A stretch of DNA of 64,000 bases from Clostridia bacterium (GTDB lineage Bacteria > Bacillota > Clostridia > UMGS1883): NCBI GenBank assembly GCA_017440585.1, contig JAFSGW010000017.1, forward strand, positions 17,401 through 81,400, read 5' to 3'. Positions within the stretch are counted from its first letter, which is position 1. Every line of letters starts with the position of its first letter. Made by a program: the position numbers and the translations under genes. Below, one piece after another: positions 1 to 64,000 of the stretch. The notes beneath the pieces are model-generated. The model was not told the DNA's origin and did no database searches. It was given only the letters and a program-made list of their open reading frames with translations.

Positions 1-1
1 T

Positions 2-145
2 CACGAAATGGGCTTTGCAAGAGAGGTTGGCGACAGAGTTCTCTTTATGGATGGCGGTGTTATTTTGGAAGAGGGTACTCCTGATGAGATTTTCTCGAAC
101 CCCAAGCACCCCAGAACAATTGACTTTTTAAATAAGGTATTATAA
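2..145 (+). CDS. ABC transporter ATP-binding protein, C-terminal fragment (polar amino-acid GlnQ-like); 5' end lies outside window
   Basis: Open frame from window edge ending [47 protein letters not shown], typical C-terminus of amino-acid ABC ATPases; TAA at 143-145 followed by hairpin terminator. Confidence 0.7.
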
Positions 146-150
146 TTTAT

Positions 151-180
151 AAGGCACTTACTTGTGTAGGTGCCTTTTTG
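151..180 (+). terminator. Rho-independent terminator
   Basis: AAGGCAC / GTGCCTT 7-bp stem with 12-nt loop followed by T-run. Confidence 0.7.
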
Positions 181-181
181 C

Positions 182-214
182 TTGACTATTTTTTTATAAA
201 GTGGTAAAATACCA
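182..214 (+). promoter_or_regulatory. Sigma-A type promoter (TTGACT-17-TAAAAT) with a 13-bp palindrome TGGTA-AAA-TACCA overlapping the -10
   Basis: -35 TTGACT about 182-187, 17-nt spacer, -10 TAAAAT about 205-210; perfect inverted repeat at about 202-214; about 30 nt upstream of the COG0523 start. Confidence 0.5.
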
Positions 215-243
215 TAGAATATTAAAAGAAAGAAGAATGCATT

Positions 244-1368
244 ATGACTAAGGTAAATATTATATCGGGCTTTTTGGGTGCAGGTAAGACAACCTTTATA
301 AAAAGGCTTATCGGCGAAGTGTTCAAGGGCGAAAAGCTTGTTTTAATTGAAAATGAATTTGGTGAAATAGGCGTTGACGGCGGTTTTCTGCAGGACGCGG
401 GCATTGAAATTACTGAAATGAATTCAGGCTGCATCTGCTGCAGCTTAGTTGGTGACTTTACAAAGGCACTTGAGGAAACAGTTAAAACCTATAACCCTGA
501 CAGAATTATTATTGAGCCCAGTGGCGTTGGTAAATTAAGTGACGTTATTGCCGCTGTAAACAATACAGAAAACGAAGATATTAAGGTTGACAGCTGTATT
601 ACCGTTGCAGACTGTACAAAGTGCAGAATGTACAGAAAGAACTTCGGTGAATTCTATGAGGACCAGATTTTATACTCCAACTGTGTACTTTTGACAAGAA
701 CAGACAAGGCAACAGAGGAAAAGATTGAGCAGGCAGTTGAAATAATCCGTGATATTAACAAGGATGCAAACATAATTACAACACATCTTGACTCCCTTTC
801 AAAAGAAAGCATTCTTGAGGCATTTACAAAGGGTAAGATGGAGGAGGAGCTTCTCAGCGAAGCTATGCATGCTCACAGTGAGCACGAGCATCACCATCAT
901 CACGAGCACGATGAACACTGTGACTGCGGATGCCATGAGCACGAGCATCATGAGCACCACCATCATGACCATGATGAGCACTGCGACTGCGGATGCCATG
1001 AGCACGAGCATCACCATCATGATCATGATGAACACTGCGACTGCGGATGCCATGACCACGAGCATCATGAACATCACCATCATCACCATGCTGACGAAGC
1101 CTTTACATCCTGGGGCTTTGAAACTGTTAAGAAGTACACTAAAGAAGAAATCGAAAATATACTTACAGAGCTTGACGGCGGTGAATACGGCATGATTTTA
1201 CGCTCAAAGGGTATGCTGCAGTCTCCTGACGGAGGATGGGTATACTTTGACTATGTTCCTCAGGAGCACGATATAAGAGAAGGCAGTGCATGCTATACAG
1301 GTAAGGTTTGTGTAATTGGTGCAGAGCTTTGTGAAGAAAAGCTCGGTGAGCTCTTTAAGAGAGGTTGA
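244..1368 (+). CDS. COG0523 (CobW/YeiR/ZigA family) G3E GTPase metallochaperone with His/Cys-rich insertion
   Basis: Walker A GFLGAGKTT, CxCC metal motif GCICCS, C-terminal CobW_C-like region; about 70-aa insertion HEHHHHHEHDEHCDCGCHEHEHH... with the CDCGC unit repeated three times; RBS AAAGAAAGAAG upstream. Confidence 0.85.
   Translation: MTKVNIISGFLGAGKTTFIKRLIGEVFKGEKLVLIENEFGEIGVDGGFLQDAGIEITEMNSGCICCSLVGDFTKALEETVKTYNPDRIIIEPSGVGKLSDVIAAVNNTENEDIKVDSCITVADCTKCRMYRKNFGEFYEDQILYSNCVLLTRTDKATEEKIEQAVEIIRDINKDANIITTHLDSLSKESILEAFTKGKMEEELLSEAMHAHSEHEHHHHHEHDEHCDCGCHEHEHHEHHHHDHDEHCDCGCHEHEHHHHDHDEHCDCGCHDHEHHEHHHHHHADEAFTSWGFETVKKYTKEEIENILTELDGGEYGMILRSKGMLQSPDGGWVYFDYVPQEHDIREGSACYTGKVCVIGAELCEEKLGELFKRG
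880..1092 (+). repeat. In-frame tandem DNA repeat (units of about 57/63/54 nt plus a partial unit) encoding His/Cys modules
   Basis: gagcacgagcatca...tgcgactgcggatgccat repeated three times with small indels inside CDS 244..1368. Confidence 0.8.
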
Positions 1369-2306
1369 TTGAAATGTTCGGACAGAAAAAAGTTCCCGTT
1401 TTTATAATTAACGGATTTCTGGAAAGCGGTAAAACAACGTTTATCAGAAATGCAATAGTGCAGGACCCTAAAATGCAGCGTGAAAAGGTGCTTCTTATTG
1501 TGTGCGAAGAGGGCGAGGTTGAGTTTGAAAACCTTCCCGACAACATGAAGGTTCACTATATCGATTCAAAGGAAGACGTGAGAAGCGACGTTTTCGGAAA
1601 GCTGAACGAAAAGTATAAGCCCACCTTTGTTATTATTGAATATAACGGCGTTTGGGGCATGCAGACACTTTATCAGACACCTATGCCCAAGACCTGGGGT
1701 CTGGCTGACCAGATGACGATTGTTGATGCCACAACCTTTGAAACCTATTTTAACAACATGAAGAGCATTTTTGCAGACATGCTCCGCTCTTCAACCTCTG
1801 TTATAATGAACCGTTGTACAAGAGAGGACAACTTCAAGTTTTATAAGGACTCCATCAAGCGTACATCACCTCAGTGCGAAATTATGTATGTGAGCGATGT
1901 AGAGGGTATACTTGATATTATGCTTGAGGAGGATTTGCCCTACAGCCTTACAGACAGTGTGATTGTGCTTGATAAGGACACCTATGTAACATGGTATATT
2001 GACATGATTGACAATCCCGACCGCTACGAGGGTAAGGTTGTGGAATACATTGCTCAGGCGGCACGACCTGATTATTTCAGAAAGGGCTATTTCCTTACGG
2101 GTAACATGGTTATGACCTGCTGCGAGGATGATATGCAGTTTTTGGGCTTTGTGTGCAAGTATGACAAGGCTGAAATGGTTGAGGAGGGCGGCTATGTAAG
2201 AGTGAGAGCTGAAATCCACACAGAAAGTGCTCCCGAGTACGATGAAGAGGCAGGTCCCGTGCTTCACGCTTTAAGTGTTGCACCGGTGGCAAGACCTAAA
2301 AAATAA
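1365..2306 (+). CDS. COG0523-family GTPase paralogue lacking the CxCC motif
   Basis: Walker A GFLESGKTT; position equivalent to CxCC reads LIVCEEGE; ATGA start/stop overlap with upstream paralogue indicates translational coupling. Confidence 0.75.
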   Translation: MIEMFGQKKVPVFIINGFLESGKTTFIRNAIVQDPKMQREKVLLIVCEEGEVEFENLPDNMKVHYIDSKEDVRSDVFGKLNEKYKPTFVIIEYNGVWGMQTLYQTPMPKTWGLADQMTIVDATTFETYFNNMKSIFADMLRSSTSVIMNRCTREDNFKFYKDSIKRTSPQCEIMYVSDVEGILDIMLEEDLPYSLTDSVIVLDKDTYVTWYIDMIDNPDRYEGKVVEYIAQAARPDYFRKGYFLTGNMVMTCCEDDMQFLGFVCKYDKAEMVEEGGYVRVRAEIHTESAPEYDEEAGPVLHALSVAPVARPKK

Positions 2307-2356
2307 GAATAATATAAAACAAGATGCCCATAATAACCATAGAATGGAGGAGTTCG

Positions 2357-2710
2357 ATGGATTATTTACGGGCATTTTTAGTTGGCGGAGCATTTTGCGC
2401 CATAGGACAGATACTGATTGATAAAACACGCCTTACGCCTGCAAGGATACTGACGGGGTTTGTTTGTGCAGGGGTAATACTTTCGCTTATAGGTGTATAT
2501 GAGCCCTTAGCCGATTTTGCAGGGGCAGGTGCAAGCGTGCCTCTCACGGGCTTTGGGCATAATCTGTTCCTTGGTGTGAAGGAGGGCATCCGTGAAAACG
2601 GCATTTTAGGTATACTGACGGGGCCACTTACAGCAGCATCGGGAGGGATATGTGCTGTTGTGGTTTTTGCTCTTATTGCAGCTTTTGTGTCGAAGCCTAA
2701 GATGAAGTAA
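2357..2710 (+). CDS. SpoVAC/SpoVAEB-family small membrane protein (stage V sporulation protein A component)
   Basis: About 117 aa, 3-4 TM segments, motifs GAFCAIGQIL, VCAGVILS, AGAGASVPLTGFGH characteristic of the SpoVAC/SpoVAEB family; GGAGG RBS 8 nt upstream of ATG 2357. Confidence 0.55.
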   Translation: MDYLRAFLVGGAFCAIGQILIDKTRLTPARILTGFVCAGVILSLIGVYEPLADFAGAGASVPLTGFGHNLFLGVKEGIRENGILGILTGPLTAASGGICAVVVFALIAAFVSKPKMK

Positions 2711-2738
2711 AGAGTTTTGGGGAAAATGCAATATTTAG

Positions 2739-2767
2739 TTGAAAAGAAAAGTGAGATATGATACAAT
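2739..2767 (+). promoter_or_regulatory. Sigma-A type promoter upstream of ldh (TTGAAA-17-TACAAT)
   Basis: Consensus-like hexamers with 17-nt spacer about 50 nt upstream of the ldh start. Confidence 0.45.
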
Positions 2768-2818
2768 ATATTGAGTGAAGTTATGGGCATATATCACTCT
2801 ACAGAAAGGTATGATGAC

Positions 2819-3751
2819 ATGAAAAGAGAAAAATGCGTTGTAATAGGAAGCGGATTTGTAGGCTCAACAATTGCATATACACTGGCAATCAAGGGAATTT
2901 TCGATGACCTTGCAATTATAGATATAAACCAGGACAAAGCAGAGGGTGATGCCATTGACATCAGCCATGGCGGTGCTTTTGTAAAGCCTGTACAGATTTC
3001 CTCGGGCGATTATAAGCTTTGTAAGGGTGCAGACGTTATTATTATAACTGCAGGCGTTGCACAGAAGCAGGGTGAAACACGACTTGACCTTTTACAGAGA
3101 AATATTGCAGTTTTCAAAAACATAACCGATAACATAAAGGCAGCGGTTGACAACGAGCCCATAGTTATGGTTGTTTCCAACCCGGTTGACATTTTAACCT
3201 ATATTACATGGAAAATGCTCGGTTTTTCCAAAAACAAGGTGTTTGGTTCCGGCACTGTGCTTGACACATCGAGAATGAAATATCTTTTGGGTAAAACAGC
3301 GGGCATTGACGTGAGAAATGTTCACACCTATGTAATAGGTGAGCACGGCGACAGCTCTGTTGCAGCATGGAGCAGTACAACAATTGCAGGCTTAAGCCCT
3401 GAACAGTTCAATCTTCGCCATCCTGAGGTTAACCTTTTAGGCTTACCCCACCAGGTTAAGGAAGCGGCTTATGACGTTATTGATAAAAAGGGTGCAACCT
3501 ACTATGCCATTGCACTTGCAGTTGCGAGAATCTGTGAGGCACTTACCGGGGATGAAAGGTCTGTTTTGACAGTTTCGCCCATCCTTGAGGGTGAATACGG
3601 TATGAACGGTATTGCTCTTTCAGTGCCCTGCATTGTTGGTGTTAACGGCGTGGAAGAAATTATTGAGCTTGACCTGAGCGATATTGAAATGCAGGGGCTT
3701 AAGCAGAGCAGTGAAATTATGTCGAAGCTTTTGAGAGAAGCGGGGTTCTGA
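2819..3751 (+). CDS. ldh: L-lactate dehydrogenase
   Basis: N-terminal Rossmann KCVVIGSGFVGST, LDH/MDH-family motifs (DLAIIDIN, ITAGVAQKQGETRLDL, substrate loop); start chosen at MKREK with RBS GAAAGG; an alternative start exists at 2771 or 2783. Confidence 0.85.
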   Translation: MKREKCVVIGSGFVGSTIAYTLAIKGIFDDLAIIDINQDKAEGDAIDISHGGAFVKPVQISSGDYKLCKGADVIIITAGVAQKQGETRLDLLQRNIAVFKNITDNIKAAVDNEPIVMVVSNPVDILTYITWKMLGFSKNKVFGSGTVLDTSRMKYLLGKTAGIDVRNVHTYVIGEHGDSSVAAWSSTTIAGLSPEQFNLRHPEVNLLGLPHQVKEAAYDVIDKKGATYYAIALAVARICEALTGDERSVLTVSPILEGEYGMNGIALSVPCIVGVNGVEEIIELDLSDIEMQGLKQSSEIMSKLLREAGF

Positions 3752-3771
3752 TTGGAAGGAAGTAGTGCATT

Positions 3772-4587
3772 TTGGCAGAGAGCATAGCACGTTTTATAAA
3801 AAAAATAGCGTTAGCGCTATTTTACATATTGATTTATTTTGCCTTTCTTCATCTTTTGTTCGGACAGGTTGAGTTTCTGGAAGAGGATGCCGAAAACTAC
3901 GGTGAGCTTGTAACTATACTTGCATCGGTAGCATCAATGGCGGTTTATCTTGTGATTCTGTACTTAAGAGAAGTAAAGGTTACGAGGTACATTAAAATTA
4001 AAAATGTAACCCTTCTTGATGCGGTACTGGCACTTATGCTTGCTTTCGGATACCGTATACTGACAGGTGCATACCTGATGTGGTCTGCGGATAATGTGCC
4101 TATGCTTCAAAGGTCCTTAGAGGGGGCACAGAGCGGTTATAATTTAAACACAATGACAACCCTTGGGATAGTAAGTGTGGTTGTTTCTGTGTGCATTGTG
4201 GCACCAATTTTTGAAGAAGTGCTTTTCAGAGGGCTAATACTTGGTGAGCTTAAGAGAGCTATGCCCGACGGCTTTGCAATTGTGCTGCAGGCGGTGCTTT
4301 TCGGCCTGGCTCATGCTGTGCTTGCACAGTCAATTTTTGCTATGGTGTATGCTCTTATTTTAGGTGTACTTTACCTTAGGGTGAAAAATATAGCTGTTGT
4401 AATTTTAGCACATGTGTTTTTCAATATAAGCAGTGTGCTTGAAGTTAAAAATGCAGATATGATAAATCAGATGTTTGTGACGGGTCTTTTACTGACCATG
4501 TCATCCATAGTGATTTTCTTTTACATTTACAAAAGAAAAAAGCCTGCTTCGACAGCAGAAATTACGGGAGGCAATATCAATGTTTGA
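3772..4587 (+). CDS. CPBP (CAAX) family intramembrane metalloprotease
   Basis: Multi-TM protein with EEVLFRG, FGLAHA and HVFFN motifs of the Abi/CPBP family. Confidence 0.7.
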   Translation: MAESIARFIKKIALALFYILIYFAFLHLLFGQVEFLEEDAENYGELVTILASVASMAVYLVILYLREVKVTRYIKIKNVTLLDAVLALMLAFGYRILTGAYLMWSADNVPMLQRSLEGAQSGYNLNTMTTLGIVSVVVSVCIVAPIFEEVLFRGLILGELKRAMPDGFAIVLQAVLFGLAHAVLAQSIFAMVYALILGVLYLRVKNIAVVILAHVFFNISSVLEVKNADMINQMFVTGLLLTMSSIVIFFYIYKRKKPASTAEITGGNINV

Positions 4588-4978
4588 AGAAAAAAGAACT
4601 AAAACACAGGTAAGAATAGGCAGGGTGGATTATGTTATATCCTCCACAGCCGATGAAGCATATGTAAAGAACGTTGCAGAATATGTTGACAATAAGCTTA
4701 ACGAGCTTACAAGAAGCGACAGAAGGCTTTCCAACGTGATGGCGGCAATTCTTACTGCGGTTAACACAGCAGACGAGCTTTTCCGCTCAAGGGAGGACGG
4801 CGAAACACTTCGCGGTCAGCTGTTGCAGTATGCCGATGAAGCAGGTGCGCTTAAGGCACTTACACAGAAGCTTCAGGCGGAAAACAAGCGTCTTACAGAT
4901 GAAAATAATGCTCTCAAGGGTCAGAATGCAAGGCTTGAAGGTGAGCTTAAGCAGTACAGAAGGAACGGAAGACGATGA
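4580..4978 (+). CDS. zapA: Cell division protein ZapA
   Basis: KTQVRIGRVDYVISS...LSNVMAAILTAVNTADELF matches the ZapA core; C-terminal coiled coil. Confidence 0.7.
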   Translation: MFEEKRTKTQVRIGRVDYVISSTADEAYVKNVAEYVDNKLNELTRSDRRLSNVMAAILTAVNTADELFRSREDGETLRGQLLQYADEAGALKALTQKLQAENKRLTDENNALKGQNARLEGELKQYRRNGRR

Positions 4979-7047
4979 GGAAAATAGAGCTCCTGGCACC
5001 TGCAGGCGGAGTTGAGGCTTTGCATGCAGCAGTGCAGAATGGAGCAGATGCCGTATATTTAGGTGAAAAAAGCTTCAGTGCGAGGCAAAGTGCGGCTAAT
5101 TTTACCCAAAGTGAGCTTCACGAGGCTGTAAGGTATGCCCATGAAAGAGATGTGGCTGTTTACCTTGCAATGAATACACTCGTTAATAAAAACGAGCTTC
5201 CTCTGTTTGAAAAGGGCGTTGCCATGGCGGCAGAGTGCGGTGTTGATGCACTTATTGTGCAGGACTTCGGCTGTGCGGAAATGGCGAGAAGCATTTGCCC
5301 TGAATTACCCATTCATGCAAGCACACAGATGAGTGCACATAATGAGAAGGATGTTGAATATCTTTTAAAGAGGGGCTTTTCCCGCATTGTGCTTGCCCGT
5401 GAGCTTGAAATGGAGGAAATTGAAAGTATATATAAAAACACAAGAGCATCCCTTGAGGTATTTGTTCACGGGGCTTTGTGTGTATGTGTATCGGGCCAGT
5501 GCCTTATGAGCTCCTTTATAGGGGGAAGAAGCGGCAACCGTGGTCGCTGTGCACAGCCCTGCAGACAGCTTTATTCCTCGGAGGGCAGAAAGGGTTATCT
5601 TTTAAGTCCGAGGGATTTATGCCTTATTGACGAGCTGGATACCTTAAAGAGGATAGGTGTTGACTCTTTAAAGATTGAGGGCAGAATGAAAAGCCCTGAG
5701 TATGTGGCAACGGTTACGGGAATGTACAGAAAATACCTTGATAACCCCAAAAAGGTATCGGGCGAGGATATAGAGGCTTTGAAGAGGATTTTTGTTCGTG
5801 GTGACGGTTTTACAAAGGCATATTTTGCCCATGTAAACACCCCGGATATGATGAATTATTCTCTTTCAAATGACGGTATTTCCTACAGAAGTGACAAGGA
5901 TATACTGAAATTGGCACAATCAACCTACCGTGAAGGGGTTGAAAACAAAAAGGTGTCTGTAACGGGCTACTTAAGGATGAGAGATGGCGAGGAAACGATG
6001 CTTGTGCTCTCAGACGGGGTAAACAGTGCAACAAGCTACACTGCTGTTCCCGAAAAGGCGATTAACAGACCTCTTTCAGAGGTTGACCTTCAGGAGCGTA
6101 TAGGCAAAATGGGGCAGACACCCTTCCGCCTTGAATATCTTGAGTGCGATATGGATAATGACCTTATCTTGAGTGCAAAGGATATAAATGCCTTAAGGCG
6201 TGACTGCACAGATGCTTTACTTGCAATGCGGGGAAAGGTTGAAGAGAAGAGTGTTACAGCCTTTGACTATGAATACACAAAAAGAAAGCGGGACGGATAT
6301 AAGCTGTCTGTCAGTATAATGGATGAAAAACAGCTTGAAGGCTGTAAGGCTGCCGATTTTGTTTATATGCCTCTTCATATTTTTGAAAAGGTAGAAAAGA
6401 AGGATAACTACATTGTTGAGCTTCCGAAGGTGACCTATGATGTTACAGCATACATTGACCGCCTTAAACAGTGCGGAGCAAAGAGGGTTGCAGCATCCAC
6501 CTACGGCACAGCAAAGGAATTGATAAAGGCGGGCTTTGAATGCATAGGCAACTATGGACTTAATGTTTATAATGCCCTGAGTGCCTGTGAATATGCCCGT
6601 GAAGGCATAGGTCATATAACACTTTCGCCTGAGCTTACGGCTGATGAAATAAGGGAAATTACAAATAATACAGATGCTTTCTGTGAGGTCCTTGTGTACG
6701 GCAGGCAGATGATGATGACAACAAGAGCATGTCTTATAAAGGGCGTACGCAGAAAGTGTGACTGTGAAAAAGAATTAAGGCTCACCGACAAAACGGGTGC
6801 AACATTCCTTGTATATTCCGATAAGTGCGAGCATATAAATGCTGTTTACAACACTGCGGTAACCTTTATGGCAGATAAAAAGCATGTGCTCAACAGCCTG
6901 GGTGTTGATTGCATAAGGCTTGTATTTACGGATGAAACAAAGGATGAGGTAAAAAAAATTATTGCCATGTATAATGGTACGACAGAAATTGAGCTTCCGA
7001 AGAGCTTTACGCGAGGTTATTTTTCCAATGCAGGAAAAAACAGATAG
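4975..7047 (+). CDS. Peptidase U32 family protein (collagenase-like) with C-terminal DUF3656-like extension
   Basis: MRKIELLAPAGGVEALHAAVQNGADAVYLG, the E-x-Cx4-C region (VHGALCVCVSGQCLMS) and RCAQPCR are typical of U32; ATGA overlap with zapA. Confidence 0.8.
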   Translation: MRKIELLAPAGGVEALHAAVQNGADAVYLGEKSFSARQSAANFTQSELHEAVRYAHERDVAVYLAMNTLVNKNELPLFEKGVAMAAECGVDALIVQDFGCAEMARSICPELPIHASTQMSAHNEKDVEYLLKRGFSRIVLARELEMEEIESIYKNTRASLEVFVHGALCVCVSGQCLMSSFIGGRSGNRGRCAQPCRQLYSSEGRKGYLLSPRDLCLIDELDTLKRIGVDSLKIEGRMKSPEYVATVTGMYRKYLDNPKKVSGEDIEALKRIFVRGDGFTKAYFAHVNTPDMMNYSLSNDGISYRSDKDILKLAQSTYREGVENKKVSVTGYLRMRDGEETMLVLSDGVNSATSYTAVPEKAINRPLSEVDLQERIGKMGQTPFRLEYLECDMDNDLILSAKDINALRRDCTDALLAMRGKVEEKSVTAFDYEYTKRKRDGYKLSVSIMDEKQLEGCKAADFVYMPLHIFEKVEKKDNYIVELPKVTYDVTAYIDRLKQCGAKRVAASTYGTAKELIKAGFECIGNYGLNVYNALSACEYAREGIGHITLSPELTADEIREITNNTDAFCEVLVYGRQMMMTTRACLIKGVRRKCDCEKELRLTDKTGATFLVYSDKCEHINAVYNTAVTFMADKKHVLNSLGVDCIRLVFTDETKDEVKKIIAMYNGTTEIELPKSFTRGYFSNAGKNR

Positions 7048-7061
7048 AGAGGGAGATAGTA

Positions 7062-8411
7062 ATGGGAAGATTGTTTGGTACTGATGGTGTTCGCGGTGTT
7101 GCGAATGAGCTTCTTACAAGCGAGCTTGCTTCAAAAATAGGAAAGGCAGGAGCGTGGGTGCTGTCAGGCGGCAGTGAACACAAGGTTAAGATTCTTATTG
7201 GCAGAGACACCAGAATTTCCGGACAGATGCTTGAGGCTGCATTAACGGCAGGCATTTGCTCTGTTGGTGCAGATGTTTACATACTTGGTGTTGCTCCTAC
7301 ACCTGCAGTGGCTTTCCTTACAAAAAAGTATGGCTTCGATGCAGGCGTGGTGGTGAGTGCATCCCACAACAGCTTTGAATTTAACGGCATTAAGTTTTTT
7401 GACAAAACGGGCTATAAGCTTCCCGATGAAACAGAAAACGAAATTGAAGCATATATTTTAGGCGAAAAGGATGGCATTCCCACACCTTCGGGCGAAAAGG
7501 TCGGCTGTGTGTATGATTTTTCGCATAAGCTTGACGACTATGTTGAAAAGGCTGTAAGCACAGCACCCTGCAATTTTGAAGGTAAGTTCTTTGTGCTTGA
7601 CTGTGCAAACGGTGCCTCGGTAGGCACTGCGAAGAAAGCCTTTGAAGCCCTTGGTGCACGTGTTGAGGTATTATCCTGTGAGCCTGACGGAGTTAACATC
7701 AACGACAACTGTGGCTCCACACATATGGAAAACCTTGCAGAAAAGGTAAAGGAGCTTAAGGCAGATGCAGGCTTTGCCTTTGACGGTGATGCTGACAGAA
7801 TGCTTGCTGTTGACGAAGAAGGTAACATTGTTGACGGTGACTGCATAATGGCAATCTGTGCCAACAACATGAAGAAAAAGGGCACACTTAAAAACAACAC
7901 CCTTGTGGCGACAGTTATGAGTAACCTTGGCTTATTCATAATGGGCGAAAAATACGGAATAGATGTTTTAAAAACCAAAGTTGGTGACAGATATGTGCTT
8001 GAAGAAATGCTCAGGGGCGGTCATTCAATCGGTGGTGAGCAGTCAGGTCACGTTATTTTCCTTGACCATAACACAACGGGTGACGGTCTGGTAAGTGCTA
8101 TTGCCCTTGCATCTGTTATGTGTGAAGAGGGTAAGTCTCTCTCTGAGCTTACAAAAATTATCGACATTTATCCTCAGGTGCTTAAAAATGCACGTGTTGC
8201 AAAGAGCGGTGACAATTCCTACAGCGAGGACGAGGTGATTATGGCTTCCATTGCTGCATTGGAGGAGAAGTTCTCCGGTGAAGGAAGAGTGCTTATACGC
8301 CCCTCGGGAACAGAGCCTCTTGTAAGGGTAATGATTGAAGGCAAGAACCAGGAAGAAATTACACGTGATGCCGAAGAGTTGGCAAAGCTTATTGAAGAGA
8401 GGCTGTCCTGA
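7062..8411 (+). CDS. glmM: Phosphoglucosamine mutase
   Basis: MGRLFGTDGVRGVAN, active-site SASHN, phosphohexomutase domains; 449 aa. Confidence 0.9.
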   Translation: MGRLFGTDGVRGVANELLTSELASKIGKAGAWVLSGGSEHKVKILIGRDTRISGQMLEAALTAGICSVGADVYILGVAPTPAVAFLTKKYGFDAGVVVSASHNSFEFNGIKFFDKTGYKLPDETENEIEAYILGEKDGIPTPSGEKVGCVYDFSHKLDDYVEKAVSTAPCNFEGKFFVLDCANGASVGTAKKAFEALGARVEVLSCEPDGVNINDNCGSTHMENLAEKVKELKADAGFAFDGDADRMLAVDEEGNIVDGDCIMAICANNMKKKGTLKNNTLVATVMSNLGLFIMGEKYGIDVLKTKVGDRYVLEEMLRGGHSIGGEQSGHVIFLDHNTTGDGLVSAIALASVMCEEGKSLSELTKIIDIYPQVLKNARVAKSGDNSYSEDEVIMASIAALEEKFSGEGRVLIRPSGTEPLVRVMIEGKNQEEITRDAEELAKLIEERLS

Positions 8412-8575
8412 TGGAACCCAAGGATTACATAATAGTTAAAATTGAAGGCGATTATGCCACACTTAAAGATGTGGAAACGGGCGGTGAGCTTTTTATAGCC
8501 ATGGCACTGTTGCCACCGGGCTGTGACATAGGAACAAAGCTTCATTATGAGTTGTTTGAATATTCGGTTATGTAA
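8411..8575 (+). CDS. Small hypothetical protein (DUF3006-like), translationally coupled to glmM
   Basis: 54-aa ORF starting at the TGATG stop/start overlap; sequence YIIVKIEGDYATLKDVETGGELFIAMALLPPGCDIGTKL resembles DUF3006 proteins. Confidence 0.4.
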   Translation: MEPKDYIIVKIEGDYATLKDVETGGELFIAMALLPPGCDIGTKLHYELFEYSVM

Positions 8576-8605
8576 AGGGTTAAAATATTGTTGGAGGTGA
8601 TTGTA

Positions 8606-8725
8606 GTGAACCAGAAGAACAATCAGAACAACAATAACAATAACCAGCAGAACCAGAATAACCAGAACAACAAGCAGCAGAAGGAAAACAACAAGCAGCA
8701 GAAGCAGAATAACAAGAGTCTTTAA
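8606..8725 (+). CDS. Asn/Gln-rich micro-ORF (about 39 aa), hypothetical
   Basis: GGAGGTG RBS 5 nt upstream of GTG; encodes VNQKNNQNNNNNNQQNQNNQNNKQQKENNKQQKQNNKSL; ends just before a strong hairpin terminator. Confidence 0.3.
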   Translation: MNQKNNQNNNNNNQQNQNNQNNKQQKENNKQQKQNNKSL

Positions 8726-8730
8726 ATAAG

Positions 8731-8760
8731 AAAAGCCCTCGGGTATCCCGAGGGCTTTTC
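8731..8760. terminator. Bidirectional rho-independent terminator
   Basis: AAAAGCCCTCGGG / CCCGAGGGCTTTT stem with tetraloop, between the convergent micro-ORF and TetR gene. Confidence 0.8.
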
Positions 8761-9333
8761 TTATGCAAGGAATATTTCACGTTTTCTTAAGGATGCACTT
8801 ATGCTTGGAAGAAGGGCGAGGATAAACGCCGCAATTTCCTCAGGGGATTTGTCGAAGCCACACTTTACCCACTGTTCAAGCATTCCCAATACGCCCATGA
8901 ACATAAAGCGGAAGATATAGTCCTTATCCTCTTCGGAAACATTGTCGTGATAGTCGAGCTGGGCAAGTCGCTTTACAGCTACCTCAGAAAAGCGAACACG
9001 GAAGGAGTTATTGAAGTCGGGTCGCATAAGTATTTTAAAAAGCTCGCCGTTTGATTTCATGTAATGAAGAAACTCTGTAAGCCCTTCAACACGATTGCCT
9101 TTTATGCTTACCTTGGCAAGGCAGGTGTTGATTTTTTCAACGCTGTCGTTTTCGATTTCATCGCAAAGAGCAAACTGGTCCACATAGTGCAGATAAAAGG
9201 TGGAGCGGTTAACATCGGCGTTTTCGCAGATTTCCTTAATAGTAATCTTTGGAAGGGGCTTTTCCTTTAAAAGCTCAAGAAGACTTTCCTTGAGAAGTGT
9301 TTTGGTCATGGTAACCCGACGGCTTTCTTTCAT
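8761..9333 (-). CDS. TetR/AcrR family transcriptional regulator
   Basis: N-terminal HTH LKESLLELLKEKPLPKITIKEICENADVNRSTFYLHY; RBS AGGAGA 8 nt upstream of ATG at 9333. Confidence 0.85.
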   Translation of the reverse strand: MKESRRVTMTKTLLKESLLELLKEKPLPKITIKEICENADVNRSTFYLHYVDQFALCDEIENDSVEKINTCLAKVSIKGNRVEGLTEFLHYMKSNGELFKILMRPDFNNSFRVRFSEVAVKRLAQLDYHDNVSEEDKDYIFRFMFMGVLGMLEQWVKCGFDKSPEEIAAFILALLPSISASLRKREIFLA

Positions 9334-9351
9334 GATGATTCTCCTTCTGAG

Positions 9352-9376
9352 TAGACAAAAATATTATAAGTGTCTA
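9352..9376. promoter_or_regulatory. Inverted repeat TAGACA-N13-TGTCTA in the TetR promoter region (candidate autoregulatory operator)
   Basis: Perfect 6-bp arms about 20 nt upstream of the TetR start codon on the minus strand. Confidence 0.4.
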
Positions 9377-9435
9377 TTTTACAACATAAACGCCATAATA
9401 TAAACACAACACAACGAATTTTGAGCATCTGATTG

Positions 9436-9464
9436 TTGTTTTTTCGACACAGTGTCATTATAAT
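9436..9464 (+). promoter_or_regulatory. degV promoter (TTGTTT-17-TATAAT) with palindrome GACAC-A-GTGTC in the spacer
   Basis: Hexamers and the 11-bp palindrome at about 9446-9456 read directly. Confidence 0.45.
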
Positions 9465-9501
9465 ATTTTTAGATTAAAAAGTCAATAAAGGAGATATAAA
9501 A

Positions 9502-10326
9502 ATGAGCTATAGAATTGTTATGGACAGTGCAGGAGAAGTGAATGAAAGGCTTTCTGGCAAGGTTGTAAGCGTGCCTTTGACAGTAAGCATAAACGGCAAG
9601 GATTATATTGCCGACGAGAATATGGACATAGACACCTTCCGCAAGGAGGTAAGAGAGTCGAAGGAGCCACCAAGAAGCTCCTGTCCTTCACCTGATGCCT
9701 TCTGTAATGCTATCGGTGACTGCGACAGAGTGTATATAATTACTATCACAGCGGCACTTTCCGGCTCCTATAACAGTGCAAGACTGGGTCTTCAGATGCA
9801 TCTTGGTGAAAACCCGGGAAAAAAGGGCTATGTTTTCAACTCTCTCAATGCTTCCGGCGGTGAAGCACTTGTGGCGGAAAAAATTATTGAGCTTGAGGAA
9901 AAGGGTCTTGAGTTTGAAGAAATTGTAAAAATCACAGAGGAATATATTCCCACAATTACAACAAACGTTGTGCTCGAGGATTTGAGCGTGCTTTACAAAA
10001 ACGGCAGACTTTCAAAGGTTGCATACGTTGCGACAAGCATTATTGACCTTGTGGCAGTCCTTGGTCTCCGTGAAGGTGAGCTTGTAAAAATTGCTCAGGC
10101 AAGGGGCGTTAAGAGGGCTATAGCAAAGCTCACGGAAACAGCCATTGCCGATATTAAGGAAAGAGGCATTAAAAAGATTACCATTACACACTCTGCGGCA
10201 CCTGAAAGGGCAGAGGCTTTAAAGGCGGCACTTGAAAAAGAAGTAGAGGCAGATATAGTAATTGTGCCTACAGGCGGTCTCATAAGCATGTATGCAGGAG
10301 AAAAGGGTCTTGTAATAAGTTATTAA
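9502..10326 (+). CDS. DegV family fatty-acid-binding protein (FakB-like)
   Basis: MSYRIVMDSAGEV..., YIITITAALSGSYNSARLG, 274 aa, typical DegV/EDD fold family. Confidence 0.8.
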   Translation: MSYRIVMDSAGEVNERLSGKVVSVPLTVSINGKDYIADENMDIDTFRKEVRESKEPPRSSCPSPDAFCNAIGDCDRVYIITITAALSGSYNSARLGLQMHLGENPGKKGYVFNSLNASGGEALVAEKIIELEEKGLEFEEIVKITEEYIPTITTNVVLEDLSVLYKNGRLSKVAYVATSIIDLVAVLGLREGELVKIAQARGVKRAIAKLTETAIADIKERGIKKITITHSAAPERAEALKAALEKEVEADIVIVPTGGLISMYAGEKGLVISY

Positions 10327-10331
10327 TATCG

Positions 10332-10368
10332 AAAGCGACATCTTACTGAAAAGATGTCGCTTTTATTT
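10332..10368 (+). terminator. Rho-independent terminator after degV
   Basis: AAGCGACATCTT / AAGATGTCGCTT stem followed by TTTTATTTG. Confidence 0.8.
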
Positions 10369-10369
10369 G

Positions 10370-10398
10370 TTTACACAAAGAGAAATTCCTTCTATAAT
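10370..10398 (+). promoter_or_regulatory. Sigma-A type promoter (TTTACA-17-TATAAT) for the CAZyme island
   Basis: Near-consensus hexamers with 17-nt spacer about 25 nt upstream of ATG 10424. Confidence 0.5.
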
Positions 10399-10423
10399 AG
10401 TATTAAAGAATGGGGGAGTTTTT

Positions 10424-13400
10424 ATGAAAAAGTTTATATCGATTGTTCTGGCGGGAATAATGTGTACAGGAGCTATACCTGCAATAGCAATGGAGGCTGA
10501 TAATGTGACGGAAAATATTATTTATGTATCCCAAACAGGCTTGGATACAAACGAAGGCAGCTTTGAAAAACCGGTGCAGTCACTTAATGTTGCCCGTGAC
10601 ATGGCAAGAGAAATGGAAGGCGAGGTGGAGATTGTTCTTCGTGGCGGCGAATATGTTCTCGAAGAAACTCTCACACTTGATAAAAGAGACAGCAACGTAA
10701 AGTGGAAAAGCTATGAGGGCGAGATCGCCATTGTTACAAGTGCCCGTGATATAACAGACTGGACAATTCATGATGAAGAGAAAAACATTTATAAAGCAGA
10801 GCTTGAGGAAGGCTTTATGACACGTCAGGTGTATTTTAACGGCGAAAAGGCGAAGAGAAGCAGAAGCATTTCCTACAAGGGTGGCTACAGCAACCTTGAC
10901 CGCACCTGCGAATTGGGCTTAAGGTCGCGTAACAGCAGAGAATTTTATTTTTACCGTAATGAGGTAGATAACTGGAACAATTTTGAGGATGTTGAAATAC
11001 ATCTTCTTTCCGCATGGGTTGACAATGTTTTCAGACTTAAAAAGTATGATGGCGAAAAGAACTTTTCGGAAACCACTGTTGATAACGGAGGAAGTGAGGG
11101 TGTAGTTTCTGCTGCTGCGGTAAAAATTCAGGATATTGAAGCAGAAAGAATTTTTAACCGTGCTCACCCCGACCTTACGGGTACAACACGCGGTTATGCA
11201 TCCAGAAGCTATTATTACTTTGAAAACGCCTACGAGTTTATTGATGAGGACCTGGAGTGGTATATTGATAAGCATACAGATACCATTTATTTCAAGGCTC
11301 CTTCGGGCGTTGATATGAACAAGGCAAGAATTACTGTGCCTACATTGGAAACCCTTATCAATATTGAAGGCGACAAGGAAAACAAAGCCGAAAATATTAC
11401 CTTTGAAAACATTACATTTGAATGCACAACATGGACACTCCCCGGTGAGGAAGGTCTTGTTGGGGCTCAGGCGTGCCAGTACACATTAACTACAACATTG
11501 GACAATAAAACAACAGTGTATCATATTCCTGCGGGCTTTTATGCCACATATGCGGATAACCTCCTTGTGAAAGGCTGTACCTTCCGCAAAATGGGTGCGA
11601 TGGGGCTTGACTATTATGAAGGTGTGACAAACAGCAATATTTTTGAAAACGAGGTTTATGATGTTGCGGCAACGGGTATTTCAATTGCCAAGTTCGTGCA
11701 GGACGAAAAAACGGAGTATCACACTGCTTATAACCCCTCAGATAAAAGAGAAATCACAAAAAACATTAATGTTATAAATAATAAGGTGCATCATATAGGC
11801 ACAGAATACGAGGGGGCTGTAGGTATTGCGGCAGGCTATCCCGAGCATATTATAATTGCACATAACGACATTCATAATGTGCCTTATTCTGGTATTTCCG
11901 TAGGCTTTGGCTGGTCTGATGCAGATAATGCCATGAAGCACAATATGATTTTTGCAAACAAGCTTGTTTCTTTGGGTGAGGTGCTTTGTGACTTTGGCGG
12001 TATTTACACTCTTTCAAAACAGCCCGGCAGTGTTTGTGCACGTAACTTTATGGATAATATAAAGAGAAAGGCATGGTTTGACTATGCCTATGCGGCAATG
12101 TATTTTGACGAGCAGACAGAAGGATATGTAATTGAAGACAACCTTTTGGTGAACATTGGCTCCGATGCATGGGGCGGTGGAATTAATTTCAATGGCTGTA
12201 AGAGCAAAAATACCCTCAGGACAAATTATGTAAATAAACCGATTGATACAAACGAAACAACACTTGCAGTATATAATGAGGCAGGTGTGCAATCTGTTGA
12301 AAGTGATGTGCTTGTAAAGGAAGCAGAGGAATACCTTGATAAAATAATAAACCCCGAGGAGCCCTATGACGAAGCAGATTATATGGTGCACAGAGAAATT
12401 ATGCCCATAAAGGCTACTGCAACAAGGGCAGATAGCGGAAGTGATGCATCCTATGCAATTGATAGAAACGGAAACACATCCTATAAGCTTTCCGGGCAGA
12501 CAGCAGAGAGTGCAAAAAATGAATATCTCTTAATTGAGCTTGACGGTAAGAGTGTTGTTGACAGCATTGTGATTGATAAAGAATATCATGCAGGCGGTAT
12601 TAATGAATATGACTACTGGGCAGACTGGTGTATGGCGGTAGGCTGTGAGCTTCAGGGCTCTGTGGATGGTACAACGTGGAAAACAATAGGTGTTATGAAT
12701 ACCTGGCCCGACGGTGTGACAGAGCCTGAAAGTGAGGTGTTTAACCTTGCAGAGCCTATGGCGTATAAGTACATAAGATACATCAGAACAACCGTTAAAA
12801 AGAGCGGTGATTACGGCTACTGGCTCTGGAGCTCTTCTGACGGAGGAAACCGTTTGAACATAAAAGAAATTAGCTTCTTTGGTTCAGTACCCTCCACAAG
12901 GCTTGAACCGATTAACGTAACTGCAACGGGCTGTGACGAAGACAGCGACCCTTCCTATGCAACAGACGGAAACCATAAAACCGTGTATACCCTTTCAAAT
13001 CAGACAGCTGACAGCATGAAGGATGAGTACCTTCTTCTTGAGCTTGACGGAAAGAGAACAGTTGACAAGATAATTATCCGCAGACAGTTTAATGCGGCAA
13101 ACGGCACGGTGAATAACTACTGGTATGACTGGGGTCTTGCGGTAGGCTGTGAGCTTCAGGGTTCCTTTGACGGTGAACAATGGGAGACAATTGCAGTTAT
13201 GAACACCTGGCCTGACGGAAAGGGAGAAACAACCAAGGAGGTATTTGAGCTTCAAAAGCCTGCTAAGTATAAATATGTGAGATACATAAGAACAAAGTAC
13301 AAAACAGGCAGTGATTACCTTGTATGGCTCTGGAAAAATACCGATGGAGGAAACAGACTGAATGTTAAGGAAATTGAGCTTTATTCAGCCCAGAGACCGG

Positions 13401-13663
13401 GAATTTCCTCTGTTAATGAGGAAGGAAAAGAAATTAAGGTAGAGCTTGAAAATGTTTTTGAAGCAAAGGGTGTGCTCTGTGTAGCCTTCTATAATGAGGA
13501 TGAGCTTTTGAATGCGGAAACAAAAATGGTTGAAGAAGGAAAGACAGAGTATTACTTTAAAAAGGCAGATGGGGCAAAGAAAATCAAGGCAATGATAATT
13601 GACCTTGAAAAGGCGGAGCCCCTTTGTGAGTGTAAGATAGCGAGCGAGGAGGAAATAAAATGA
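10424..13663 (+). CDS. Secreted right-handed beta-helix protein (probable glycoside hydrolase/lyase) with two F5/8 type C (discoidin, CBM32-like) modules
   Basis: Signal peptide MKKFISIVLAGIMCTGAIPAIA; parallel beta-helix repeat signatures (NNKVHHIGTEYEGAVGIAAG, IIIAHNDIHNVPYSGISVGFGWS); two about 160-aa modules sharing ...ATDGN...EYLL(I/L)ELDG...AVGCELQGS...YIRYIRT...GGNRLN(I/V)KEI; start chosen at the internal M with RBS GGGGGAG. Confidence 0.7.
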   Translation: MKKFISIVLAGIMCTGAIPAIAMEADNVTENIIYVSQTGLDTNEGSFEKPVQSLNVARDMAREMEGEVEIVLRGGEYVLEETLTLDKRDSNVKWKSYEGEIAIVTSARDITDWTIHDEEKNIYKAELEEGFMTRQVYFNGEKAKRSRSISYKGGYSNLDRTCELGLRSRNSREFYFYRNEVDNWNNFEDVEIHLLSAWVDNVFRLKKYDGEKNFSETTVDNGGSEGVVSAAAVKIQDIEAERIFNRAHPDLTGTTRGYASRSYYYFENAYEFIDEDLEWYIDKHTDTIYFKAPSGVDMNKARITVPTLETLINIEGDKENKAENITFENITFECTTWTLPGEEGLVGAQACQYTLTTTLDNKTTVYHIPAGFYATYADNLLVKGCTFRKMGAMGLDYYEGVTNSNIFENEVYDVAATGISIAKFVQDEKTEYHTAYNPSDKREITKNINVINNKVHHIGTEYEGAVGIAAGYPEHIIIAHNDIHNVPYSGISVGFGWSDADNAMKHNMIFANKLVSLGEVLCDFGGIYTLSKQPGSVCARNFMDNIKRKAWFDYAYAAMYFDEQTEGYVIEDNLLVNIGSDAWGGGINFNGCKSKNTLRTNYVNKPIDTNETTLAVYNEAGVQSVESDVLVKEAEEYLDKIINPEEPYDEADYMVHREIMPIKATATRADSGSDASYAIDRNGNTSYKLSGQTAESAKNEYLLIELDGKSVVDSIVIDKEYHAGGINEYDYWADWCMAVGCELQGSVDGTTWKTIGVMNTWPDGVTEPESEVFNLAEPMAYKYIRYIRTTVKKSGDYGYWLWSSSDGGNRLNIKEISFFGSVPSTRLEPINVTATGCDEDSDPSYATDGNHKTVYTLSNQTADSMKDEYLLLELDGKRTVDKIIIRRQFNAANGTVNNYWYDWGLAVGCELQGSFDGEQWETIAVMNTWPDGKGETTKEVFELQKPAKYKYVRYIRTKYKTGSDYLVWLWKNTDGGNRLNVKEIELYSAQRPGISSVNEEGKEIKVELENVFEAKGVLCVAFYNEDELLNAETKMVEEGKTEYYFKKADGAKKIKAMIIDLEKAEPLCECKIASEEEIK

Positions 13664-16600
13664 AACGAATAGTTTCTGTTATACTGGCAGGAATGCTGAC
13701 ACTTTCGTGCATTCCAATGATTGCAAACGGAGCTGGTACTGACATGAAGCCTTATAAAAAAGGTAATTTTGTAAATAGCTATAATCCGATTATAAGCCGT
13801 ATGGTAAACAGCGGGACCCGTGCATGGCGTGACGGTATGATTTCGGGCAACGGCAGGACGGGTTATGTTACAAGCGGTGAGCCTTATTCCGATGCATTTA
13901 TATTTCAGAATATATTCTTTAACTTTCCCACAAATCAGCCCAGATACACACCCACGGAGCTGACGGGACAGCTTGAAGAAGCAAGAGAGAATGTCTTTAA
14001 CCTTAACGATGACTGGAAAATAAAGGATCAGTATGGTAACACGAGAAAGAGAACCTTCTTTTATTCCTACCATCCGGGGGCACAGCTCCGCCTTACAAGC
14101 AGCTATAAGGACACGGAGAAGGACTATATCCGCTGGACAAACTACGAAACTGCGGAAACGGGCGTTAAGTTTACAGATAAGTACGGCACATGGGAAAGGG
14201 TGAGTTTTACATCACGCCCCGATGATGTGACAGTTACAAAAATGGAAAAGTCCTCGGAAGGAGAGCTTGTCAACATGACCGTTTCCATAGACGATATTGA
14301 AACTATGGCAAAGGGCTGGGACGGTTTTTCTGAAATAAGCCGTATGAAGTACAAAAAAATCGTACCCGATGACTGTTCATATATTGCTCAGTTTGCAAAA
14401 TACCCTGCATACAGCGGAAGTGAGCTGTACGACGGCGGTTATGCCACTGTTACGTACATTATTGCAGAGGGTAAGGATGCAAAGAAAACAAGGGTTGAAA
14501 CTGCAAACAATGAGTCCTATTTCACGGGCAAAAACTATGCGGTAAAAATTGAAAACGCTGAAGCGGTTTACCTTATTACTGCGGTGGACAGAACCTTTAA
14601 TATGACAGGTCAGTCCACGGGCGATGTTATGACAAAATTTGTGAATATGACAAGTTACCCCTTCCTTGACGAAATGGTTGAAAAGCTTGAGGACGTTAAG
14701 GAAAAGTACACGGAAGATGGAAGCTTCAGCTACGAAAAAATACTTGAGCCTTCTGCAAAAATACAAAGTGAGGCTATTAATAATGTGAGCTTTGAGCTTG
14801 CAGGTGATGAGGAGTATGCATCCTACGATAATAATGCACTCATAGGTGTACAACGGGGTACCAGTGGCAGAATAAACCACGAATTTATGCGCCGTGCATA
14901 TGACCAGGCACGCTACGCCCAGGTATGTTGCGGCGGCAGTGCTGCACCAAGACTTTACGGCATGTGGTGCGGTGAATGGAACCCCGGCTGGAGAAGTATA
15001 TATACCCTTGATGCAAACGTTAATTTGCAGACAAGTGCCATGAACACAGGTAACCTTGATGGTAACTTCCAGTACGGCTACATTACATATTTCCTTCGTC
15101 ACAGCCCCGACTTTATGGAAAATGCACGTATGGCATACGGAATGCATGATGCCATTCAGCTCAGTGTTAATACCGATGCTGACAGAGCAATGCACGTTGA
15201 GTACGATAATGCATACCCATTCCAGTACTGGAATGCAGGTGCAAGCTGGTGCTTGCTTCCCATTTTTGAATACTGGCAGTGCTACGGAAACCGGCAGATA
15301 GCAATTAACGAGGATATGCGATTTGAAAACCTTCAGCACGTTTTGGGCGTGAATGACGGTGGACTTACTGATGAGGAATATAATGAAATAAAAGAGCGGG
15401 GCTATCTTGACCTTGAGAAGGACATTTTGTTGCCTCTTCTTACAAAGCAGGCAAACTACTGGGAACAGATTGTAACGCCCAGATATTATACCGACGTTAA
15501 CGGCAAAGCCTGCCACGATGAAAATAAAACAGAATTACTTCCCGGCGAAAAGTATATAATTATACCTACATATTCCCCCGAAAACCATCCTATCGGTTAC
15601 TACAGCACACTTACTGCAAATGCCACCATGGACATTGCGGCAGCACGTGACGGTCTTGATATGGTATGTGCACTTGAAGAAGCTGTAGGAAGAGAGGGCT
15701 GGGAGGACCAGGTTGAAAGATGGCAGAGCCTTAAGGAAAAAATTGCAGACTACAAAACAGATACCGACGGTGCACTCCGTGAGTGGGCAATGGAGGAATA
15801 TCAGGAGAATAACAACCACCGTCACTTAAGCCATCTTTACGTTGCATGGCCAGGATATGATACACAGAATAATCCTGAGTTGGCAAAAGCGGCGAACAAG
15901 GCGCTTGACAACCGCCGTAAATATAATACGGGCGATGCAACAGCGGGTCACGGCTGGATGCATCAGGCTCTTGTTGAAGCACGCTTGAAGCGTGGCGACG
16001 GTATGGTAAGCTCGCTCTTAAAGATGATGAACGGCTCTGCTTATTATTCATCCATGATGACGGACCATGATACAAACAGACGAAATGATACTTATTGTAC
16101 AGATACAGCCTTTGGTACACTTGCTGCAATTAATGAAGCTATGGCATTTTCCTATACGGGACAGATTGAAATACTGCCTGCACTGCCAAAGGAATGGACA
16201 AAGGGCAGTGTTAAGGGGCTTATGGCAAGATGCCGTGTGGAAATTGCCGATATTACATGGGATATTGAAGAACGTGAAGCCTCGGCAACACTTGTTTCCT
16301 CTGAGGATGACAATGTAGTAAAGCTTTCCTCCGGTGAAGCATGGAAAAAGGCAGCAATAAACGGCGAAGAGCTTGAAATTATGCATGGTGAAAGCGGAAA
16401 CTATGTTGAACTTACACTTTCAAAGGATGAAAGCGTGACAGTTGAATTTACCCTTTCAGATGCACCCGACGGCACATACACAATTACAGAGGACGGACAA
16501 TATATGCAGATTTCTGCATATGAAAACGGAAGTGCTCTTACATTTGGTGCTCTTAATGATAAGGCATACTGGGATGTAACAAATACAGATGACGGTTATA

Positions 16601-18219
16601 TCCTTATAAGAAGCACAGCAACAGGTAAATACGTTACAGATGAAAACGGCGTGCTTGTACAGACGAACTATACGGGTGAAGACAACCAGAAGTGGCTTCC
16701 TGAAGATTTCTCAATGACAAGGCTGACAGAATACAGAGAGGTTAACGTTACCCCCGACAGAGTTATTATTACAGCGGATGGTGAAGAGATTGAAAGCCTT
16801 ACAATGGAGGAAGGGGAAACGGTTACTCTTTCTGCAAAAGTTGAGCCTGAGGATGCTTCGGCAACAATTATATGGGCATCGGACAGCATAGGAAGCGGTG
16901 TTGTATTAACAGGTGGCAAGCTTACTGCATATGCACCGGGTAATTTCAATGTTACTGCAACAACTACCACTGGCTATGTGTGCTCACTTCCCGTAAAGGT
17001 TGAGGGAAATGCACGTGATGTCGTTAAGGCAGAGGTAAGTGGCTTTACAAGTGCAGATAACGGCTATAATGGAGATTGGGTACCACAGAATGTGCTTGAC
17101 GGTAAAACGGGTTCGGCATATGCATCAAAGGACGATGGTGCAGTGAAGTATATTGAATTTGAGCTTGAAAAAGAAACTGCAGTTGAGCTTATGTATGTGA
17201 CAGGCAGATTTACGGGTGCTGACGGTGAAGGTGCTTATGCAAAGAGAATTAACGGAGCGAAGATGTATGCTTCCGACAAGCCCTTCGGCAAGAATGTTGC
17301 GAATGCAGTTCTTGTAGGCGAAGTAAGCGGTGTTACCGCAACAAGTGCATATGTTCCTGCCCGTGTCGAAATCAACACAAGAGGCGAAAAGTATAAGTAT
17401 TATACCCTTTATTTTGACACTGTGAACAACGGAAGCAATATTTCACTTGCACTTGATGATATTGCCTTCTATACGGGCGGAAAAAGCTTTGTAGAGAAGC
17501 TTAACCCAATTGTTACTGCAAAGGGAGGAGCAAATCCTTCATATGCAACAGACGGCAATGTGGCTACTATGTTCAGTATTGAAACACAGACAAATTACCC
17601 TAATGAATACATTCAGTTTGAATTGAACGGCATTGCTCCCGTGAATAAAATTGTTGTAAAGAAGGGACTGCTTCCCTTAGGTGGAGTAACCAACTACTGG
17701 GGAGACCATGCATATGCATCGGGCTGTGTGCTTGAAGGAAGCCTTGACGGCATTGAGTGGGAAACCATTTACACGATGACTAAACGCCCCGACGGTACAG
17801 ACAATCAGAGTGAAATTGTTATAACCCCCGAAAACCCCGTGGCTTACAGGTATATCCGCTATATCCGAAAGGAAAGCAACAGTTATATCGGTTGGGCTTC
17901 AAACGGCGGAAACAAGCTTATACTTGCGGATATTGAGTTTTATACAATAAGTGCAGACGTTGAAACAGAGGTTGTAAAAAAGGAGAATAAAGCCGTTACA
18001 ATAAGAGCTAAAAGTAACACAGACGGACAGTTCAGCCTTATTACGGCAGTTTTCGATACTGAAGAAAGACTTGTTGAGGTTGTGACAACACCTTTAAGCT
18101 TAATTGCAGAAACCCCGAAGGAGGTTACTGTTCCCGTAACAAAGGAAGGTAATATAAAGGTTTTTACCTGGGGGAGTAATATGCTCCCCGTAGCAGATAA
18201 AATAAATGTGGAAAAATAG
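13660..18219 (+). CDS. Secreted GH95-family glycoside hydrolase (alpha-L-fucosidase/alpha-L-galactosidase type) with Big_2, ricin-type beta-trefoil and discoidin (CBM32-like) modules
   Basis: Signal peptide MKRIVSVILAGMLTLSCIPMIANGAG; GH95 motifs MWCGEWNPGW...NVNLQTSAMN, HRHLSHLYVAWPG, GHGWMHQALVEARLKRGDG, LPALPKEWTKGSVKGLMARCRVEIADITW; QKW-containing ricin-like module; BIG2-like VTLSAKVEPEDASATIIWASDS; discoidin module with YIRYIR. Confidence 0.8.
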   Translation: MKRIVSVILAGMLTLSCIPMIANGAGTDMKPYKKGNFVNSYNPIISRMVNSGTRAWRDGMISGNGRTGYVTSGEPYSDAFIFQNIFFNFPTNQPRYTPTELTGQLEEARENVFNLNDDWKIKDQYGNTRKRTFFYSYHPGAQLRLTSSYKDTEKDYIRWTNYETAETGVKFTDKYGTWERVSFTSRPDDVTVTKMEKSSEGELVNMTVSIDDIETMAKGWDGFSEISRMKYKKIVPDDCSYIAQFAKYPAYSGSELYDGGYATVTYIIAEGKDAKKTRVETANNESYFTGKNYAVKIENAEAVYLITAVDRTFNMTGQSTGDVMTKFVNMTSYPFLDEMVEKLEDVKEKYTEDGSFSYEKILEPSAKIQSEAINNVSFELAGDEEYASYDNNALIGVQRGTSGRINHEFMRRAYDQARYAQVCCGGSAAPRLYGMWCGEWNPGWRSIYTLDANVNLQTSAMNTGNLDGNFQYGYITYFLRHSPDFMENARMAYGMHDAIQLSVNTDADRAMHVEYDNAYPFQYWNAGASWCLLPIFEYWQCYGNRQIAINEDMRFENLQHVLGVNDGGLTDEEYNEIKERGYLDLEKDILLPLLTKQANYWEQIVTPRYYTDVNGKACHDENKTELLPGEKYIIIPTYSPENHPIGYYSTLTANATMDIAAARDGLDMVCALEEAVGREGWEDQVERWQSLKEKIADYKTDTDGALREWAMEEYQENNNHRHLSHLYVAWPGYDTQNNPELAKAANKALDNRRKYNTGDATAGHGWMHQALVEARLKRGDGMVSSLLKMMNGSAYYSSMMTDHDTNRRNDTYCTDTAFGTLAAINEAMAFSYTGQIEILPALPKEWTKGSVKGLMARCRVEIADITWDIEEREASATLVSSEDDNVVKLSSGEAWKKAAINGEELEIMHGESGNYVELTLSKDESVTVEFTLSDAPDGTYTITEDGQYMQISAYENGSALTFGALNDKAYWDVTNTDDGYILIRSTATGKYVTDENGVLVQTNYTGEDNQKWLPEDFSMTRLTEYREVNVTPDRVIITADGEEIESLTMEEGETVTLSAKVEPEDASATIIWASDSIGSGVVLTGGKLTAYAPGNFNVTATTTTGYVCSLPVKVEGNARDVVKAEVSGFTSADNGYNGDWVPQNVLDGKTGSAYASKDDGAVKYIEFELEKETAVELMYVTGRFTGADGEGAYAKRINGAKMYASDKPFGKNVANAVLVGEVSGVTATSAYVPARVEINTRGEKYKYYTLYFDTVNNGSNISLALDDIAFYTGGKSFVEKLNPIVTAKGGANPSYATDGNVATMFSIETQTNYPNEYIQFELNGIAPVNKIVVKKGLLPLGGVTNYWGDHAYASGCVLEGSLDGIEWETIYTMTKRPDGTDNQSEIVITPENPVAYRYIRYIRKESNSYIGWASNGGNKLILADIEFYTISADVETEVVKKENKAVTIRAKSNTDGQFSLITAVFDTEERLVEVVTTPLSLIAETPKEVTVPVTKEGNIKVFTWGSNMLPVADKINVEK

Positions 18220-18254
18220 CAATATGTGAGGTATAATGTATCTGAGGTGGTTTT

Positions 18255-19043
18255 ATGCTCAGAATTTCAGAGGCTAACATACGTTTTCAGCTTGATAATT
18301 TAAAAATAAAGGTTCTTGGAATAAGCTATGGTGTGTTTTACAAGCCTTTCCCGAAGCACAAACACGGAAACCGTTTTTATGAAGCACATCTTACCTGCGG
18401 AGGAAGCGGTATTCTTATTGCTGACGGAAAGGAGTACCCCTTAAAGGCAGGCACGCTTTATATGACGGGACCTCTGGTTGAGCATGAGCAGATTACAGAT
18501 GTTGAAGACCCCATGGACGAATACTGCATTCAGTTTGAGATTACGGAAAAGCCCGGTGTAAGGCAGGGCAAAACCGCAACCTTCCTGAAGGATACTGTGT
18601 TCTGGATTGGTGAGGATACACAGAATACAAAAAGGCTTTTTGAAATGCTTACCGAGGAGTGCGAAAACAAGAAGATAGGCTACATACAAAGCGTGATAAA
18701 CCTTTCCTGTCAGCTTATGGTGTGCTTTGCACGTAATTATGCAGGCAGTGACCAGGTTGGTGAGTATACGGCAATTACACCCGATGATAAACGTATGATA
18801 ATAACCGATGAAAGCTTTTTGTACAATTACGCCACTATAACACTGCCGCAACTGAGCAGCAGGCTTAACCTGAGCCCCAGGCAGACACAGCGCTTCCTTA
18901 AAAAGGCATACGGTAAGAGCTTTATAGAACTCAGAAGCGAAAGAAGAAAGGAAAAGGCGAAGGAATTTATCAAAAGTGGGAAAAGTGTGATTGAAGCGGC
19001 AACTATGGTCGGGTATACAAATGAAAAAAGCTTAAAGCTTTGA
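18255..19043 (+). CDS. AraC family transcriptional regulator (cupin sensor plus HTH)
   Basis: N-terminal cupin-like region, C-terminal AraC HTH (QTQRFLKKAYGKSFIELRSERRKEKAKEFIKSGKSVIEAATMVGYTNEKS). Confidence 0.75.
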   Translation: MLRISEANIRFQLDNLKIKVLGISYGVFYKPFPKHKHGNRFYEAHLTCGGSGILIADGKEYPLKAGTLYMTGPLVEHEQITDVEDPMDEYCIQFEITEKPGVRQGKTATFLKDTVFWIGEDTQNTKRLFEMLTEECENKKIGYIQSVINLSCQLMVCFARNYAGSDQVGEYTAITPDDKRMIITDESFLYNYATITLPQLSSRLNLSPRQTQRFLKKAYGKSFIELRSERRKEKAKEFIKSGKSVIEAATMVGYTNEKSLKL

Positions 19044-19065
19044 TAGCAAAAATGTCTATTGACTA

Positions 19066-19113
19066 ACACCCCATACTATGATAGAATTACTTATCATGGT
19101 GTGGGGTTGTTTT
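19066..19113 (+). terminator. Imperfect hairpin plus T-run after araC; the stem contains the GGGG Shine-Dalgarno of the next gene
   Basis: ACCCCATACTATGATAG...TTATCATGGTGTGGGGT stem about 16 bp with wobbles, followed by TGTTTTT and ATG 19115. Confidence 0.5.
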
Positions 19114-19114
19114 T

Positions 19115-19564
19115 ATGAAGAAAACTGAAAAATTTGATACAGTAATGCCGCTTATTAAAGAGCGGTTTGAAAAGGGAGAAAGCTTCGTATTTAAGCCCAA
19201 TGGAGTAAGCATGTTGCCATTTATAAAAGGTGGAGAAACATCGGTTGAAATTGAAAAATACGAAGGCGGAGCCGGGATGTTTGACATTGTGTTTTATGTG
19301 CGTGAGGATGGAAAACATGTAATGCACAGAATTGTAAAAATGTACAAAATTGCAAAAATGTACACAAATTCCTTCGGAGTGTGCGGTGATAACCAGTGGT
19401 GGATTGAAGAGGTTAAGGAAGAACAGATTTTTGCCATTGCAAGAAAGGTCTCGGGAAGAAGGCTTCCCGGCAGTTGGTTATACCTTCACACCTTGCCCTT
19501 AAGGCGGTTTGTAATTCATGTTATACAGTATTTAAAAAAGCATATGAGAGGAGAAAAGAAATGA
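19115..19564 (+). CDS. Standalone S24-like (LexA C-terminal-type Ser/Lys) peptidase domain protein
   Basis: GVSMLP (Ser motif), GGETSVEIEK, DIVFYVREDGKHVMHRIVKM (Lys motif); no HTH and no TM; stop overlaps the GH43 start (ATGA). Confidence 0.5.
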   Translation: MKKTEKFDTVMPLIKERFEKGESFVFKPNGVSMLPFIKGGETSVEIEKYEGGAGMFDIVFYVREDGKHVMHRIVKMYKIAKMYTNSFGVCGDNQWWIEEVKEEQIFAIARKVSGRRLPGSWLYLHTLPLRRFVIHVIQYLKKHMRGEKK

Positions 19565-21228
19565 AAAGAGTTTTAGCTTTTGTTATGGCATTTATGATGC
19601 TTTTTGCAATAAGTGTAAGTGCCAACAACCCCATCGTTAAAGAGGACGGTAACGGTAACCGTATTTATGCAGGTGACCCTGCGGCAATTGTTGTTGATGA
19701 TACTGTGTACCTTTTCTGCGGACACGACACATCTACAACAAATTCTTACTACATGCCCGAGTGGCTTTGCTATTCCTCAAAGGACATGATTAACTGGAAG
19801 TATGAAGGCGTGCCCATGAGAGCAAGTGACTTTTCCTGGGGCAGTGCTGCTGATGCCTGGGCAGGTGAGGTTGAATATTATAAGGGCAAGTATTATTTCT
19901 TTATGTGCAAAAACTCCACAGGTATTTCTGTAGGCGTGAGCGACAATATAACCGGGCCTTATAAGGATCACCTGAACGGCGTGAAGCTTGTTCAGCCCGG
20001 CTGGACACGTGGTAAGGTGGGTTGGGACGACATTGACCCTACCGTATGGATTGAGAACGATGAAAAGGGCGTTGAGCACCGCTATATAGCATGGGGCAAC
20101 TCAAACCTTTATATCGCTGAGCTTACTGAGGACATGAAGAGCCTTGTTGACCTTAACGGCGATGGTGCGGTTAACGGTGGCGATATTACTGAAATACATA
20201 TTCAGGACATGCCCAATACAACAGCCTTTACAGAGGCTCCCTGGTTTTATAAAAGAGGGGATTTGTACTATATTTTCTTTGCTAACAGCTGGCACGAAGA
20301 GCTTTCCTATGCCACAAGCAAAAGTGTAACTGGTCCCTATACATACGGCGGAAAGATTATGGAGGCAGGTGCATCCAGTAACACAAACCATCCTTCCGTA
20401 ATTGATTTTAAGGGCAAGACATATATTTTCTATCACACAGGTGCAATGGAAAACGGCAGTGGCTACAGAAGAAGTATTTGCGTTGAAGAGCTTAAGTTCA
20501 ATGATGACGGTTCGATAGACCTCTTCTACGAGAGCAGTGTTGGTCTTGACGGAACAAAGGTTTTTATTTCACCCGTGAGCGACCCTTCAAAGAAAATTTA
20601 TCACGGCTATTTTTCAAACACAATCGAGCCTACTGCATACCCTGCAGGAAGTCTTGTTTTCTGTGATGACTTTACTGTAAATAAAGCTGACTTTGAATGG
20701 GAAATTATTCCCGGCAGAGGAAATGAGGAATATGTTTCCATTCAGGCGGTAAACAAGATGGGCTATTTTATCACAAACTATAATTCCCACGTTAAGGTTC
20801 TGCACGATAACGATGCAACAAGAGAGACTGCACAGAGCATGACCTTTATTGAACGTGATGGCTTGTGCGGTGAAGGTGTGAGCTATGAGAGCATGACGGA
20901 AAAGGGCATGTTTCTTACGGTTGTGGGCAACAGAGTGCAGCTCACCTCAGGTCACGATAAGGAAGCTTCAAGCTTTATTATAACAGAGGTAAATAACCCC
21001 GATAAGCTTACAGTAAGTGCAGACGGGGACGGTATACACCTTAAGGGCACATATACCGGTGATAAGAGAAACGTGCTTTTGTATGTTAAAAATGAAGAAG
21101 GCACAATTGTTGATTTTAAGATTGTAAGAATAAATGAGTCGAGAATGCTTGACTACACCTTCGAGCCTGAAAAGGGCGGAGTATATACTGTTGTATTCGG
21201 CACTTTCAGTGAAAATGTTGAGTTTTAA
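19561..21228 (+). CDS. Secreted GH43 family glycoside hydrolase (arabinofuranosidase/xylosidase type) with C-terminal AbfB/CBM42-like arabinose-binding domain
   Basis: Signal peptide MKRVLAFVMAFMMLFAISVSA; GH43 signatures (IYAGDPAAIVVDDTVYLFCGHD, EAPWFYKRGDLYYIFFA); C-terminal region with beta-trefoil-like repeats (YFITNYNSHVKVL, GMFLTVVGNRVQL). Confidence 0.8.
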   Translation: MKRVLAFVMAFMMLFAISVSANNPIVKEDGNGNRIYAGDPAAIVVDDTVYLFCGHDTSTTNSYYMPEWLCYSSKDMINWKYEGVPMRASDFSWGSAADAWAGEVEYYKGKYYFFMCKNSTGISVGVSDNITGPYKDHLNGVKLVQPGWTRGKVGWDDIDPTVWIENDEKGVEHRYIAWGNSNLYIAELTEDMKSLVDLNGDGAVNGGDITEIHIQDMPNTTAFTEAPWFYKRGDLYYIFFANSWHEELSYATSKSVTGPYTYGGKIMEAGASSNTNHPSVIDFKGKTYIFYHTGAMENGSGYRRSICVEELKFNDDGSIDLFYESSVGLDGTKVFISPVSDPSKKIYHGYFSNTIEPTAYPAGSLVFCDDFTVNKADFEWEIIPGRGNEEYVSIQAVNKMGYFITNYNSHVKVLHDNDATRETAQSMTFIERDGLCGEGVSYESMTEKGMFLTVVGNRVQLTSGHDKEASSFIITEVNNPDKLTVSADGDGIHLKGTYTGDKRNVLLYVKNEEGTIVDFKIVRINESRMLDYTFEPEKGGVYTVVFGTFSENVEF

Positions 21229-21240
21229 GGAGGGGATAAC

Positions 21241-23229
21241 ATGAAAAAATATATTGGTTTAATTTTAGCTTTAGTATGTGTTTTGTGCTTATCTCTTCAT
21301 GCGATAGCAGCAGAAACACTTTACTACACCTTTGACGGCAGTGACAGCCTTACATCTGTTACAAACACCCTTAAAGCAGGTGCAAATGCGGCAATCGGAG
21401 ACGGAGTTCTTAAGCTTAACGGAACTTACGGCTTAAAGCTCGGCTCAGTGGGAAGCAGCTTTTCTGTTTCTGCAATGGTGAAAATAGATTCAAACGGCGG
21501 AACGGACACTATTTTCTTCAAGGATATGGACAATAAGGGCGATAAATGGACAGGCGTTTTGTCCAATGCTAAGAAACCCTCCTTCTGGACACATGGCACA
21601 AGCCACAGATGGGAAACCGTTGCCTCGGGAACAGAAAATTTAGGCGAATGGAGCCATATTGCATATGTTGAAAATAATAGCACGGGCTCACTTTATGTGA
21701 ATGGTGAGCTTGTTGGAAGCGGAAGCGTTGAAAGTGGTGCAGGCACCCTTTACCTTGGTGCAACCTACTGGAGTGCCGATGCACCCTCGGGTATGGTTGA
21801 CAATGTAAAGCTTTTTAATAACGCCCTTACCGCAGGCGAGGTTATGTCGGAATACGAAAGCAATATTGACTTTGAAAGTGCTTTAAAGCTTCCCCGGGAT
21901 GTTATTTCCGATATTGAGCTTGTAAAGAAGGTCGGAACAAAGGTTGTTACCTGGGCAAGCAGTAACGAAGCTGTCATTGATAGAGAAGGTAAGGTAACAC
22001 GTGCCGATGAGGACGTTACTGTTACACTTACTGCCACAGTTGACGGTGAGGTTGTGGGTGAGTTTGAAGTAACGGTGCTTAAAAAGCCCGGTAAGGCAAA
22101 TGATGATGTAATTCTTTCCTATGTGTTTGACTTGGAAAATGATGGCGATATTATCCACGATATGTCCGGTAACGGAAACCACGGTGCGGCATATAACGGT
22201 CTTGAAATTACAAAGGATGGTGCACACTTTGACGGTAGCGACGACTATGTGAAATTAGTTGACGGTATTCTTTACGGGCATGATGAAATTACAATATGCA
22301 CAACCTTTAAGCCCACCGCAGCACAGAAGCATGTGTTCTTATACGGCTTTGGCAACGGTACAGAAACAGGCTATATGTTCCTTAACCCCTCAAGACCTAC
22401 AACAAACACCCTTCGTTTTGCAATGACGAAAACAAATGCAGGGAACGAAAGCTCACTTGTTTCTCTGCCCGGCATCCGTATTAACGAAGAGGTGAACGTG
22501 ACTGTAGTCATAGTGGACAAATATGCCTCTATGTATGTTGATGGTGAATTGGTTATGGATGGCGACCTGGGTATGACAGTAAGTGCCCTTGGCGAAACTA
22601 AGGAAAACTACATTGGTAAATCTCTTTATGAGGCTGATCCTTATTTTGCAGGTTACATGAAGGAGTTTACTGTGTATAACTATGCTATGCGCGAAAGCAG
22701 GATAAAGGAGCTTTACGGAAAGAGCGTTGAATATGCTGAAAGTGATGAAGTGAAAGAGTATATACAGAGCGTTTCCTTTGAGAACGGAATAGAGGTTACG
22801 GTTGATACTTTCAACCGCAATGATGTAAAAATTGGTGTTGTTGTGCTTGATGAGAATTATGAAGTTATTGAATTCAGCGTAAATGATGCCGAAGACGAAA
22901 TTGCAGTTACAAAGGATGGTACAGTTTGTGTATTTGCCTTTGATGAAGAAACAAACACACCCGGAAGCATATTTGTGAAGGGTGAGGGTGAAGGCTTTAC
23001 CTACGAGCATACCCCCGGAGTGGTTAAAATTACAGCAGAAAGCACCCTTAAAGGCGGTATTGCCATAGTTGCAGGCTATGACACCACAGGAGCATTAACA
23101 GGTGTTGTGTGCAAGGCTGTTGACCTTACAGAAGGTGTTGGTGAAGCATTTGAAGGCGATTTTGAAAACGCCGTTATGTTCAAAATGTTCTACTGGGGCA
23201 ACCTTGTTGCCATGATTCCTATGGAATAA
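21241..23229 (+). CDS. Secreted protein with two concanavalin A-like/LamG (Laminin_G_3) lectin domains
   Basis: Signal peptide MKKYIGLILALVCVLCLSLHAIA; LamG-type motifs LYLGATYWSADAPSGMVDNVKLFNNALTAGEV and NYIGKSLYEADPYFAGYMKEFTVYNYAMRESRIKELYG. Confidence 0.7.
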   Translation: MKKYIGLILALVCVLCLSLHAIAAETLYYTFDGSDSLTSVTNTLKAGANAAIGDGVLKLNGTYGLKLGSVGSSFSVSAMVKIDSNGGTDTIFFKDMDNKGDKWTGVLSNAKKPSFWTHGTSHRWETVASGTENLGEWSHIAYVENNSTGSLYVNGELVGSGSVESGAGTLYLGATYWSADAPSGMVDNVKLFNNALTAGEVMSEYESNIDFESALKLPRDVISDIELVKKVGTKVVTWASSNEAVIDREGKVTRADEDVTVTLTATVDGEVVGEFEVTVLKKPGKANDDVILSYVFDLENDGDIIHDMSGNGNHGAAYNGLEITKDGAHFDGSDDYVKLVDGILYGHDEITICTTFKPTAAQKHVFLYGFGNGTETGYMFLNPSRPTTNTLRFAMTKTNAGNESSLVSLPGIRINEEVNVTVVIVDKYASMYVDGELVMDGDLGMTVSALGETKENYIGKSLYEADPYFAGYMKEFTVYNYAMRESRIKELYGKSVEYAESDEVKEYIQSVSFENGIEVTVDTFNRNDVKIGVVVLDENYEVIEFSVNDAEDEIAVTKDGTVCVFAFDEETNTPGSIFVKGEGEGFTYEHTPGVVKITAESTLKGGIAIVAGYDTTGALTGVVCKAVDLTEGVGEAFEGDFENAVMFKMFYWGNLVAMIPME

Positions 23230-23243
23230 AGAGGGTGTAATAA

Positions 23244-23660
23244 TTGATACTTTTGGTTTTATTGGGTATAGGTTTTATAATTTTCGGACTTTTCTATTTT
23301 GACGATTCCGGTCTTTTCGGCTTTGGTCGCAGAAAATGGTACGAAGCAGAGCTTATAGACGAGGTTGAAGATGAGGTGTACGACAACATAGGCGGTACGA
23401 AAACAAGATTTTTCAAGGCTTATGAGTTTGAAGAGGATGGCGAAAAGAAGGTTGTACGCTCACAGAGACCTCTTAAGAGAATTACCAACAAGGTTGGCAG
23501 AAAAACAAAAATCCTTGTGGACTCAAAAAGCCGTAAGGCAATGGATAAGCAGGATGTAATACTGTATCGCACCATTGCAGCAATTTTCGTTGCAGTCGGT
23601 ATTTTACTAATTGCAGGTGTAGTGTATATTAAGCTTAACGTAAAGGGAGCTGTTCTCTGA
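23244..23660 (+). CDS. Small membrane protein with N- and C-terminal TM helices (DUF3592-like)
   Basis: MILLVLLGIGFIIFGLFYF... and AIFVAVGILLIAGVVYI; charged soluble core; 1-nt stop/start overlap with the sirtuin gene. Confidence 0.45.
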   Translation: MILLVLLGIGFIIFGLFYFDDSGLFGFGRRKWYEAELIDEVEDEVYDNIGGTKTRFFKAYEFEEDGEKKVVRSQRPLKRITNKVGRKTKILVDSKSRKAMDKQDVILYRTIAAIFVAVGILLIAGVVYIKLNVKGAVL

Positions 23661-24376
23661 TGGACAAAATCCGGAAGCTTCAGGACATGATAAATAAAAG
23701 TGAACGTATTGTGTTTTTTGGCGGTGCAGGCGTTTCAACAGAATCGGGCATTCCCGATTTCAGAAGTGTTGACGGACTGTATAATCAAAAATACGAATTT
23801 CCCCCTGAGGAAATTATAAGCCACAGCTTTTATAAAAGTAACCCTGAGGAATTTTACCGTTTTTATAAGGACAGAATGATATTTCCTTTGGCTGTGCCCA
23901 ACAAAGCACACGAGTACCTTGCAAGGCTTGAAAAAACGGGGAAATTAAAGGCTGTTATCACACAGAATATTGATTCTCTGCACACGATGGCAGGCTGTGA
24001 AAATGTGCTTGAGCTTCACGGCTCGGTAATGCGGAATTACTGTGAAAAATGCGGTAAGTTCTATGACCTTGACTATGTTATGGCAACAGAGGGAGTGCCC
24101 ATGTGTGAATGTGGTGGAAGGGTAAAGCCCGATGTGGTTCTGTATGAGGAACAGCTTGACGGCAAAATACTCAAAGATGCGGTAAATGCGATAGAAAGTG
24201 CCGATATGCTTATAATAGGAGGCACAAGCCTGATTGTTTACCCTGCTGCAGGACTTATAAGGCATTTTTTCGGAGACCATCTTGTGATTATAAATAAAAG
24301 CGAAACCACTGCTGATAACTGGGCTGACCTGGTTATACACGAACCAATTGGCGAGGTTTTCGGACAGTTAAAATAA
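23660..24376 (+). CDS. NAD-dependent protein deacylase (Sir2 family, class-U-like sirtuin)
   Basis: FFGGAGVSTESGIPDFRS, catalytic His in LELHGS, Zn ribbon CEKCGK...CECGG; 238 aa. Confidence 0.85.
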   Translation: MDKIRKLQDMINKSERIVFFGGAGVSTESGIPDFRSVDGLYNQKYEFPPEEIISHSFYKSNPEEFYRFYKDRMIFPLAVPNKAHEYLARLEKTGKLKAVITQNIDSLHTMAGCENVLELHGSVMRNYCEKCGKFYDLDYVMATEGVPMCECGGRVKPDVVLYEEQLDGKILKDAVNAIESADMLIIGGTSLIVYPAAGLIRHFFGDHLVIINKSETTADNWADLVIHEPIGEVFGQLK

Positions 24377-24387
24377 GGAGAAAAAAT

Positions 24388-24717
24388 ATGGCAAAGTATG
24401 AGACCACCTTAACGGGCGATTTTCATGAGATATTGCACAGAATAGAGGATGGAATTATTCACGGAAGTGCATCGGCTACACTGGAGGACTGGAGCAATTT
24501 TGAGCTTGATGGTGTAAGGTGCAGTGTAAGGGTTTTTGAACGCTACAGCTATACGGGAGGAAACCGGGTAAGTATGAATGTGACATTGTTTGGAACGGGG
24601 AATACAGTTCACATTTCGGCAATTACTTCAGGCGGAAGCCAGGCTATGTTTTTCAAAATCAATACATTCGGTGAAGAAGCATTTTTAGAGAAAATAATAG
24701 AAATACTTGAAAGATAA
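24388..24717 (+). CDS. Hypothetical protein (109 aa), third gene of the sirtuin operon
   Basis: AGGAG RBS 8 nt upstream; no recognisable motif; followed by a strong terminator. Confidence 0.4.
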   Translation: MAKYETTLTGDFHEILHRIEDGIIHGSASATLEDWSNFELDGVRCSVRVFERYSYTGGNRVSMNVTLFGTGNTVHISAITSGGSQAMFFKINTFGEEAFLEKIIEILER

Positions 24718-24721
24718 TGAG

Positions 24722-24757
24722 TAAAAGCGTGAGAATTTCAAAATTCTCACGCTTTTT
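24722..24757 (+). terminator. Rho-independent terminator
   Basis: AAAAGCGTGAGAATTTTC / GAAAATTCTCACGCTTTTT long perfect stem. Confidence 0.85.
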
Positions 24758-24760
24758 AGT

Positions 24761-24789
24761 TGAAATTTGCAAATTTTAGTAGTATAATA
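24761..24789 (+). promoter_or_regulatory. Sigma-A type promoter (TTGAAA-17-TATAAT) for the Rrf2-cysK-nifSU-nadA operon
   Basis: Near-consensus hexamers about 30 nt upstream of the Rrf2 start. Confidence 0.5.
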
Positions 24790-24820
24790 TAATAGCGATA
24801 ATTTGGAGGGAGGGGTAAAA

Positions 24821-25252
24821 ATGAAAATAACATCCCGTGGAAGATATGCACTAAAGGTTATGATTGATATTGCAGAGCAGAAAAGCGATGATTATATAAA
24901 GCTTAATGATATTGCACAGCGTCAGAGTATTTCGGAAAAATACCTTGAAAGCATTATTGCATCCCTCACAAAGGCAGGTTTACTTATCGGTGTAAGAGGT
25001 AAGGGCGGTGGCTACAAGCTTAGCAAAAAGCCCGAGGAATATACCGTCGGAAGCATCCTTAAAATTACAGAGGGCTCACTTACACCCGTGAGCTGTATGG
25101 ACTGTAAGCCTAACACCTGCGTTTCTGTTGAAAGCTGTAAAACACTTCCTTTATGGGAGGGGCTCGACAAGGTGATTGACAATTATCTTGAAAGCGTTAC
25201 CGTGGCAGATCTGGCTTTTGGCAAAAATAAGGGCGATAATTACGTTATTTAG
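24821..25252 (+). CDS. Rrf2 family transcriptional regulator (CymR/IscR-like)
   Basis: MKITSRGRYALKVMIDIAEQ...; HTH plus conserved Cys-containing C-terminal region; start at internal ATG with RBS GGAGGGAGGGG. Confidence 0.8.
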   Translation: MKITSRGRYALKVMIDIAEQKSDDYIKLNDIAQRQSISEKYLESIIASLTKAGLLIGVRGKGGGYKLSKKPEEYTVGSILKITEGSLTPVSCMDCKPNTCVSVESCKTLPLWEGLDKVIDNYLESVTVADLAFGKNKGDNYVI

Positions 25253-25264
25253 TTAAAACTCCTT

Positions 25265-25300
25265 TAAACCTATTGACAAAGTAGGTTTTATACAATATAA
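25265..25300 (+). promoter_or_regulatory. cysK promoter (TTGACA-17-TATAAT) embedded in inverted repeat AAACCTA-N9-TAGGTTT
   Basis: Consensus hexamers; 7-bp perfect arms flanking the -35. Confidence 0.45.
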
Positions 25301-25338
25301 TTCATTTAAAGAGAATATATTGTAAGGAGAAATGGGTT

Positions 25339-26265
25339 ATGATATATAAATCTGTTGATAAAATAATCGGCAAAACACCGATTTTAGAGCTTGTAAATAT
25401 AGAAAAAGAGTTTGGGCTTAAAGCAAGGCTTTTTGCCAAGCTTGAGTACTTTAACCCCTGCGGCAGCGTGAAAGACAGAGTTGCAAAAGCAATGCTTGAC
25501 GATGCCGAGGCAAAAGGGCTTATAAAAAAGGGCTCTGTAATTATCGAACCTACAAGCGGTAACACGGGTATAGGTCTTGCGGCCGTCGGTACTGCACGGG
25601 GCTACAGAGTTATAATAGTTATGCCCGACACAATGAGCATGGAAAGACGAACCCTTATGACAGCCTACGGTGCAGAGCTTGTTCTGACCGACGGAAGGCT
25701 TGGTATGAGCGGTGCTATTAAAAGGGCTGAGGAGCTCTCGCGGGAAATTGAAGGAAGCTACATTCCCGGTCAGTTTGAAAATAAAGCAAACAGTAAGGCA
25801 CATTTTGACACCACAGGACCTGAAATATACGATGACATGGAAGGTAAGGTCGACGTTTTCGTGGCAGGCGTAGGCACAGGCGGTACAATAACGGGCGTTG
25901 GCGAATATTTGAAGAACAAAAACGATAAGGTTAAAATTGTTGCCGTTGAGCCAAAGAGTAGCGCTGTGCTCTCAGGCGGTGAGCCGTCAGGGCATAAAAT
26001 ACAGGGTATAGGTGCAGGCTTTATACCGGAGGTTTTGAACCAAAATATAATTGACGAAATTATCCCCGTAAGTGATGAAAATGCATTCAGATGGGGAAGA
26101 ATAATCGGGAACAGAACGGGCGTTCTTGCGGGCATATCCTCAGGTGCGGCACTTTGTGCGGCAATAGAGGTGGCAAAACGTGATGAGAGTAAAGGATTAA
26201 ATATAGTTGTACTTTTCCCGGATACAGGCGACAGATATCTGTCAACACAGCTGTTTTCGGACTAA
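25339..26265 (+). CDS. cysK: Cysteine synthase A (O-acetylserine sulfhydrylase)
   Basis: PLP-lysine motif region, SGNTGIGLA, GTGGT loop; 308 aa. Confidence 0.9.
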   Translation: MIYKSVDKIIGKTPILELVNIEKEFGLKARLFAKLEYFNPCGSVKDRVAKAMLDDAEAKGLIKKGSVIIEPTSGNTGIGLAAVGTARGYRVIIVMPDTMSMERRTLMTAYGAELVLTDGRLGMSGAIKRAEELSREIEGSYIPGQFENKANSKAHFDTTGPEIYDDMEGKVDVFVAGVGTGGTITGVGEYLKNKNDKVKIVAVEPKSSAVLSGGEPSGHKIQGIGAGFIPEVLNQNIIDEIIPVSDENAFRWGRIIGNRTGVLAGISSGAALCAAIEVAKRDESKGLNIVVLFPDTGDRYLSTQLFSD

Positions 26266-26288
26266 GGATAGTGAAAGAAGGATAAATT

Positions 26289-27479
26289 ATGAGAGTATAT
26301 GCAGACAATGCCGCAACAACTCGTATGAGTGATGTGGCAATAAAGGCGATGCTGCCTTACATGAGCGAGGTTTACGGCAACCCCTCAAGCCTTCACTCAG
26401 TAGGTCAGGAGGCGAAGGAGCACCTTGACGAGGCAAGAAAAATTATGGCTGAAAACCTCGGCTGTGAGCCCTTTGAAATTATTTTCACATCGGGCGGCAG
26501 TGAGGCAGACAACCAGGCAATTGTTTCTGCAGCAGCAATCGGTGCAAGAAAGAACAAGAAGCACATTATTTCCACAGCCTTTGAGCATCATGCAGTGCTT
26601 CACACATTAAAAAAGCTTGAAAGACAGGGCTATGAAATTGAGCTTTTAGATGTTCACGAAAACGGCATGGTTACAGCCGAGCAGGTTAAGGATGCTATCC
26701 GTGAGGATACGTGCCTTGTTACAATAATGTATGCAAATAACGAAATCGGCTCTGTAATGCCCATTGAGGAGATTGGCGCTGTATGCAAAGAAAAGGGTGT
26801 TCTTTTCCATACAGATGCTGTGCAGGCGGCAGGACACATAAAAATTAACGTAAAAGAGCAGAATATTGACATGCTTTCTCTTTCTGCGCATAAATTCCAC
26901 GGTCCCAAGGGTATTGGTGCTCTTTATGTGAGACGGGGCATTATGCTTACAAACATAATTGAAGGCGGTGCTCAGGAAAGAGGCAAGAGAGCAGGTACTG
27001 AAAACATTCCTGCAATTATGGGTATGGCGGCAGCATTTGCCGATGCATGCAGTAAGATTGATGAGCACACAGAAAAGGTTCAGAAAATGCGTGACAGGCT
27101 CATTGAAGGTCTTTCCGGGGTGCCTCATTCAGTTTTAAACGGTGATAAGGAACATCGCCTTGCAGGTAATGTACACTTCTGCTTTGAGGGCATCGAGGGC
27201 GAAGCACTTCTTCTGCTTCTTGATATGCACGGTGTATGTGCATCCTCAGGCTCTGCTTGCACATCGGGCTCACTTGACCCCAGCCATGTGCTTATGGCAA
27301 TAGGCAGACCTCACGATATTGCTCACGGCTCGTTAAGGCTTTCTCTTTCTGCTGAAAACACAGAGGAAGAAATTGACCATATATTGACTGTTGTGCCCAA
27401 GGTGGTAGAACAGCTGAGAAACATGTCACCCGTATGGCGTGATTTACAGGAAGGAAGAAGAGAATATGTTATACAGTAA
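26289..27479 (+). CDS. nifS: Cysteine desulfurase (NifS/IscS type)
   Basis: Class V aminotransferase; SLSAHKFHGPKG PLP-lysine motif; active-site Cys loop SSGSAC. Confidence 0.9.
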   Translation: MRVYADNAATTRMSDVAIKAMLPYMSEVYGNPSSLHSVGQEAKEHLDEARKIMAENLGCEPFEIIFTSGGSEADNQAIVSAAAIGARKNKKHIISTAFEHHAVLHTLKKLERQGYEIELLDVHENGMVTAEQVKDAIREDTCLVTIMYANNEIGSVMPIEEIGAVCKEKGVLFHTDAVQAAGHIKINVKEQNIDMLSLSAHKFHGPKGIGALYVRRGIMLTNIIEGGAQERGKRAGTENIPAIMGMAAAFADACSKIDEHTEKVQKMRDRLIEGLSGVPHSVLNGDKEHRLAGNVHFCFEGIEGEALLLLLDMHGVCASSGSACTSGSLDPSHVLMAIGRPHDIAHGSLRLSLSAENTEEEIDHILTVVPKVVEQLRNMSPVWRDLQEGRREYVIQ

Positions 27480-27897
27480 AACAGTAATGGACCACTTTAC
27501 AAACCCCAGAAACGTAGGCTGCATCGAAAATGCAGACGGTGTTGGCGAGGTTGGCAACGTAAAGTGCGGCGATATAATGAAGATTTATCTTGTAATTGAG
27601 GATAACATCATTAAGGACGTAAAGTTTGAAACCTTCGGTTGCGGCAGTGCTATTGCAGCAAGCAGTATTTCCACAGAAATGATTATGGGCAAAACAGTTG
27701 AAGAAGCCCTTGCTCTTTCCAATAAAGAGGTTGTTGAAGCATTAGGTGGTCTTCCTGCCCCCAAGATTCATTGCTCAGTGCTTGCTGAAGAAGCTATAAA
27801 GGCTGCAATTAAGGACTATTACGATAAGAACGGTATCGAATACGATAAGGCTTTGTTCCCCGATTGCGCAAACTGCGATCATTGTGACCATCACTAA
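27466..27897 (+). CDS. nifU: Fe-S cluster assembly scaffold protein NifU/IscU
   Basis: Conserved Cys motifs (GNVKCGD, FGCGSAIA, HCS); overlaps the nifS stop. Confidence 0.85.
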   Translation: MLYSKTVMDHFTNPRNVGCIENADGVGEVGNVKCGDIMKIYLVIEDNIIKDVKFETFGCGSAIAASSISTEMIMGKTVEEALALSNKEVVEALGGLPAPKIHCSVLAEEAIKAAIKDYYDKNGIEYDKALFPDCANCDHCDHH

Positions 27898-27920
27898 ACT
27901 TACACAAAGGAGAAACAATT

Positions 27921-28838
27921 ATGGACACATTATCTATCCGTGACGAAATCCTCCGTTTGAAAAAAGAAAAAGATGTATGCATTCTGGCACACAGCTATCA
28001 GGCTAAGGCAATTACAGAAATTGCCGACTTTACGGGCGACAGCTATCAGCTCAGCGTAATGGCATCGAAAACAGATGCAAAAACCGTTATTATGTGCGGT
28101 GTACGCTTCATGGCTGAAACCGTGAAAATTCTTTCACCTGAGAAAACAGTTATTCTTTCAAGCCCCATTGCAGGCTGTCCTATGGCAGAGCAGATGAGCA
28201 AGGAATACATTGAAAACATAAAGAAAAGCTATCCTGATTATGCTGTTGTTGCTTATATCAACACAACGGCAGAGCTGAAAACCATATGCGACGTTTGTGT
28301 TACAAGTGCCTCTGCGGTGAAGATTGTAAAGAATATTCCCAACGATAAAATTCTTTTCATTCCCGACTGTAACTTAGGTAGCTACGTTGCAAAGAATGTT
28401 CCCGAAAAAACATTCAAGCTTCTTCATGGCGGTTGCCCCATCCACGGTAAGATAACGGGAGAAGAGGCAAGGGTGGCAAAGAGGCTTCATCCTGATGCAA
28501 AATTCCTTGTGCATCCCGAATGTGTTCCTCAGGTTGTTGCTCAGGCTGATGTTGTAGGCTCTACAACAGTTATTATCGACTATGCAAAGCAGAGCGAGGA
28601 AAAGGAATTTATTATCGGAACAGAAATTGCAATTTCTGAATATCTGCAGTTTGAATGCCCCGAAAAGAAGTTCTATCCCTTATCCTCAAAGCTTATATGC
28701 CCTGATATGAAGGCAACAACACTGGTTGATGTGTATAATATTTTGAAGGGTGACGGCGGTGAAGTTATTGAGCTTCCCGAGGAAACCATAGTCAAGGCTC
28801 GTGCATGTATTGACAAGATGATTGAGCTTGGTGGCTGA
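27921..28838 (+). CDS. nadA: Quinolinate synthase A
   Basis: AHSYQAKAITEIADFTGDSYQLS, three conserved Cys regions for the 4Fe-4S cluster; 305 aa. Confidence 0.85.
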   Translation: MDTLSIRDEILRLKKEKDVCILAHSYQAKAITEIADFTGDSYQLSVMASKTDAKTVIMCGVRFMAETVKILSPEKTVILSSPIAGCPMAEQMSKEYIENIKKSYPDYAVVAYINTTAELKTICDVCVTSASAVKIVKNIPNDKILFIPDCNLGSYVAKNVPEKTFKLLHGGCPIHGKITGEEARVAKRLHPDAKFLVHPECVPQVVAQADVVGSTTVIIDYAKQSEEKEFIIGTEIAISEYLQFECPEKKFYPLSSKLICPDMKATTLVDVYNILKGDGGEVIELPEETIVKARACIDKMIELGG

Positions 28839-28851
28839 TACATAAAGGCTT

Positions 28852-28882
28852 AAAAGACGATGCACGTGCATCGTCTTTTTGC
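28852..28882 (+). terminator. Rho-independent terminator
   Basis: AAAAGACGATGCAC / GTGCATCGTCTTTT stem plus T-run. Confidence 0.85.
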
Positions 28883-28908
28883 TTTAAAGATGAGAAGGAG
28901 GCATACGT

Positions 28909-31464
28909 ATGATTAAGTTTAGACTGCTTGAGGGACGTGTGCAAAATGGCGGTGTTACCTTTGGTGTGCCGCATTTTAAAGGCGAAATAAGTGACAGTAA
29001 TAATCTTATTGTTGAGCAGGGCGAGAGTGTGCTTTTATCGCAAAATAAACCCATTGCCTTCTGGGAGGACGGGTCTGTCAAGTGGAGTGCTGTTTCGGTA
29101 GTGCCCGGTGATGGCGAAGTAACCGTAAGGCAGGGATTTGGGATAAAGGCTGATAATATGCCCGTTACAGAAACCGTTGAAAGCATCACCGTTGACAACG
29201 GATGCTTTAAAGCTGTTTTTTATAAAAAAGGTAATGTATTAATGGAAACCGACAGCTTTTCTGTAGGGTTAAAGGCTGTAAAGACACTTGTTACAAAGGA
29301 AAAGGATGTAACAATAAAAAAAGAGATAACCTATCACGGTGAAATAACTGAGTGTATGACAGAAGAGACGGGAAGTGTAAAAACGGTTATATGTTTAAAG
29401 GGTGCGCATAAGGCTGAGGACAGTTTTCTTCCGTTTATTCTCAGAGTTACGTTGTATAAAAATTCACCCAAGGCTGATATTGTACACACCTTTATTTATG
29501 ATGGCGATGCAGTAAAGGATTTTATAGGCGGTATAGGTGTATGTGTAAAACACAAGATGAAGGGAAACTGTGCAAACCGCCGTGTGAAAATAGCAGGTGA
29601 CAGTGGTATTTTCCATGAACCCCTTAAGATGCTCACCACCTGGAGACCAAGAATTAAAAGAGAATATTATATGGCTCAGCTACGGGGCGAAAGCATTGAT
29701 GTGTTGAATATTTATGATGAACGTGGGCAAAAGGTGAGCGATGAGGTGATTGACAATGTAACCGTGTGGGACTGCTATAAGTATACTCAGGTTACGCCTG
29801 ACAGCTTTAAAATTACAAAGAGAACTGCTCATGAGGAATGTGCATATATAAATGCAGGCTTTGGCAAAAGGGCAAAGGGGCTTTTATATGCTGGAGATGA
29901 AAAAGGTGGTATTGCAGTTGCTATGCGCCATTTTTACGAAAAAGCACCCTCTGCCATATGGGCTGAAAAGCTTTCGGAGGACGAAGCTGAAATAACTGCA
30001 TGGATTCATCCTGCAGATAGTGAAGCACTTGACCTGCGACACTATGACACAGTTTCTCACGACCAGACCTATTACGAGGGCTTTCCGTATCTTGATTCTG
30101 ACCCTTACGGCATTGCATGCACCAATGAATTGTCTGTTTTTGTCTATGGCGAGACACCGGAGGATGATAAGCTTTTATCTGATGCGGAAAGTGTGGCAAG
30201 ACCTGCAGTGTATGTGACGGATAGTGAAACCTATAAAAACACAAATGTTCTGGGCACGTTTTCATTGCCCGATAAATCCACTCCCTTTAAGGCATGGCTT
30301 GAGGAGGAGCTTGACAAGGCGGTTGACTTTTATATTGAAGAGGTTGAAAAAAGGCACTGGTATGGGCTTTTTGACTACGGCGATGTTATGCATACCTACG
30401 ATGCCATCCGCCACTCATGGAAGTATGACATGGGCGGATACGCCTGGCAGAATACAGAGCTTGTGCCTACCTTGTGGCTGTGGTATATGTTCTTAAGAAG
30501 TGGCAGAGGCGATGTTTTTAGCCTTGCAGAGGCTATGAGCCGTCATACGGCAGATGTTGACGTTTATCACATGGGTGCTAAAAAAGGCCTTGGAAGCAGG
30601 CATAATGTGCTTCACTGGGGTGATTCCTGCAAGGAAGCCAGAATTGCTATGGCGGGGCACCACAGACCGCTTTATTATATAATGGGCGGTGATGCACGTA
30701 TTGGAGACGTGTTTGACGATGTTCGTGACGGTGATATGGCAACCATTTTAACTGACCCCTTGGGTGCATTTTACAAAAAGGATACAATGAAACTTCCGAC
30801 CCATGCAAGGCTCGGTCCTGACTGGTCAAGCTACTGCTCCAACTGGTATACAGAATGGGAAAGAAAGGGTAATACTCAATACCGTGATAAAATAGAAACA
30901 GGTGTTGCAGATATACGAAGTGCACCACTTGGCATGATATCGGGTCCTGATTTTGAATACGATCCCGAAACGGGACACCTGGGCTATTTTGGCGAGAACG
31001 CCACGGGAGGGATGCACCTTGCAATTTGTATGGGTGGACCACAGACCTGGATGGAGCTTGCAGATAAATTAAGTGATGATAAATTGAAAAATATGCTCGC
31101 AGAATTCGGCAGATTTTACTTTCTTTCTTCCGAGGAAAAGCAGAAGGAGGGAAAAGGGCTTAAAAGGGCAGGAGCGTATTCCTTCCCATATATGGCAGCA
31201 GCAATGGGAGCATATGCGGCAAAAGAATATAAGGACGAAAACCTTGCATATAAAGTATGGAAAGAGCTTATAGGTGCCCTTCCTCAGGGAGGCTTTGACA
31301 AAAAGACGGTGAAGTATTATAATAATGATAAGCTTGAGGAAATAGTTCATATAAGCACTAACTTTGCATCACAGTGGTGTCTTAATACTATTGTGTGCCT
31401 TGAATTAATAAAAGAATATATTCCCAAGAGCTTGAAAGAACATAATAATGAAAAGGAGATATAA
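28909..31464 (+). CDS. Large (851 aa) cytoplasmic hypothetical protein, family not recognised
   Basis: GGAGG RBS; no signal peptide; conserved-looking blocks HWYGLFDYGDVMHTYD, GGYAWQNTELVPTLWLWYMFLRSG, HNVLHWGDSCKEARIAMAGHHRP. Confidence 0.5.
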   Translation: MIKFRLLEGRVQNGGVTFGVPHFKGEISDSNNLIVEQGESVLLSQNKPIAFWEDGSVKWSAVSVVPGDGEVTVRQGFGIKADNMPVTETVESITVDNGCFKAVFYKKGNVLMETDSFSVGLKAVKTLVTKEKDVTIKKEITYHGEITECMTEETGSVKTVICLKGAHKAEDSFLPFILRVTLYKNSPKADIVHTFIYDGDAVKDFIGGIGVCVKHKMKGNCANRRVKIAGDSGIFHEPLKMLTTWRPRIKREYYMAQLRGESIDVLNIYDERGQKVSDEVIDNVTVWDCYKYTQVTPDSFKITKRTAHEECAYINAGFGKRAKGLLYAGDEKGGIAVAMRHFYEKAPSAIWAEKLSEDEAEITAWIHPADSEALDLRHYDTVSHDQTYYEGFPYLDSDPYGIACTNELSVFVYGETPEDDKLLSDAESVARPAVYVTDSETYKNTNVLGTFSLPDKSTPFKAWLEEELDKAVDFYIEEVEKRHWYGLFDYGDVMHTYDAIRHSWKYDMGGYAWQNTELVPTLWLWYMFLRSGRGDVFSLAEAMSRHTADVDVYHMGAKKGLGSRHNVLHWGDSCKEARIAMAGHHRPLYYIMGGDARIGDVFDDVRDGDMATILTDPLGAFYKKDTMKLPTHARLGPDWSSYCSNWYTEWERKGNTQYRDKIETGVADIRSAPLGMISGPDFEYDPETGHLGYFGENATGGMHLAICMGGPQTWMELADKLSDDKLKNMLAEFGRFYFLSSEEKQKEGKGLKRAGAYSFPYMAAAMGAYAAKEYKDENLAYKVWKELIGALPQGGFDKKTVKYYNNDKLEEIVHISTNFASQWCLNTIVCLELIKEYIPKSLKEHNNEKEI

Positions 31465-31466
31465 AT

Positions 31467-32267
31467 ATGGGATTTTTAACAGGAAAAACAGCGATTATTA
31501 CAGGTGCAGGCTTTGCAGCACTTTCTGACGGAAGATGCGGCTCCATAGGCTACGGCATTGCAACAGCTTATGCAAAGGAAGGCTGCAATCTGGTTATCAC
31601 GGGTCGCAATGTAGCAAAGCTTGAAAAAGCAAAGGAAGAGCTTGAGAGCCTTTACGGCATTAAGGTACTTGCACTTCCTGCAGATATTTCAGAAGGCAGT
31701 GATAACGAGGCAATTGCAAAGAGTGTTGCGGAAAAAGCAATTGAAGCCTTCGGCAGAATTGACGTGCTTATTAACAATGCTCAGGCATCTGCATCGGGCG
31801 TTACAATTCAGGACCATACAACAGAACAGTTTAACCTTGCTATGTACTCGGGTCTTTATGCAACCTTCTACTACATGAAGGCATGCTATCCTTACCTTAA
31901 GGAAACAAAGGGCAGCGTTATAAACTTTGCTTCAGGTGCAGGCTTGTTCGGCAATTACGGACAGTGCTCCTACGCAGCTGCAAAGGAAGCTATCCGCGGC
32001 CTCAGTCGTGTTGCGGCTACAGAATGGGCAAAGGATGGCATTAACACAAATGTTGTGTGCCCCTTAGCATGGACAAGTCAGCTCGAAAACTTTGAAAAGG
32101 CTTATCCCGAAGCCTTTAAGGCAAATGTGAAGATGCCTCCTGCAGGTCACTATGGTGATGCAGAGCTTGAAATAGGCAGAGTATGTGTTCAGCTTGCTTC
32201 TCCCGACTTTAAGTATATGAATGGTGAAACCCTCACTTTAGAAGGCGGAATGGGCTTAAGACCGTAA
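31467..32267 (+). CDS. SDR family oxidoreductase with interrupted glycine-rich motif (FabI/FabL-like N-terminus)
   Basis: GKTAIITGAGFAALSDGRCGSIGYGIATAYA, NNAQ, catalytic YAAAK; 3 nt after the upstream stop. Confidence 0.75.
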   Translation: MGFLTGKTAIITGAGFAALSDGRCGSIGYGIATAYAKEGCNLVITGRNVAKLEKAKEELESLYGIKVLALPADISEGSDNEAIAKSVAEKAIEAFGRIDVLINNAQASASGVTIQDHTTEQFNLAMYSGLYATFYYMKACYPYLKETKGSVINFASGAGLFGNYGQCSYAAAKEAIRGLSRVAATEWAKDGINTNVVCPLAWTSQLENFEKAYPEAFKANVKMPPAGHYGDAELEIGRVCVQLASPDFKYMNGETLTLEGGMGLRP

Positions 32268-32273
32268 ACGAAG

Positions 32274-33626
32274 GTGAAAATAATGGAACAGACAAAAAAC
32301 GATTTTTCCGTTGGTTCTGTTAAAAGACTTATAATTTCTCAGGCTGTACCCCTGACACTTGCTCAGGCGGTACAGCTTCTGTACAATGTTGTTGACAGAA
32401 TTTACATAGGGCATCTGGAAAACATAGGTGACATTGCTTTAACCGGGCTTGGCATAACCTTTCCCGTAATAGTTATTGTAGCGGCGTTTACGAGCCTTTT
32501 CGGCACGGGCGGAACAACTGTTTTCTCAATTGCACGGGGAAAGGGCGAAACGGATGAGGCGGAGAAGGTTATAGGCAACGTGTTTATGCTGCTTGTCCTC
32601 TTTTCGGTGGGGCTTTTTGCACTGTGCTATTTATTTAAAAGACCGATACTTTTTTTATTCGGTGCAAGCGAGGAGTCCTTTGTTCATGCCAATGCATACC
32701 TTCAGATTTACCTTTACGGCACACTCTTTTCCATGCTTTCCACGGGCATGAACGGCTTTATAAACGCTCAGGGCTTCCCGAAGGTGGGCATGCTGTCGGT
32801 TATTATTGGTGCAGCGGTAAATATTGTGCTTGACCCTATATTCATTTTTGGCTTAGATATGGGCGTAAAGGGTGCTGCCATGGCAACTGTTATAAGCCAG
32901 GCTATATCAGCTTTATGGGTTGTGGGCTTTCTTTTAAGCAAAAAGGCGATTTTGAGGCTTTCCTTTAATAAACTCAGAATTAGTCAAAACAGACTCTGTA
33001 AAATTGTTAGCCTTGGGCTCCCGGGCTTTGTTATGCAGGGCACAAACAGCCTTGTGCAGATTGTGTGCAACCGTCAGCTTCAGCAGTATGGCGGTGATTT
33101 ATATGTTGGTATAATGACAGTTTTAAACTCCGTAAGGGAAATGGTGTCACTGCCTGTTATGGGCATAAGCCACGGTGCACAGCCCATTTTAGGCTTCAAT
33201 TACGGTGCAAAACAGAACAAACGTGTAAAAGAAGGCATACGCTTCACTGCAACACTTGGTATGGTGTACACGCTTTTTGCATGGCTTCTTGTGATGCTTA
33301 TCCCGAAGGAGCTTATGAGCATTTTCTCCGAGGATGCCGAGACTATTGCAGTCGGTGCGCAGATGCTCAATATTTACTTTTTCGGCTTTGTGTTTATGGC
33401 ATTTCAGTTTGCAGGGCAAACGGCGTTTCAATCCCTTGGCAAGGCGAAGCAGGCAATTTTCTTTTCACTTTTCAGAAAGGCCATTATTGTTGTGCCACTT
33501 ACAATTATTCTGCCCTTATGCGGCTTGGGCGTTGAAGGTGTGTTCTGGGCAGAGCCAATTTCAAATGCGGTAGGCGGCTTGGCGGCATTTGGTGCAATGT
33601 GGGCTATGATATACAGAAAGTTATAG
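32274..33626 (+). CDS. MATE family efflux transporter
   Basis: 12-TM protein with MATE N- and C-lobe signatures (AQAVQLLYNVVDRIYIGHL). Confidence 0.8.
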   Translation: MKIMEQTKNDFSVGSVKRLIISQAVPLTLAQAVQLLYNVVDRIYIGHLENIGDIALTGLGITFPVIVIVAAFTSLFGTGGTTVFSIARGKGETDEAEKVIGNVFMLLVLFSVGLFALCYLFKRPILFLFGASEESFVHANAYLQIYLYGTLFSMLSTGMNGFINAQGFPKVGMLSVIIGAAVNIVLDPIFIFGLDMGVKGAAMATVISQAISALWVVGFLLSKKAILRLSFNKLRISQNRLCKIVSLGLPGFVMQGTNSLVQIVCNRQLQQYGGDLYVGIMTVLNSVREMVSLPVMGISHGAQPILGFNYGAKQNKRVKEGIRFTATLGMVYTLFAWLLVMLIPKELMSIFSEDAETIAVGAQMLNIYFFGFVFMAFQFAGQTAFQSLGKAKQAIFFSLFRKAIIVVPLTIILPLCGLGVEGVFWAEPISNAVGGLAAFGAMWAMIYRKL

Positions 33627-33629
33627 AAT

Positions 33630-33660
33630 TAAAGGCTTCCTTTATGAGGAAGCCTTTTGT
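33630..33660. terminator. Bidirectional hairpin between convergent MATE and deacetylase genes
   Basis: AAGGCTTCC / GGAAGCCTT stem with 7-nt loop, T-run downstream; includes the stop codon of the minus-strand gene. Confidence 0.6.
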
Positions 33661-34400
33661 TGTCTGCCTGTGTGGTCGATGGTGTAGTTTTCTTTATAGA
33701 TTAAGTCGCCGACCTTACAGAAGGTATAACCTTCGTTTTTTAATGCTTGCAAAATACCGGGGAGGGCAGAAGCGGTTTGCTTTGTGCCGTTATGGAAAAG
33801 GAGGATTGAGCCCGGTTGTAGTTTTGCAAAGATACGTTCCTTCATTTGCTCTTCTGTTAAATTCTTCCAGTCCAAACTGTCGATATTCCACTGAATGCAG
33901 TATCTGCCTGTTTCCTTGCAGGCTAAAATGGAGTTATTTGTATAGTCACCTGAGGGGGCACGCATTAAATTGGGGCGGATGCCTAAAACCGATTGAATAG
34001 CTGAGTCGCACTTATCCATGTCGGCTATTATTTCATCCTTGGAAAGAGTGGAGTAGAGGGTGTGGTTATAGCTGTGGGAGGCTATTTCATGCCCTGCATT
34101 ATAGAGCTTTTTCAAGCTTTCGGGAAAACGCTCTGCCCAGTCGCCCGTTACAAAGAAGGTTGAGGGGCAATTGTGCTCATTTAAAACAGAAATAATTGTG
34201 TCGATATCGTCGTCATTCCAGGCTGAGTCAAAAGTGACGGCGATTTTCTTTTCTTCCGTTTCAACAGAATAGATGGGAAGCTCCTTTGTTTTTGTTGATG
34301 TTTCCATGGTTTCGATAAAGCTCGGCAGGGAGAAAGCTGCAATGAGAAGTACCGTGGCACAAAGTATAAGTTTTTTTGCACTTAAAACAAATATTTTCAC
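33642..34400 (-). CDS. Polysaccharide deacetylase (NodB homology), PdaA-like peptidoglycan MurNAc deacetylase
   Basis: Signal/anchor then TFDSAWND, HSYNH, MRAPSGDY, LLFHNG motifs; GTG start sharing 1 nt with the cwlD stop. Confidence 0.75.
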   Translation of the reverse strand: MKIFVLSAKKLILCATVLLIAAFSLPSFIETMETSTKTKELPIYSVETEEKKIAVTFDSAWNDDDIDTIISVLNEHNCPSTFFVTGDWAERFPESLKKLYNAGHEIASHSYNHTLYSTLSKDEIIADMDKCDSAIQSVLGIRPNLMRAPSGDYTNNSILACKETGRYCIQWNIDSLDWKNLTEEQMKERIFAKLQPGSILLFHNGTKQTASALPGILQALKNEGYTFCKVGDLIYKENYTIDHTGRQQKASS

Positions 34401-35125
34401 TATAAGTCCTCACTTTTTACAAGATTTATTTTTTCATAATCATTGACATTGCGGTAATAGTCCACAATGCCGTCACAGATTGCCCCTGCAATCCGTTTCT
34501 GATAAGCTTTGTCGGAAAGAAGGGTTTCATCCTCGGGGTTTGAAAGGAAGCCACATTCCACTATAACTGCGGGGATTGTGGCGTTTTTCATTAAAAACAG
34601 TGTTTTTTCTGCTTGCTTTATGTTTCTTGTCTGCACTTTGGGGTCAATTTCTTTAATGCGGTCCATTATAAGCTGGGCAAGAAGTGTTGACTGCACAAAG
34701 TTTGGGGAATATAAAACCTCTGCACCGCGGTATTTTGCCTGGGAAAATTTATTGATATGTATGCTTACAAACATGTCGGATGGGGTTTTTGTCATAATAT
34801 CGAGGCGTTTGTACATATCTGCCTTTTTCTTTTTATCAAGCCCGTTTTCGTCCTCACGGGTGAGAACAACGTTGAAACCACGCTCAGAGAGCTCTTCCTT
34901 AAGCTGTAGCGAAATTTCTAAATTAAGAGGGCTTTCGGCAACCTTATTTTTACTTACTGCACCGCCGTCGGGAAGCCCGTGCCCCGGGTCAATAATAACC
35001 GTACGGACGTTTTCGTGGCGGAAGCTTACGGCAGGAGCACTGCGGACGGAAAAGCCAAGGGCTATAAAAATTATGAGAAGCCCCATAACAAAAAGCACAA
35101 GCCCTCGTTTAATTACAATTAACAA
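34400..35125 (-). CDS. cwlD: N-acetylmuramoyl-L-alanine amidase (Amidase_3), CwlD-like
   Basis: N-terminal TM; VIIDPGHG, SIHINKF, Amidase_3 Zn ligands. Confidence 0.75.
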   Translation of the reverse strand: MLIVIKRGLVLFVMGLLIIFIALGFSVRSAPAVSFRHENVRTVIIDPGHGLPDGGAVSKNKVAESPLNLEISLQLKEELSERGFNVVLTREDENGLDKKKKADMYKRLDIMTKTPSDMFVSIHINKFSQAKYRGAEVLYSPNFVQSTLLAQLIMDRIKEIDPKVQTRNIKQAEKTLFLMKNATIPAVIVECGFLSNPEDETLLSDKAYQKRIAGAICDGIVDYYRNVNDYEKINLVKSEDL

Positions 35126-35259
35126 TTAATTCACCTCATTTATACACTCTATGAATATTTGTGTGTAAAAATGCAATAAGGTTCTTGTAATAGATAAAGA
35201 AAAACTGCATATACTTATTAAAAAAGCTGTCAGAGCGTGTACATAAAGGAGTTGTGCAA

Positions 35260-35862
35260 ATGGAAAATAATAATTTTATAAGTCTGCAGGGGAAGGTAGA
35301 GGGGGCTGTTGAGTTCAGCCACAGTGTGCTTGATGAGGATTTTTACAAGTTTATGCTGAATGTATCGAGGCTTTCGGGGGTAGTGGATTCGCTCCCCGTT
35401 ACAGTGTCAAAAAGGCTTCTGGAAAATACAGAGCTTAATGACGGTGACCGTATAGCCCTGACGGGACAGCTGAGGAGCTATAACAAATACCAGGAAAACA
35501 GAACGAGGCTTATACTTACCGCTTTTGCAAAATCAATTGAAGAGGTTCATGATGAGGAAAACCCCAACAATGTGCTTCTTAACGGATATGTGTGCAAAAG
35601 CCCCACCTACAGAAAAACCCCCTTCGGCAGAGAAATTACTGACGTTATAATTGCGGTTAACCGTGCCTTTAACCGTTCCGACTATATTCCTACCATTTGT
35701 TGGGGCAAAAATGCACTTCTTTGCCGTGATTTGCCTGTTGGTGCAAATGTGCTTATAAAAGGCAGACTGCAGTCGCGGGAATATACAAAACGGCTGGGCG
35801 AGGATTTTGAAGTAAGAACTGCATATGAGGTTTCTGTGGGAGAAATTGAAGAAATTTCGTAA
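35260..35862 (+). CDS. SSB-like protein with two tandem OB folds and no acidic C-terminal tail
   Basis: Second half NVLLNGYVCKSPTYRKTPFGREITDVIIAVNR...ICWGKNA...VLIKGRLQSREY matches the SSB OB fold; first half is a degenerate OB; AAGGAG RBS 9 nt upstream. Confidence 0.5.
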   Translation: MENNNFISLQGKVEGAVEFSHSVLDEDFYKFMLNVSRLSGVVDSLPVTVSKRLLENTELNDGDRIALTGQLRSYNKYQENRTRLILTAFAKSIEEVHDEENPNNVLLNGYVCKSPTYRKTPFGREITDVIIAVNRAFNRSDYIPTICWGKNALLCRDLPVGANVLIKGRLQSREYTKRLGEDFEVRTAYEVSVGEIEEIS

Positions 35863-35929
35863 ATAATATATTGCAAGTGCACCGAAAATATAGTATAATC
35901 TACTTGTTAATAAAACTGTGAGGTGCAAC

Positions 35930-36340
35930 ATGCGGATTATAGGACTTGACTACGGTGAGGCAAGAATAGGCGTTGCCGTAAGCGATTTGCTCGGAACAAT
36001 TGCAAACCCTTTGGATACCATAAGCGAAAAGGACCGTGAAAAACAGCTTCTTAAGGTTTTAGAGGTTATTGAAAGGGAAAAGGCTGATAAAATAGTTGTG
36101 GGGCTTCCTAAAAGAATGGACGGCACATTGGGGCACCGTGCGGAATATACAAAGGCTTTTGCCGAGGAGCTTAGCGAAAGATGCTCTCTGCCGCTTGTTA
36201 TGTGGGATGAAAGGCTTTCTTCCTCTGAAGCACACCGCATGCTTGATGCAGGTGGCGTAAGCGGTAAAAAACGTAAAACAAAGGTTGACAAAATTGCCGC
36301 AGTTTTAATACTGCAGACATATCTTGACAGCCAAATATAG
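35930..36340 (+). CDS. ruvX: Holliday junction resolvase-like protein RuvX/YqgF
   Basis: MRIIGLDYGEARIGVAVSD, RNase H-like; GAGGTG RBS. Confidence 0.9.
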   Translation: MRIIGLDYGEARIGVAVSDLLGTIANPLDTISEKDREKQLLKVLEVIEREKADKIVVGLPKRMDGTLGHRAEYTKAFAEELSERCSLPLVMWDERLSSSEAHRMLDAGGVSGKKRKTKVDKIAAVLILQTYLDSQI

Positions 36341-36359
36341 AAAGAAAGGACGAATGATT

Positions 36360-36617
36360 ATGGATAACAAGGATGAAATTCTTGAAACTATGGAGGACTT
36401 TGACGTTTTAGATGAAATCGACTACGAGGGTGCTACATACTTTGCGATGACACCTATTGACGATGACAGCGAAGAAGCAGGCGAAGTTTTCATTATGAAG
36501 CTTGTTGAAATCAACGGTGCTGAAATGCTTGAAAGCGTTGAAGACGAGGAATTGTTTGACAAGATTTACGAAATTTTCAAGGAAAATAATGCAGACGAAT
36601 TTGACTTTGAAGACTGA
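36360..36617 (+). CDS. DUF1292 family acidic protein (YrzB-like)
   Basis: Highly acidic 85 aa; syntenic position after ruvX as in Bacillus yrrK-yrzB. Confidence 0.65.
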   Translation: MDNKDEILETMEDFDVLDEIDYEGATYFAMTPIDDDSEEAGEVFIMKLVEINGAEMLESVEDEELFDKIYEIFKENNADEFDFED

Positions 36618-36880
36618 TTCTTGAGCATAATAGCATTACAACAAGTAAATATAACGCTCTGCGGTGTACGTATTTATCGGGGCACTATTTGAACCAACAC
36701 TTTTTTTAAGGGAGAAAAACTCTCGGTCCGCTGCGTGCATGCTCTCCCTTGGGAAACCGACGAAGAGAGAAGCCCATAACCGGAACGGATTTCACCCACC
36801 TGCGTAGCAGGTTTCAAATAAGCCTCATTTACGGCATTGCGGGGCATTTGTTGTATAAAACATAAGATGGAGTTGAGAAA

Positions 36881-37312
36881 ATGAGTAAAGTTAAATGCAA
36901 TAAATGCGGTTCCGACATAAAAATTACATCCATATTTTTAGAAAAGGCAGGCTGTGAAAACTGCGGTAACAGTATTGATTTTACGGCTATGGACCAGCTT
37001 TCCGGCTTAAGGCAGGGGCTTATGCTTGGTACGGCTGTCTTCTGCGGTGTTGCTCTTTTGATTTTTATGCTCGTCTCCGGAATAAGCTTTAGTGAATTGG
37101 GTGCATTGTGGGAAGAGCTCAGCGTGGGTTCAATGGGCATGCTGTTGTTCTTTGCCTGTGTAATTGTGCTTGTTGTCGGCACACTGGAGCGTGTTATAGG
37201 CTGTTCCATTTACGAAGAGTGGAGAAAAAGAGAAGAAGAGCTTGAAAAAATTGCCGAAGAAAAACGCAGACAGGAAGCTTTGCAGGCAATGATGGATTGT
37301 GATAACGAATAA
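36881..37312 (+). CDS. Zinc-ribbon membrane protein, hypothetical
   Basis: CNKCGS...CENCGN zinc ribbon, two TM helices, C-terminal coiled coil; GGAG RBS. Confidence 0.5.
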   Translation: MSKVKCNKCGSDIKITSIFLEKAGCENCGNSIDFTAMDQLSGLRQGLMLGTAVFCGVALLIFMLVSGISFSELGALWEELSVGSMGMLLFFACVIVLVVGTLERVIGCSIYEEWRKREEELEKIAEEKRRQEALQAMMDCDNE

Positions 37313-37315
37313 TAC

Positions 37316-37348
37316 ATAAAAAAGAGACTCGTTTGAGTCTCTTTTTTA
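37316..37348. terminator. Bidirectional terminator
   Basis: AAAAAAGAGACTC / GAGTCTCTTTTTT stem between convergent genes. Confidence 0.8.
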
Positions 37349-38122
37349 TGCTGTGAACGAGTCACCGGTTGATATATAGTTGAGTTTATCATTCATAATT
37401 TCTTTCAATACTTCAAACTGAGCCTGTCCGGTACAGTGGCAAGTGTAATATGTGCAGTTATACGAAAGCAAAGCTTTGGCTGATTCGGTGAGTCTTTGTA
37501 AGCCTTTCTCATCAATATTGATTTTCATAAAGTGAAAACCGCCAATGAGAACATCGGGGTTAAAGAAATGGGCAATATTCAAGATGCCTTTATGTGAGCA
37601 GCCGCTGATGAGGATTTTCCTATTATTCTCTTTTATAAGCAGATATTGTTCATGGTCAAAATTATCGGGTATATTGCTATCGAGTGTTAAGGAGCTGTGG
37701 TCTACATCAAAGGGAGCGGGGAGCAGTGAGGCGGGGAAAAGGGTGAGGTTATCTATGTGAAGGGGAGCTGATACACAGGTAAACCTTTCATTTCCCGAAA
37801 GAGTGCGGTCAAGACCGATGTAACCGTTTTTGGAGTAATGGTTTTCAAAAGCATGAGGGCTGAGATAAATTTCAGCCTTTGAATTGGTTTCGAGAAACCG
37901 TTTTAAACCGCCGCCATGGTCATAGTGACCGTGGGATATGATTAAAATATCAACCTTTGTAAGGTCAATGCCAAGCTTTACTGCATTTTTATAAAAAGCA
38001 TCGCTCTGACCTGTATCAAAGAGAATTCTGTGGTTTTCTGTTTCGATATATAAACTCAGCCCGTGCTCTGAGAAAAGATGGCTGTGAGCTGTTGTATTTT
38101 CTGTTAAAACTGTTATTTGCAT
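37346..38122 (-). CDS. MBL-fold metallo-hydrolase
   Basis: ISHGHYDHGGG metal-binding motif; 258 aa. Confidence 0.75.
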   Translation of the reverse strand: MQITVLTENTTAHSHLFSEHGLSLYIETENHRILFDTGQSDAFYKNAVKLGIDLTKVDILIISHGHYDHGGGLKRFLETNSKAEIYLSPHAFENHYSKNGYIGLDRTLSGNERFTCVSAPLHIDNLTLFPASLLPAPFDVDHSSLTLDSNIPDNFDHEQYLLIKENNRKILISGCSHKGILNIAHFFNPDVLIGGFHFMKINIDEKGLQRLTESAKALLSYNCTYYTCHCTGQAQFEVLKEIMNDKLNYISTGDSFTA

Positions 38123-38166
38123 AGTATACCTCTTAAAAATGCCCGACCTTAGTCGGGCATTTGGTG

Positions 38167-39174
38167 TTATTGTAATAAATTCTTCTTTACAAGAAATTTG
38201 CCCGTACCCTTTGCAACGGTGAGCATGGGGTCTTCGGGAATGATAACCTTAATGCCCGTTGCCTGGGAAATGAGTTTGTCAAAGCCGTAAAGAAGACTGC
38301 TGCCGCCAGTAAGGATAATGCCACGGTCAGAAATGTCACCTGCAAGCTCGGGAGGCGTTTGCTCCAGAACATTGACAATTTCTTCGATAATTGTGTTAAC
38401 GCTTTCGGAAAGAGCTTCCATTATTTCCCCTGAGGAAATGAGCATTGACTGGGGAAGGCCCGACACCAGGCTTCTGCCTTTGATTTCGCAGTTTAATACA
38501 TCGGGACGTTCGGAAACACAACCGATATCCTTCTTTACATACTCCGCTGTTTTTTCGCCTATTATGATGGCAAACTTTTTACGGACATAACGGACTATAG
38601 CATCATCAAAACGGTCACCTGCTATTTTAAGTGAACTGGAGGCAACAATACCGTTCATGGAAATAACTGCAATGTCGGTTACACCGCCGCCTATATCAAC
38701 AACCATTGTGCCCGAGGGACGGGAAATGTCACAGCCTGCACCAATTGCCGCAGCGATGGGTGAGGAAACTATCTGCACCTTACGGGCACCGCTTCTTAAA
38801 AGGGCATCCATAACGGCTCTCTTTTCAACCTCGGTTGCACCGCCGGGGACAGAAACAACAACAGCAGGCTTGATTATATTATGTGAGCACACCTTTTTTA
38901 TAAATACAGTGAGCATTTCTTCAGTTGCTTTATAGTCAGAAATAACGCCGTCCTTCATGGGGCGTACGGCAATTATACCAACAGGAGTTCTGCCGAGCAT
39001 AACCTCACTTGTGAGCCCCACGGCATGGATGGTTTTACTTGAACGATACATTGTAACAATGGAGGGCTCTGTTAAGCTGATGCCCTTTTTTGTACTTATA
39101 CGGACGTTGGATGTGCCTAAATCCAAACCGATTTCATGTACGTAATTGAACAAAATCTGCCACCGTCCTTTCAT
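38167..39174 (-). CDS. Actin-like rod-shape protein MreB/Mbl paralogue
   Basis: IGLDLGTSNVRI, GGGTTDIAVIS, actin/HSP70 fold; the start codon is uncertain (a long N-terminal extension before IGLDLG). Confidence 0.8.
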   Translation of the reverse strand: MKGRWQILFNYVHEIGLDLGTSNVRISTKKGISLTEPSIVTMYRSSKTIHAVGLTSEVMLGRTPVGIIAVRPMKDGVISDYKATEEMLTVFIKKVCSHNIIKPAVVVSVPGGATEVEKRAVMDALLRSGARKVQIVSSPIAAAIGAGCDISRPSGTMVVDIGGGVTDIAVISMNGIVASSSLKIAGDRFDDAIVRYVRKKFAIIIGEKTAEYVKKDIGCVSERPDVLNCEIKGRSLVSGLPQSMLISSGEIMEALSESVNTIIEEIVNVLEQTPPELAGDISDRGIILTGGSSLLYGFDKLISQATGIKVIIPEDPMLTVAKGTGKFLVKKNLLQ

Positions 39175-39322
39175 TGTTTTGCAATAAATATGAATAAAAT
39201 TATATTATCAAACAATCGTTCATAAATCAATGCTTTTTTGATTAAATTTGCACCACTTGACAAATTTATGTATTTGATATAATATATACTGGAAATTTAT
39301 AATAAAGGATTTGATTATTTTT

Positions 39323-40597
39323 ATGGACAGTAGTCTATGGTTTGTTCTGGTAATACTCATTATACTTTCCGGATATTTTTCCGCAAGTGAAACAGCGTTT
39401 TCTGCGTTTAACCGTGCGAGAATGAAAAACCTGGCGCAAAACGGCAACAAAAAGGCAACACTTGTGCTGAAAATGAGTGAGGATTTTGACAAGGTTCTTT
39501 CTACGCTTCTCATTGGTAACAACATTGTTAATATTACAGCAACAACAATTGCAACTATTTTGTTTGCACAGATGCTTTTTATTCCTCAGGAAATAAGAGC
39601 AACAGCTTCAACTGTTTTCATGACACTTGCCGTACTGATTTTTGGTGAAATTACACCTAAGTCTATGGCAAAGCAGGCTCCCGAAGCATTTGCAATGTTT
39701 TCGGCTCCGTTTCTTAATGCATTGTCAATTGTTCTTACGCCATTGAGCATTATTTTCATGGCATGGCAGAAAAAAATTGTAAACAAGGTGTTTGACTTTG
39801 GTGCAGACGATAAAATTACTGAAGATGAGCTTCTTACAATTGTTGACGAGGCAGCAGAGGATGGCGGCATAAACAGCCAGGAAAGCGAGCTTATAAAGAA
39901 CGCCATTGAGTTTAACGATATAGAGGTTAACGAGGTACTTACGCCCCGTGTTGACGTTGTTGCAATTGACATTGAATGGGACAAGGAGAAGATTGCCGAA
40001 ACCTTTGAAGAGTCGGGATTTTCCAGACTGCCTGTTTATAAAGATACCATTGATAACATCATAGGCGTGCTTACACACCGTGACTTTGTAGCTGAAGAAA
40101 AGAGTGACATTTTCAGGATTGAAAGTGCCATCAAGCCCGTTAAGTTTATTTTCTCAACTATGAAAATATCAAAGCTTCTGAGGTTTTTGCAGGAAAGCAA
40201 GTCACATATAGTAGTTGTAAGTGATGAATACGGCGGTACAGAGGGTATTGTAACCTTAGAAGACATTATAGAAGCACTTGTCGGCGAAATCTGGGACGAA
40301 TACGACAGTGTTGAGCAGAGCGATTTTGAAAAGATTTCCGATAATGCATACAAGGTGAATGCTTCGGCTACATTAGAGGATATGTTTGAATTTTTCTCCC
40401 TTCGTTTTGATGAGGAAGAAATGGACGACATAAATACTGTAGGCGGATTTGTGGCTTCCCAGCTTGAAAAAATACCCGATGTGGGCGATACCTTTGAATA
40501 TGAAAACCTGAAGTTTACTGTTACGAGTACAGACTCGGCAAGAGTGCTGAGTGTGCTTGTAAAGGTGGGCGAAAAGGAAAATAAAGAAGAAAACTAG
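39323..40597 (+). CDS. CNNM/CorC-type transporter (DUF21 membrane domain plus CBS pair plus CorC_HlyC)
   Basis: LSGYFSASETAFSA, CBS domains, C-terminal transporter-associated domain; an alternative TTG start at 39311 lies too close to the RBS. Confidence 0.8.
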   Translation: MDSSLWFVLVILIILSGYFSASETAFSAFNRARMKNLAQNGNKKATLVLKMSEDFDKVLSTLLIGNNIVNITATTIATILFAQMLFIPQEIRATASTVFMTLAVLIFGEITPKSMAKQAPEAFAMFSAPFLNALSIVLTPLSIIFMAWQKKIVNKVFDFGADDKITEDELLTIVDEAAEDGGINSQESELIKNAIEFNDIEVNEVLTPRVDVVAIDIEWDKEKIAETFEESGFSRLPVYKDTIDNIIGVLTHRDFVAEEKSDIFRIESAIKPVKFIFSTMKISKLLRFLQESKSHIVVVSDEYGGTEGIVTLEDIIEALVGEIWDEYDSVEQSDFEKISDNAYKVNASATLEDMFEFFSLRFDEEEMDDINTVGGFVASQLEKIPDVGDTFEYENLKFTVTSTDSARVLSVLVKVGEKENKEEN

Positions 40598-40606
40598 TAT
40601 AACTGA

Positions 40607-40632
40607 CCCTGAAATATGGGTCATTTTTTCTT
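40607..40632 (+). terminator. Rho-independent terminator
   Basis: TGACCC / GGGTCA stem followed by TTTTTTC. Confidence 0.7.
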
Positions 40633-40754
40633 AAAAAAATTTGTATAACTCAAAAAAAAGTGTTGTAAAATTAAAATGCAGATGCTATAATAATTGATGG
40701 TATTTTGACAGAGTATGTTTCTGCCAAAAATTTAACATGTTAGAGGGGATTACA

Positions 40755-41954
40755 ATGGCAAACAAAGAAAGAAGAGTCGGAACGGTATCAAGAGGTATTC
40801 GCTGTCCTATCATACGCGAAGGTGATGATCTTGCTGCAATCGTAGCAACAAGCGTCCTTGAAGCGGCTGAATTTGAGGGCTTTGAAATCAGAGATCGTGA
40901 CGTTATTTCCATAACAGAATCTATCGTAGCAAGAGCACAGGGAAACTATGCTTCTGTTGACGATATTGCCGCAGATGTTAAGGCTAAGCTCGGCGGGGAC
41001 ACAGTAGGTGTTATTTTCCCCATACTTTCACGTAACCGCTTTGCTATTTGCTTAAAGGGTATTGCAAAGGCTGTAAAGAAGGTTGTTCTTATGCTCAGCT
41101 ATCCCTCTGACGAGGTTGGTAATGAGCTCATAAGCATTGATAAAATTGACGAAGCAGGCATCAACCCCTATTCCGATGTGCTTTCCCTTGAAAAGTATCG
41201 TGAGCTTTTCGGCGAAAACAAGCACGAATTTACAGGTGTTGATTATGTTCAGTACTATGGCGATGTTATAAAAGAATGCGGTGCAGAGGTTGAAATTGTT
41301 TTTGCAAATCAGGCAAAGGCTATTCTCGATTACACCGACTGTGTTATCAACTGCGATATTCACACACGTGCTCGCACAAAGCGTATTCTTCTTGCTGCAG
41401 GTGCAAAGGTTGTATGCTCTCTTGACGATATTCTTAACGCTCCTGTGAATGGTTCCGGCTGTAATGAAAAATATGGCCTTCTCGGCTCCAATAAGTCCAC
41501 AGAGGACAAGATTAAGCTTTTCCCCAGAGAATGTAAAGACCTTGTGCTTGATATCCAGAAGAGAGTTATGGATGCAACAGGCAAGCATGTTGAGGTTATG
41601 GTATACGGTGACGGTGCATTCAAGGATCCTCAGGGTAAAATCTGGGAGCTTGCTGACCCGGTTGTTTCTCCTGCTTATACAGACGGTCTTGTTGGCACAC
41701 CCAATGAACTTAAGCTTAAGTACCTTGCAGATAACGACTTTGCAGAGCTTTCCGGTGAAGCTTTGAAGGAAGCTATCAGCAAGAGCATTAAGGAGAAGGA
41801 AGGTAACCTTGTAGGCAACATGGCATCTCAGGGTACAACACCCCGTCAGCTTACAGACCTTATCGGTTCTCTTTGTGACCTTACCTCCGGTTCCGGTGAT
41901 AAGGGTACACCCGTTGTACTTGTACAGGGCTATTTCGACAACTATACAAACTAA
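40755..41954 (+). CDS. CofE-like (F420-0:gamma-glutamyl ligase fold) family protein, 399 aa
   Basis: GIRCPIIREGDDLAAIVATSVLEAAEF...RDRDVISITESIVARAQGN matches the CofE-like N-terminal pattern; start at internal ATG with RBS AGAGGGGA. Confidence 0.45.
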   Translation: MANKERRVGTVSRGIRCPIIREGDDLAAIVATSVLEAAEFEGFEIRDRDVISITESIVARAQGNYASVDDIAADVKAKLGGDTVGVIFPILSRNRFAICLKGIAKAVKKVVLMLSYPSDEVGNELISIDKIDEAGINPYSDVLSLEKYRELFGENKHEFTGVDYVQYYGDVIKECGAEVEIVFANQAKAILDYTDCVINCDIHTRARTKRILLAAGAKVVCSLDDILNAPVNGSGCNEKYGLLGSNKSTEDKIKLFPRECKDLVLDIQKRVMDATGKHVEVMVYGDGAFKDPQGKIWELADPVVSPAYTDGLVGTPNELKLKYLADNDFAELSGEALKEAISKSIKEKEGNLVGNMASQGTTPRQLTDLIGSLCDLTSGSGDKGTPVVLVQGYFDNYTN

Positions 41955-41960
41955 TCATAT

Positions 41961-41988
41961 AAAAAGCGACTTTCGGGTCGCTTTTTTG
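41961..41988 (+). terminator. Rho-independent terminator
   Basis: AAGCGAC / GTCGCTT stem plus T-run. Confidence 0.75.
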
Positions 41989-42080
41989 TATGATTGCACC
42001 AAAAAAATATTGTTGCTTTTTTAAAGGCTGTATATTATAATACTTAAGATAGGTTATACAAATTGAAAGGACTGATTTAA

Positions 42081-43274
42081 ATGTATTTATCAAAGAAATT
42101 TTCTTCAATCAGCCCCTCTGCAACACTTGCTATTGATTCTAAGTTCAAGGCAATGAAAGCGGAAGGTATAGATGTGGTTGGTTTCGGTGCAGGTGAACCT
42201 GACTTTCCGACACCCCGTCACATAAAGGATGCCGCTATAGCTGCAATTGAGAATAATATGACAACATATACACCTGCTTCGGGAACACTTGCCGTAAAGG
42301 AAGCAGTATGCTGTAAGTTTAAAAATGAAAACAACCTTGAATATAAGGCTGAAAATATTGTTGTATCAAACGGTGCAAAGCACTCTCTTAACAATGCTCT
42401 CGGTGCAATTTTAAACCCCGGTGACGAGGTTATAATTCCTGCACCCTGCTGGGTAAGCTATCCCGAGATGGTGCTTCTTGCAGACGGTGTGCCCGTTATT
42501 GTTAATTCTACAGAGGAAGAAGGCTTCCTTCCCACAATTGAAAAAATTAAGGCTGCTGTTACAGAAAAGACAAGAGCTATTATTATTAACAACCCTTCAA
42601 ACCCCACCGGTATGTGCTATTCTGAAGAGTTGCTCCGCGAAATTGCAGATTTGTGTGTGAAGAACAACATATACATTATTGCAGACGAAATTTACGAAAG
42701 CCTTGTTTACGGTGGCAGAAAGAATTTCTCCATCGCTACAATAAGCGATGAGGTTAAGGACATTACAATCGTTGTAAACGGTGTTTCCAAAACTTATGCA
42801 ATGACCGGCTGGAGAATTGGTTACACAGCTTCCAATGCACGCCTTGCGAAGATTATGGGCAATGTGCAGTCTCATGCAACAAGCAACCCCAACTCTATCG
42901 CTCAGCATGCAACTGTTGCAGCTCTTACAGGGGATCAGGAGCCCGTTTTGGAAATGAAGAAGGCTTTTGAAGAGAGAAGAAACCACATGGTTGAGAGAAT
43001 GAACTCCATCGACGGTGTAAGCTGTATTATGCCTGATGGTGCATTCTACATCATGATGAATATTTCTGCACTTTTGGGCAAGGAAATTGACGGCACGGTT
43101 ATCACAGGCAGTGATGTGTTTGCAGAGAAGTTCCTTGAGGTCGAAAAGGTTGCAGTTGTACCCGGCAAGAGCTTTGGTACAGATATTCACGTAAGATGGA
43201 GCTATGCAACAAGCATGGAAAACATCGATAAGGGTCTTGACAGACTTGAAGCATTTATTGCAAAGCTTAAATAA
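42081..43274 (+). CDS. Aspartate/aromatic aminotransferase (class I PLP aminotransferase)
   Basis: GEPDFPTP, NPSNPTG, SKTYAMTGWRIGY PLP-lysine region. Confidence 0.85.
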   Translation: MYLSKKFSSISPSATLAIDSKFKAMKAEGIDVVGFGAGEPDFPTPRHIKDAAIAAIENNMTTYTPASGTLAVKEAVCCKFKNENNLEYKAENIVVSNGAKHSLNNALGAILNPGDEVIIPAPCWVSYPEMVLLADGVPVIVNSTEEEGFLPTIEKIKAAVTEKTRAIIINNPSNPTGMCYSEELLREIADLCVKNNIYIIADEIYESLVYGGRKNFSIATISDEVKDITIVVNGVSKTYAMTGWRIGYTASNARLAKIMGNVQSHATSNPNSIAQHATVAALTGDQEPVLEMKKAFEERRNHMVERMNSIDGVSCIMPDGAFYIMMNISALLGKEIDGTVITGSDVFAEKFLEVEKVAVVPGKSFGTDIHVRWSYATSMENIDKGLDRLEAFIAKLK

Positions 43275-43294
43275 TTTTAAAAGGAGATATAATC

Positions 43295-44095
43295 ATGAAA
43301 CTTGGTGTTATCGGTGCAGGTAATATGTCCTCTGCAATTCTGCAGGGCGTAATCAAAGCCGGAGCTTTTAAGGTTGAGGATATCTACGTGAGCGAAATTC
43401 TTGAAGATAAGCTCCAAAAAGCTGCTGAGCTTGGCGTTCATACAACTACTGATGCAAGAGTTGTTGTTGAAAACAGTGACTATATTATGTTTGGTGTAAA
43501 GCCCAACGTTATCCTTAAGGTAATGGATGGCGTTAAGAATTTTATCGGTGATAAGGTTGTAATTTCCATAGCTGCAGGTATAAGCGTTGAAAGCATGAAG
43601 GCTGTGCTTGGTACAAAGGCAAAGGTTGTTCGTACAATGCCCAATATGCCTGCTCTTGTAGGTGAGGGTATGACAGCAGTGTGCAAGGCTGACGATGTGT
43701 CTGAAGAAGAAATGAAAGTCGTTTTCGACATTTTCAATTCAATCGGCAAAACAGCACTTCTGCCCGAAACACTCATTAACACAGCAACTGCTACAAACGG
43801 TAGTGGTCCTGCATATGTTTTCATGATGATTGAAGCCATGGCCGATGCTGCGGTGCTTCACGGCATTCCCCGTGACACTGCATATCTGCTTGTTTCACAG
43901 ACAATTCTTGGTGCGGCAAAGCTTGCACTTGAAACAGGAAAACATCCCGGTCAGCTTAAGGATATGGTATGTTCACCCGGCGGTACTGCAATTGAGGCAG
44001 TATATCAGCTTGAGCTTGACGGCTTCCGTGCATCGCTTATTAACGCAATTGACCGTTGCGTAAAGAAAGCAAACAGCATGGGCGAAAAGAAATAA
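43295..44095 (+). CDS. proC: Pyrroline-5-carboxylate reductase
   Basis: MKLGVIGAGNMSSAIL Rossmann motif, P5CR C-terminal dimerisation domain. Confidence 0.9.
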   Translation: MKLGVIGAGNMSSAILQGVIKAGAFKVEDIYVSEILEDKLQKAAELGVHTTTDARVVVENSDYIMFGVKPNVILKVMDGVKNFIGDKVVISIAAGISVESMKAVLGTKAKVVRTMPNMPALVGEGMTAVCKADDVSEEEMKVVFDIFNSIGKTALLPETLINTATATNGSGPAYVFMMIEAMADAAVLHGIPRDTAYLLVSQTILGAAKLALETGKHPGQLKDMVCSPGGTAIEAVYQLELDGFRASLINAIDRCVKKANSMGEKK

Positions 44096-44132
44096 GGACA
44101 AGATTCATAATCTCTTCGTTTTTGTCATATAT

Positions 44133-44705
44133 ATGGACAGAAACGGAGGGATTTCTTTGTTCAGACATAAATATAAGCATTTAAACGGCATAGCATTTGC
44201 ACTTGGACTGTTTTTCACCGTAGGACTTGTTCTGGGGACTCTTGCACTTTTGTATGTGCCTCAAAGCATTGTAAGCGAGGCGGTAGCCACATTTAAGATC
44301 AATAAAAGCGAAAGCTTTGGTGCACTTTTTAAAGAAAATCTTACATTTGAGCTTGTGTGGATGTTTGTTTTGTGGATGCTGGGGAGCAGTGCCGTTACTG
44401 CATCCTTTACCGGTGCCGTAATATCTCTGCGTGGGTTTGTAATTGGCTTTTCAATGGCTTTTTCCAATATAAGCGAGCTTGGCTGGCTCGGGATTTTTAC
44501 AAGAAGCATTTTGCCTCAGTGCATAACGGCATTGCCATTGATGAGTGCATTTGTTATAATGTGTACAATGCAGATTTCCGGGAGAAGCACGGGTTATAAC
44601 GGTCAGGCAGGGTATTTTATACGCGGAGGGCTGTTTTTTGTACTTTTAGTACCGCTTTGTGCTCTTGAAACCTGGCTTATGCTGTTTTTTGAAAAATTTT
44701 GTTAA
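44133..44705 (+). CDS. spoIIM: Stage II sporulation protein M-like membrane protein
   Basis: 190 aa, about 5 TM segments; conserved spoIIM-xerD synteny in Clostridia. Confidence 0.5.
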   Translation: MDRNGGISLFRHKYKHLNGIAFALGLFFTVGLVLGTLALLYVPQSIVSEAVATFKINKSESFGALFKENLTFELVWMFVLWMLGSSAVTASFTGAVISLRGFVIGFSMAFSNISELGWLGIFTRSILPQCITALPLMSAFVIMCTMQISGRSTGYNGQAGYFIRGGLFFVLLVPLCALETWLMLFFEKFC

Positions 44706-44765
44706 TTTTACTATTGTATATTGCTGTTGTTTGGGTGTAAAATCGTATGGAAGGGAGGGTAAGGC

Positions 44766-45644
44766 ATGAAAAAGCTGATTTCGGCATATGAGAATGCTCT
44801 TTGGAACGAGTGTGCGAAAAATACGGTGCAATCATACATGATTGACCTTGAAAAATTTCTTAAAGAGTGTAATGTTAAAACTAAAAAAGACCTTCTTAAG
44901 ATAAAGGCGGATACCGTAAACGACTATATACAGAACCGGAAAAACCTTGGTGTGTCTTATTCTTCTGTTTTGAGATCGGTTGCTTCTTTGAAAAAATTTT
45001 TTGGTTACGCCTTTGAAGCGGGAATAACGAAGAGAAATCCTGCTGAGGGCATAAACATGCCTAAACCGCAACGGAAAATGCCCATCACAATGACTGATGA
45101 AGAGGTTGTAGACTTGCTTGAAGCCCCCGATAAAGCAACCTTGAAGGGGATAAGGGACTCGGCTATGCTGGAGCTTATGTATGCAACGGGTGCACGTGTT
45201 AGTGAAATTGTAGGTCTTAAAACAGGCGATGTGGTTTTAAAAAATGAGGTTGTTATCCTTCAGACCGGTAAAAAAAGCAGATATGTTCCCATTGGAAGTG
45301 TTGCCATAGATGCATTGTATAAATACATTAAAGATTGCCGTGGTGAAATTGCTACGGAAAAGTCAGGAGATTCATTTTTCCTTAATCTTTACGGTGAGCC
45401 CATGTCCAGGCAGGGCTTCTGGAAAATTGTGAAGGGTTACATTGAAAAATGCGGGCTTAATCCGGGTATAACACCCCAGAGCTTACGCCATTCCTTTGCT
45501 CTTCATATGCTCCGTAACGGGGCAGATGCACGTGCTGTTTCAGAAATGCTCGGCTACAGCGATGTTTCCTCAACAAAAATTTATATGGATGTTTTAAATA
45601 ACAGAATACGCGATATTTATAAAAGCTCTCATCCGAGAGCATAA
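44766..45644 (+). CDS. xerD: Site-specific tyrosine recombinase XerD
   Basis: R...HxxR...Y catalytic signature (LRHSFALHMLRNGADARAVSEMLGYSDVSSTKIYMDV). Confidence 0.85.
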   Translation: MKKLISAYENALWNECAKNTVQSYMIDLEKFLKECNVKTKKDLLKIKADTVNDYIQNRKNLGVSYSSVLRSVASLKKFFGYAFEAGITKRNPAEGINMPKPQRKMPITMTDEEVVDLLEAPDKATLKGIRDSAMLELMYATGARVSEIVGLKTGDVVLKNEVVILQTGKKSRYVPIGSVAIDALYKYIKDCRGEIATEKSGDSFFLNLYGEPMSRQGFWKIVKGYIEKCGLNPGITPQSLRHSFALHMLRNGADARAVSEMLGYSDVSSTKIYMDVLNNRIRDIYKSSHPRA

Positions 45645-45670
45645 AAAGGAGCCACAGGGCTCCTTTTTAT
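45645..45670 (+). terminator. Rho-independent terminator
   Basis: GGAGCC / GGCTCC stem plus TTTTT. Confidence 0.7.
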
Positions 45671-45723
45671 GTGGACATAAGGGGCAAATAGTGGTACAAT
45701 ATTTTAAAAGGAGGTGAGGATAA

Positions 45724-46929
45724 ATGCGTGTGATACTTCATTGCGACTGCAATGGCTTTTTCGCTTCTGTAGAAGCACTTGATAATCCCGAACTGAAAAA
45801 CATACCTATGGCAGTAGGCGGCGATGAGGAAAGCAGAAAAGGCATAATACTCGCAAAAAATGAAGCAGCAAAAAAGTACGGTATTGTAACTGCAGAAACC
45901 ATATGGTCTGCAAGAAAAAAGTGCCCTCATCTTGTAATTGTACCCCCAAGGCACGAAAGATACATGGAGGTATCAAGGAAAGTTAACGAAATATACAAGG
46001 AATATACAGAATTTGTAGAGCCCTTTGGTATTGACGAATCCTGGCTTGATGTAACAAGTGTTAAAGAGCTTTTCGGCGACGGCAAAAAGATTGCTGATGA
46101 ATTGAGAGGAAGAATTGCCCGTGAAATAGGGACAACAATTTCCGTGGGTGTATCATTTACGAAATCCTTTGCAAAACTGGGCAGCGATTATAAGAAGCCT
46201 GATGCTACGACGGTTATAATGCCTGAGGATGTTGAAAGGATTGTTTATCCTCAGCCGTTGGGAAATTTGCTTTTTGCGGGTGCAAAAAGCTGTAATGAAT
46301 TTTCTAAATACGGTATAAACACCATAGGCGAGCTTGCAAAAGCAGACAAGGCTTTTATTGAGAAACATTTTGGTAAAAACGGATTGCTTTTATATAATTA
46401 CGCTATCGGAAACGATGAGGACAGAGTGCGTAGTATTTACGAAGAAGAGGAGATAAAATCCATTGGAAATTCCTACACATTTGCCCATGATTTGCAAGGG
46501 GAGGAGGAAATAAGGCATGCACTTATGTGGCTGTGTGACGTTGTTTCCTCAAGAATGAGAAAGGCAGGAGTAAAGTGCACGGTTGTTTCAGCCACGGTTC
46601 GTGACGGAAACTTCAGAACGGTTTCAAGGCAGATGACACTTTCTGCACCCACAAACCACGCCAGGGATTTACTGGAATTTGGAATGACGCTTGTGAAAAA
46701 GTGTGGAATATCACAGGGAGTAAGGCTTCTTGGCATATCCGGCACCAATTTTGTGCAGGACGGGGAAGAACAGATTACTCTTTTTGGCATTGAAAACAAC
46801 AGAAAGAGTGAAAAGCTTGATGCTGCCATTGACTCGGTGAGGGCAAGATTTGGGCAAAAAGCTGTAAAATTTGCTTCAAGTGAAGAGCATTATACTAAAT
46901 ATGCCGAAAAAGGTGAAGATAACAACTAA
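45724..46929 (+). CDS. dinB: DNA polymerase IV (Y-family)
   Basis: MRVILHCDCNGFFASVE, IMPUMUC fold motifs. Confidence 0.9.
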   Translation: MRVILHCDCNGFFASVEALDNPELKNIPMAVGGDEESRKGIILAKNEAAKKYGIVTAETIWSARKKCPHLVIVPPRHERYMEVSRKVNEIYKEYTEFVEPFGIDESWLDVTSVKELFGDGKKIADELRGRIAREIGTTISVGVSFTKSFAKLGSDYKKPDATTVIMPEDVERIVYPQPLGNLLFAGAKSCNEFSKYGINTIGELAKADKAFIEKHFGKNGLLLYNYAIGNDEDRVRSIYEEEEIKSIGNSYTFAHDLQGEEEIRHALMWLCDVVSSRMRKAGVKCTVVSATVRDGNFRTVSRQMTLSAPTNHARDLLEFGMTLVKKCGISQGVRLLGISGTNFVQDGEEQITLFGIENNRKSEKLDAAIDSVRARFGQKAVKFASSEEHYTKYAEKGEDNN

Positions 46930-47012
46930 ACTTTGTGATTTATATTGACAATAAACATACATTTTTGGTAAAATATAATGGAGAATTTGTTTGAAGAAAA
47001 GAGGGTTTTATT

Positions 47013-47516
47013 ATGAAAACACCTAAGGTGGCACTTATTATGGGCAGTGATTCAGATTTTGAAGCCGTAAAGCCTTGTATAAAGAGGCTCAAGAGCTTTG
47101 GAATTGAAACAACAGTACGAGTTTTATCAGCACACAGAACTCCTGATGAGTCCAAGGAGTTTGCAACAAACGCGGAAAAGAACGGATACGACTGTATTAT
47201 TGCGGCAGCAGGTAAGGCTGCACATCTTCCCGGTGTGCTCGCAGCATTTACAACTCTTCCCGTAATTGGTATTCCGATTAAGTCTTCTACAATGGACGGC
47301 ATGGATTCGCTTTTTTCCATTGTTCAGATGCCTCCGGGAATTCCCGTTGCAACAGTTGCAATAAACGGCAGTGATAATGCGGCAATCCTTGCATGTCAGA
47401 TTCTTTCTCTTCGCTATGAAGAGCTTGGATTGAAAATGAAGGAGCTCAAGCGTGAGATGAGAGAAAAGGTTCTCGAAAAGGATGCAAAAATTCAGGCTTT
47501 GGCCGATGAAATATAA
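47013..47516 (+). CDS. purE: N5-carboxyaminoimidazole ribonucleotide mutase
   Basis: KVALIMGSDSD, class I PurE. Confidence 0.9.
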   Translation: MKTPKVALIMGSDSDFEAVKPCIKRLKSFGIETTVRVLSAHRTPDESKEFATNAEKNGYDCIIAAAGKAAHLPGVLAAFTTLPVIGIPIKSSTMDGMDSLFSIVQMPPGIPVATVAINGSDNAAILACQILSLRYEELGLKMKELKREMREKVLEKDAKIQALADEI

Positions 47517-47535
47517 GAAAAGTGAGGAATAGGTT

Positions 47536-48567
47536 ATGAGCGAAAGTTATAAGAACGCCGGCGTTGACGTTGAAGCCGGTTATGAAGCTGTCAGACTTAT
47601 GAAGGCTGACGTTAAGAAGACATTTATTGATGGCGTTATGAGTGATATAGGCGGTTTTGGCGGTCTTTTCTCCATCAATAAGGATAATTACGAGGAGCCT
47701 GTGCTTGTTTCCGGTACAGATGGTGTAGGCACAAAGCTTAAGATGGCGTTTATTGCCGATAAGCACGACACAGTAGGTATTGACGCAGTTGCAATGTGTG
47801 TTAATGACGTTGTGTGCTCCGGTGCGAAGCCCCTTTTCTTCCTTGACTATGTAGCAGTAGGCAAGAACGTTCCCGAAAAGGTTGCAACCATTGTAAAGGG
47901 CGTTGCTGACGGCTGTGTTCAGGCAGGCTGTGCACTCATCGGCGGCGAAACTGCCGAAATGCCCGGATTTTATCCCGTTGACGAATACGATATCGCAGGC
48001 TTTACTGTAGGTATTGTTGACAAGAAGGATATCATTGACGGAAGTAAGCTTAGTAGCGGCGATGCACTTATCGGTATTGCATCAAGCGGTGTTCACTCCA
48101 ACGGTTTTTCTCTTGTCAGAAAGGTTTTCGATGTTCGTGAGGACAATGAAAAGCTTAAGGAATATAACGAATTTTTAGGCGACAGCCTTGTAAACACACT
48201 TCTTACACCCACAAAGATTTATGTTAAGAGTGCACTTAAGCTCATTGAAGAGTGCGATGTAAGAGCAATTTCCCACATTACAGGCGGTGGCTTCTACGAA
48301 AACATTCCGAGAATGTTGCCTGCAAATATGAAGGCTGTTATCAAGAAGGATTCCTTCGAGGTTCTTCCCATCTTCAAGCTTTTGCAGGAGGTTGGCAACA
48401 TTCCCGAAAGAGATATGTTCAACACCTTTAATATGGGTATCGGTATGATTGCTGCTGTTCCTGCCGCTGAGGCTGAAAAAGCAGTAAAGGTTCTCGAAGA
48501 AATGGGCGAGAAGGCATACATCATCGGTACTGTTGAAGACGGTGAAAACGGGGTAGAGCTTATATGA
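47536..48567 (+). CDS. purM: Phosphoribosylformylglycinamidine cyclo-ligase
   Basis: AIRS N- and C-domains, [10 protein letters not shown]. Confidence 0.9.
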
Positions 48568-49154
48568 AAAGAATAGGCGTTCTCGTTTCAGGTGGCGGAA
48601 CAAACCTTCAGGCAATTCTTGATGCCTGCGAATCAGGGCTTATAAAGTCGGGCAAGGTTGTTACCGTTGTATCCAACAAAAAGGATGTATACGCCTTAGA
48701 AAGGGCAAAAAATGCCAATGTTGAAGGCATTGTTATTGAAAAGAAGGCATTTGACAGCATTGAAGCCTTTGACGAGGCACTTTGTGCACATATGAAAAGC
48801 CGTGAGGTAGACCTTATTGTTATGGCAGGCTTTCTGTGCATAGTGGGTGACAAGCTTATAAGTGAATTTGAGAACAGAATTATAAATATTCACCCGTCGC
48901 TTATTCCCTCCTTCTGCGGTGCAGGTTTTTACGGGCTTCGTGTTCACGAGGCGGCACTTAATTACGGAGTTAAGGTTTCCGGTGCAACCGTGCATTATGT
49001 GAACGGTGTTGTTGACGGAGGCAAAATTATAAAGCAGAAGGCTGTTTATATTAAAGATGACGATACTCCCGAAACTCTTCAGAAGCGTATTATGGAAGAG
49101 GCTGAATGGAAGATACTTCCCGAAGCAATTGAGGAAATCTGTGCATCTATGTAA
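48564..49154 (+). CDS. purN: Phosphoribosylglycinamide formyltransferase
   Basis: [22 protein letters not shown]. Confidence 0.9.
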
Positions 49155-49169
49155 GAAAGGACGATTGAA

Positions 49170-49874
49170 ATGATACTTTCCGAAGAACTTAAGAATAATT
49201 CCTACCCCGGCAGAGGTATTGTGATAGGCAAGAGCAAGTGCGGTAAGTTCGCTGTTACAGCTTACTTCATTATGGGCAGAAGCGAAAACAGCCGTAACAG
49301 AGTTTTTGTTGAAGATGGTGAAGGCATCCGTACAGAGGCTTTTGACCCTTCAAAGCTCACTGACCCTCATCTTATTATTTATGCACCCGTAAGAGTGCTT
49401 GGCAACAAGACAATAGTTACAAACGGTGACCAGACTGATACAATCTATGAGCTTATGAATCAGCAGCTCACCTTTGAGCAGAGCCTTCGCGCACGTGAAT
49501 TTGAAGATGATGCCCCCAATTACACACCCCGTATTTCAGGCATCATGAAGGTTGAAGGCGGTAACTACAGCTATGCTATGAGCATTTTAAAGAGCAATAA
49601 CGGTAACCCCGATTCCTGCCTCAGATTTACATATTCCTACAAGAATCCTCTTAACGGTGAAGGTCACTTTATCCATACCTATATGGGCGACGGAAATCCC
49701 CTTCCTTCCTTTAAGGGTGAGCCTAAAGAAGTTGTGATTGATGAAGATATCGACGCATTCACAAATACTATCTGGACATCTCTTAATGAGGACAACAAGG
49801 TTTCTTTATTTGTAAGATATATTGATATTGAAACAGGTAAATATGAAACAAGAATTATTAACAAAAACAACTAA
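49170..49874 (+). CDS. IMP cyclohydrolase, PurO-like (archaeal-type)
   Basis: YPGRGIVIGKSKCGKFAVTAYFIMGRSENSRNR matches the PurO family N-terminus. Confidence 0.65.
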   Translation: MILSEELKNNSYPGRGIVIGKSKCGKFAVTAYFIMGRSENSRNRVFVEDGEGIRTEAFDPSKLTDPHLIIYAPVRVLGNKTIVTNGDQTDTIYELMNQQLTFEQSLRAREFEDDAPNYTPRISGIMKVEGGNYSYAMSILKSNNGNPDSCLRFTYSYKNPLNGEGHFIHTYMGDGNPLPSFKGEPKEVVIDEDIDAFTNTIWTSLNEDNKVSLFVRYIDIETGKYETRIINKNN

Positions 49875-49882
49875 CGGAGGTC

Positions 49883-51061
49883 ATGAAAATGAATTCTATG
49901 CAGTTAAAGTATGGTTGTAACCCCAACCAGAAGCCTTCCCGTATTTATATTGAAAACGGCGATCTGCCTATTGAAGTATTGAACGGCAACCCCGGTTATA
50001 TTAACCTTCTTGATGCATTTAACGGCTGGCAGCTTGTGCGCGAGCTTAAAAAGGCTACAGGTCTTCCTGCGGCTACAAGCTTCAAGCACGTTTCTCCTGC
50101 AGGTGCTGCAGTTGGTGAGCCTTTGAGCGATGTGTTAAAGAAAATCTATTTTGTTGAAGATAAAGAACTTTCTCCTTTAGCTTGTGCATATGCAAGAGCA
50201 AGAGGTGCTGACAGAATGAGCTCCTTTGGTGACTTTGTTGCTTTAAGCGATGTTTGTGATGTTCCCACAGCTATGCTTCTTAAGCCCGAAGTTTCTGACG
50301 GCGTTATTGCACCCGGTTATGAGCCCGAAGCCCTTGAAATTTTAAAGAGCAAGAGAAGAGGTACATATAACATCATTAAAATTGATGAAAGCTATGTTCC
50401 CGATCCCATTGAACGTAAGCAGGTGTTCGGTATTACCTTTGAGCAGGGCAGAAATGAGCTTGATATCAATGCTGATATGCTTAATGAAATCGTTACAAAG
50501 AACACAGAAATTCCCGAAAGTGCAAAGAGAGACCTTCTTATTGCTCTTATCACACTTAAGTATACACAGTCAAACTCCGTTTGCTATGCAAAGGACGGTC
50601 AGGCTATAGGTATTGGTGCAGGTCAGCAGAGCCGTATCCACTGCACACGTCTTGCAGGCAGCAAGGCAGACAACTGGTGGCTTCGTCAGTCTCCTCAGGT
50701 TTTAGGCTTAAAGTTTTTGGACACAGTTGCAAAGCCTGACAGAGACAACGCTATTGACGTTTATATGTCCGAGGATTATATGGATGTTTTAGCTGACGGC
50801 ATCTGGGAAAACATTTTTGCAGAAAAGCCTGCTGTTTTCACAAAGGAAGAGAAGAGAGCATGGCTTGATAAGAACACTGATGTTGCTCTTGGCTCCGATG
50901 CATTCTTCCCCTTTGGTGATAACATTGAAAGAGCATATAAGAGTGGCGTTAAGTATATTGCACAGCCCGGCGGTTCGAAGCGTGACGACATTGTTATCGA
51001 AACCTGCGACAGATTCGGCATTGCAATGTGCATGACACACAACAGATTATTCCATCATTAA
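49883..51061 (+). CDS. purH: AICAR transformylase (PurH formyltransferase domain only)
   Basis: LKYGCNPNQ and downstream AICARFT motifs; lacks the MGS-like cyclohydrolase domain. Confidence 0.8.
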   Translation: MKMNSMQLKYGCNPNQKPSRIYIENGDLPIEVLNGNPGYINLLDAFNGWQLVRELKKATGLPAATSFKHVSPAGAAVGEPLSDVLKKIYFVEDKELSPLACAYARARGADRMSSFGDFVALSDVCDVPTAMLLKPEVSDGVIAPGYEPEALEILKSKRRGTYNIIKIDESYVPDPIERKQVFGITFEQGRNELDINADMLNEIVTKNTEIPESAKRDLLIALITLKYTQSNSVCYAKDGQAIGIGAGQQSRIHCTRLAGSKADNWWLRQSPQVLGLKFLDTVAKPDRDNAIDVYMSEDYMDVLADGIWENIFAEKPAVFTKEEKRAWLDKNTDVALGSDAFFPFGDNIERAYKSGVKYIAQPGGSKRDDIVIETCDRFGIAMCMTHNRLFHH

Positions 51062-51079
51062 TCCCGGGAGGCTTTTAAA

Positions 51080-52348
51080 ATGAAGGTTTTAGTAGTTGGC
51101 GGCGGCGGAAGAGAGCATACAATTGTATGGAAGCTTTCCCAGAGCCCTAAGGTTGATAAGATTTATTGTGCACCCGGCAATGCAGGTATTGCCTCCCTGG
51201 CAGAATGTGTTGCTATTAAGGCAACCGATGTTGATGCTATGGTGGACTTTGCCGTAAAGGAAAAGGTTGACATGGTTATGGTTGCACCTGATGACCCGTT
51301 GGTGCTCGGCATGGTTGATGCTATGGAGGCTAAGGGTATCCGTGCATTCGGTCCCAGAGCAAATGCGGCAATTATTGAAGGCAGTAAGGTTTTTTCTAAG
51401 GACCTTATGAAGAAGTACAATATTCCTACTGCAAAGTATGAAGTGTTTGACAATGCAGATGCAGCGATAAAATATCTTCAGACTGCACCTATCCCTACGG
51501 TTATCAAGGCAGAAGGCTTGGCACTTGGTAAGGGCGTTATTATTGCAATGACTCTTGAAGAGGCAGAAAAAGCTGTTCACGAAATGATGGAGGATAAGGT
51601 TTTCGGCAATGCGGGAAGCCGTATTGTTATTGAAGAATTTTTGTCCGGTCCCGAGGTAAGTGTTCTTGCATTTACTGACGGCAAGACTGTTAAGCCCATG
51701 GTTTCAGCTCAGGACCATAAGAGAGCATATGATAACGATGAAGGTCTTAACACAGGCGGCATGGGAACTTTCTCACCCTCAAGAATTTACGACGAAAAGA
51801 TGGCAGAGGAATGCATGCAGAACATTTTTATTCCTACAGTAAATGCCATGAATGCAGAGGGCAGAACCTTCAAGGGCGTTTTATACTTTGGTCTTATGGC
51901 AACAAAGGATGGCGTTAAGGTTATTGAATACAACTGCCGTTTCGGTGACCCCGAGACTCAGGTTGTGCTCCCGAGATTAGAGAGCGACCTTTACGAAATT
52001 TTTGATGCAATTATTGATGAAAGACTTGCCGAGATTGACATAAAATGGCGTGACGGCGGTGCTGTATGCGTTGTTTGTGCAAGCGGCGGTTATCCCGTTA
52101 AGTATGAATCGGGCTTTGAAATTACAGGCATTGAGGATGCGGAAGCTTTAGGCGACATTACCGTATTCCATGCAGGCACAAAGGCTCAAGACGGTAAAAT
52201 TGTTACCGCAGGTGGCAGAGTGCTTGGTGTTACCGCTGTTGCTGAAAGCCTTGATGCTGCAATTAAGAAGGCATACGAGGGTGTAGAAAAGGTGCACTTT
52301 GACAAGATGCACTACAGAAAAGATATAGGTATTAAAAAATACAACTGA
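51080..52348 (+). CDS. purD: Phosphoribosylamine--glycine ligase
   Basis: MKVLVVGGGGREH, ATP-grasp. Confidence 0.9.
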   Translation: MKVLVVGGGGREHTIVWKLSQSPKVDKIYCAPGNAGIASLAECVAIKATDVDAMVDFAVKEKVDMVMVAPDDPLVLGMVDAMEAKGIRAFGPRANAAIIEGSKVFSKDLMKKYNIPTAKYEVFDNADAAIKYLQTAPIPTVIKAEGLALGKGVIIAMTLEEAEKAVHEMMEDKVFGNAGSRIVIEEFLSGPEVSVLAFTDGKTVKPMVSAQDHKRAYDNDEGLNTGGMGTFSPSRIYDEKMAEECMQNIFIPTVNAMNAEGRTFKGVLYFGLMATKDGVKVIEYNCRFGDPETQVVLPRLESDLYEIFDAIIDERLAEIDIKWRDGGAVCVVCASGGYPVKYESGFEITGIEDAEALGDITVFHAGTKAQDGKIVTAGGRVLGVTAVAESLDAAIKKAYEGVEKVHFDKMHYRKDIGIKKYN

Positions 52349-52360
52349 TAGGTTGATTTT

Positions 52361-53494
52361 ATGAATAAGAATACACAAAGCAAAACTAACTTTTTCCTTA
52401 CCGTTCTGGATGAAAGACTCCGGAACGGAAAGGAATATTTTCTTAATATAGACATTAGTTTCAAATCAGGCACAAAAACTTTTCCCGCTAAAGTAAAGAA
52501 AGAGGGAGAAGATTTTGTGTTTATTCATAATGCGAATAAAGAAAAGTTTGAGTGGAAACTGATTGTTGATGCAATGGCAAATTATGATTCCATGGTTCTT
52601 GTATACAAGGAAAGAGGTACAAATGCCGTTATAGAGGCAAGTGACCGCAATGTTACATTGAAGTATGAGGATTCTGCCGAAACAGAGGAGGAGACAACCT
52701 CAACTGTTAAAAACAACCGCAATTATCTTATTAAGCCTCCCAAGGCGAATACTCTTTTAAAAGAGATAGGCATTATGGGCGAAAACGGCAAAATAAAGAA
52801 CGATATGGTTCGTAAGTATAACCAGATTGACCATTTTGTTGAGCTTATAAGCGACCATTTAAAGCGTATTGACGGTAAGGTAGAGGTGCTTGACTGTGCC
52901 TGCGGTAAGAGCTATCTTTCTTTTGCACTTAATTACTATCTTCGTGATGTTCTGAAAAAGGATTGTCACGTGACGGGCGTTGACTATTCTGAGGTTGTAA
53001 TTAAAGCCTCGAAGAAGAGTGCTGAAAACATGGGCTATTCAAACATGACATTTGTTAAGGCTGACCTTACCGATTACAAGGTAACAACACCGCCTGATGT
53101 TGTTATAAGCCTTCATGCCTGCGACATTGCAACGGACATGGCAATTGCGGCAGGCATAAACAACGGAGCAAAGGCAATTTTTGCAGTGCCCTGCTGTCAT
53201 AAGGAGCTTTTGGGGCAGTATTCCTACGATGAATTTGCACCGCTTTTAAAGCACGGCATTTTCAAGGCAAGGATGGCAGATTTACTTACAGACAGCCTCA
53301 GATGTTTGCTTCTTGAAGCCTCAGGCTATACTGTGACTGCTCAGGAGTACATTTCACCCGTTGAAACCCCTAAGAACCTTCTTATTAAAGCCTTTAAGGA
53401 TGGCAAAAGACAGAAGGAAGCAAAGGAAGAATATTTAAGATTAAAAGAACTGCTTGGGGTTACACCAAAGCTTGAAACGCTTATAAAGCTGTGA
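52361..53494 (+). CDS. Class I SAM-dependent methyltransferase (Methyltransf_32-like)
   Basis: VLDCACGKSYLSF SAM-binding motif, 377 aa. Confidence 0.6.
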   Translation: MNKNTQSKTNFFLTVLDERLRNGKEYFLNIDISFKSGTKTFPAKVKKEGEDFVFIHNANKEKFEWKLIVDAMANYDSMVLVYKERGTNAVIEASDRNVTLKYEDSAETEEETTSTVKNNRNYLIKPPKANTLLKEIGIMGENGKIKNDMVRKYNQIDHFVELISDHLKRIDGKVEVLDCACGKSYLSFALNYYLRDVLKKDCHVTGVDYSEVVIKASKKSAENMGYSNMTFVKADLTDYKVTTPPDVVISLHACDIATDMAIAAGINNGAKAIFAVPCCHKELLGQYSYDEFAPLLKHGIFKARMADLLTDSLRCLLLEASGYTVTAQEYISPVETPKNLLIKAFKDGKRQKEAKEEYLRLKELLGVTPKLETLIKL

Positions 53495-53502
53495 GGTGGG
53501 TT

Positions 53503-54045
53503 ATGAGACTTATTTTTGCATCGGACATACACGGAAGTGAATATTACACGAAAAAGCTTCTGGAACGTTATGAGGACTTAAAATGCGATAAATTAATTCT
53601 CCTTGGTGACATTTTATACCACGGACCCAGAAATGATTTGCCTGAGGGTTACAACCCCAAGGGCGTAATTGCTCTTTTAAATGCTTTAAGCGATGAAATA
53701 CTGTGTGTGAGGGGTAATTGCGAGGCTGAGGTTGACCAGATGGTATTGGATTTTTCCTGCATGAGTGAAAGCATGGTAATGTTTGAAAGAGGGAAAATGC
53801 TTTTTATAACACACGGGCATAAATTCAATATGGAAAACCTGCCCAAATTAAAGAAGGGTGATATTCTCATACACGGGCATACCCACGTGCAGACAGTGGA
53901 AAGCTTCGGCGAAAATTTATACATTAACCCCGGCAGTATATCAATCCCGAAAGAAAACAACCCGCCCTCATTTATGCTTTATGAGAACGGAAGGTTTACA
54001 ATATATGACTTCGATATGAACGTTTTAAACGAGGTGAGCATATGA
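53503..54045 (+). CDS. YfcE-like metallophosphoesterase (calcineurin-like phosphodiesterase)
   Basis: ASDIHGS, LGDILYHGPRN, GNCE, HGHTH; GAGGTG RBS. Confidence 0.8.
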   Translation: MRLIFASDIHGSEYYTKKLLERYEDLKCDKLILLGDILYHGPRNDLPEGYNPKGVIALLNALSDEILCVRGNCEAEVDQMVLDFSCMSESMVMFERGKMLFITHGHKFNMENLPKLKKGDILIHGHTHVQTVESFGENLYINPGSISIPKENNPPSFMLYENGRFTIYDFDMNVLNEVSI

Positions 54046-56336
54046 ATAAGATAACTTTGTATCCCGATAAAAAATTGCATCCCCTTGGTGATTTGTACGG
54101 TATATTTTTTGAAGATATAAACCACGCCGCTGATGGCGGATTATATGCAGAAATGGTACAAAACCGTTCTTTTGAGTTTGACACAATTGACAATAGAAGG
54201 TATAACCCTCTTACTGCCTGGGAAACCCTTGGCTGTGAAGTGAGGGTTGAAAATGCATATCCTCTTAATCGCAACAATACCCATTACCTTGTAATTGAAG
54301 TAAATGACTATGAATGCGGTGTTGAAAACCACGGCTTTAATGACGGTATGCATATCAAGAAGGGCGAGAGGTACAAATTTTCCTTTTACGCACGACGTAA
54401 TACGGGTTTTTCAAAAGATGTGAACATCCGCCTTGTTTCGAAAGAAACGGGGCCCGTGGCTTGTGAAACCATTAAAATTACAAGCTGCGACTGGGAAAAG
54501 TACCAGTGTGTGCTTACTGCAGAGGAAAGCGGAGTTTGTTATCTTGTAATTACAACCTCGGGAAAGAGCCTTGTTTACCTTGATGATGTATCACTTTTCC
54601 CTGAAAATACATATAAGAACCGTGAAAACGGTTTAAGGCGTGATATAGCAACACTTCTTGCGGAATTAAAGCCTAAATTTATGCGTTTCCCCGGGGGATG
54701 CCTGGTGCACGACGGCAATCTGGACCCTCATGCAAGAAATTCGCTGTATCGCTGGAAAAATACAATCGGTGATGTGAGTGAAAGACCAACAAGGAGAAGT
54801 AACTGGGGCTATAATCAGACCTTAGGGCTCGGGTATTACGAATATTTCCTTTTCTGCGAGGATATTGGTGCAAAGCCTTTGCCCGTTCTTCCTGCGGCAT
54901 ATAACCCTCATCACCACGATGCTGTGCCCTTTGATGAATTAAAGCCCTGGATAGATGATGCACTTGATTTGATTGAGTTTGCAAACGGCACAACCGAAAC
55001 TAAATGGGGCAAAATCCGTGCAGAGCTTGGTCACAGCGAGCCCTTTAACCTTGAATACCTTGCAATAGGTAATGAAGAGGTGGGGGATGACTTCTTTGAA
55101 AGGTACCCTTATTTCCATAAGGCTATAAAGGAAAAATACCCCGAAATTAAGCTTATAGGCTCATCGGGACCCTTCCCCTGCGGTGGCGAGTTTGAAAAGG
55201 GATGGAAATGTGCAAGGGAAAACAAGAGTGAAATGGTAGATGAGCATTACTACGTTTCACCTGAATGGATGATAGCAAACAACAAGAGGTATTTTGAATA
55301 TAAAAAGGATGACCCGAAGGTATTTTTAGGTGAATATGCTTCCTGGGGCAACACCTTTTACAACGCCCTCTGCGAGGCAAGCTATATGACCGCTATGGAA
55401 ACAAGCGGAAATGTGGCACTTGCATGCTATGCACCTCTTCTTTGTAATGCTGACTATGTGAACTGGAAGCCTGACCTTATCTGGTTTAACGGTGAAAGTG
55501 CATATGGCACACCTAACTACTATGTACAGAAGCTCTTTATGAATAACCAGGGAGACAGTGCAATAGAGCATTCTGTAGTTTCGGAGAAAAACTCTGTTGC
55601 TCTCAGTGACGAAAACATCACCGGAGAGATATTTTTCAAAACAGTGGACACCGAAGCACAGTTTTATGACATTAAAATTAACGGAAAAACTGTAAATGAA
55701 AAAGGCTTTACACTTAAACGGGAAGGTTCGCAGATGAAAAAGCTCGAAGAAGTAGGAATTTTAGGGGATTTTGAGTTAGAGTGTAAAGCGAAAGAGCTTG
55801 ACGGAAAAAGAGGCTTTATCATCTGTTTTGGAGTTAAAGGTTATGGCAATTTATACCATTGGGAGTTCGGCGGCTGGCAAAATCAGGACAGTGCGGTATG
55901 CTCAACGGTAAATTACAGAGAGTCTGTTCTTGCCCATGAACTCAGAAGCGTGGAGAAAGACCGTGAATACACACTTAAAGTGGTTGTCCGCAAAAATGTG
56001 ATTTTATGCTATATTGATAACGAGCTTGTTCACGAGGCAGTTGTGAAGCCTGCGGTAGTTGAACCCGTTTATACAGCATCTTCCGTAAACGAAGACGGCA
56101 GTGTGGTTTTAAAGGTTGTTAATTTGCAGGATACTGAATATAATGCAGAAATCGAAACAAATATGAACATACAACGCGTGGCAGGTGAGGTTATAACAGG
56201 GGATTTAAATGCCGAAAACAGCTTTGAAAACCCCAAAAACATTGTGCCTTGTAATATAGCTTTTGAGTATGAAGGCTCGGTTATAAAGCATAGTTTCCCT
56301 TCCCATAGCGTAACGGTAATAGTAATAAATGGATAA
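54042..56336 (+). CDS. GH51 alpha-L-arabinofuranosidase with N-terminal CBM4/9-like domain (intracellular, no signal peptide)
   Basis: LYGIFFEDINHAADGGLYAEMVQNRSFE, RFPGGCLVHDG, IGNEEVGD (acid/base Glu region), C-terminal beta-sandwich. Confidence 0.8.
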   Translation: MNKITLYPDKKLHPLGDLYGIFFEDINHAADGGLYAEMVQNRSFEFDTIDNRRYNPLTAWETLGCEVRVENAYPLNRNNTHYLVIEVNDYECGVENHGFNDGMHIKKGERYKFSFYARRNTGFSKDVNIRLVSKETGPVACETIKITSCDWEKYQCVLTAEESGVCYLVITTSGKSLVYLDDVSLFPENTYKNRENGLRRDIATLLAELKPKFMRFPGGCLVHDGNLDPHARNSLYRWKNTIGDVSERPTRRSNWGYNQTLGLGYYEYFLFCEDIGAKPLPVLPAAYNPHHHDAVPFDELKPWIDDALDLIEFANGTTETKWGKIRAELGHSEPFNLEYLAIGNEEVGDDFFERYPYFHKAIKEKYPEIKLIGSSGPFPCGGEFEKGWKCARENKSEMVDEHYYVSPEWMIANNKRYFEYKKDDPKVFLGEYASWGNTFYNALCEASYMTAMETSGNVALACYAPLLCNADYVNWKPDLIWFNGESAYGTPNYYVQKLFMNNQGDSAIEHSVVSEKNSVALSDENITGEIFFKTVDTEAQFYDIKINGKTVNEKGFTLKREGSQMKKLEEVGILGDFELECKAKELDGKRGFIICFGVKGYGNLYHWEFGGWQNQDSAVCSTVNYRESVLAHELRSVEKDREYTLKVVVRKNVILCYIDNELVHEAVVKPAVVEPVYTASSVNEDGSVVLKVVNLQDTEYNAEIETNMNIQRVAGEVITGDLNAENSFENPKNIVPCNIAFEYEGSVIKHSFPSHSVTVIVING

Positions 56337-57876
56337 ATTCAAAAGTTTTGCTGAAAAAGTGCAGGACGTAACAGCAAATGTGCTTTTAACAAGACCTTTG
56401 GCAGTGTTTTCTGTTCTTGCATTCATATTTGTAATTATGAGGCTCTATTTTTCCATAGAGCCTCTGCTTTTGCTGGCATTTTTCATAGGCTGTCTGTTTG
56501 TTTTCCTTTACGTTAAAGGTAAAACAGATGCTTTCATAACTGCATTTTTATGCTTGTCCATGCTTTTGGGGATTTGTGCCGCAAATAATAAGCTTTTTAA
56601 GGTGGAAAGCCTATATAAAAGCCTTGACGATGAATATGTCCGCATTTCGGGAACGGTGTCATCTGTGCCTGATGAAGGAAAAAGCTTTAACACCTTCTTT
56701 GTTGAATGCGATGAAATCGAGTCGCACAAAGGCACGTTTAATAATGTGAAGGTTTATGTGAAGCTGAAGGACCGCTTTCCTTTGAGCTATGGCGACAGAA
56801 TCCTTTTTAATGCAAAGCTAACTGCTGCAGGGAGAAATGATACACCTTTTGAAAAGTATTATCTTGCAAAAGGGGCACTGTTTACAGCAAGTGATGTGAC
56901 GGTGCTTGGGAGGTCTCCGTCCGCGGGCTTTGACGGTATACTTGCAAGGGCAAGGAACTATTTTATCACAGTTTCGGATAAATGGCTTGAAAACCGTGAT
57001 GCAGTAGCTCTCTTTAAGGCACTTACTGCAGGCGACAGAAGCGATTTTTCAAAGGAGCTGACAAGAAACCTCAGCCTTTCAGGGCTTAGCCACATTGCCT
57101 GTGTATCGGGGTTACATGTGTCAATCATAGGTATGGCGGTTTTCTCCCTCTTTAAAAAGCGGGGAAGGGTTTTATCGGCAATACTGGCACTTACGGCAGT
57201 TTATTTCTTTGCTTTCCTTACGGGTGCAACGCCCTCTTCATTACGTGCGGCAATAATGTTTACAAGCTTTATAATCGCCCGTATTGCATTAAGGGACAAC
57301 GACAGCTTTACATCCCTTTGCATTTCAGCTATGCTGCTTATTCTGATAAATCCTTATGTAATATTTGATACGGGGTTCATTCTGTCTTTTTTAAGTGTAC
57401 TTGGCATACAGATATTTTCATATTATTTCAAGCAACTAATGAGCTTTTTGCCCGATAAGCTTTCCGATTCCATATCTGTTACAATGGCAGCACAGCTCAT
57501 GACAGCACCGGTTGTGGTGAATATGTTCGGATATTTAACAACCTATTCGGTGTTTTCAAACATAATTATTTCCGTAATTTTCATATGGGTATTATATTTG
57601 TGCTTCGTTCTTGCTTTCGTTGCACCAATTCCCATAATAAACACAATTACGGCGTGGCTTTGCGAATGTGGGCTTATAATTATAGCGGCTGTGGCAAATT
57701 TCTTTGCGGAATTGCCCTTCAGCCACATTGGTGCAAGCAGTATGAACGTAGTGCAGATTATAGCATATTATGTTATAGTGGTTATGTTTGTTTTCAGAGA
57801 GAAGCTTTCTAAATGGTTTACGGGCACAGTTTTGCTTTTGTGCATGCTGTTGTCGGTTGTAAGTGCTTTTATTTAA
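56329..57876 (+). CDS. ComEC/Rec2-related membrane protein lacking the C-terminal MBL domain
   Basis: DUF4131-like N-terminus and Competence domain (LSGLSHIACVSGLHVSII); 515 aa; start overlaps the GH51 stop. Confidence 0.65.
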   Translation: MDKFKSFAEKVQDVTANVLLTRPLAVFSVLAFIFVIMRLYFSIEPLLLLAFFIGCLFVFLYVKGKTDAFITAFLCLSMLLGICAANNKLFKVESLYKSLDDEYVRISGTVSSVPDEGKSFNTFFVECDEIESHKGTFNNVKVYVKLKDRFPLSYGDRILFNAKLTAAGRNDTPFEKYYLAKGALFTASDVTVLGRSPSAGFDGILARARNYFITVSDKWLENRDAVALFKALTAGDRSDFSKELTRNLSLSGLSHIACVSGLHVSIIGMAVFSLFKKRGRVLSAILALTAVYFFAFLTGATPSSLRAAIMFTSFIIARIALRDNDSFTSLCISAMLLILINPYVIFDTGFILSFLSVLGIQIFSYYFKQLMSFLPDKLSDSISVTMAAQLMTAPVVVNMFGYLTTYSVFSNIIISVIFIWVLYLCFVLAFVAPIPIINTITAWLCECGLIIIAAVANFFAELPFSHIGASSMNVVQIIAYYVIVVMFVFREKLSKWFTGTVLLLCMLLSVVSAFI

Positions 57877-57972
57877 GGACACGGAGACGTGTCCTTAAAT
57901 TTTTACTTGACAAGCCTACAAATGTAGTCTATAATGAGGTTGACTACAATTGTAGGTGAAAGGAGAATTAGT

Positions 57973-58332
57973 ATGCCTAAAACAATAACAGAATCCGAAT
58001 ATGAGATTATGAAGGTCTTGTGGGAAAACAGCGGTGCCATGGGGCTTGGAGAAATAATGAGCACACTGGGCGATAAATGGGCACGTAATACCGTTGGTAC
58101 ACTTCTTGTACGTCTTGCTGAAAAAGGCGTTATAGGCGTTAAAAAGCAGGGTAAAACCAATTTGTATTGTGCAATCTTAAATGAGAAGGATTACAGCATA
58201 AGTGAAACAAAGAGCTTTTTGTCGAAGCTTTATAAGGGCTCCGTTGGAAACCTGGTTGCATCTTTGTTTGAAAGCAAAGAGCTTTCCGAAGCTGAAATAG
58301 AAAGCCTCAGAAAAATTATTAACGGTGACTGA
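57973..58332 (+). CDS. BlaI/MecI/CopY family transcriptional repressor
   Basis: TESEYEIMKVLWENSGAMGLGEIMSTL winged-helix; AAAGGAG RBS. Confidence 0.85.
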   Translation: MPKTITESEYEIMKVLWENSGAMGLGEIMSTLGDKWARNTVGTLLVRLAEKGVIGVKKQGKTNLYCAILNEKDYSISETKSFLSKLYKGSVGNLVASLFESKELSEAEIESLRKIINGD

Positions 58333-58334
58333 CT

Positions 58335-59135
58335 ATGAAAACATTGTTATTTTTAAACATTCAGGGAAGTGTGCTTGTAATATTGCTTCTTTTGCTGAAA
58401 AAAATAATTCACCGTTCTTTTTCGGGCAAGGCACAAAGAGCAATGTGGGCTTTTGCAGCGGTTATGTTTTTACTGCCCATATGGAAGCTGGTGCCTGCGG
58501 AGAAGGCTGTACCAATAATCATACCCTATTATGATGACAGCTTAATTTATGAAGCTGTGGCAGACATAAGCGAAAATGATGACAGAGATTTTAACACAGA
58601 GGAATTTTCTCCCATAAAGATATATGATATCGTGCCTTTAATATGGGGGTCGGGAGCAGCTTTGTTTATGCTTCTGAGCATCTCAAGCTATATGGTGTTT
58701 CTGTTTAAAAAGAGAAGAGCAAGCAATAGTGTTACCGATGAGGTTCTTGAAAATATACTGCCCGAAACAGATATAAAACGGAAAATAAGGCTCAGAGAGT
58801 GCACTGATAATGACTCGCCTATGCTGACGGGAGTGTTTTTCCCTGTTGTGTACATACCAAAGAATGAGCTTAACGAGGCGGAGAGAGGGTATATATACCG
58901 TCATGAGCTTATGCATTTTCTGCATAAGGATTTGCTGTTGAAATGGTTTGTATGCTTTATCAATGCCATACATTGGTTCAATCCTTTTATGTATATTGTT
59001 ATGAGAAATATTAATGAAGCCTGCGAAATTTACTGCGACGAAGAAGTTACAAAAGATATGGATATTGAGAGCAAACGAGGGTACATGAATACAATATTGA
59101 ATTTAGTAGGGAAGAAAGGAGAAAACTATGTTTAA
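58335..59135 (+). CDS. M56 (BlaR1-type) zinc metalloprotease domain protein without sensor domain
   Basis: 4 TM helices, HELMH zinc motif in RHELMHFLHKD; 266 aa; 2 nt after the BlaI stop. Confidence 0.75.
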   Translation: MKTLLFLNIQGSVLVILLLLLKKIIHRSFSGKAQRAMWAFAAVMFLLPIWKLVPAEKAVPIIIPYYDDSLIYEAVADISENDDRDFNTEEFSPIKIYDIVPLIWGSGAALFMLLSISSYMVFLFKKRRASNSVTDEVLENILPETDIKRKIRLRECTDNDSPMLTGVFFPVVYIPKNELNEAERGYIYRHELMHFLHKDLLLKWFVCFINAIHWFNPFMYIVMRNINEACEIYCDEEVTKDMDIESKRGYMNTILNLVGKKGENYV

Positions 59136-60402
59136 AAGCATTTACACAACACGTATGAGCGGAAGCAGCAGGGTTCTTGCGAAGAGATTTGAAAAAATTT
59201 CAGGTCAGCCGGGCAGGTTTAAAAGCCTGAAGGCTGTAATATGCAGTGTTCTGGTTATATCTGTTTTCGCCCTTGGAACTATCGTTATGGCTGATATTGA
59301 CAAAGAGGAGGAATATACGCTTCTTATCACAAATAATCGCTTGGCTGTACTTCTTGAAAATACACCCTTTGTTGAAAACGGAGAAGTATATGTTCCCCTT
59401 CGTGAGCTTTTTACAAAGCTTGGGTTTATGAATCATATTGATGCAAAAATGGAATGGAATGACGGAACAGTACTGATTTATCTTGTTGAAGAAAACCTTA
59501 ACGAGGACAGAGGCAGTGCACATACAAGCTATATGTATAAAATTGAAATTGGCAAAAGCGAGCTTTTGATGAACCCTGATGAATTAGTCAGTATGGAAGG
59601 AAGCTATGAATTTACAGAGCCGATGAATTTGCCTCCCGTACTGAAAGGAAATGTAACATACATACCGTTTGCATATGCACAAAGAATGGTTGAGAGAGCC
59701 GACAACGGAATACAGTCACCTCCTGACAGATACGATCTGGAATTCGTATATTCGGGAGAGGTGCTTGAGATTGGTTATCCTTTTGACATGGAATATCCCG
59801 TGACAAGTATGTTTGGCGAAAGAATACATCCTATAACGGGAGAAAAGAGATTGCATAGCGGAACGGATTTTGGTGTAGATGTGGGAACAAGCGTCAGAGC
59901 CGGTATTGACGGAATGGTTACGGACGAAGGTTTTGATGAAAACAACGGATATTATGTTGTTGTGAAAAATGATATCGGAGTGGAGATTTTATATGCTCAC
60001 CTGAGCACTATTGCAAGGCATGGTGCATACGAGGTTAAAAAGGGCGATATTATAGGGGCGAGCGGAAACAGTGGTAAATCTACAGGACCGCATTTGCATA
60101 TGGAGGTTAAAATTAACGGAAAGTATGTTAACCCTGAGCTGTATTTTGAGGATGTTGTTTATGTAGCAGGTTTTCTGAATGAGGTTTCGGATCAATTACC
60201 GAGAGTATTACATATATGCGGCTATCCGGATGCGGAATATGAAATTAAAGGATGCAGTATTGAAAATGACAATGCACATATCGAAATTGAACTTTTAAAT
60301 TACGAAAACGATGTCATTACTATTCAGTATTACAAAAATGCCGGTGGACAGTGGTGGCTTGGGGCAGGCTTTAATAAGCAGGGGTTAATATTCATAACAT
60401 AA
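59128..60402 (+). CDS. Membrane-anchored M23 family peptidase with Cu-amine-oxidase-N1-like stalk domain
   Basis: N-terminal tail plus TM; ENGEVYVPLRELFTKLG; M23 motifs HSGTDFG, LYAHLS, GPHLHMEV; start overlaps the M56 stop. Confidence 0.75.
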   Translation: MFKSIYTTRMSGSSRVLAKRFEKISGQPGRFKSLKAVICSVLVISVFALGTIVMADIDKEEEYTLLITNNRLAVLLENTPFVENGEVYVPLRELFTKLGFMNHIDAKMEWNDGTVLIYLVEENLNEDRGSAHTSYMYKIEIGKSELLMNPDELVSMEGSYEFTEPMNLPPVLKGNVTYIPFAYAQRMVERADNGIQSPPDRYDLEFVYSGEVLEIGYPFDMEYPVTSMFGERIHPITGEKRLHSGTDFGVDVGTSVRAGIDGMVTDEGFDENNGYYVVVKNDIGVEILYAHLSTIARHGAYEVKKGDIIGASGNSGKSTGPHLHMEVKINGKYVNPELYFEDVVYVAGFLNEVSDQLPRVLHICGYPDAEYEIKGCSIENDNAHIEIELLNYENDVITIQYYKNAGGQWWLGAGFNKQGLIFIT

Positions 60403-60436
60403 AAAAGATGCAGGAAGAATTTCCTGCATCTTTTTG
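60403..60436. terminator. Bidirectional terminator
   Basis: AGATGCAGGAA / TTCCTGCATCT stem flanked by A/T runs between convergent genes. Confidence 0.8.
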
Positions 60437-60437
60437 G

Positions 60438-62402
60438 TTAGTTTGAGAATTTAATCTGATTCCAGAGTGACTGGATGTAATTGTTTGTTTCCTCGGGAAG
60501 TGCAATGTAAAGCTCTGTTTTTTCGTTTAAGAATTCATCAGAGGGGTAACGGCGTTCGTCGTTCTTCACCTCGTCATCAAGAAGCTCAAACACTTCCTTA
60601 TGGGGAGTGGAGTAGCCGATGTATTCACAGTTTGCAAGAGCAATTTCTGTTTCGCAAAGGAAGTTGATATACATTTCAGCTGCTTCCTTATTCTTCGCAC
60701 CGGTGGGAATACAAGCCGCATCCACAAACCTATTGGTGCCCTCCTTGGGAATGTAATAGTCAAGGTCGGGATTGGACTCAAGCATGGAAACCGCATCACC
60801 AACGTAATAGGGTGCTACAGCGGCGTTACCGCCTTCCATTTTGTCAAACACTTCGTCCATTACATATGCCTGAACAAGGTCTGATGAATACTGCTCGTAG
60901 AGCTTTTCAAAGGTTTTGTCAATCTCATTTTTATCTGTTGTGTTCAGAGAATAACCCATGTAGCACTGTGCTGCCGCAAAGGCATCACGGGGGTTGTTGA
61001 ACATAAGAATGTTGCCCTTTTGTGCTTCATCCCAGAGAGCACCCCAGCTGTCGGGAGCCTTGTCATACATGGTTTTGTTGTAGATAATGCAAACCATACC
61101 CCAGGTGTAGGGAACTGTGTACTCATTGGTTGGGTCATAGGAAAGGTTTTTGAAGGTATCCATTATCTTTGTGTCAAAGTTGGGAATGTTTTCATAATCC
61201 AGCTTCTGAATCATGCCTTCGTTTATGAACCTTGAAATCATATAGTCAGAAGGGATAACAATGTCATAATTAGCACCACCGCTCTTTAATTTAGCGTAGA
61301 GCTCTTCATTGTTGGTATAGGTTGTGTAATTAACCTTAATGCCCGTTAAAGCCTCAAACTGCTCATTAACGTTTATCATATCCGCTTCATCTATACAGAG
61401 GTATTCGCCCCAGTTTGCAACGTTAATTGTCAGTTTATCGTTTGCAAAACGCGTATAGTCATAATTTGAAAGCATGCGCATGTCCATTTCAAGCTTGGGA
61501 CCCATATTGAGCACAATGCCAACTGTAACACCAACAGAAGAAACGAGGAGGACAAGAGCTGTTATAAGGGCAATTGTCTTCTTTCTTGAACGAAGACCTT
61601 CTTTTTCCTTCTGTTCAACCCTGAGCTTTCTGTTGTCAATAAAGTTCTTTACAACGAGAACTATAAGTATTGTAACAAAAATGAGGGTGGAAAGTGCATT
61701 GATACTGGGGTCCATGTTACGTCTTGTCATGGAGTTGATTACAATGGGAAGTGTGAGTACGCCTTCACCTGAGTTGAAGTAGCTGACAACAAAGTCGTCA
61801 AGAGAGTAGGTGAGAGCCATTATAAAGCCTGAAAATACGCCGGGCAATATTTCGGGTATAACAACTTTAAAGAATGCCTGACGGGAATTACAGCCTAAAT
61901 CATATGCCGCTTCGAGCAAATTGGGGTTCATCTGCCTTAATTTGGGCAGAACCTGAAAGATTACATAGGGAACACAGAATGCAATATGTGCAAGAACAAG
62001 TGTGATGTAACCAAATTCAAGCGGGGTATAGCGCATGAACACCTTGAAAAGAAGCATTAAGGATACACCCATGATAATTTCGGGGTTTACAATGGGGATA
62101 TAGGTAATGTTCATTACAAGGGAACGTGTTTTTTTGTTAAGGTTATTGATGCCTATTGCAGCTGTTGTACCCAAAGCTGTGGAAATAACAGAAGAAACAA
62201 TTGCCACAAGAAGGGTATTGAACAGAGCGAGCATTGTGGTGCGATCAGAAAACAGTGCAACGTACCATCTTAAGGAGAAACCGCCCCATGCAACACGTGA
62301 ATCCTTCGCATTGAAGGAGAAAATTACAAGTGTAAGGATGGGCAGGTATAGAAAGAGCACCAGAAGCACCATATAAAGTTTTGAGGTCAAGGACTTTTTC
62401 AT
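60438..62402 (-). CDS. Spermidine/putrescine ABC transporter permease PotC fused in-frame to periplasmic binding protein PotD
   Basis: N-terminal 6-TM permease with EAA-like loop, then a TM resembling a PotD signal peptide (KKTIALITALVLLVSSVGVTVG), then PotD-like SBP domain. Confidence 0.75.
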   Translation of the reverse strand: MKKSLTSKLYMVLLVLFLYLPILTLVIFSFNAKDSRVAWGGFSLRWYVALFSDRTTMLALFNTLLVAIVSSVISTALGTTAAIGINNLNKKTRSLVMNITYIPIVNPEIIMGVSLMLLFKVFMRYTPLEFGYITLVLAHIAFCVPYVIFQVLPKLRQMNPNLLEAAYDLGCNSRQAFFKVVIPEILPGVFSGFIMALTYSLDDFVVSYFNSGEGVLTLPIVINSMTRRNMDPSINALSTLIFVTILIVLVVKNFIDNRKLRVEQKEKEGLRSRKKTIALITALVLLVSSVGVTVGIVLNMGPKLEMDMRMLSNYDYTRFANDKLTINVANWGEYLCIDEADMINVNEQFEALTGIKVNYTTYTNNEELYAKLKSGGANYDIVIPSDYMISRFINEGMIQKLDYENIPNFDTKIMDTFKNLSYDPTNEYTVPYTWGMVCIIYNKTMYDKAPDSWGALWDEAQKGNILMFNNPRDAFAAAQCYMGYSLNTTDKNEIDKTFEKLYEQYSSDLVQAYVMDEVFDKMEGGNAAVAPYYVGDAVSMLESNPDLDYYIPKEGTNRFVDAACIPTGAKNKEAAEMYINFLCETEIALANCEYIGYSTPHKEVFELLDDEVKNDERRYPSDEFLNEKTELYIALPEETNNYIQSLWNQIKFSN

Positions 62403-63205
62403 ACTACGGCATCCTCCCCTCCGAACTGGTTAAAGATGCCTATAATAACAAGCACGATAACCATAAGAACCAGGCTGAGGGCAGAGCCTACGTACGGGTC
62501 ATAGTTCAAGCCTAAAAATTCCTGCTCAATAAGGTCACCGATAAGACCGATGGTGGAGCCTGAGAGCATACGGGATATAATGAATGTTGAAACAGAGGGC
62601 ACAAATACCATTGTAATACCCGTTGAAATACCGGGAATTGCAAGGGGTATGATAACCTTTCGTACAACATTTGAATCAGAACAGCCTAAATCCTGTGCCG
62701 CTTCGATTACACTCTTGTCAATTTTTGTCATGATGGAGTATAAGGGCAGTATCATAAAGGGAAGATTGTTATAAATCATACCCAGTATAACTGCGGCAGA
62801 GGTGTTGAGCATTTTTAAGGGCTTTAAACCAAAGAATATAAGTATCTGGTTGATAAAACCGTTTGTATCGAGAATGTTCATCCAGGCATAGGTTCTTAAG
62901 ATAAAGTTAATCCACATAGGAAGCATAAGAAGCATAAGTGCTGTGGACTGCTTTTCCTCGGGAAGACGGGAAATTATGTATGCCGCAGGAAAGCCGAGGA
63001 AGAGGCATACAACCGTTGTGATAACAGCGTAGGTAACCGAACGCCAGAGCGTGGGAAGGTATTTTGAAATTTCCATCAGGTTGGAAACTGTAAAGGAGCC
63101 TGTTTCTTCATCGGTAAAGGCAAAGATACCAACCAGAATCAAAGGCACAACAGTGAAAATAACCATCCACGCGTAATAGGGAAGCGCAATAGCTTTTGAT
63201 TTCAT
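62399..63205 (-). CDS. potB: Spermidine/putrescine ABC transporter permease PotB
   Basis: 6 TM helices, EAA motif region AAQDLGCS; 4-nt overlap with the downstream gene. Confidence 0.85.
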   Translation of the reverse strand: MKSKAIALPYYAWMVIFTVVPLILVGIFAFTDEETGSFTVSNLMEISKYLPTLWRSVTYAVITTVVCLFLGFPAAYIISRLPEEKQSTALMLLMLPMWINFILRTYAWMNILDTNGFINQILIFFGLKPLKMLNTSAAVILGMIYNNLPFMILPLYSIMTKIDKSVIEAAQDLGCSDSNVVRKVIIPLAIPGISTGITMVFVPSVSTFIISRMLSGSTIGLIGDLIEQEFLGLNYDPYVGSALSLVLMVIVLVIIGIFNQFGGEDAVV

Positions 63206-63248
63206 TTCTTAACCTCTTTTCCGTTTAATATTCTGTGTACGGAAAAAG

Positions 63249-64000
63249 CTATTCGCGTAATTTGTGCATGATGTGAATATCGTTGGGCTGAAGTGTCATG
63301 CCTATTCTTGCACCTATGGGCTGACTCTTCGTGGAATGTATTTTCCAGAGGAAGTTATCTGTTTCAACAAGGATTTCGAAGTGCACACCCTTGAAAATAA
63401 CATCCTTTACAACACCAACAATTGCTTCCTTGCAGGGAGCAACAACCTTGATATCCTCGGGGCGGATAACAACATCAACAAGCTTGTCTGTGCCGAAGCC
63501 TGCATCCTCGCATTCAAAAACAACGCCACCGATTTCAACAAAGTAGTCTGCATGCATAATGCCGTCAATAATGTTGCTTTCGCCGATAAAGTCGGCAACA
63601 AAGGCATTGACGGGTTCATTATATATGTCCTCAGGAGTGCCTATCTGCTGAATTTCACCATGGTTCATTACAACAACGGTGTCACTCATTGTAAGGGCTT
63701 CCTCCTGGTCATGTGTTACGTAAATAAATGTAATGCCAAGTCTCTTATGAATCTTTTTAAGCTCAATCTGCATTTCCTTACGAAGCTTTAAGTCAAGAGC
63801 ACCTAAGGGCTCGTCCAGTAAAAGCACGCGGGGCTTGTTTACAAGGGCACGTGCAATACCCACTCTCTGCTGCTGACCGCCTGAGAGGGAGTTGATGGAA
63901 CGACGCTCGTAGCCCGAAAGGTTCACAAGACGAAGCATTTCCGTTACATTTTCTTTGATTTCAGATTCACTCATTTTCTTTAATCTTAAACCAAAGGCTA
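63249..64000 (-). CDS. potA: Spermidine/putrescine ABC transporter ATP-binding protein PotA, 5'-partial (N-terminus beyond window)
   Basis: [15 protein letters not shown] signature, Walker [13 protein letters not shown]-terminal TOBE domain; the reading frame stays open upstream of the listed Met to the window edge. Confidence 0.85.

Follow-up and report, generated by a model that had tools for sequence, protein, structure and literature searches.

The window (the whole 64-kb stretch of DNA that was analysed) contains a module of three co-directional open reading frames (ORFs), which meet at a 2-nt gap and an 8-nt overlap (ATGTTTAA), respectively (Table 1). A sequence-only reading had described them as a tightly coupled unit of a BlaI repressor, an M56 protease and an M23 peptidase; the ORFs were confirmed, and the three identities are borne out by Pfam matches (Penicillinase_R, Peptidase_M56 and Peptidase_M23). 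The same gene arrangement occurs in 10 independent metagenome contigs, and an assembly artefact is therefore excluded. Upstream of the genes, the −35 and −10 hexamers of a sigma-70-type promoter are invariant in an alignment of 7 orthologous loci. The search for BlaI operators upstream of position 57973, proposed in the same reading, turned up two promoter-overlapping palindromic boxes of the TACAnnTGTA type, a feature of the BlaI/MecI/CopY family that is conserved in the orthologues; no third operator-like 12-mer (≤1 mismatch) was found elsewhere in the 64-kb window. The pattern CTACnnnnGTAG occurs 29 times in 78 blaI-upstream regions versus once in the remaining 1.24 Mb of the loci; in this strict form it fits the nearer relatives only, and more distant loci carry variant dyads. 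The terminator of the upstream ComEC-like gene shields the module from transcription upstream. Overall, the genes are genuine and make up a single unit with a promoter, two BlaI-type palindromes and flanking terminators.

Table 1 Features of the three-gene module (positions within the window)
Feature	Position	Strand	Remarks
Intrinsic terminator of upstream ComEC-like gene	57871..57900	+	13-bp stem, then T run
Sigma-70-type promoter	57907..57935	+	TTGACA, spacer 17 nt, TATAAT; 12/12 matches
Operator box 1, CTACAAATGTAG	57916..57927	.	TACAnnTGTA core; within promoter spacer
Operator box 2, CTACAATTGTAG	57944..57955	.	Perfect palindrome; just 3′ of −10 hexamer
ORF 1, BlaI/MecI-family repressor	57973..58332	+	119 aa; AGGAG ribosome-binding site 7 nt upstream
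Predicted scissile bond S97↓L98 (ORF 1)	58261..58266		Aligned with MecI/BlaI N101↓F102
ORF 2, M56 protease core	58335..59135	+	266 aa
HELMH, residues 190-194 (ORF 2)	58902..58916		
E231xxxD235 (ORF 2)	59025..59039		
ORF 3, M23 protein	59128..60402	+	M23- and Cu_amine_oxidN1-bearing
Cytoplasmic tail, residues 1-25 (ORF 3)	59128..59202	+	Basic; homologous to BlaR1 F275-I299
Single TM helix, residues 36-55 (ORF 3)	59233..59292	+	Homologous to BlaR1 TM4 (alpha10)
Cu_amine_oxidN1-like extracytoplasmic beta domain, residues 65-192 (ORF 3)	59320..59703	+	Pfam PF07833
M23 (LytM-type) domain, residues 204-336 (ORF 3)	59737..60135	+	Pfam Peptidase_M23
C-terminal helix and 5-stranded sheet domain, residues 342-424 (ORF 3)	60151..60399	+	
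Bidirectional intrinsic terminator	60402..60435	.	15-bp stem on both strands; common to convergent ABC-transporter gene

The product of ORF 1 matches Penicillinase_R (PF03965, E = 1.5e-30) over profile positions 1-114 of 115. It also matches MecI structures at 3e-18 and BlaI structures at 3e-12, and aligns to MecI (1SD6/1OKR) and BlaI (1SD4) through their cleavage site with no gap in that region, where the predicted scissile bond lies. In BlaI, Phe at P1′ is almost invariant, and N↓F is nearly invariant in the staphylococcal proteins (PMC9834060); the pair found here is S↓L, not N↓F, which counts against the mechanism proposed below. Identity as a CopY/TcrY copper repressor was rejected, as TIGR02698 scored 75.9 bits against a cut-off of 121.95 and the C-terminal CxCxxxxCxC motif is missing: the sole cysteine sits in the body of the protein, and the C-terminal region (...LRKIINGD) is Cys-free.

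The product of ORF 2 matches Peptidase_M56 (PF05569, E = 1.7e-46, profile positions 2-271 of 296) and comprises TM1-TM3, a beta-sheet, the HELMH and E231xxxD235 motifs and helix alpha8, including the cytoplasmic-side HExxH...ExxxD gluzincin motifs of M56/BlaR1-MecR1 transducers. Residues H190, E191, H194, E231 and D235 are invariant in two family alignments and pair with BlaR1 H201, E202, H205, E242 and D246 in a profile alignment. The HELMH motif and the lack of a penicillin-binding sensor had both been recognised from the letters alone; indeed, Pfam and NCBIfam scans found no such domain (class D beta-lactamase-like) in either the M56 or the M23 protein, and sensing of beta-lactams by the module was rejected on this ground. 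The NCBIfam model blaR1_generic gave 98 bits against a cut-off of 400, matching profile positions 8-273 of 585 only. In contrast to the four TM helices claimed for the M56 protein, alignment and fold give three full TM helices and a re-entrant hydrophobic helix pair that bears HExxH...ExxxD; the fourth full helix belongs to the product of the gene that follows. In BlaR1, a re-entrant loop accompanies four full TM helices (PMC9834060), whereas this polypeptide stops after alpha8, where the BlaR1 autocleavage loop starts, and lacks alpha9, Arg294 and TM4, so that autocleavage loop and alpha9 arginine are present only when both proteins are taken together. Its AlphaFold2 (AF2) model (pLDDT 80, pTM 0.71), which likewise ends after alpha8, matches BlaR1 structures only, with TM-scores of 0.59-0.64.

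The third protein shows the build that had been proposed for it, namely a short cytoplasmic tail, a TM helix, a Cu-amine-oxidase-N1-like stalk and an M23 domain, and in addition a C-terminal domain that had been missed, which has no family match and is absent in the closest relatives (proteins of 342-355 aa). Its first ~55 residues can be paired one by one with residues 275-329 of S. aureus BlaR1. Within them, the substrate-like segment Y6-T7-T8-R9↓M10-S11 corresponds to BlaR1 L280-S-H-S283↓F284, and K19 R20 corresponds to R293 R294 in alpha9. Among the 133 tail proteins collected in the survey described below, T7, T8 and R20 are invariant, and M10, S11 and F21 are kept in 131, 129 and 132, respectively. 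The TM helix ends in a signal-peptidase-like V-M-A↓D motif, equivalent to the site at which SpsB cleaves BlaR1; all 133 tail proteins have A, S or G at position −1, and 112 of them have V, A or I at position −3. This conserved site could mean that the ectodomain is released, rather than being a tethered sensor. The Cu_amine_oxidN1-like match lies above the gathering score (34.2 bits against 24.2, E = 2.5e-08, residues 74-184), and its AF2 strands span residues 65-192. The M23 domain scores 83.3 bits in Pfam (cut-off 28.7; E = 1.4e-23), and its zinc/catalytic motifs are all intact, i.e. H-S-G-T-D, the middle His (YAHL) and H-L-H, with residue roles (Hx3D, HxH and a His ~30 residues before HxH) taken from PMC9662197. 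The domain has the M23 beta-sheet fold (AF2 pLDDT ~90), and its Foldseek matches include NMB0315, ShyA, LytM and EnvC, with TM-scores (target) of up to 0.86 for isolated domains. Judging from these residues, it could simply be an enzyme, not a ligand sensor.

When concatenated, the M56 core and the tail align gap-free to fused M56-Cu_amine_oxidN1 and M56-M23 proteins. The profile of this alignment matches S. aureus BlaR1 (8EXS/8EXP) at E = 2e-31 over residues 4-329, pairing tail M1-M10 with F275-F284 and, again, K19 R20 with R293 R294; a PDB search with the concatenated proteins as a single sequence returned M23 structures only, and BlaR1 was reached with the alignment profile. BlaR1 autocleaves at S283↓F284, inside loop 271-289, and swaps alpha9 and alpha10 between protomers, Arg294′ being salt-bridged to Asp246 (PMC9834060). 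The gene break in our module falls at the alpha8/alpha9 hinge where this swap takes place. On these alignments, the M56 protein appears to be the front half of a BlaR1-type receptor, and the M23 protein encoded by the next gene its back half. Thus, the earlier idea that the M23 protein replaces the missing sensor stands in so far as its N-terminus supplies the autocleavage loop, alpha9 and TM4 of BlaR1, but not in its picture of M56 as an autonomous, four-TM, sensor-less BlaR1. We consider the module to be an autoregulated BlaI/BlaR1-type proteolytic signalling operon whose receptor consists of two polypeptides, with a probability of roughly 70%; assembly of the halves, the signal and BlaI cleavage are what we infer. 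A literature search for split BlaR1 or M56 plus M23 systems found no description, and a two-piece receptor with interchangeable outer domains seems to be undescribed.

The family was surveyed in 82 non-redundant loci from at least 80 gut Clostridia species. All 82 show the same order, i.e. BlaI, an M56 core of 270-290 aa and one to four genes whose products begin with the tail, and in none (0/82) is the core fused to a tail protein. The tail proteins share the motif M[LF][EK]N.YTT[KR]MS..K.L..RF.KI and a TM helix, followed by unrelated ectodomains; between tail proteins of one locus, identity is 78% in the tail versus 11% in the ectodomain. The spacing from M56 to tail gene ranges from −8 to +24 nt in differing reading frames, and the split is kept down to 35% identity, with an own start codon and ribosome-binding site each. 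Only 20/82 loci have an M23 ectodomain, and in close relatives one or two other tail-bearing genes lie between M56 and M23. Because the tail is constant, the ectodomains vary and M23 is confined to this minority, the conserved unit is a repressor, a protease core and detachable sensor halves, not the BlaI-M56-M23 trio that the sequence-only reading had expected a synteny survey to recover. One core with two to four sensor halves implies a multi-input receptor or a co-regulated set of surface proteins. The family has a cultured carrier, Ructibacterium gallinarum DSM 107454 (locus L015).

A Pfam scan of 123 of the 133 tail proteins placed a Cu_amine_oxidN1 domain in 50/123, and found LprI and LytR_cpsA_psr, besides M23, as further ectodomains resembling cell-wall effectors. 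The middle His (equivalent to LytM-His260) is lost in 11/20 of the M23 ectodomains and the first His of HxH in 3; given these missing residues, peptidoglycan endopeptidase activity is probably not a family-wide requirement. The tail profile matches 232 clusters of a representative library; of the best 150, about 145 have the motif within residues 1-60, and two sampled members (P0206 and P0262) sit behind BlaI and an M56 protein of 266 and 276 aa, respectively, in unrelated neighbourhoods. This exhaustive search of representatives was the informative one; a word-indexed search for homologues, run with the 62-aa tail profile, yielded nothing but short fragments. No universal output gene was found downstream or divergently upstream in the 82 loci; the only recurrent extra gene encodes an SLH-repeat protein (17/82 loci), and the tail proteins alone are universally co-transcribed with BlaI and M56. 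An operon without a separate output gene counts against the split-receptor mechanism. A precedent in favour of it is C. thermocellum, where BlaI regulons are limited to their own operons (PMC8457756).

The mechanism that we propose is as follows. Gene 2 supplies TM1-3, the re-entrant HExxH...ExxxD gluzincin and alpha8. From gene 3 come the autocleavage loop, alpha9, whose arginine completes the active site, as well as TM4 and the extracytoplasmic domain. The tail and TM helix of the gene 3 product would dock non-covalently on the M56 core, like the swapped alpha9-alpha10 in the BlaR1 dimer, with R20 of the tail pairing with D235 of the core and the YTT(K/R)↓MS segment occupying the active-site cleft, where it would act as an autoinhibitory substrate or product. 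This segment may then be displaced by something that happens at the ectodomain, for the M23 domain presumably the binding or cleavage of peptidoglycan peptides. BlaI would consequently be cleaved near S97↓L98 and the operon derepressed, its sole products being the parts of the receptor themselves.

More tentatively, and with somewhat less than an even chance in our estimation, the BlaR1-type core could be a socket for interchangeable plug-in sensor/effector subunits, such that any exported protein with the ~55-residue tail-TM cassette (autocleavage loop, alpha9 and TM4) completes the active site and gates BlaI cleavage. If so, one repressor circuit would integrate several cell-surface inputs, and the membrane remnant left by a signal-peptidase cut at VxA↓A could be a regulatory subunit. 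The family would then also demonstrate, as an experiment of nature, that signalling needs no covalent continuity across the BlaR1 autocleavage loop.

Another explanation is that the tail proteins are exported surface enzymes and that the M56 core uses their long N-terminal signal-anchor as a substrate. The protease would clip TT(K/R)↓MS, signal peptidase would free the ectodomain, and BlaI would compete for the active site, so that the circuit gauges the load of tail proteins (a homeostatic feedback) instead of an external ligand. Such a circuit accords with the substrate-like P4-P1′ segment that the tail keeps where BlaR1 has its scissile bond, with the nearly universal VxA↓A site at the TM end, where SpsB cuts BlaR1, with the tail proteins being the only universally co-transcribed genes, and with the many ectodomains that resemble cell-wall effectors (M23, LprI and LytR_cpsA_psr). 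However, the invariant R20 (equivalent to Arg294) and the TM helix are more than a substrate, as both belong to the architecture of the BlaR1 protease, and the M56 core probably needs the tail for activity, since it lacks both an R20 equivalent and TM4. Moreover, the loss of the middle catalytic His from 11/20 M23 ectodomains fits binding better than a pure enzyme. We thus regard this substrate model as unlikely, while noting that it overlaps with the split-receptor model and that the two are not mutually exclusive.

Less probable still is the form in which the idea was first put, with M56 as an autonomous sensor-less protease on which the M23 protein acts indirectly, through released peptidoglycan fragments, without physically completing the receptor. 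The tight coupling of the genes and the intact M23 active site in the window would suit it, and both mycobacteria and Pseudomonas have BlaR proteins that lack a sensor. Nevertheless, in these proteins TM4 and Arg294 belong to the protease chain itself, whereas here both stand at the start of the M23 protein, and it is the tail that is universal while M23 is dispensable (20/82 loci). Finally, although fused M56-M23 and M56-Cu_amine_oxidN1 proteins are known in distant relatives and the junction is an 8-nt overlap, we rule out that the split is a frameshift, a sequencing error or a pseudogene of an ordinary fused M56-M23 gene (and with it the concern that a frameshift had hidden a sensor domain in M56), given the identical junction across 10 independent contigs, the split in all 82 loci with variable spacing, all three frames and own starts and ribosome-binding sites down to 35% identity, and the second to fourth tail genes of a locus, which could never have been fused to the core.

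The split receptor bears on a problem of current interest, as transmembrane signalling by BlaR1 and the purpose of its autocleavage are still debated despite the cryo-EM structures of 2023. Since the family is naturally divided within the autocleavage loop, where the domain swap has its hinge, it can be used to test directly whether the loop-alpha9-TM4 module is a separable regulatory subunit, and the cultured R. gallinarum strain makes the family open to experiment. Furthermore, gut and rumen Clostridia have hundreds of gene pairs annotated as "M56 family metallopeptidase" and "hypothetical/M23", which should be re-read as probable halves of one receptor, whose largely uncharacterised ectodomains are candidate sensors of the state of the cell surface.

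Compared with known M23/LytM endopeptidases (MepM, ShyA, LytM and NMB0315), the M23 domain in the window has the same fold and all zinc and catalytic residues, but it is anchored by a BlaR1-derived tail and TM helix instead of an ordinary signal peptide or a LysM/coiled-coil module, and, unlike LytM, about half of the M23 ectodomains in the family lack the His260 equivalent. Architectures that combine M23 and M56 are rare and of unknown function according to a review (PMC9662197). The fused M56-Cu_amine_oxidN1 and M56-M23(-Big_14) proteins of Clostridia (e.g. P0029, P0038, P0052 and P0094) have the same domains in colinear order and the same loop motif (LTTQM..KRRF); unlike our module, each consists of a single polypeptide in which the protease has one ectodomain. 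The sensor-less BlaRs (M. tuberculosis Rv1845c, M. abscessus MAB_2414c and P. aeruginosa PvmS; bioRxiv 10.64898/2026.08.03.742534) likewise pair an M56 protease with a BlaI-family repressor and have no penicillin-binding domain. They are single chains with HExxH between TM3 and TM4 and an Arg294 equivalent, whereas TM4 and the arginine are here on a separate protein with a large ectodomain.

A close parallel is with BlaR1/BlaI and MecR1/MecI of S. aureus, each a beta-lactam sensor-transducer with its repressor (cryo-EM 8EXP-8EXT). Both systems have a winged-helix repressor of the BlaI family, the promoter of which is overlapped by TACAnnTGTA-type dyads, and an M56 gluzincin whose re-entrant helix bears HExxH...ExxxD. 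In both, an autocleavage-loop segment, alpha9 arginine and terminal TM helix precede an extracytoplasmic domain that goes back to an enzyme fold; as in BlaR1, a signal-peptidase-type site follows the last TM helix. The module seems to be a BlaI/BlaR1 system in a previously undescribed split-receptor form. It differs from BlaR1/MecR1 in having no separate resistance gene, in the S↓L rather than N↓F at P1↓P1′ of BlaI, and in its ectodomain, which is Cu_amine_oxidN1 plus M23 and not penicillin-binding (OXA-like). Its receptor is encoded as two polypeptides, broken at the alpha8/alpha9 hinge, and in relatives there are up to four second halves as alternatives.

The three module genes are co-directional, with a 2-nt gap between the BlaI and M56 genes and, between the M56 and M23-protein genes, an 8-nt overlap (ATGTTTAA) with an AGGAG ribosome-binding site before it; ten independent metagenome contigs show the same arrangement. 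The tight junctions described in the sequence-only reading were thus confirmed, as were the M23 and Cu-amine-oxidase-N1-like parts of the third protein, both assigned by Pfam. NCBIfam gave the three proteins only sub-threshold matches, to BlaI/MecI/CopY, BlaR1 (profile positions 8-273 of 585) and MepM/ShyA-type profiles. Two metagenome contigs encoding an M23 protein identical to the window's carry a truncated BlaI (L088 1847-2074, 75 aa) or a truncated M56 (L089 2541-3008, 155 aa), which could reflect loss of function at the strain level or errors of assembly. Upstream, the ComEC-like gene starts 8 nt inside the end of an arabinofuranosidase gene, and no C-terminal metallo-beta-lactamase domain was detected in it; its product has 514 aa in the closest species (L086) versus 611-628 aa in other orthologous loci. 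After the convergent permease fusion gene come genes for a second permease and an ATPase, with synteny preserved in all close relatives.

Features of the module and its surroundings in the window
Feature	Position	Length	Assignment or remark
TACAnnTGTA match	51118-51127		outside module
ComEC-like gene	56329-57876 (+)	515 aa	DUF4131 + Competence
Intrinsic terminator after ComEC-like gene	57871-57900		module's upstream boundary
Sigma-70 promoter	57907-57935		12/12 match; drives module
BlaI-type repressor gene	57973-58332	119 aa	Pfam Penicillinase_R
M56 gene	58335-59135	266 aa	Pfam Peptidase_M56
M23-protein gene	59128-60402	424 aa	Pfam Cu_amine_oxidN1 + Peptidase_M23
C-terminal domain of M23 protein	60151-60399	residues 342-424	helix + five-strand sheet; no family match
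Bidirectional terminator	60402-60435		module's downstream boundary
Convergent fusion gene	60438-62402 (-)	654 aa	ABC permease (BPD_transp_1) + periplasmic solute-binding domain (SBP_bac_1/8/11)
TACAnnTGTA match	62325-62334		within 5' part of ABC-transporter gene

The Pfam match of the M56 protein ends at profile position 271 of 296, and all its homologues, down to 35% identity, have 254-283 aa; homologues of the third protein (340-440 aa) lie on the same contigs. Remoter relatives are single chains of 550-720 aa, in which M56 is joined to Cu_amine_oxidN1 or M23. Concatenates of M56 and M23-protein residues 1-62, built for the window and three orthologous loci, were colinear with the fused proteins in alignment, where one arginine was invariant besides the zinc-site residues (R20 in the M23 protein, R286 in concatenate numbering). 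The resulting profile matched S. aureus BlaR1 (8EXS/8EXP) with E = 2e-31 over residues 4-329, aligning M56 Y250, I254 and V258 with BlaR1 Y261, I265 and V269, and M1..M10, K19 R20 and the TM helix of the M23 protein with F275..F284, R293 R294 and TM4. BlaR1 has a re-entrant loop and four full TM helices, and cleaves itself in cis at S283|F284 within loop 271-289, which sits in the active site and blocks it, intact or cleaved alike; in its dimer the domain swap occurs between alpha8 and alpha9, whereby alpha9 and alpha10 (TM4) pack on the partner protomer and Arg294' of alpha9 salt-bridges Asp246 in the active site (PMC9834060). Because of these residue correspondences and what the positions mean in the cryo-EM structures, the window's gene boundary is placed at the swap hinge, where the autocleavage loop begins. 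On this alignment, the third protein has the substrate-like segment (Y6-T-T-R9|M10), TM4 and the arginine of the active site. The AF2 model of the M56 protein (pLDDT 80, pTM 0.71) ends after the alpha8-equivalent helix and matches only five entries in the PDB, all BlaR1 (TM-score 0.59-0.64). The initial observation was largely right except for its count of four TM helices in M56, the fourth being a re-entrant hydrophobic segment after HELMH.

A scan with the M56-core alignment, using one genome per species, identified 535 relatives, and the 80 best loci were translated in all frames and searched with HMMs for BlaI, core (the M56 protein), tail (the ~55-residue N-terminus of the third protein and its relatives) and ectodomain pieces; counts refer to 82 non-redundant loci. 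Gene order was always BlaI, core, tail-first ORFs: 39 loci have a single tail ORF, 34 have two, 6 have three and 2 have four, and the one locus without a tail ORF stops at a contig edge. The cores measure 250-320 aa from stop to stop and end after YMNTILNLVxKK. The first tail starts mostly -8 to +24 nt from the core stop, in all three frames, and all-frame translation placed core and tail in one reading frame in 0/82 loci. Among 133 tail proteins, T7, T8 and R20 are invariant, followed by F21 (132), M10 and L17 (131 each), and M1 and S11 (129 each); the first 35 residues average 9.2 Lys/Arg versus 1.7 Asp/Glu, a basic excess consistent with a cytoplasmic location. Searched exhaustively with a 62-residue tail profile, 1.84 billion representative proteins yielded 232 clusters at E <= 1e-3 (113 at E <= 1e-10), and in ~145 of the best 150 of these the motif lies at residues 1-60, in proteins of 60 to 708 aa. 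Two picks, P0206 and P0262, are encoded directly 3' of BlaI and an M56 of 266 or 276 aa, and their neighbourhoods are unrelated. The system is carried by uncultured Clostridia of gut and rumen, the named ones mostly Oscillospiraceae, with one cultured species, Ructibacterium gallinarum DSM 107454. At L045, a conventional BlaI and fused 634-aa M56 pair lies directly upstream of a split module in the same orientation (6984-9274 and 9592-12978), and L080 has a pair of split modules, one on each strand.

The entire neighbourhood (arabinofuranosidase, ComEC, module, convergent ABC transporter) is common to the orthologous loci, which have one or two extra tail-first genes between M56 and the M23 gene, a 204-aa one in the closest species (81% identity). 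With an M23 tail protein at only 20/82 loci in the HMM survey and these genes intervening, the BlaI-M56-M23 trio did not hold as a conserved unit: the suggested synteny survey supported the order BlaI, core, tail at every locus, but not the M23 gene as the partner. In the window, the 3' end of the M56 gene runs over into what in relatives is the sequence before the M23 gene, which lengthens M56 by GENYV and makes the 8-nt overlap, and the tail-coding 5' ends resemble each other at the DNA level; both fit a deletion that removed the middle cassette(s). A Pfam scan of 123 tail proteins left most without a match and otherwise found Cu_amine_oxidN1 (50), M23 (19), DUF4829 (6), LprI (3), and LytR_cpsA_psr, Big_14 and DUF4825 (1 each). 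Within a locus, tails are 78% identical over residues 1-30 versus 11% for ectodomains; the outer domains thus vary behind a docking cassette that stays constant. In the 82 loci, no additional gene is universally associated with the module. In 17 of them (e.g. L050 3059-4045) the last tail gene is followed by one for a secreted SLH-repeat protein of ~330 aa with an ordinary signal peptide, absent from the window.

The window M23 domain has Hx3D, a His ~30 residues before HxH, and HxH, residues whose roles are described (PMC9662197). Its AF2 model (pLDDT ~90) matches M23 enzymes such as NMB0315, ShyA and LytM. Zinc ligands are kept throughout the family's 20 M23 ectodomains. Because the LytM-His260 equivalent is missing in 11/20 and the first His of HxH in 3/20, the conserved property is suggested to be peptide binding, not turnover; the window copy may still be an active endopeptidase. 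The BlaR1 sensor is an enzyme-derived domain that binds its ligand without turnover, which M23 ectodomains acting as non-turnover binders would resemble. The C-terminal domain of the window protein is present in orthologues of 420-440 aa and absent in the closest relatives (342-355 aa, P0002-P0008). One orthologous MAG (L008 11893-13200) has its M23 gene in two pieces, 83 codons for tail and TM (P0137, annotated as a hypothetical protein of 75 aa) and 352 codons for the rest, which reflects either a frameshift or a pseudogene. In the tail proteins, a signal-peptidase-like motif lies at the end of the TM helix (A/S/G at -1 in 133/133, V/A/I at -3 in 112/133), at the same place where SpsB cuts BlaR1 (G331|Q332), shedding the sensor.

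The search for BlaI operators suggested earlier revealed two palindromes, CTACAAATGTAG inside the promoter spacer and CTACAATTGTAG directly after the -10 hexamer, both with the TACAnnTGTA core typical of BlaI/MecI/CopY operators and both invariant in seven orthologous loci. No other 12-mer match occurs in the 64-kb window with one mismatch allowed; TACAnnTGTA itself occurs four times versus 0.87 expected from shuffling, somewhat above expectation. The cleavage region of the BlaI homologue aligns with MecI/BlaI without gaps, with S97|L98 in place of N101|F102. In C. thermocellum, DAP-seq has shown regulons of the BlaI family that can be confined to their own operon; one of these operons is reported to comprise BlaI, BlaR1 and two hypothetical proteins (PMC8457756).

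We propose that core and tail protein would come together non-covalently as a BlaR1-like unit, probably dimeric, in which the tail strand would occupy the protease cleft as an autoinhibitor and R20 would complete the active site. A change in the ectodomain would shift the TM4-alpha9 module and free the cleft, whereupon BlaI would be cut and the operon derepressed. Where a locus has several tail genes, a single core could respond to more than one input. It is also possible that the tails are mainly substrates or cargo handles and that BlaI competes with them for the protease.

Overall, these results point to a widespread variant of the BlaR1 receptor, predicted to consist of two polypeptides and to have sensor halves that can be exchanged. 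The sequence-only reading was partly right in letting the M23 protein stand in for the sensor, as the missing BlaR1 half lies on that protein, but not in taking the trio as the unit. In the incomplete library searched, we found no description of a split BlaR1 or a tail cassette; a review mentions rare M23+M56 fusions whose function is not known (PMC9662197). In its predicted way of working the system resembles BlaR1/BlaI, but three defining features separate the window M56 from single-chain BlaR1: it lacks a fourth TM helix, the arginine of alpha9 and a penicillin-binding sensor. It is also unlike the sensor-less BlaRs known from mycobacteria and Pseudomonas, in which TM4 and Arg294 belong to the same chain (bioRxiv 10.64898/2026.08.03.742534).
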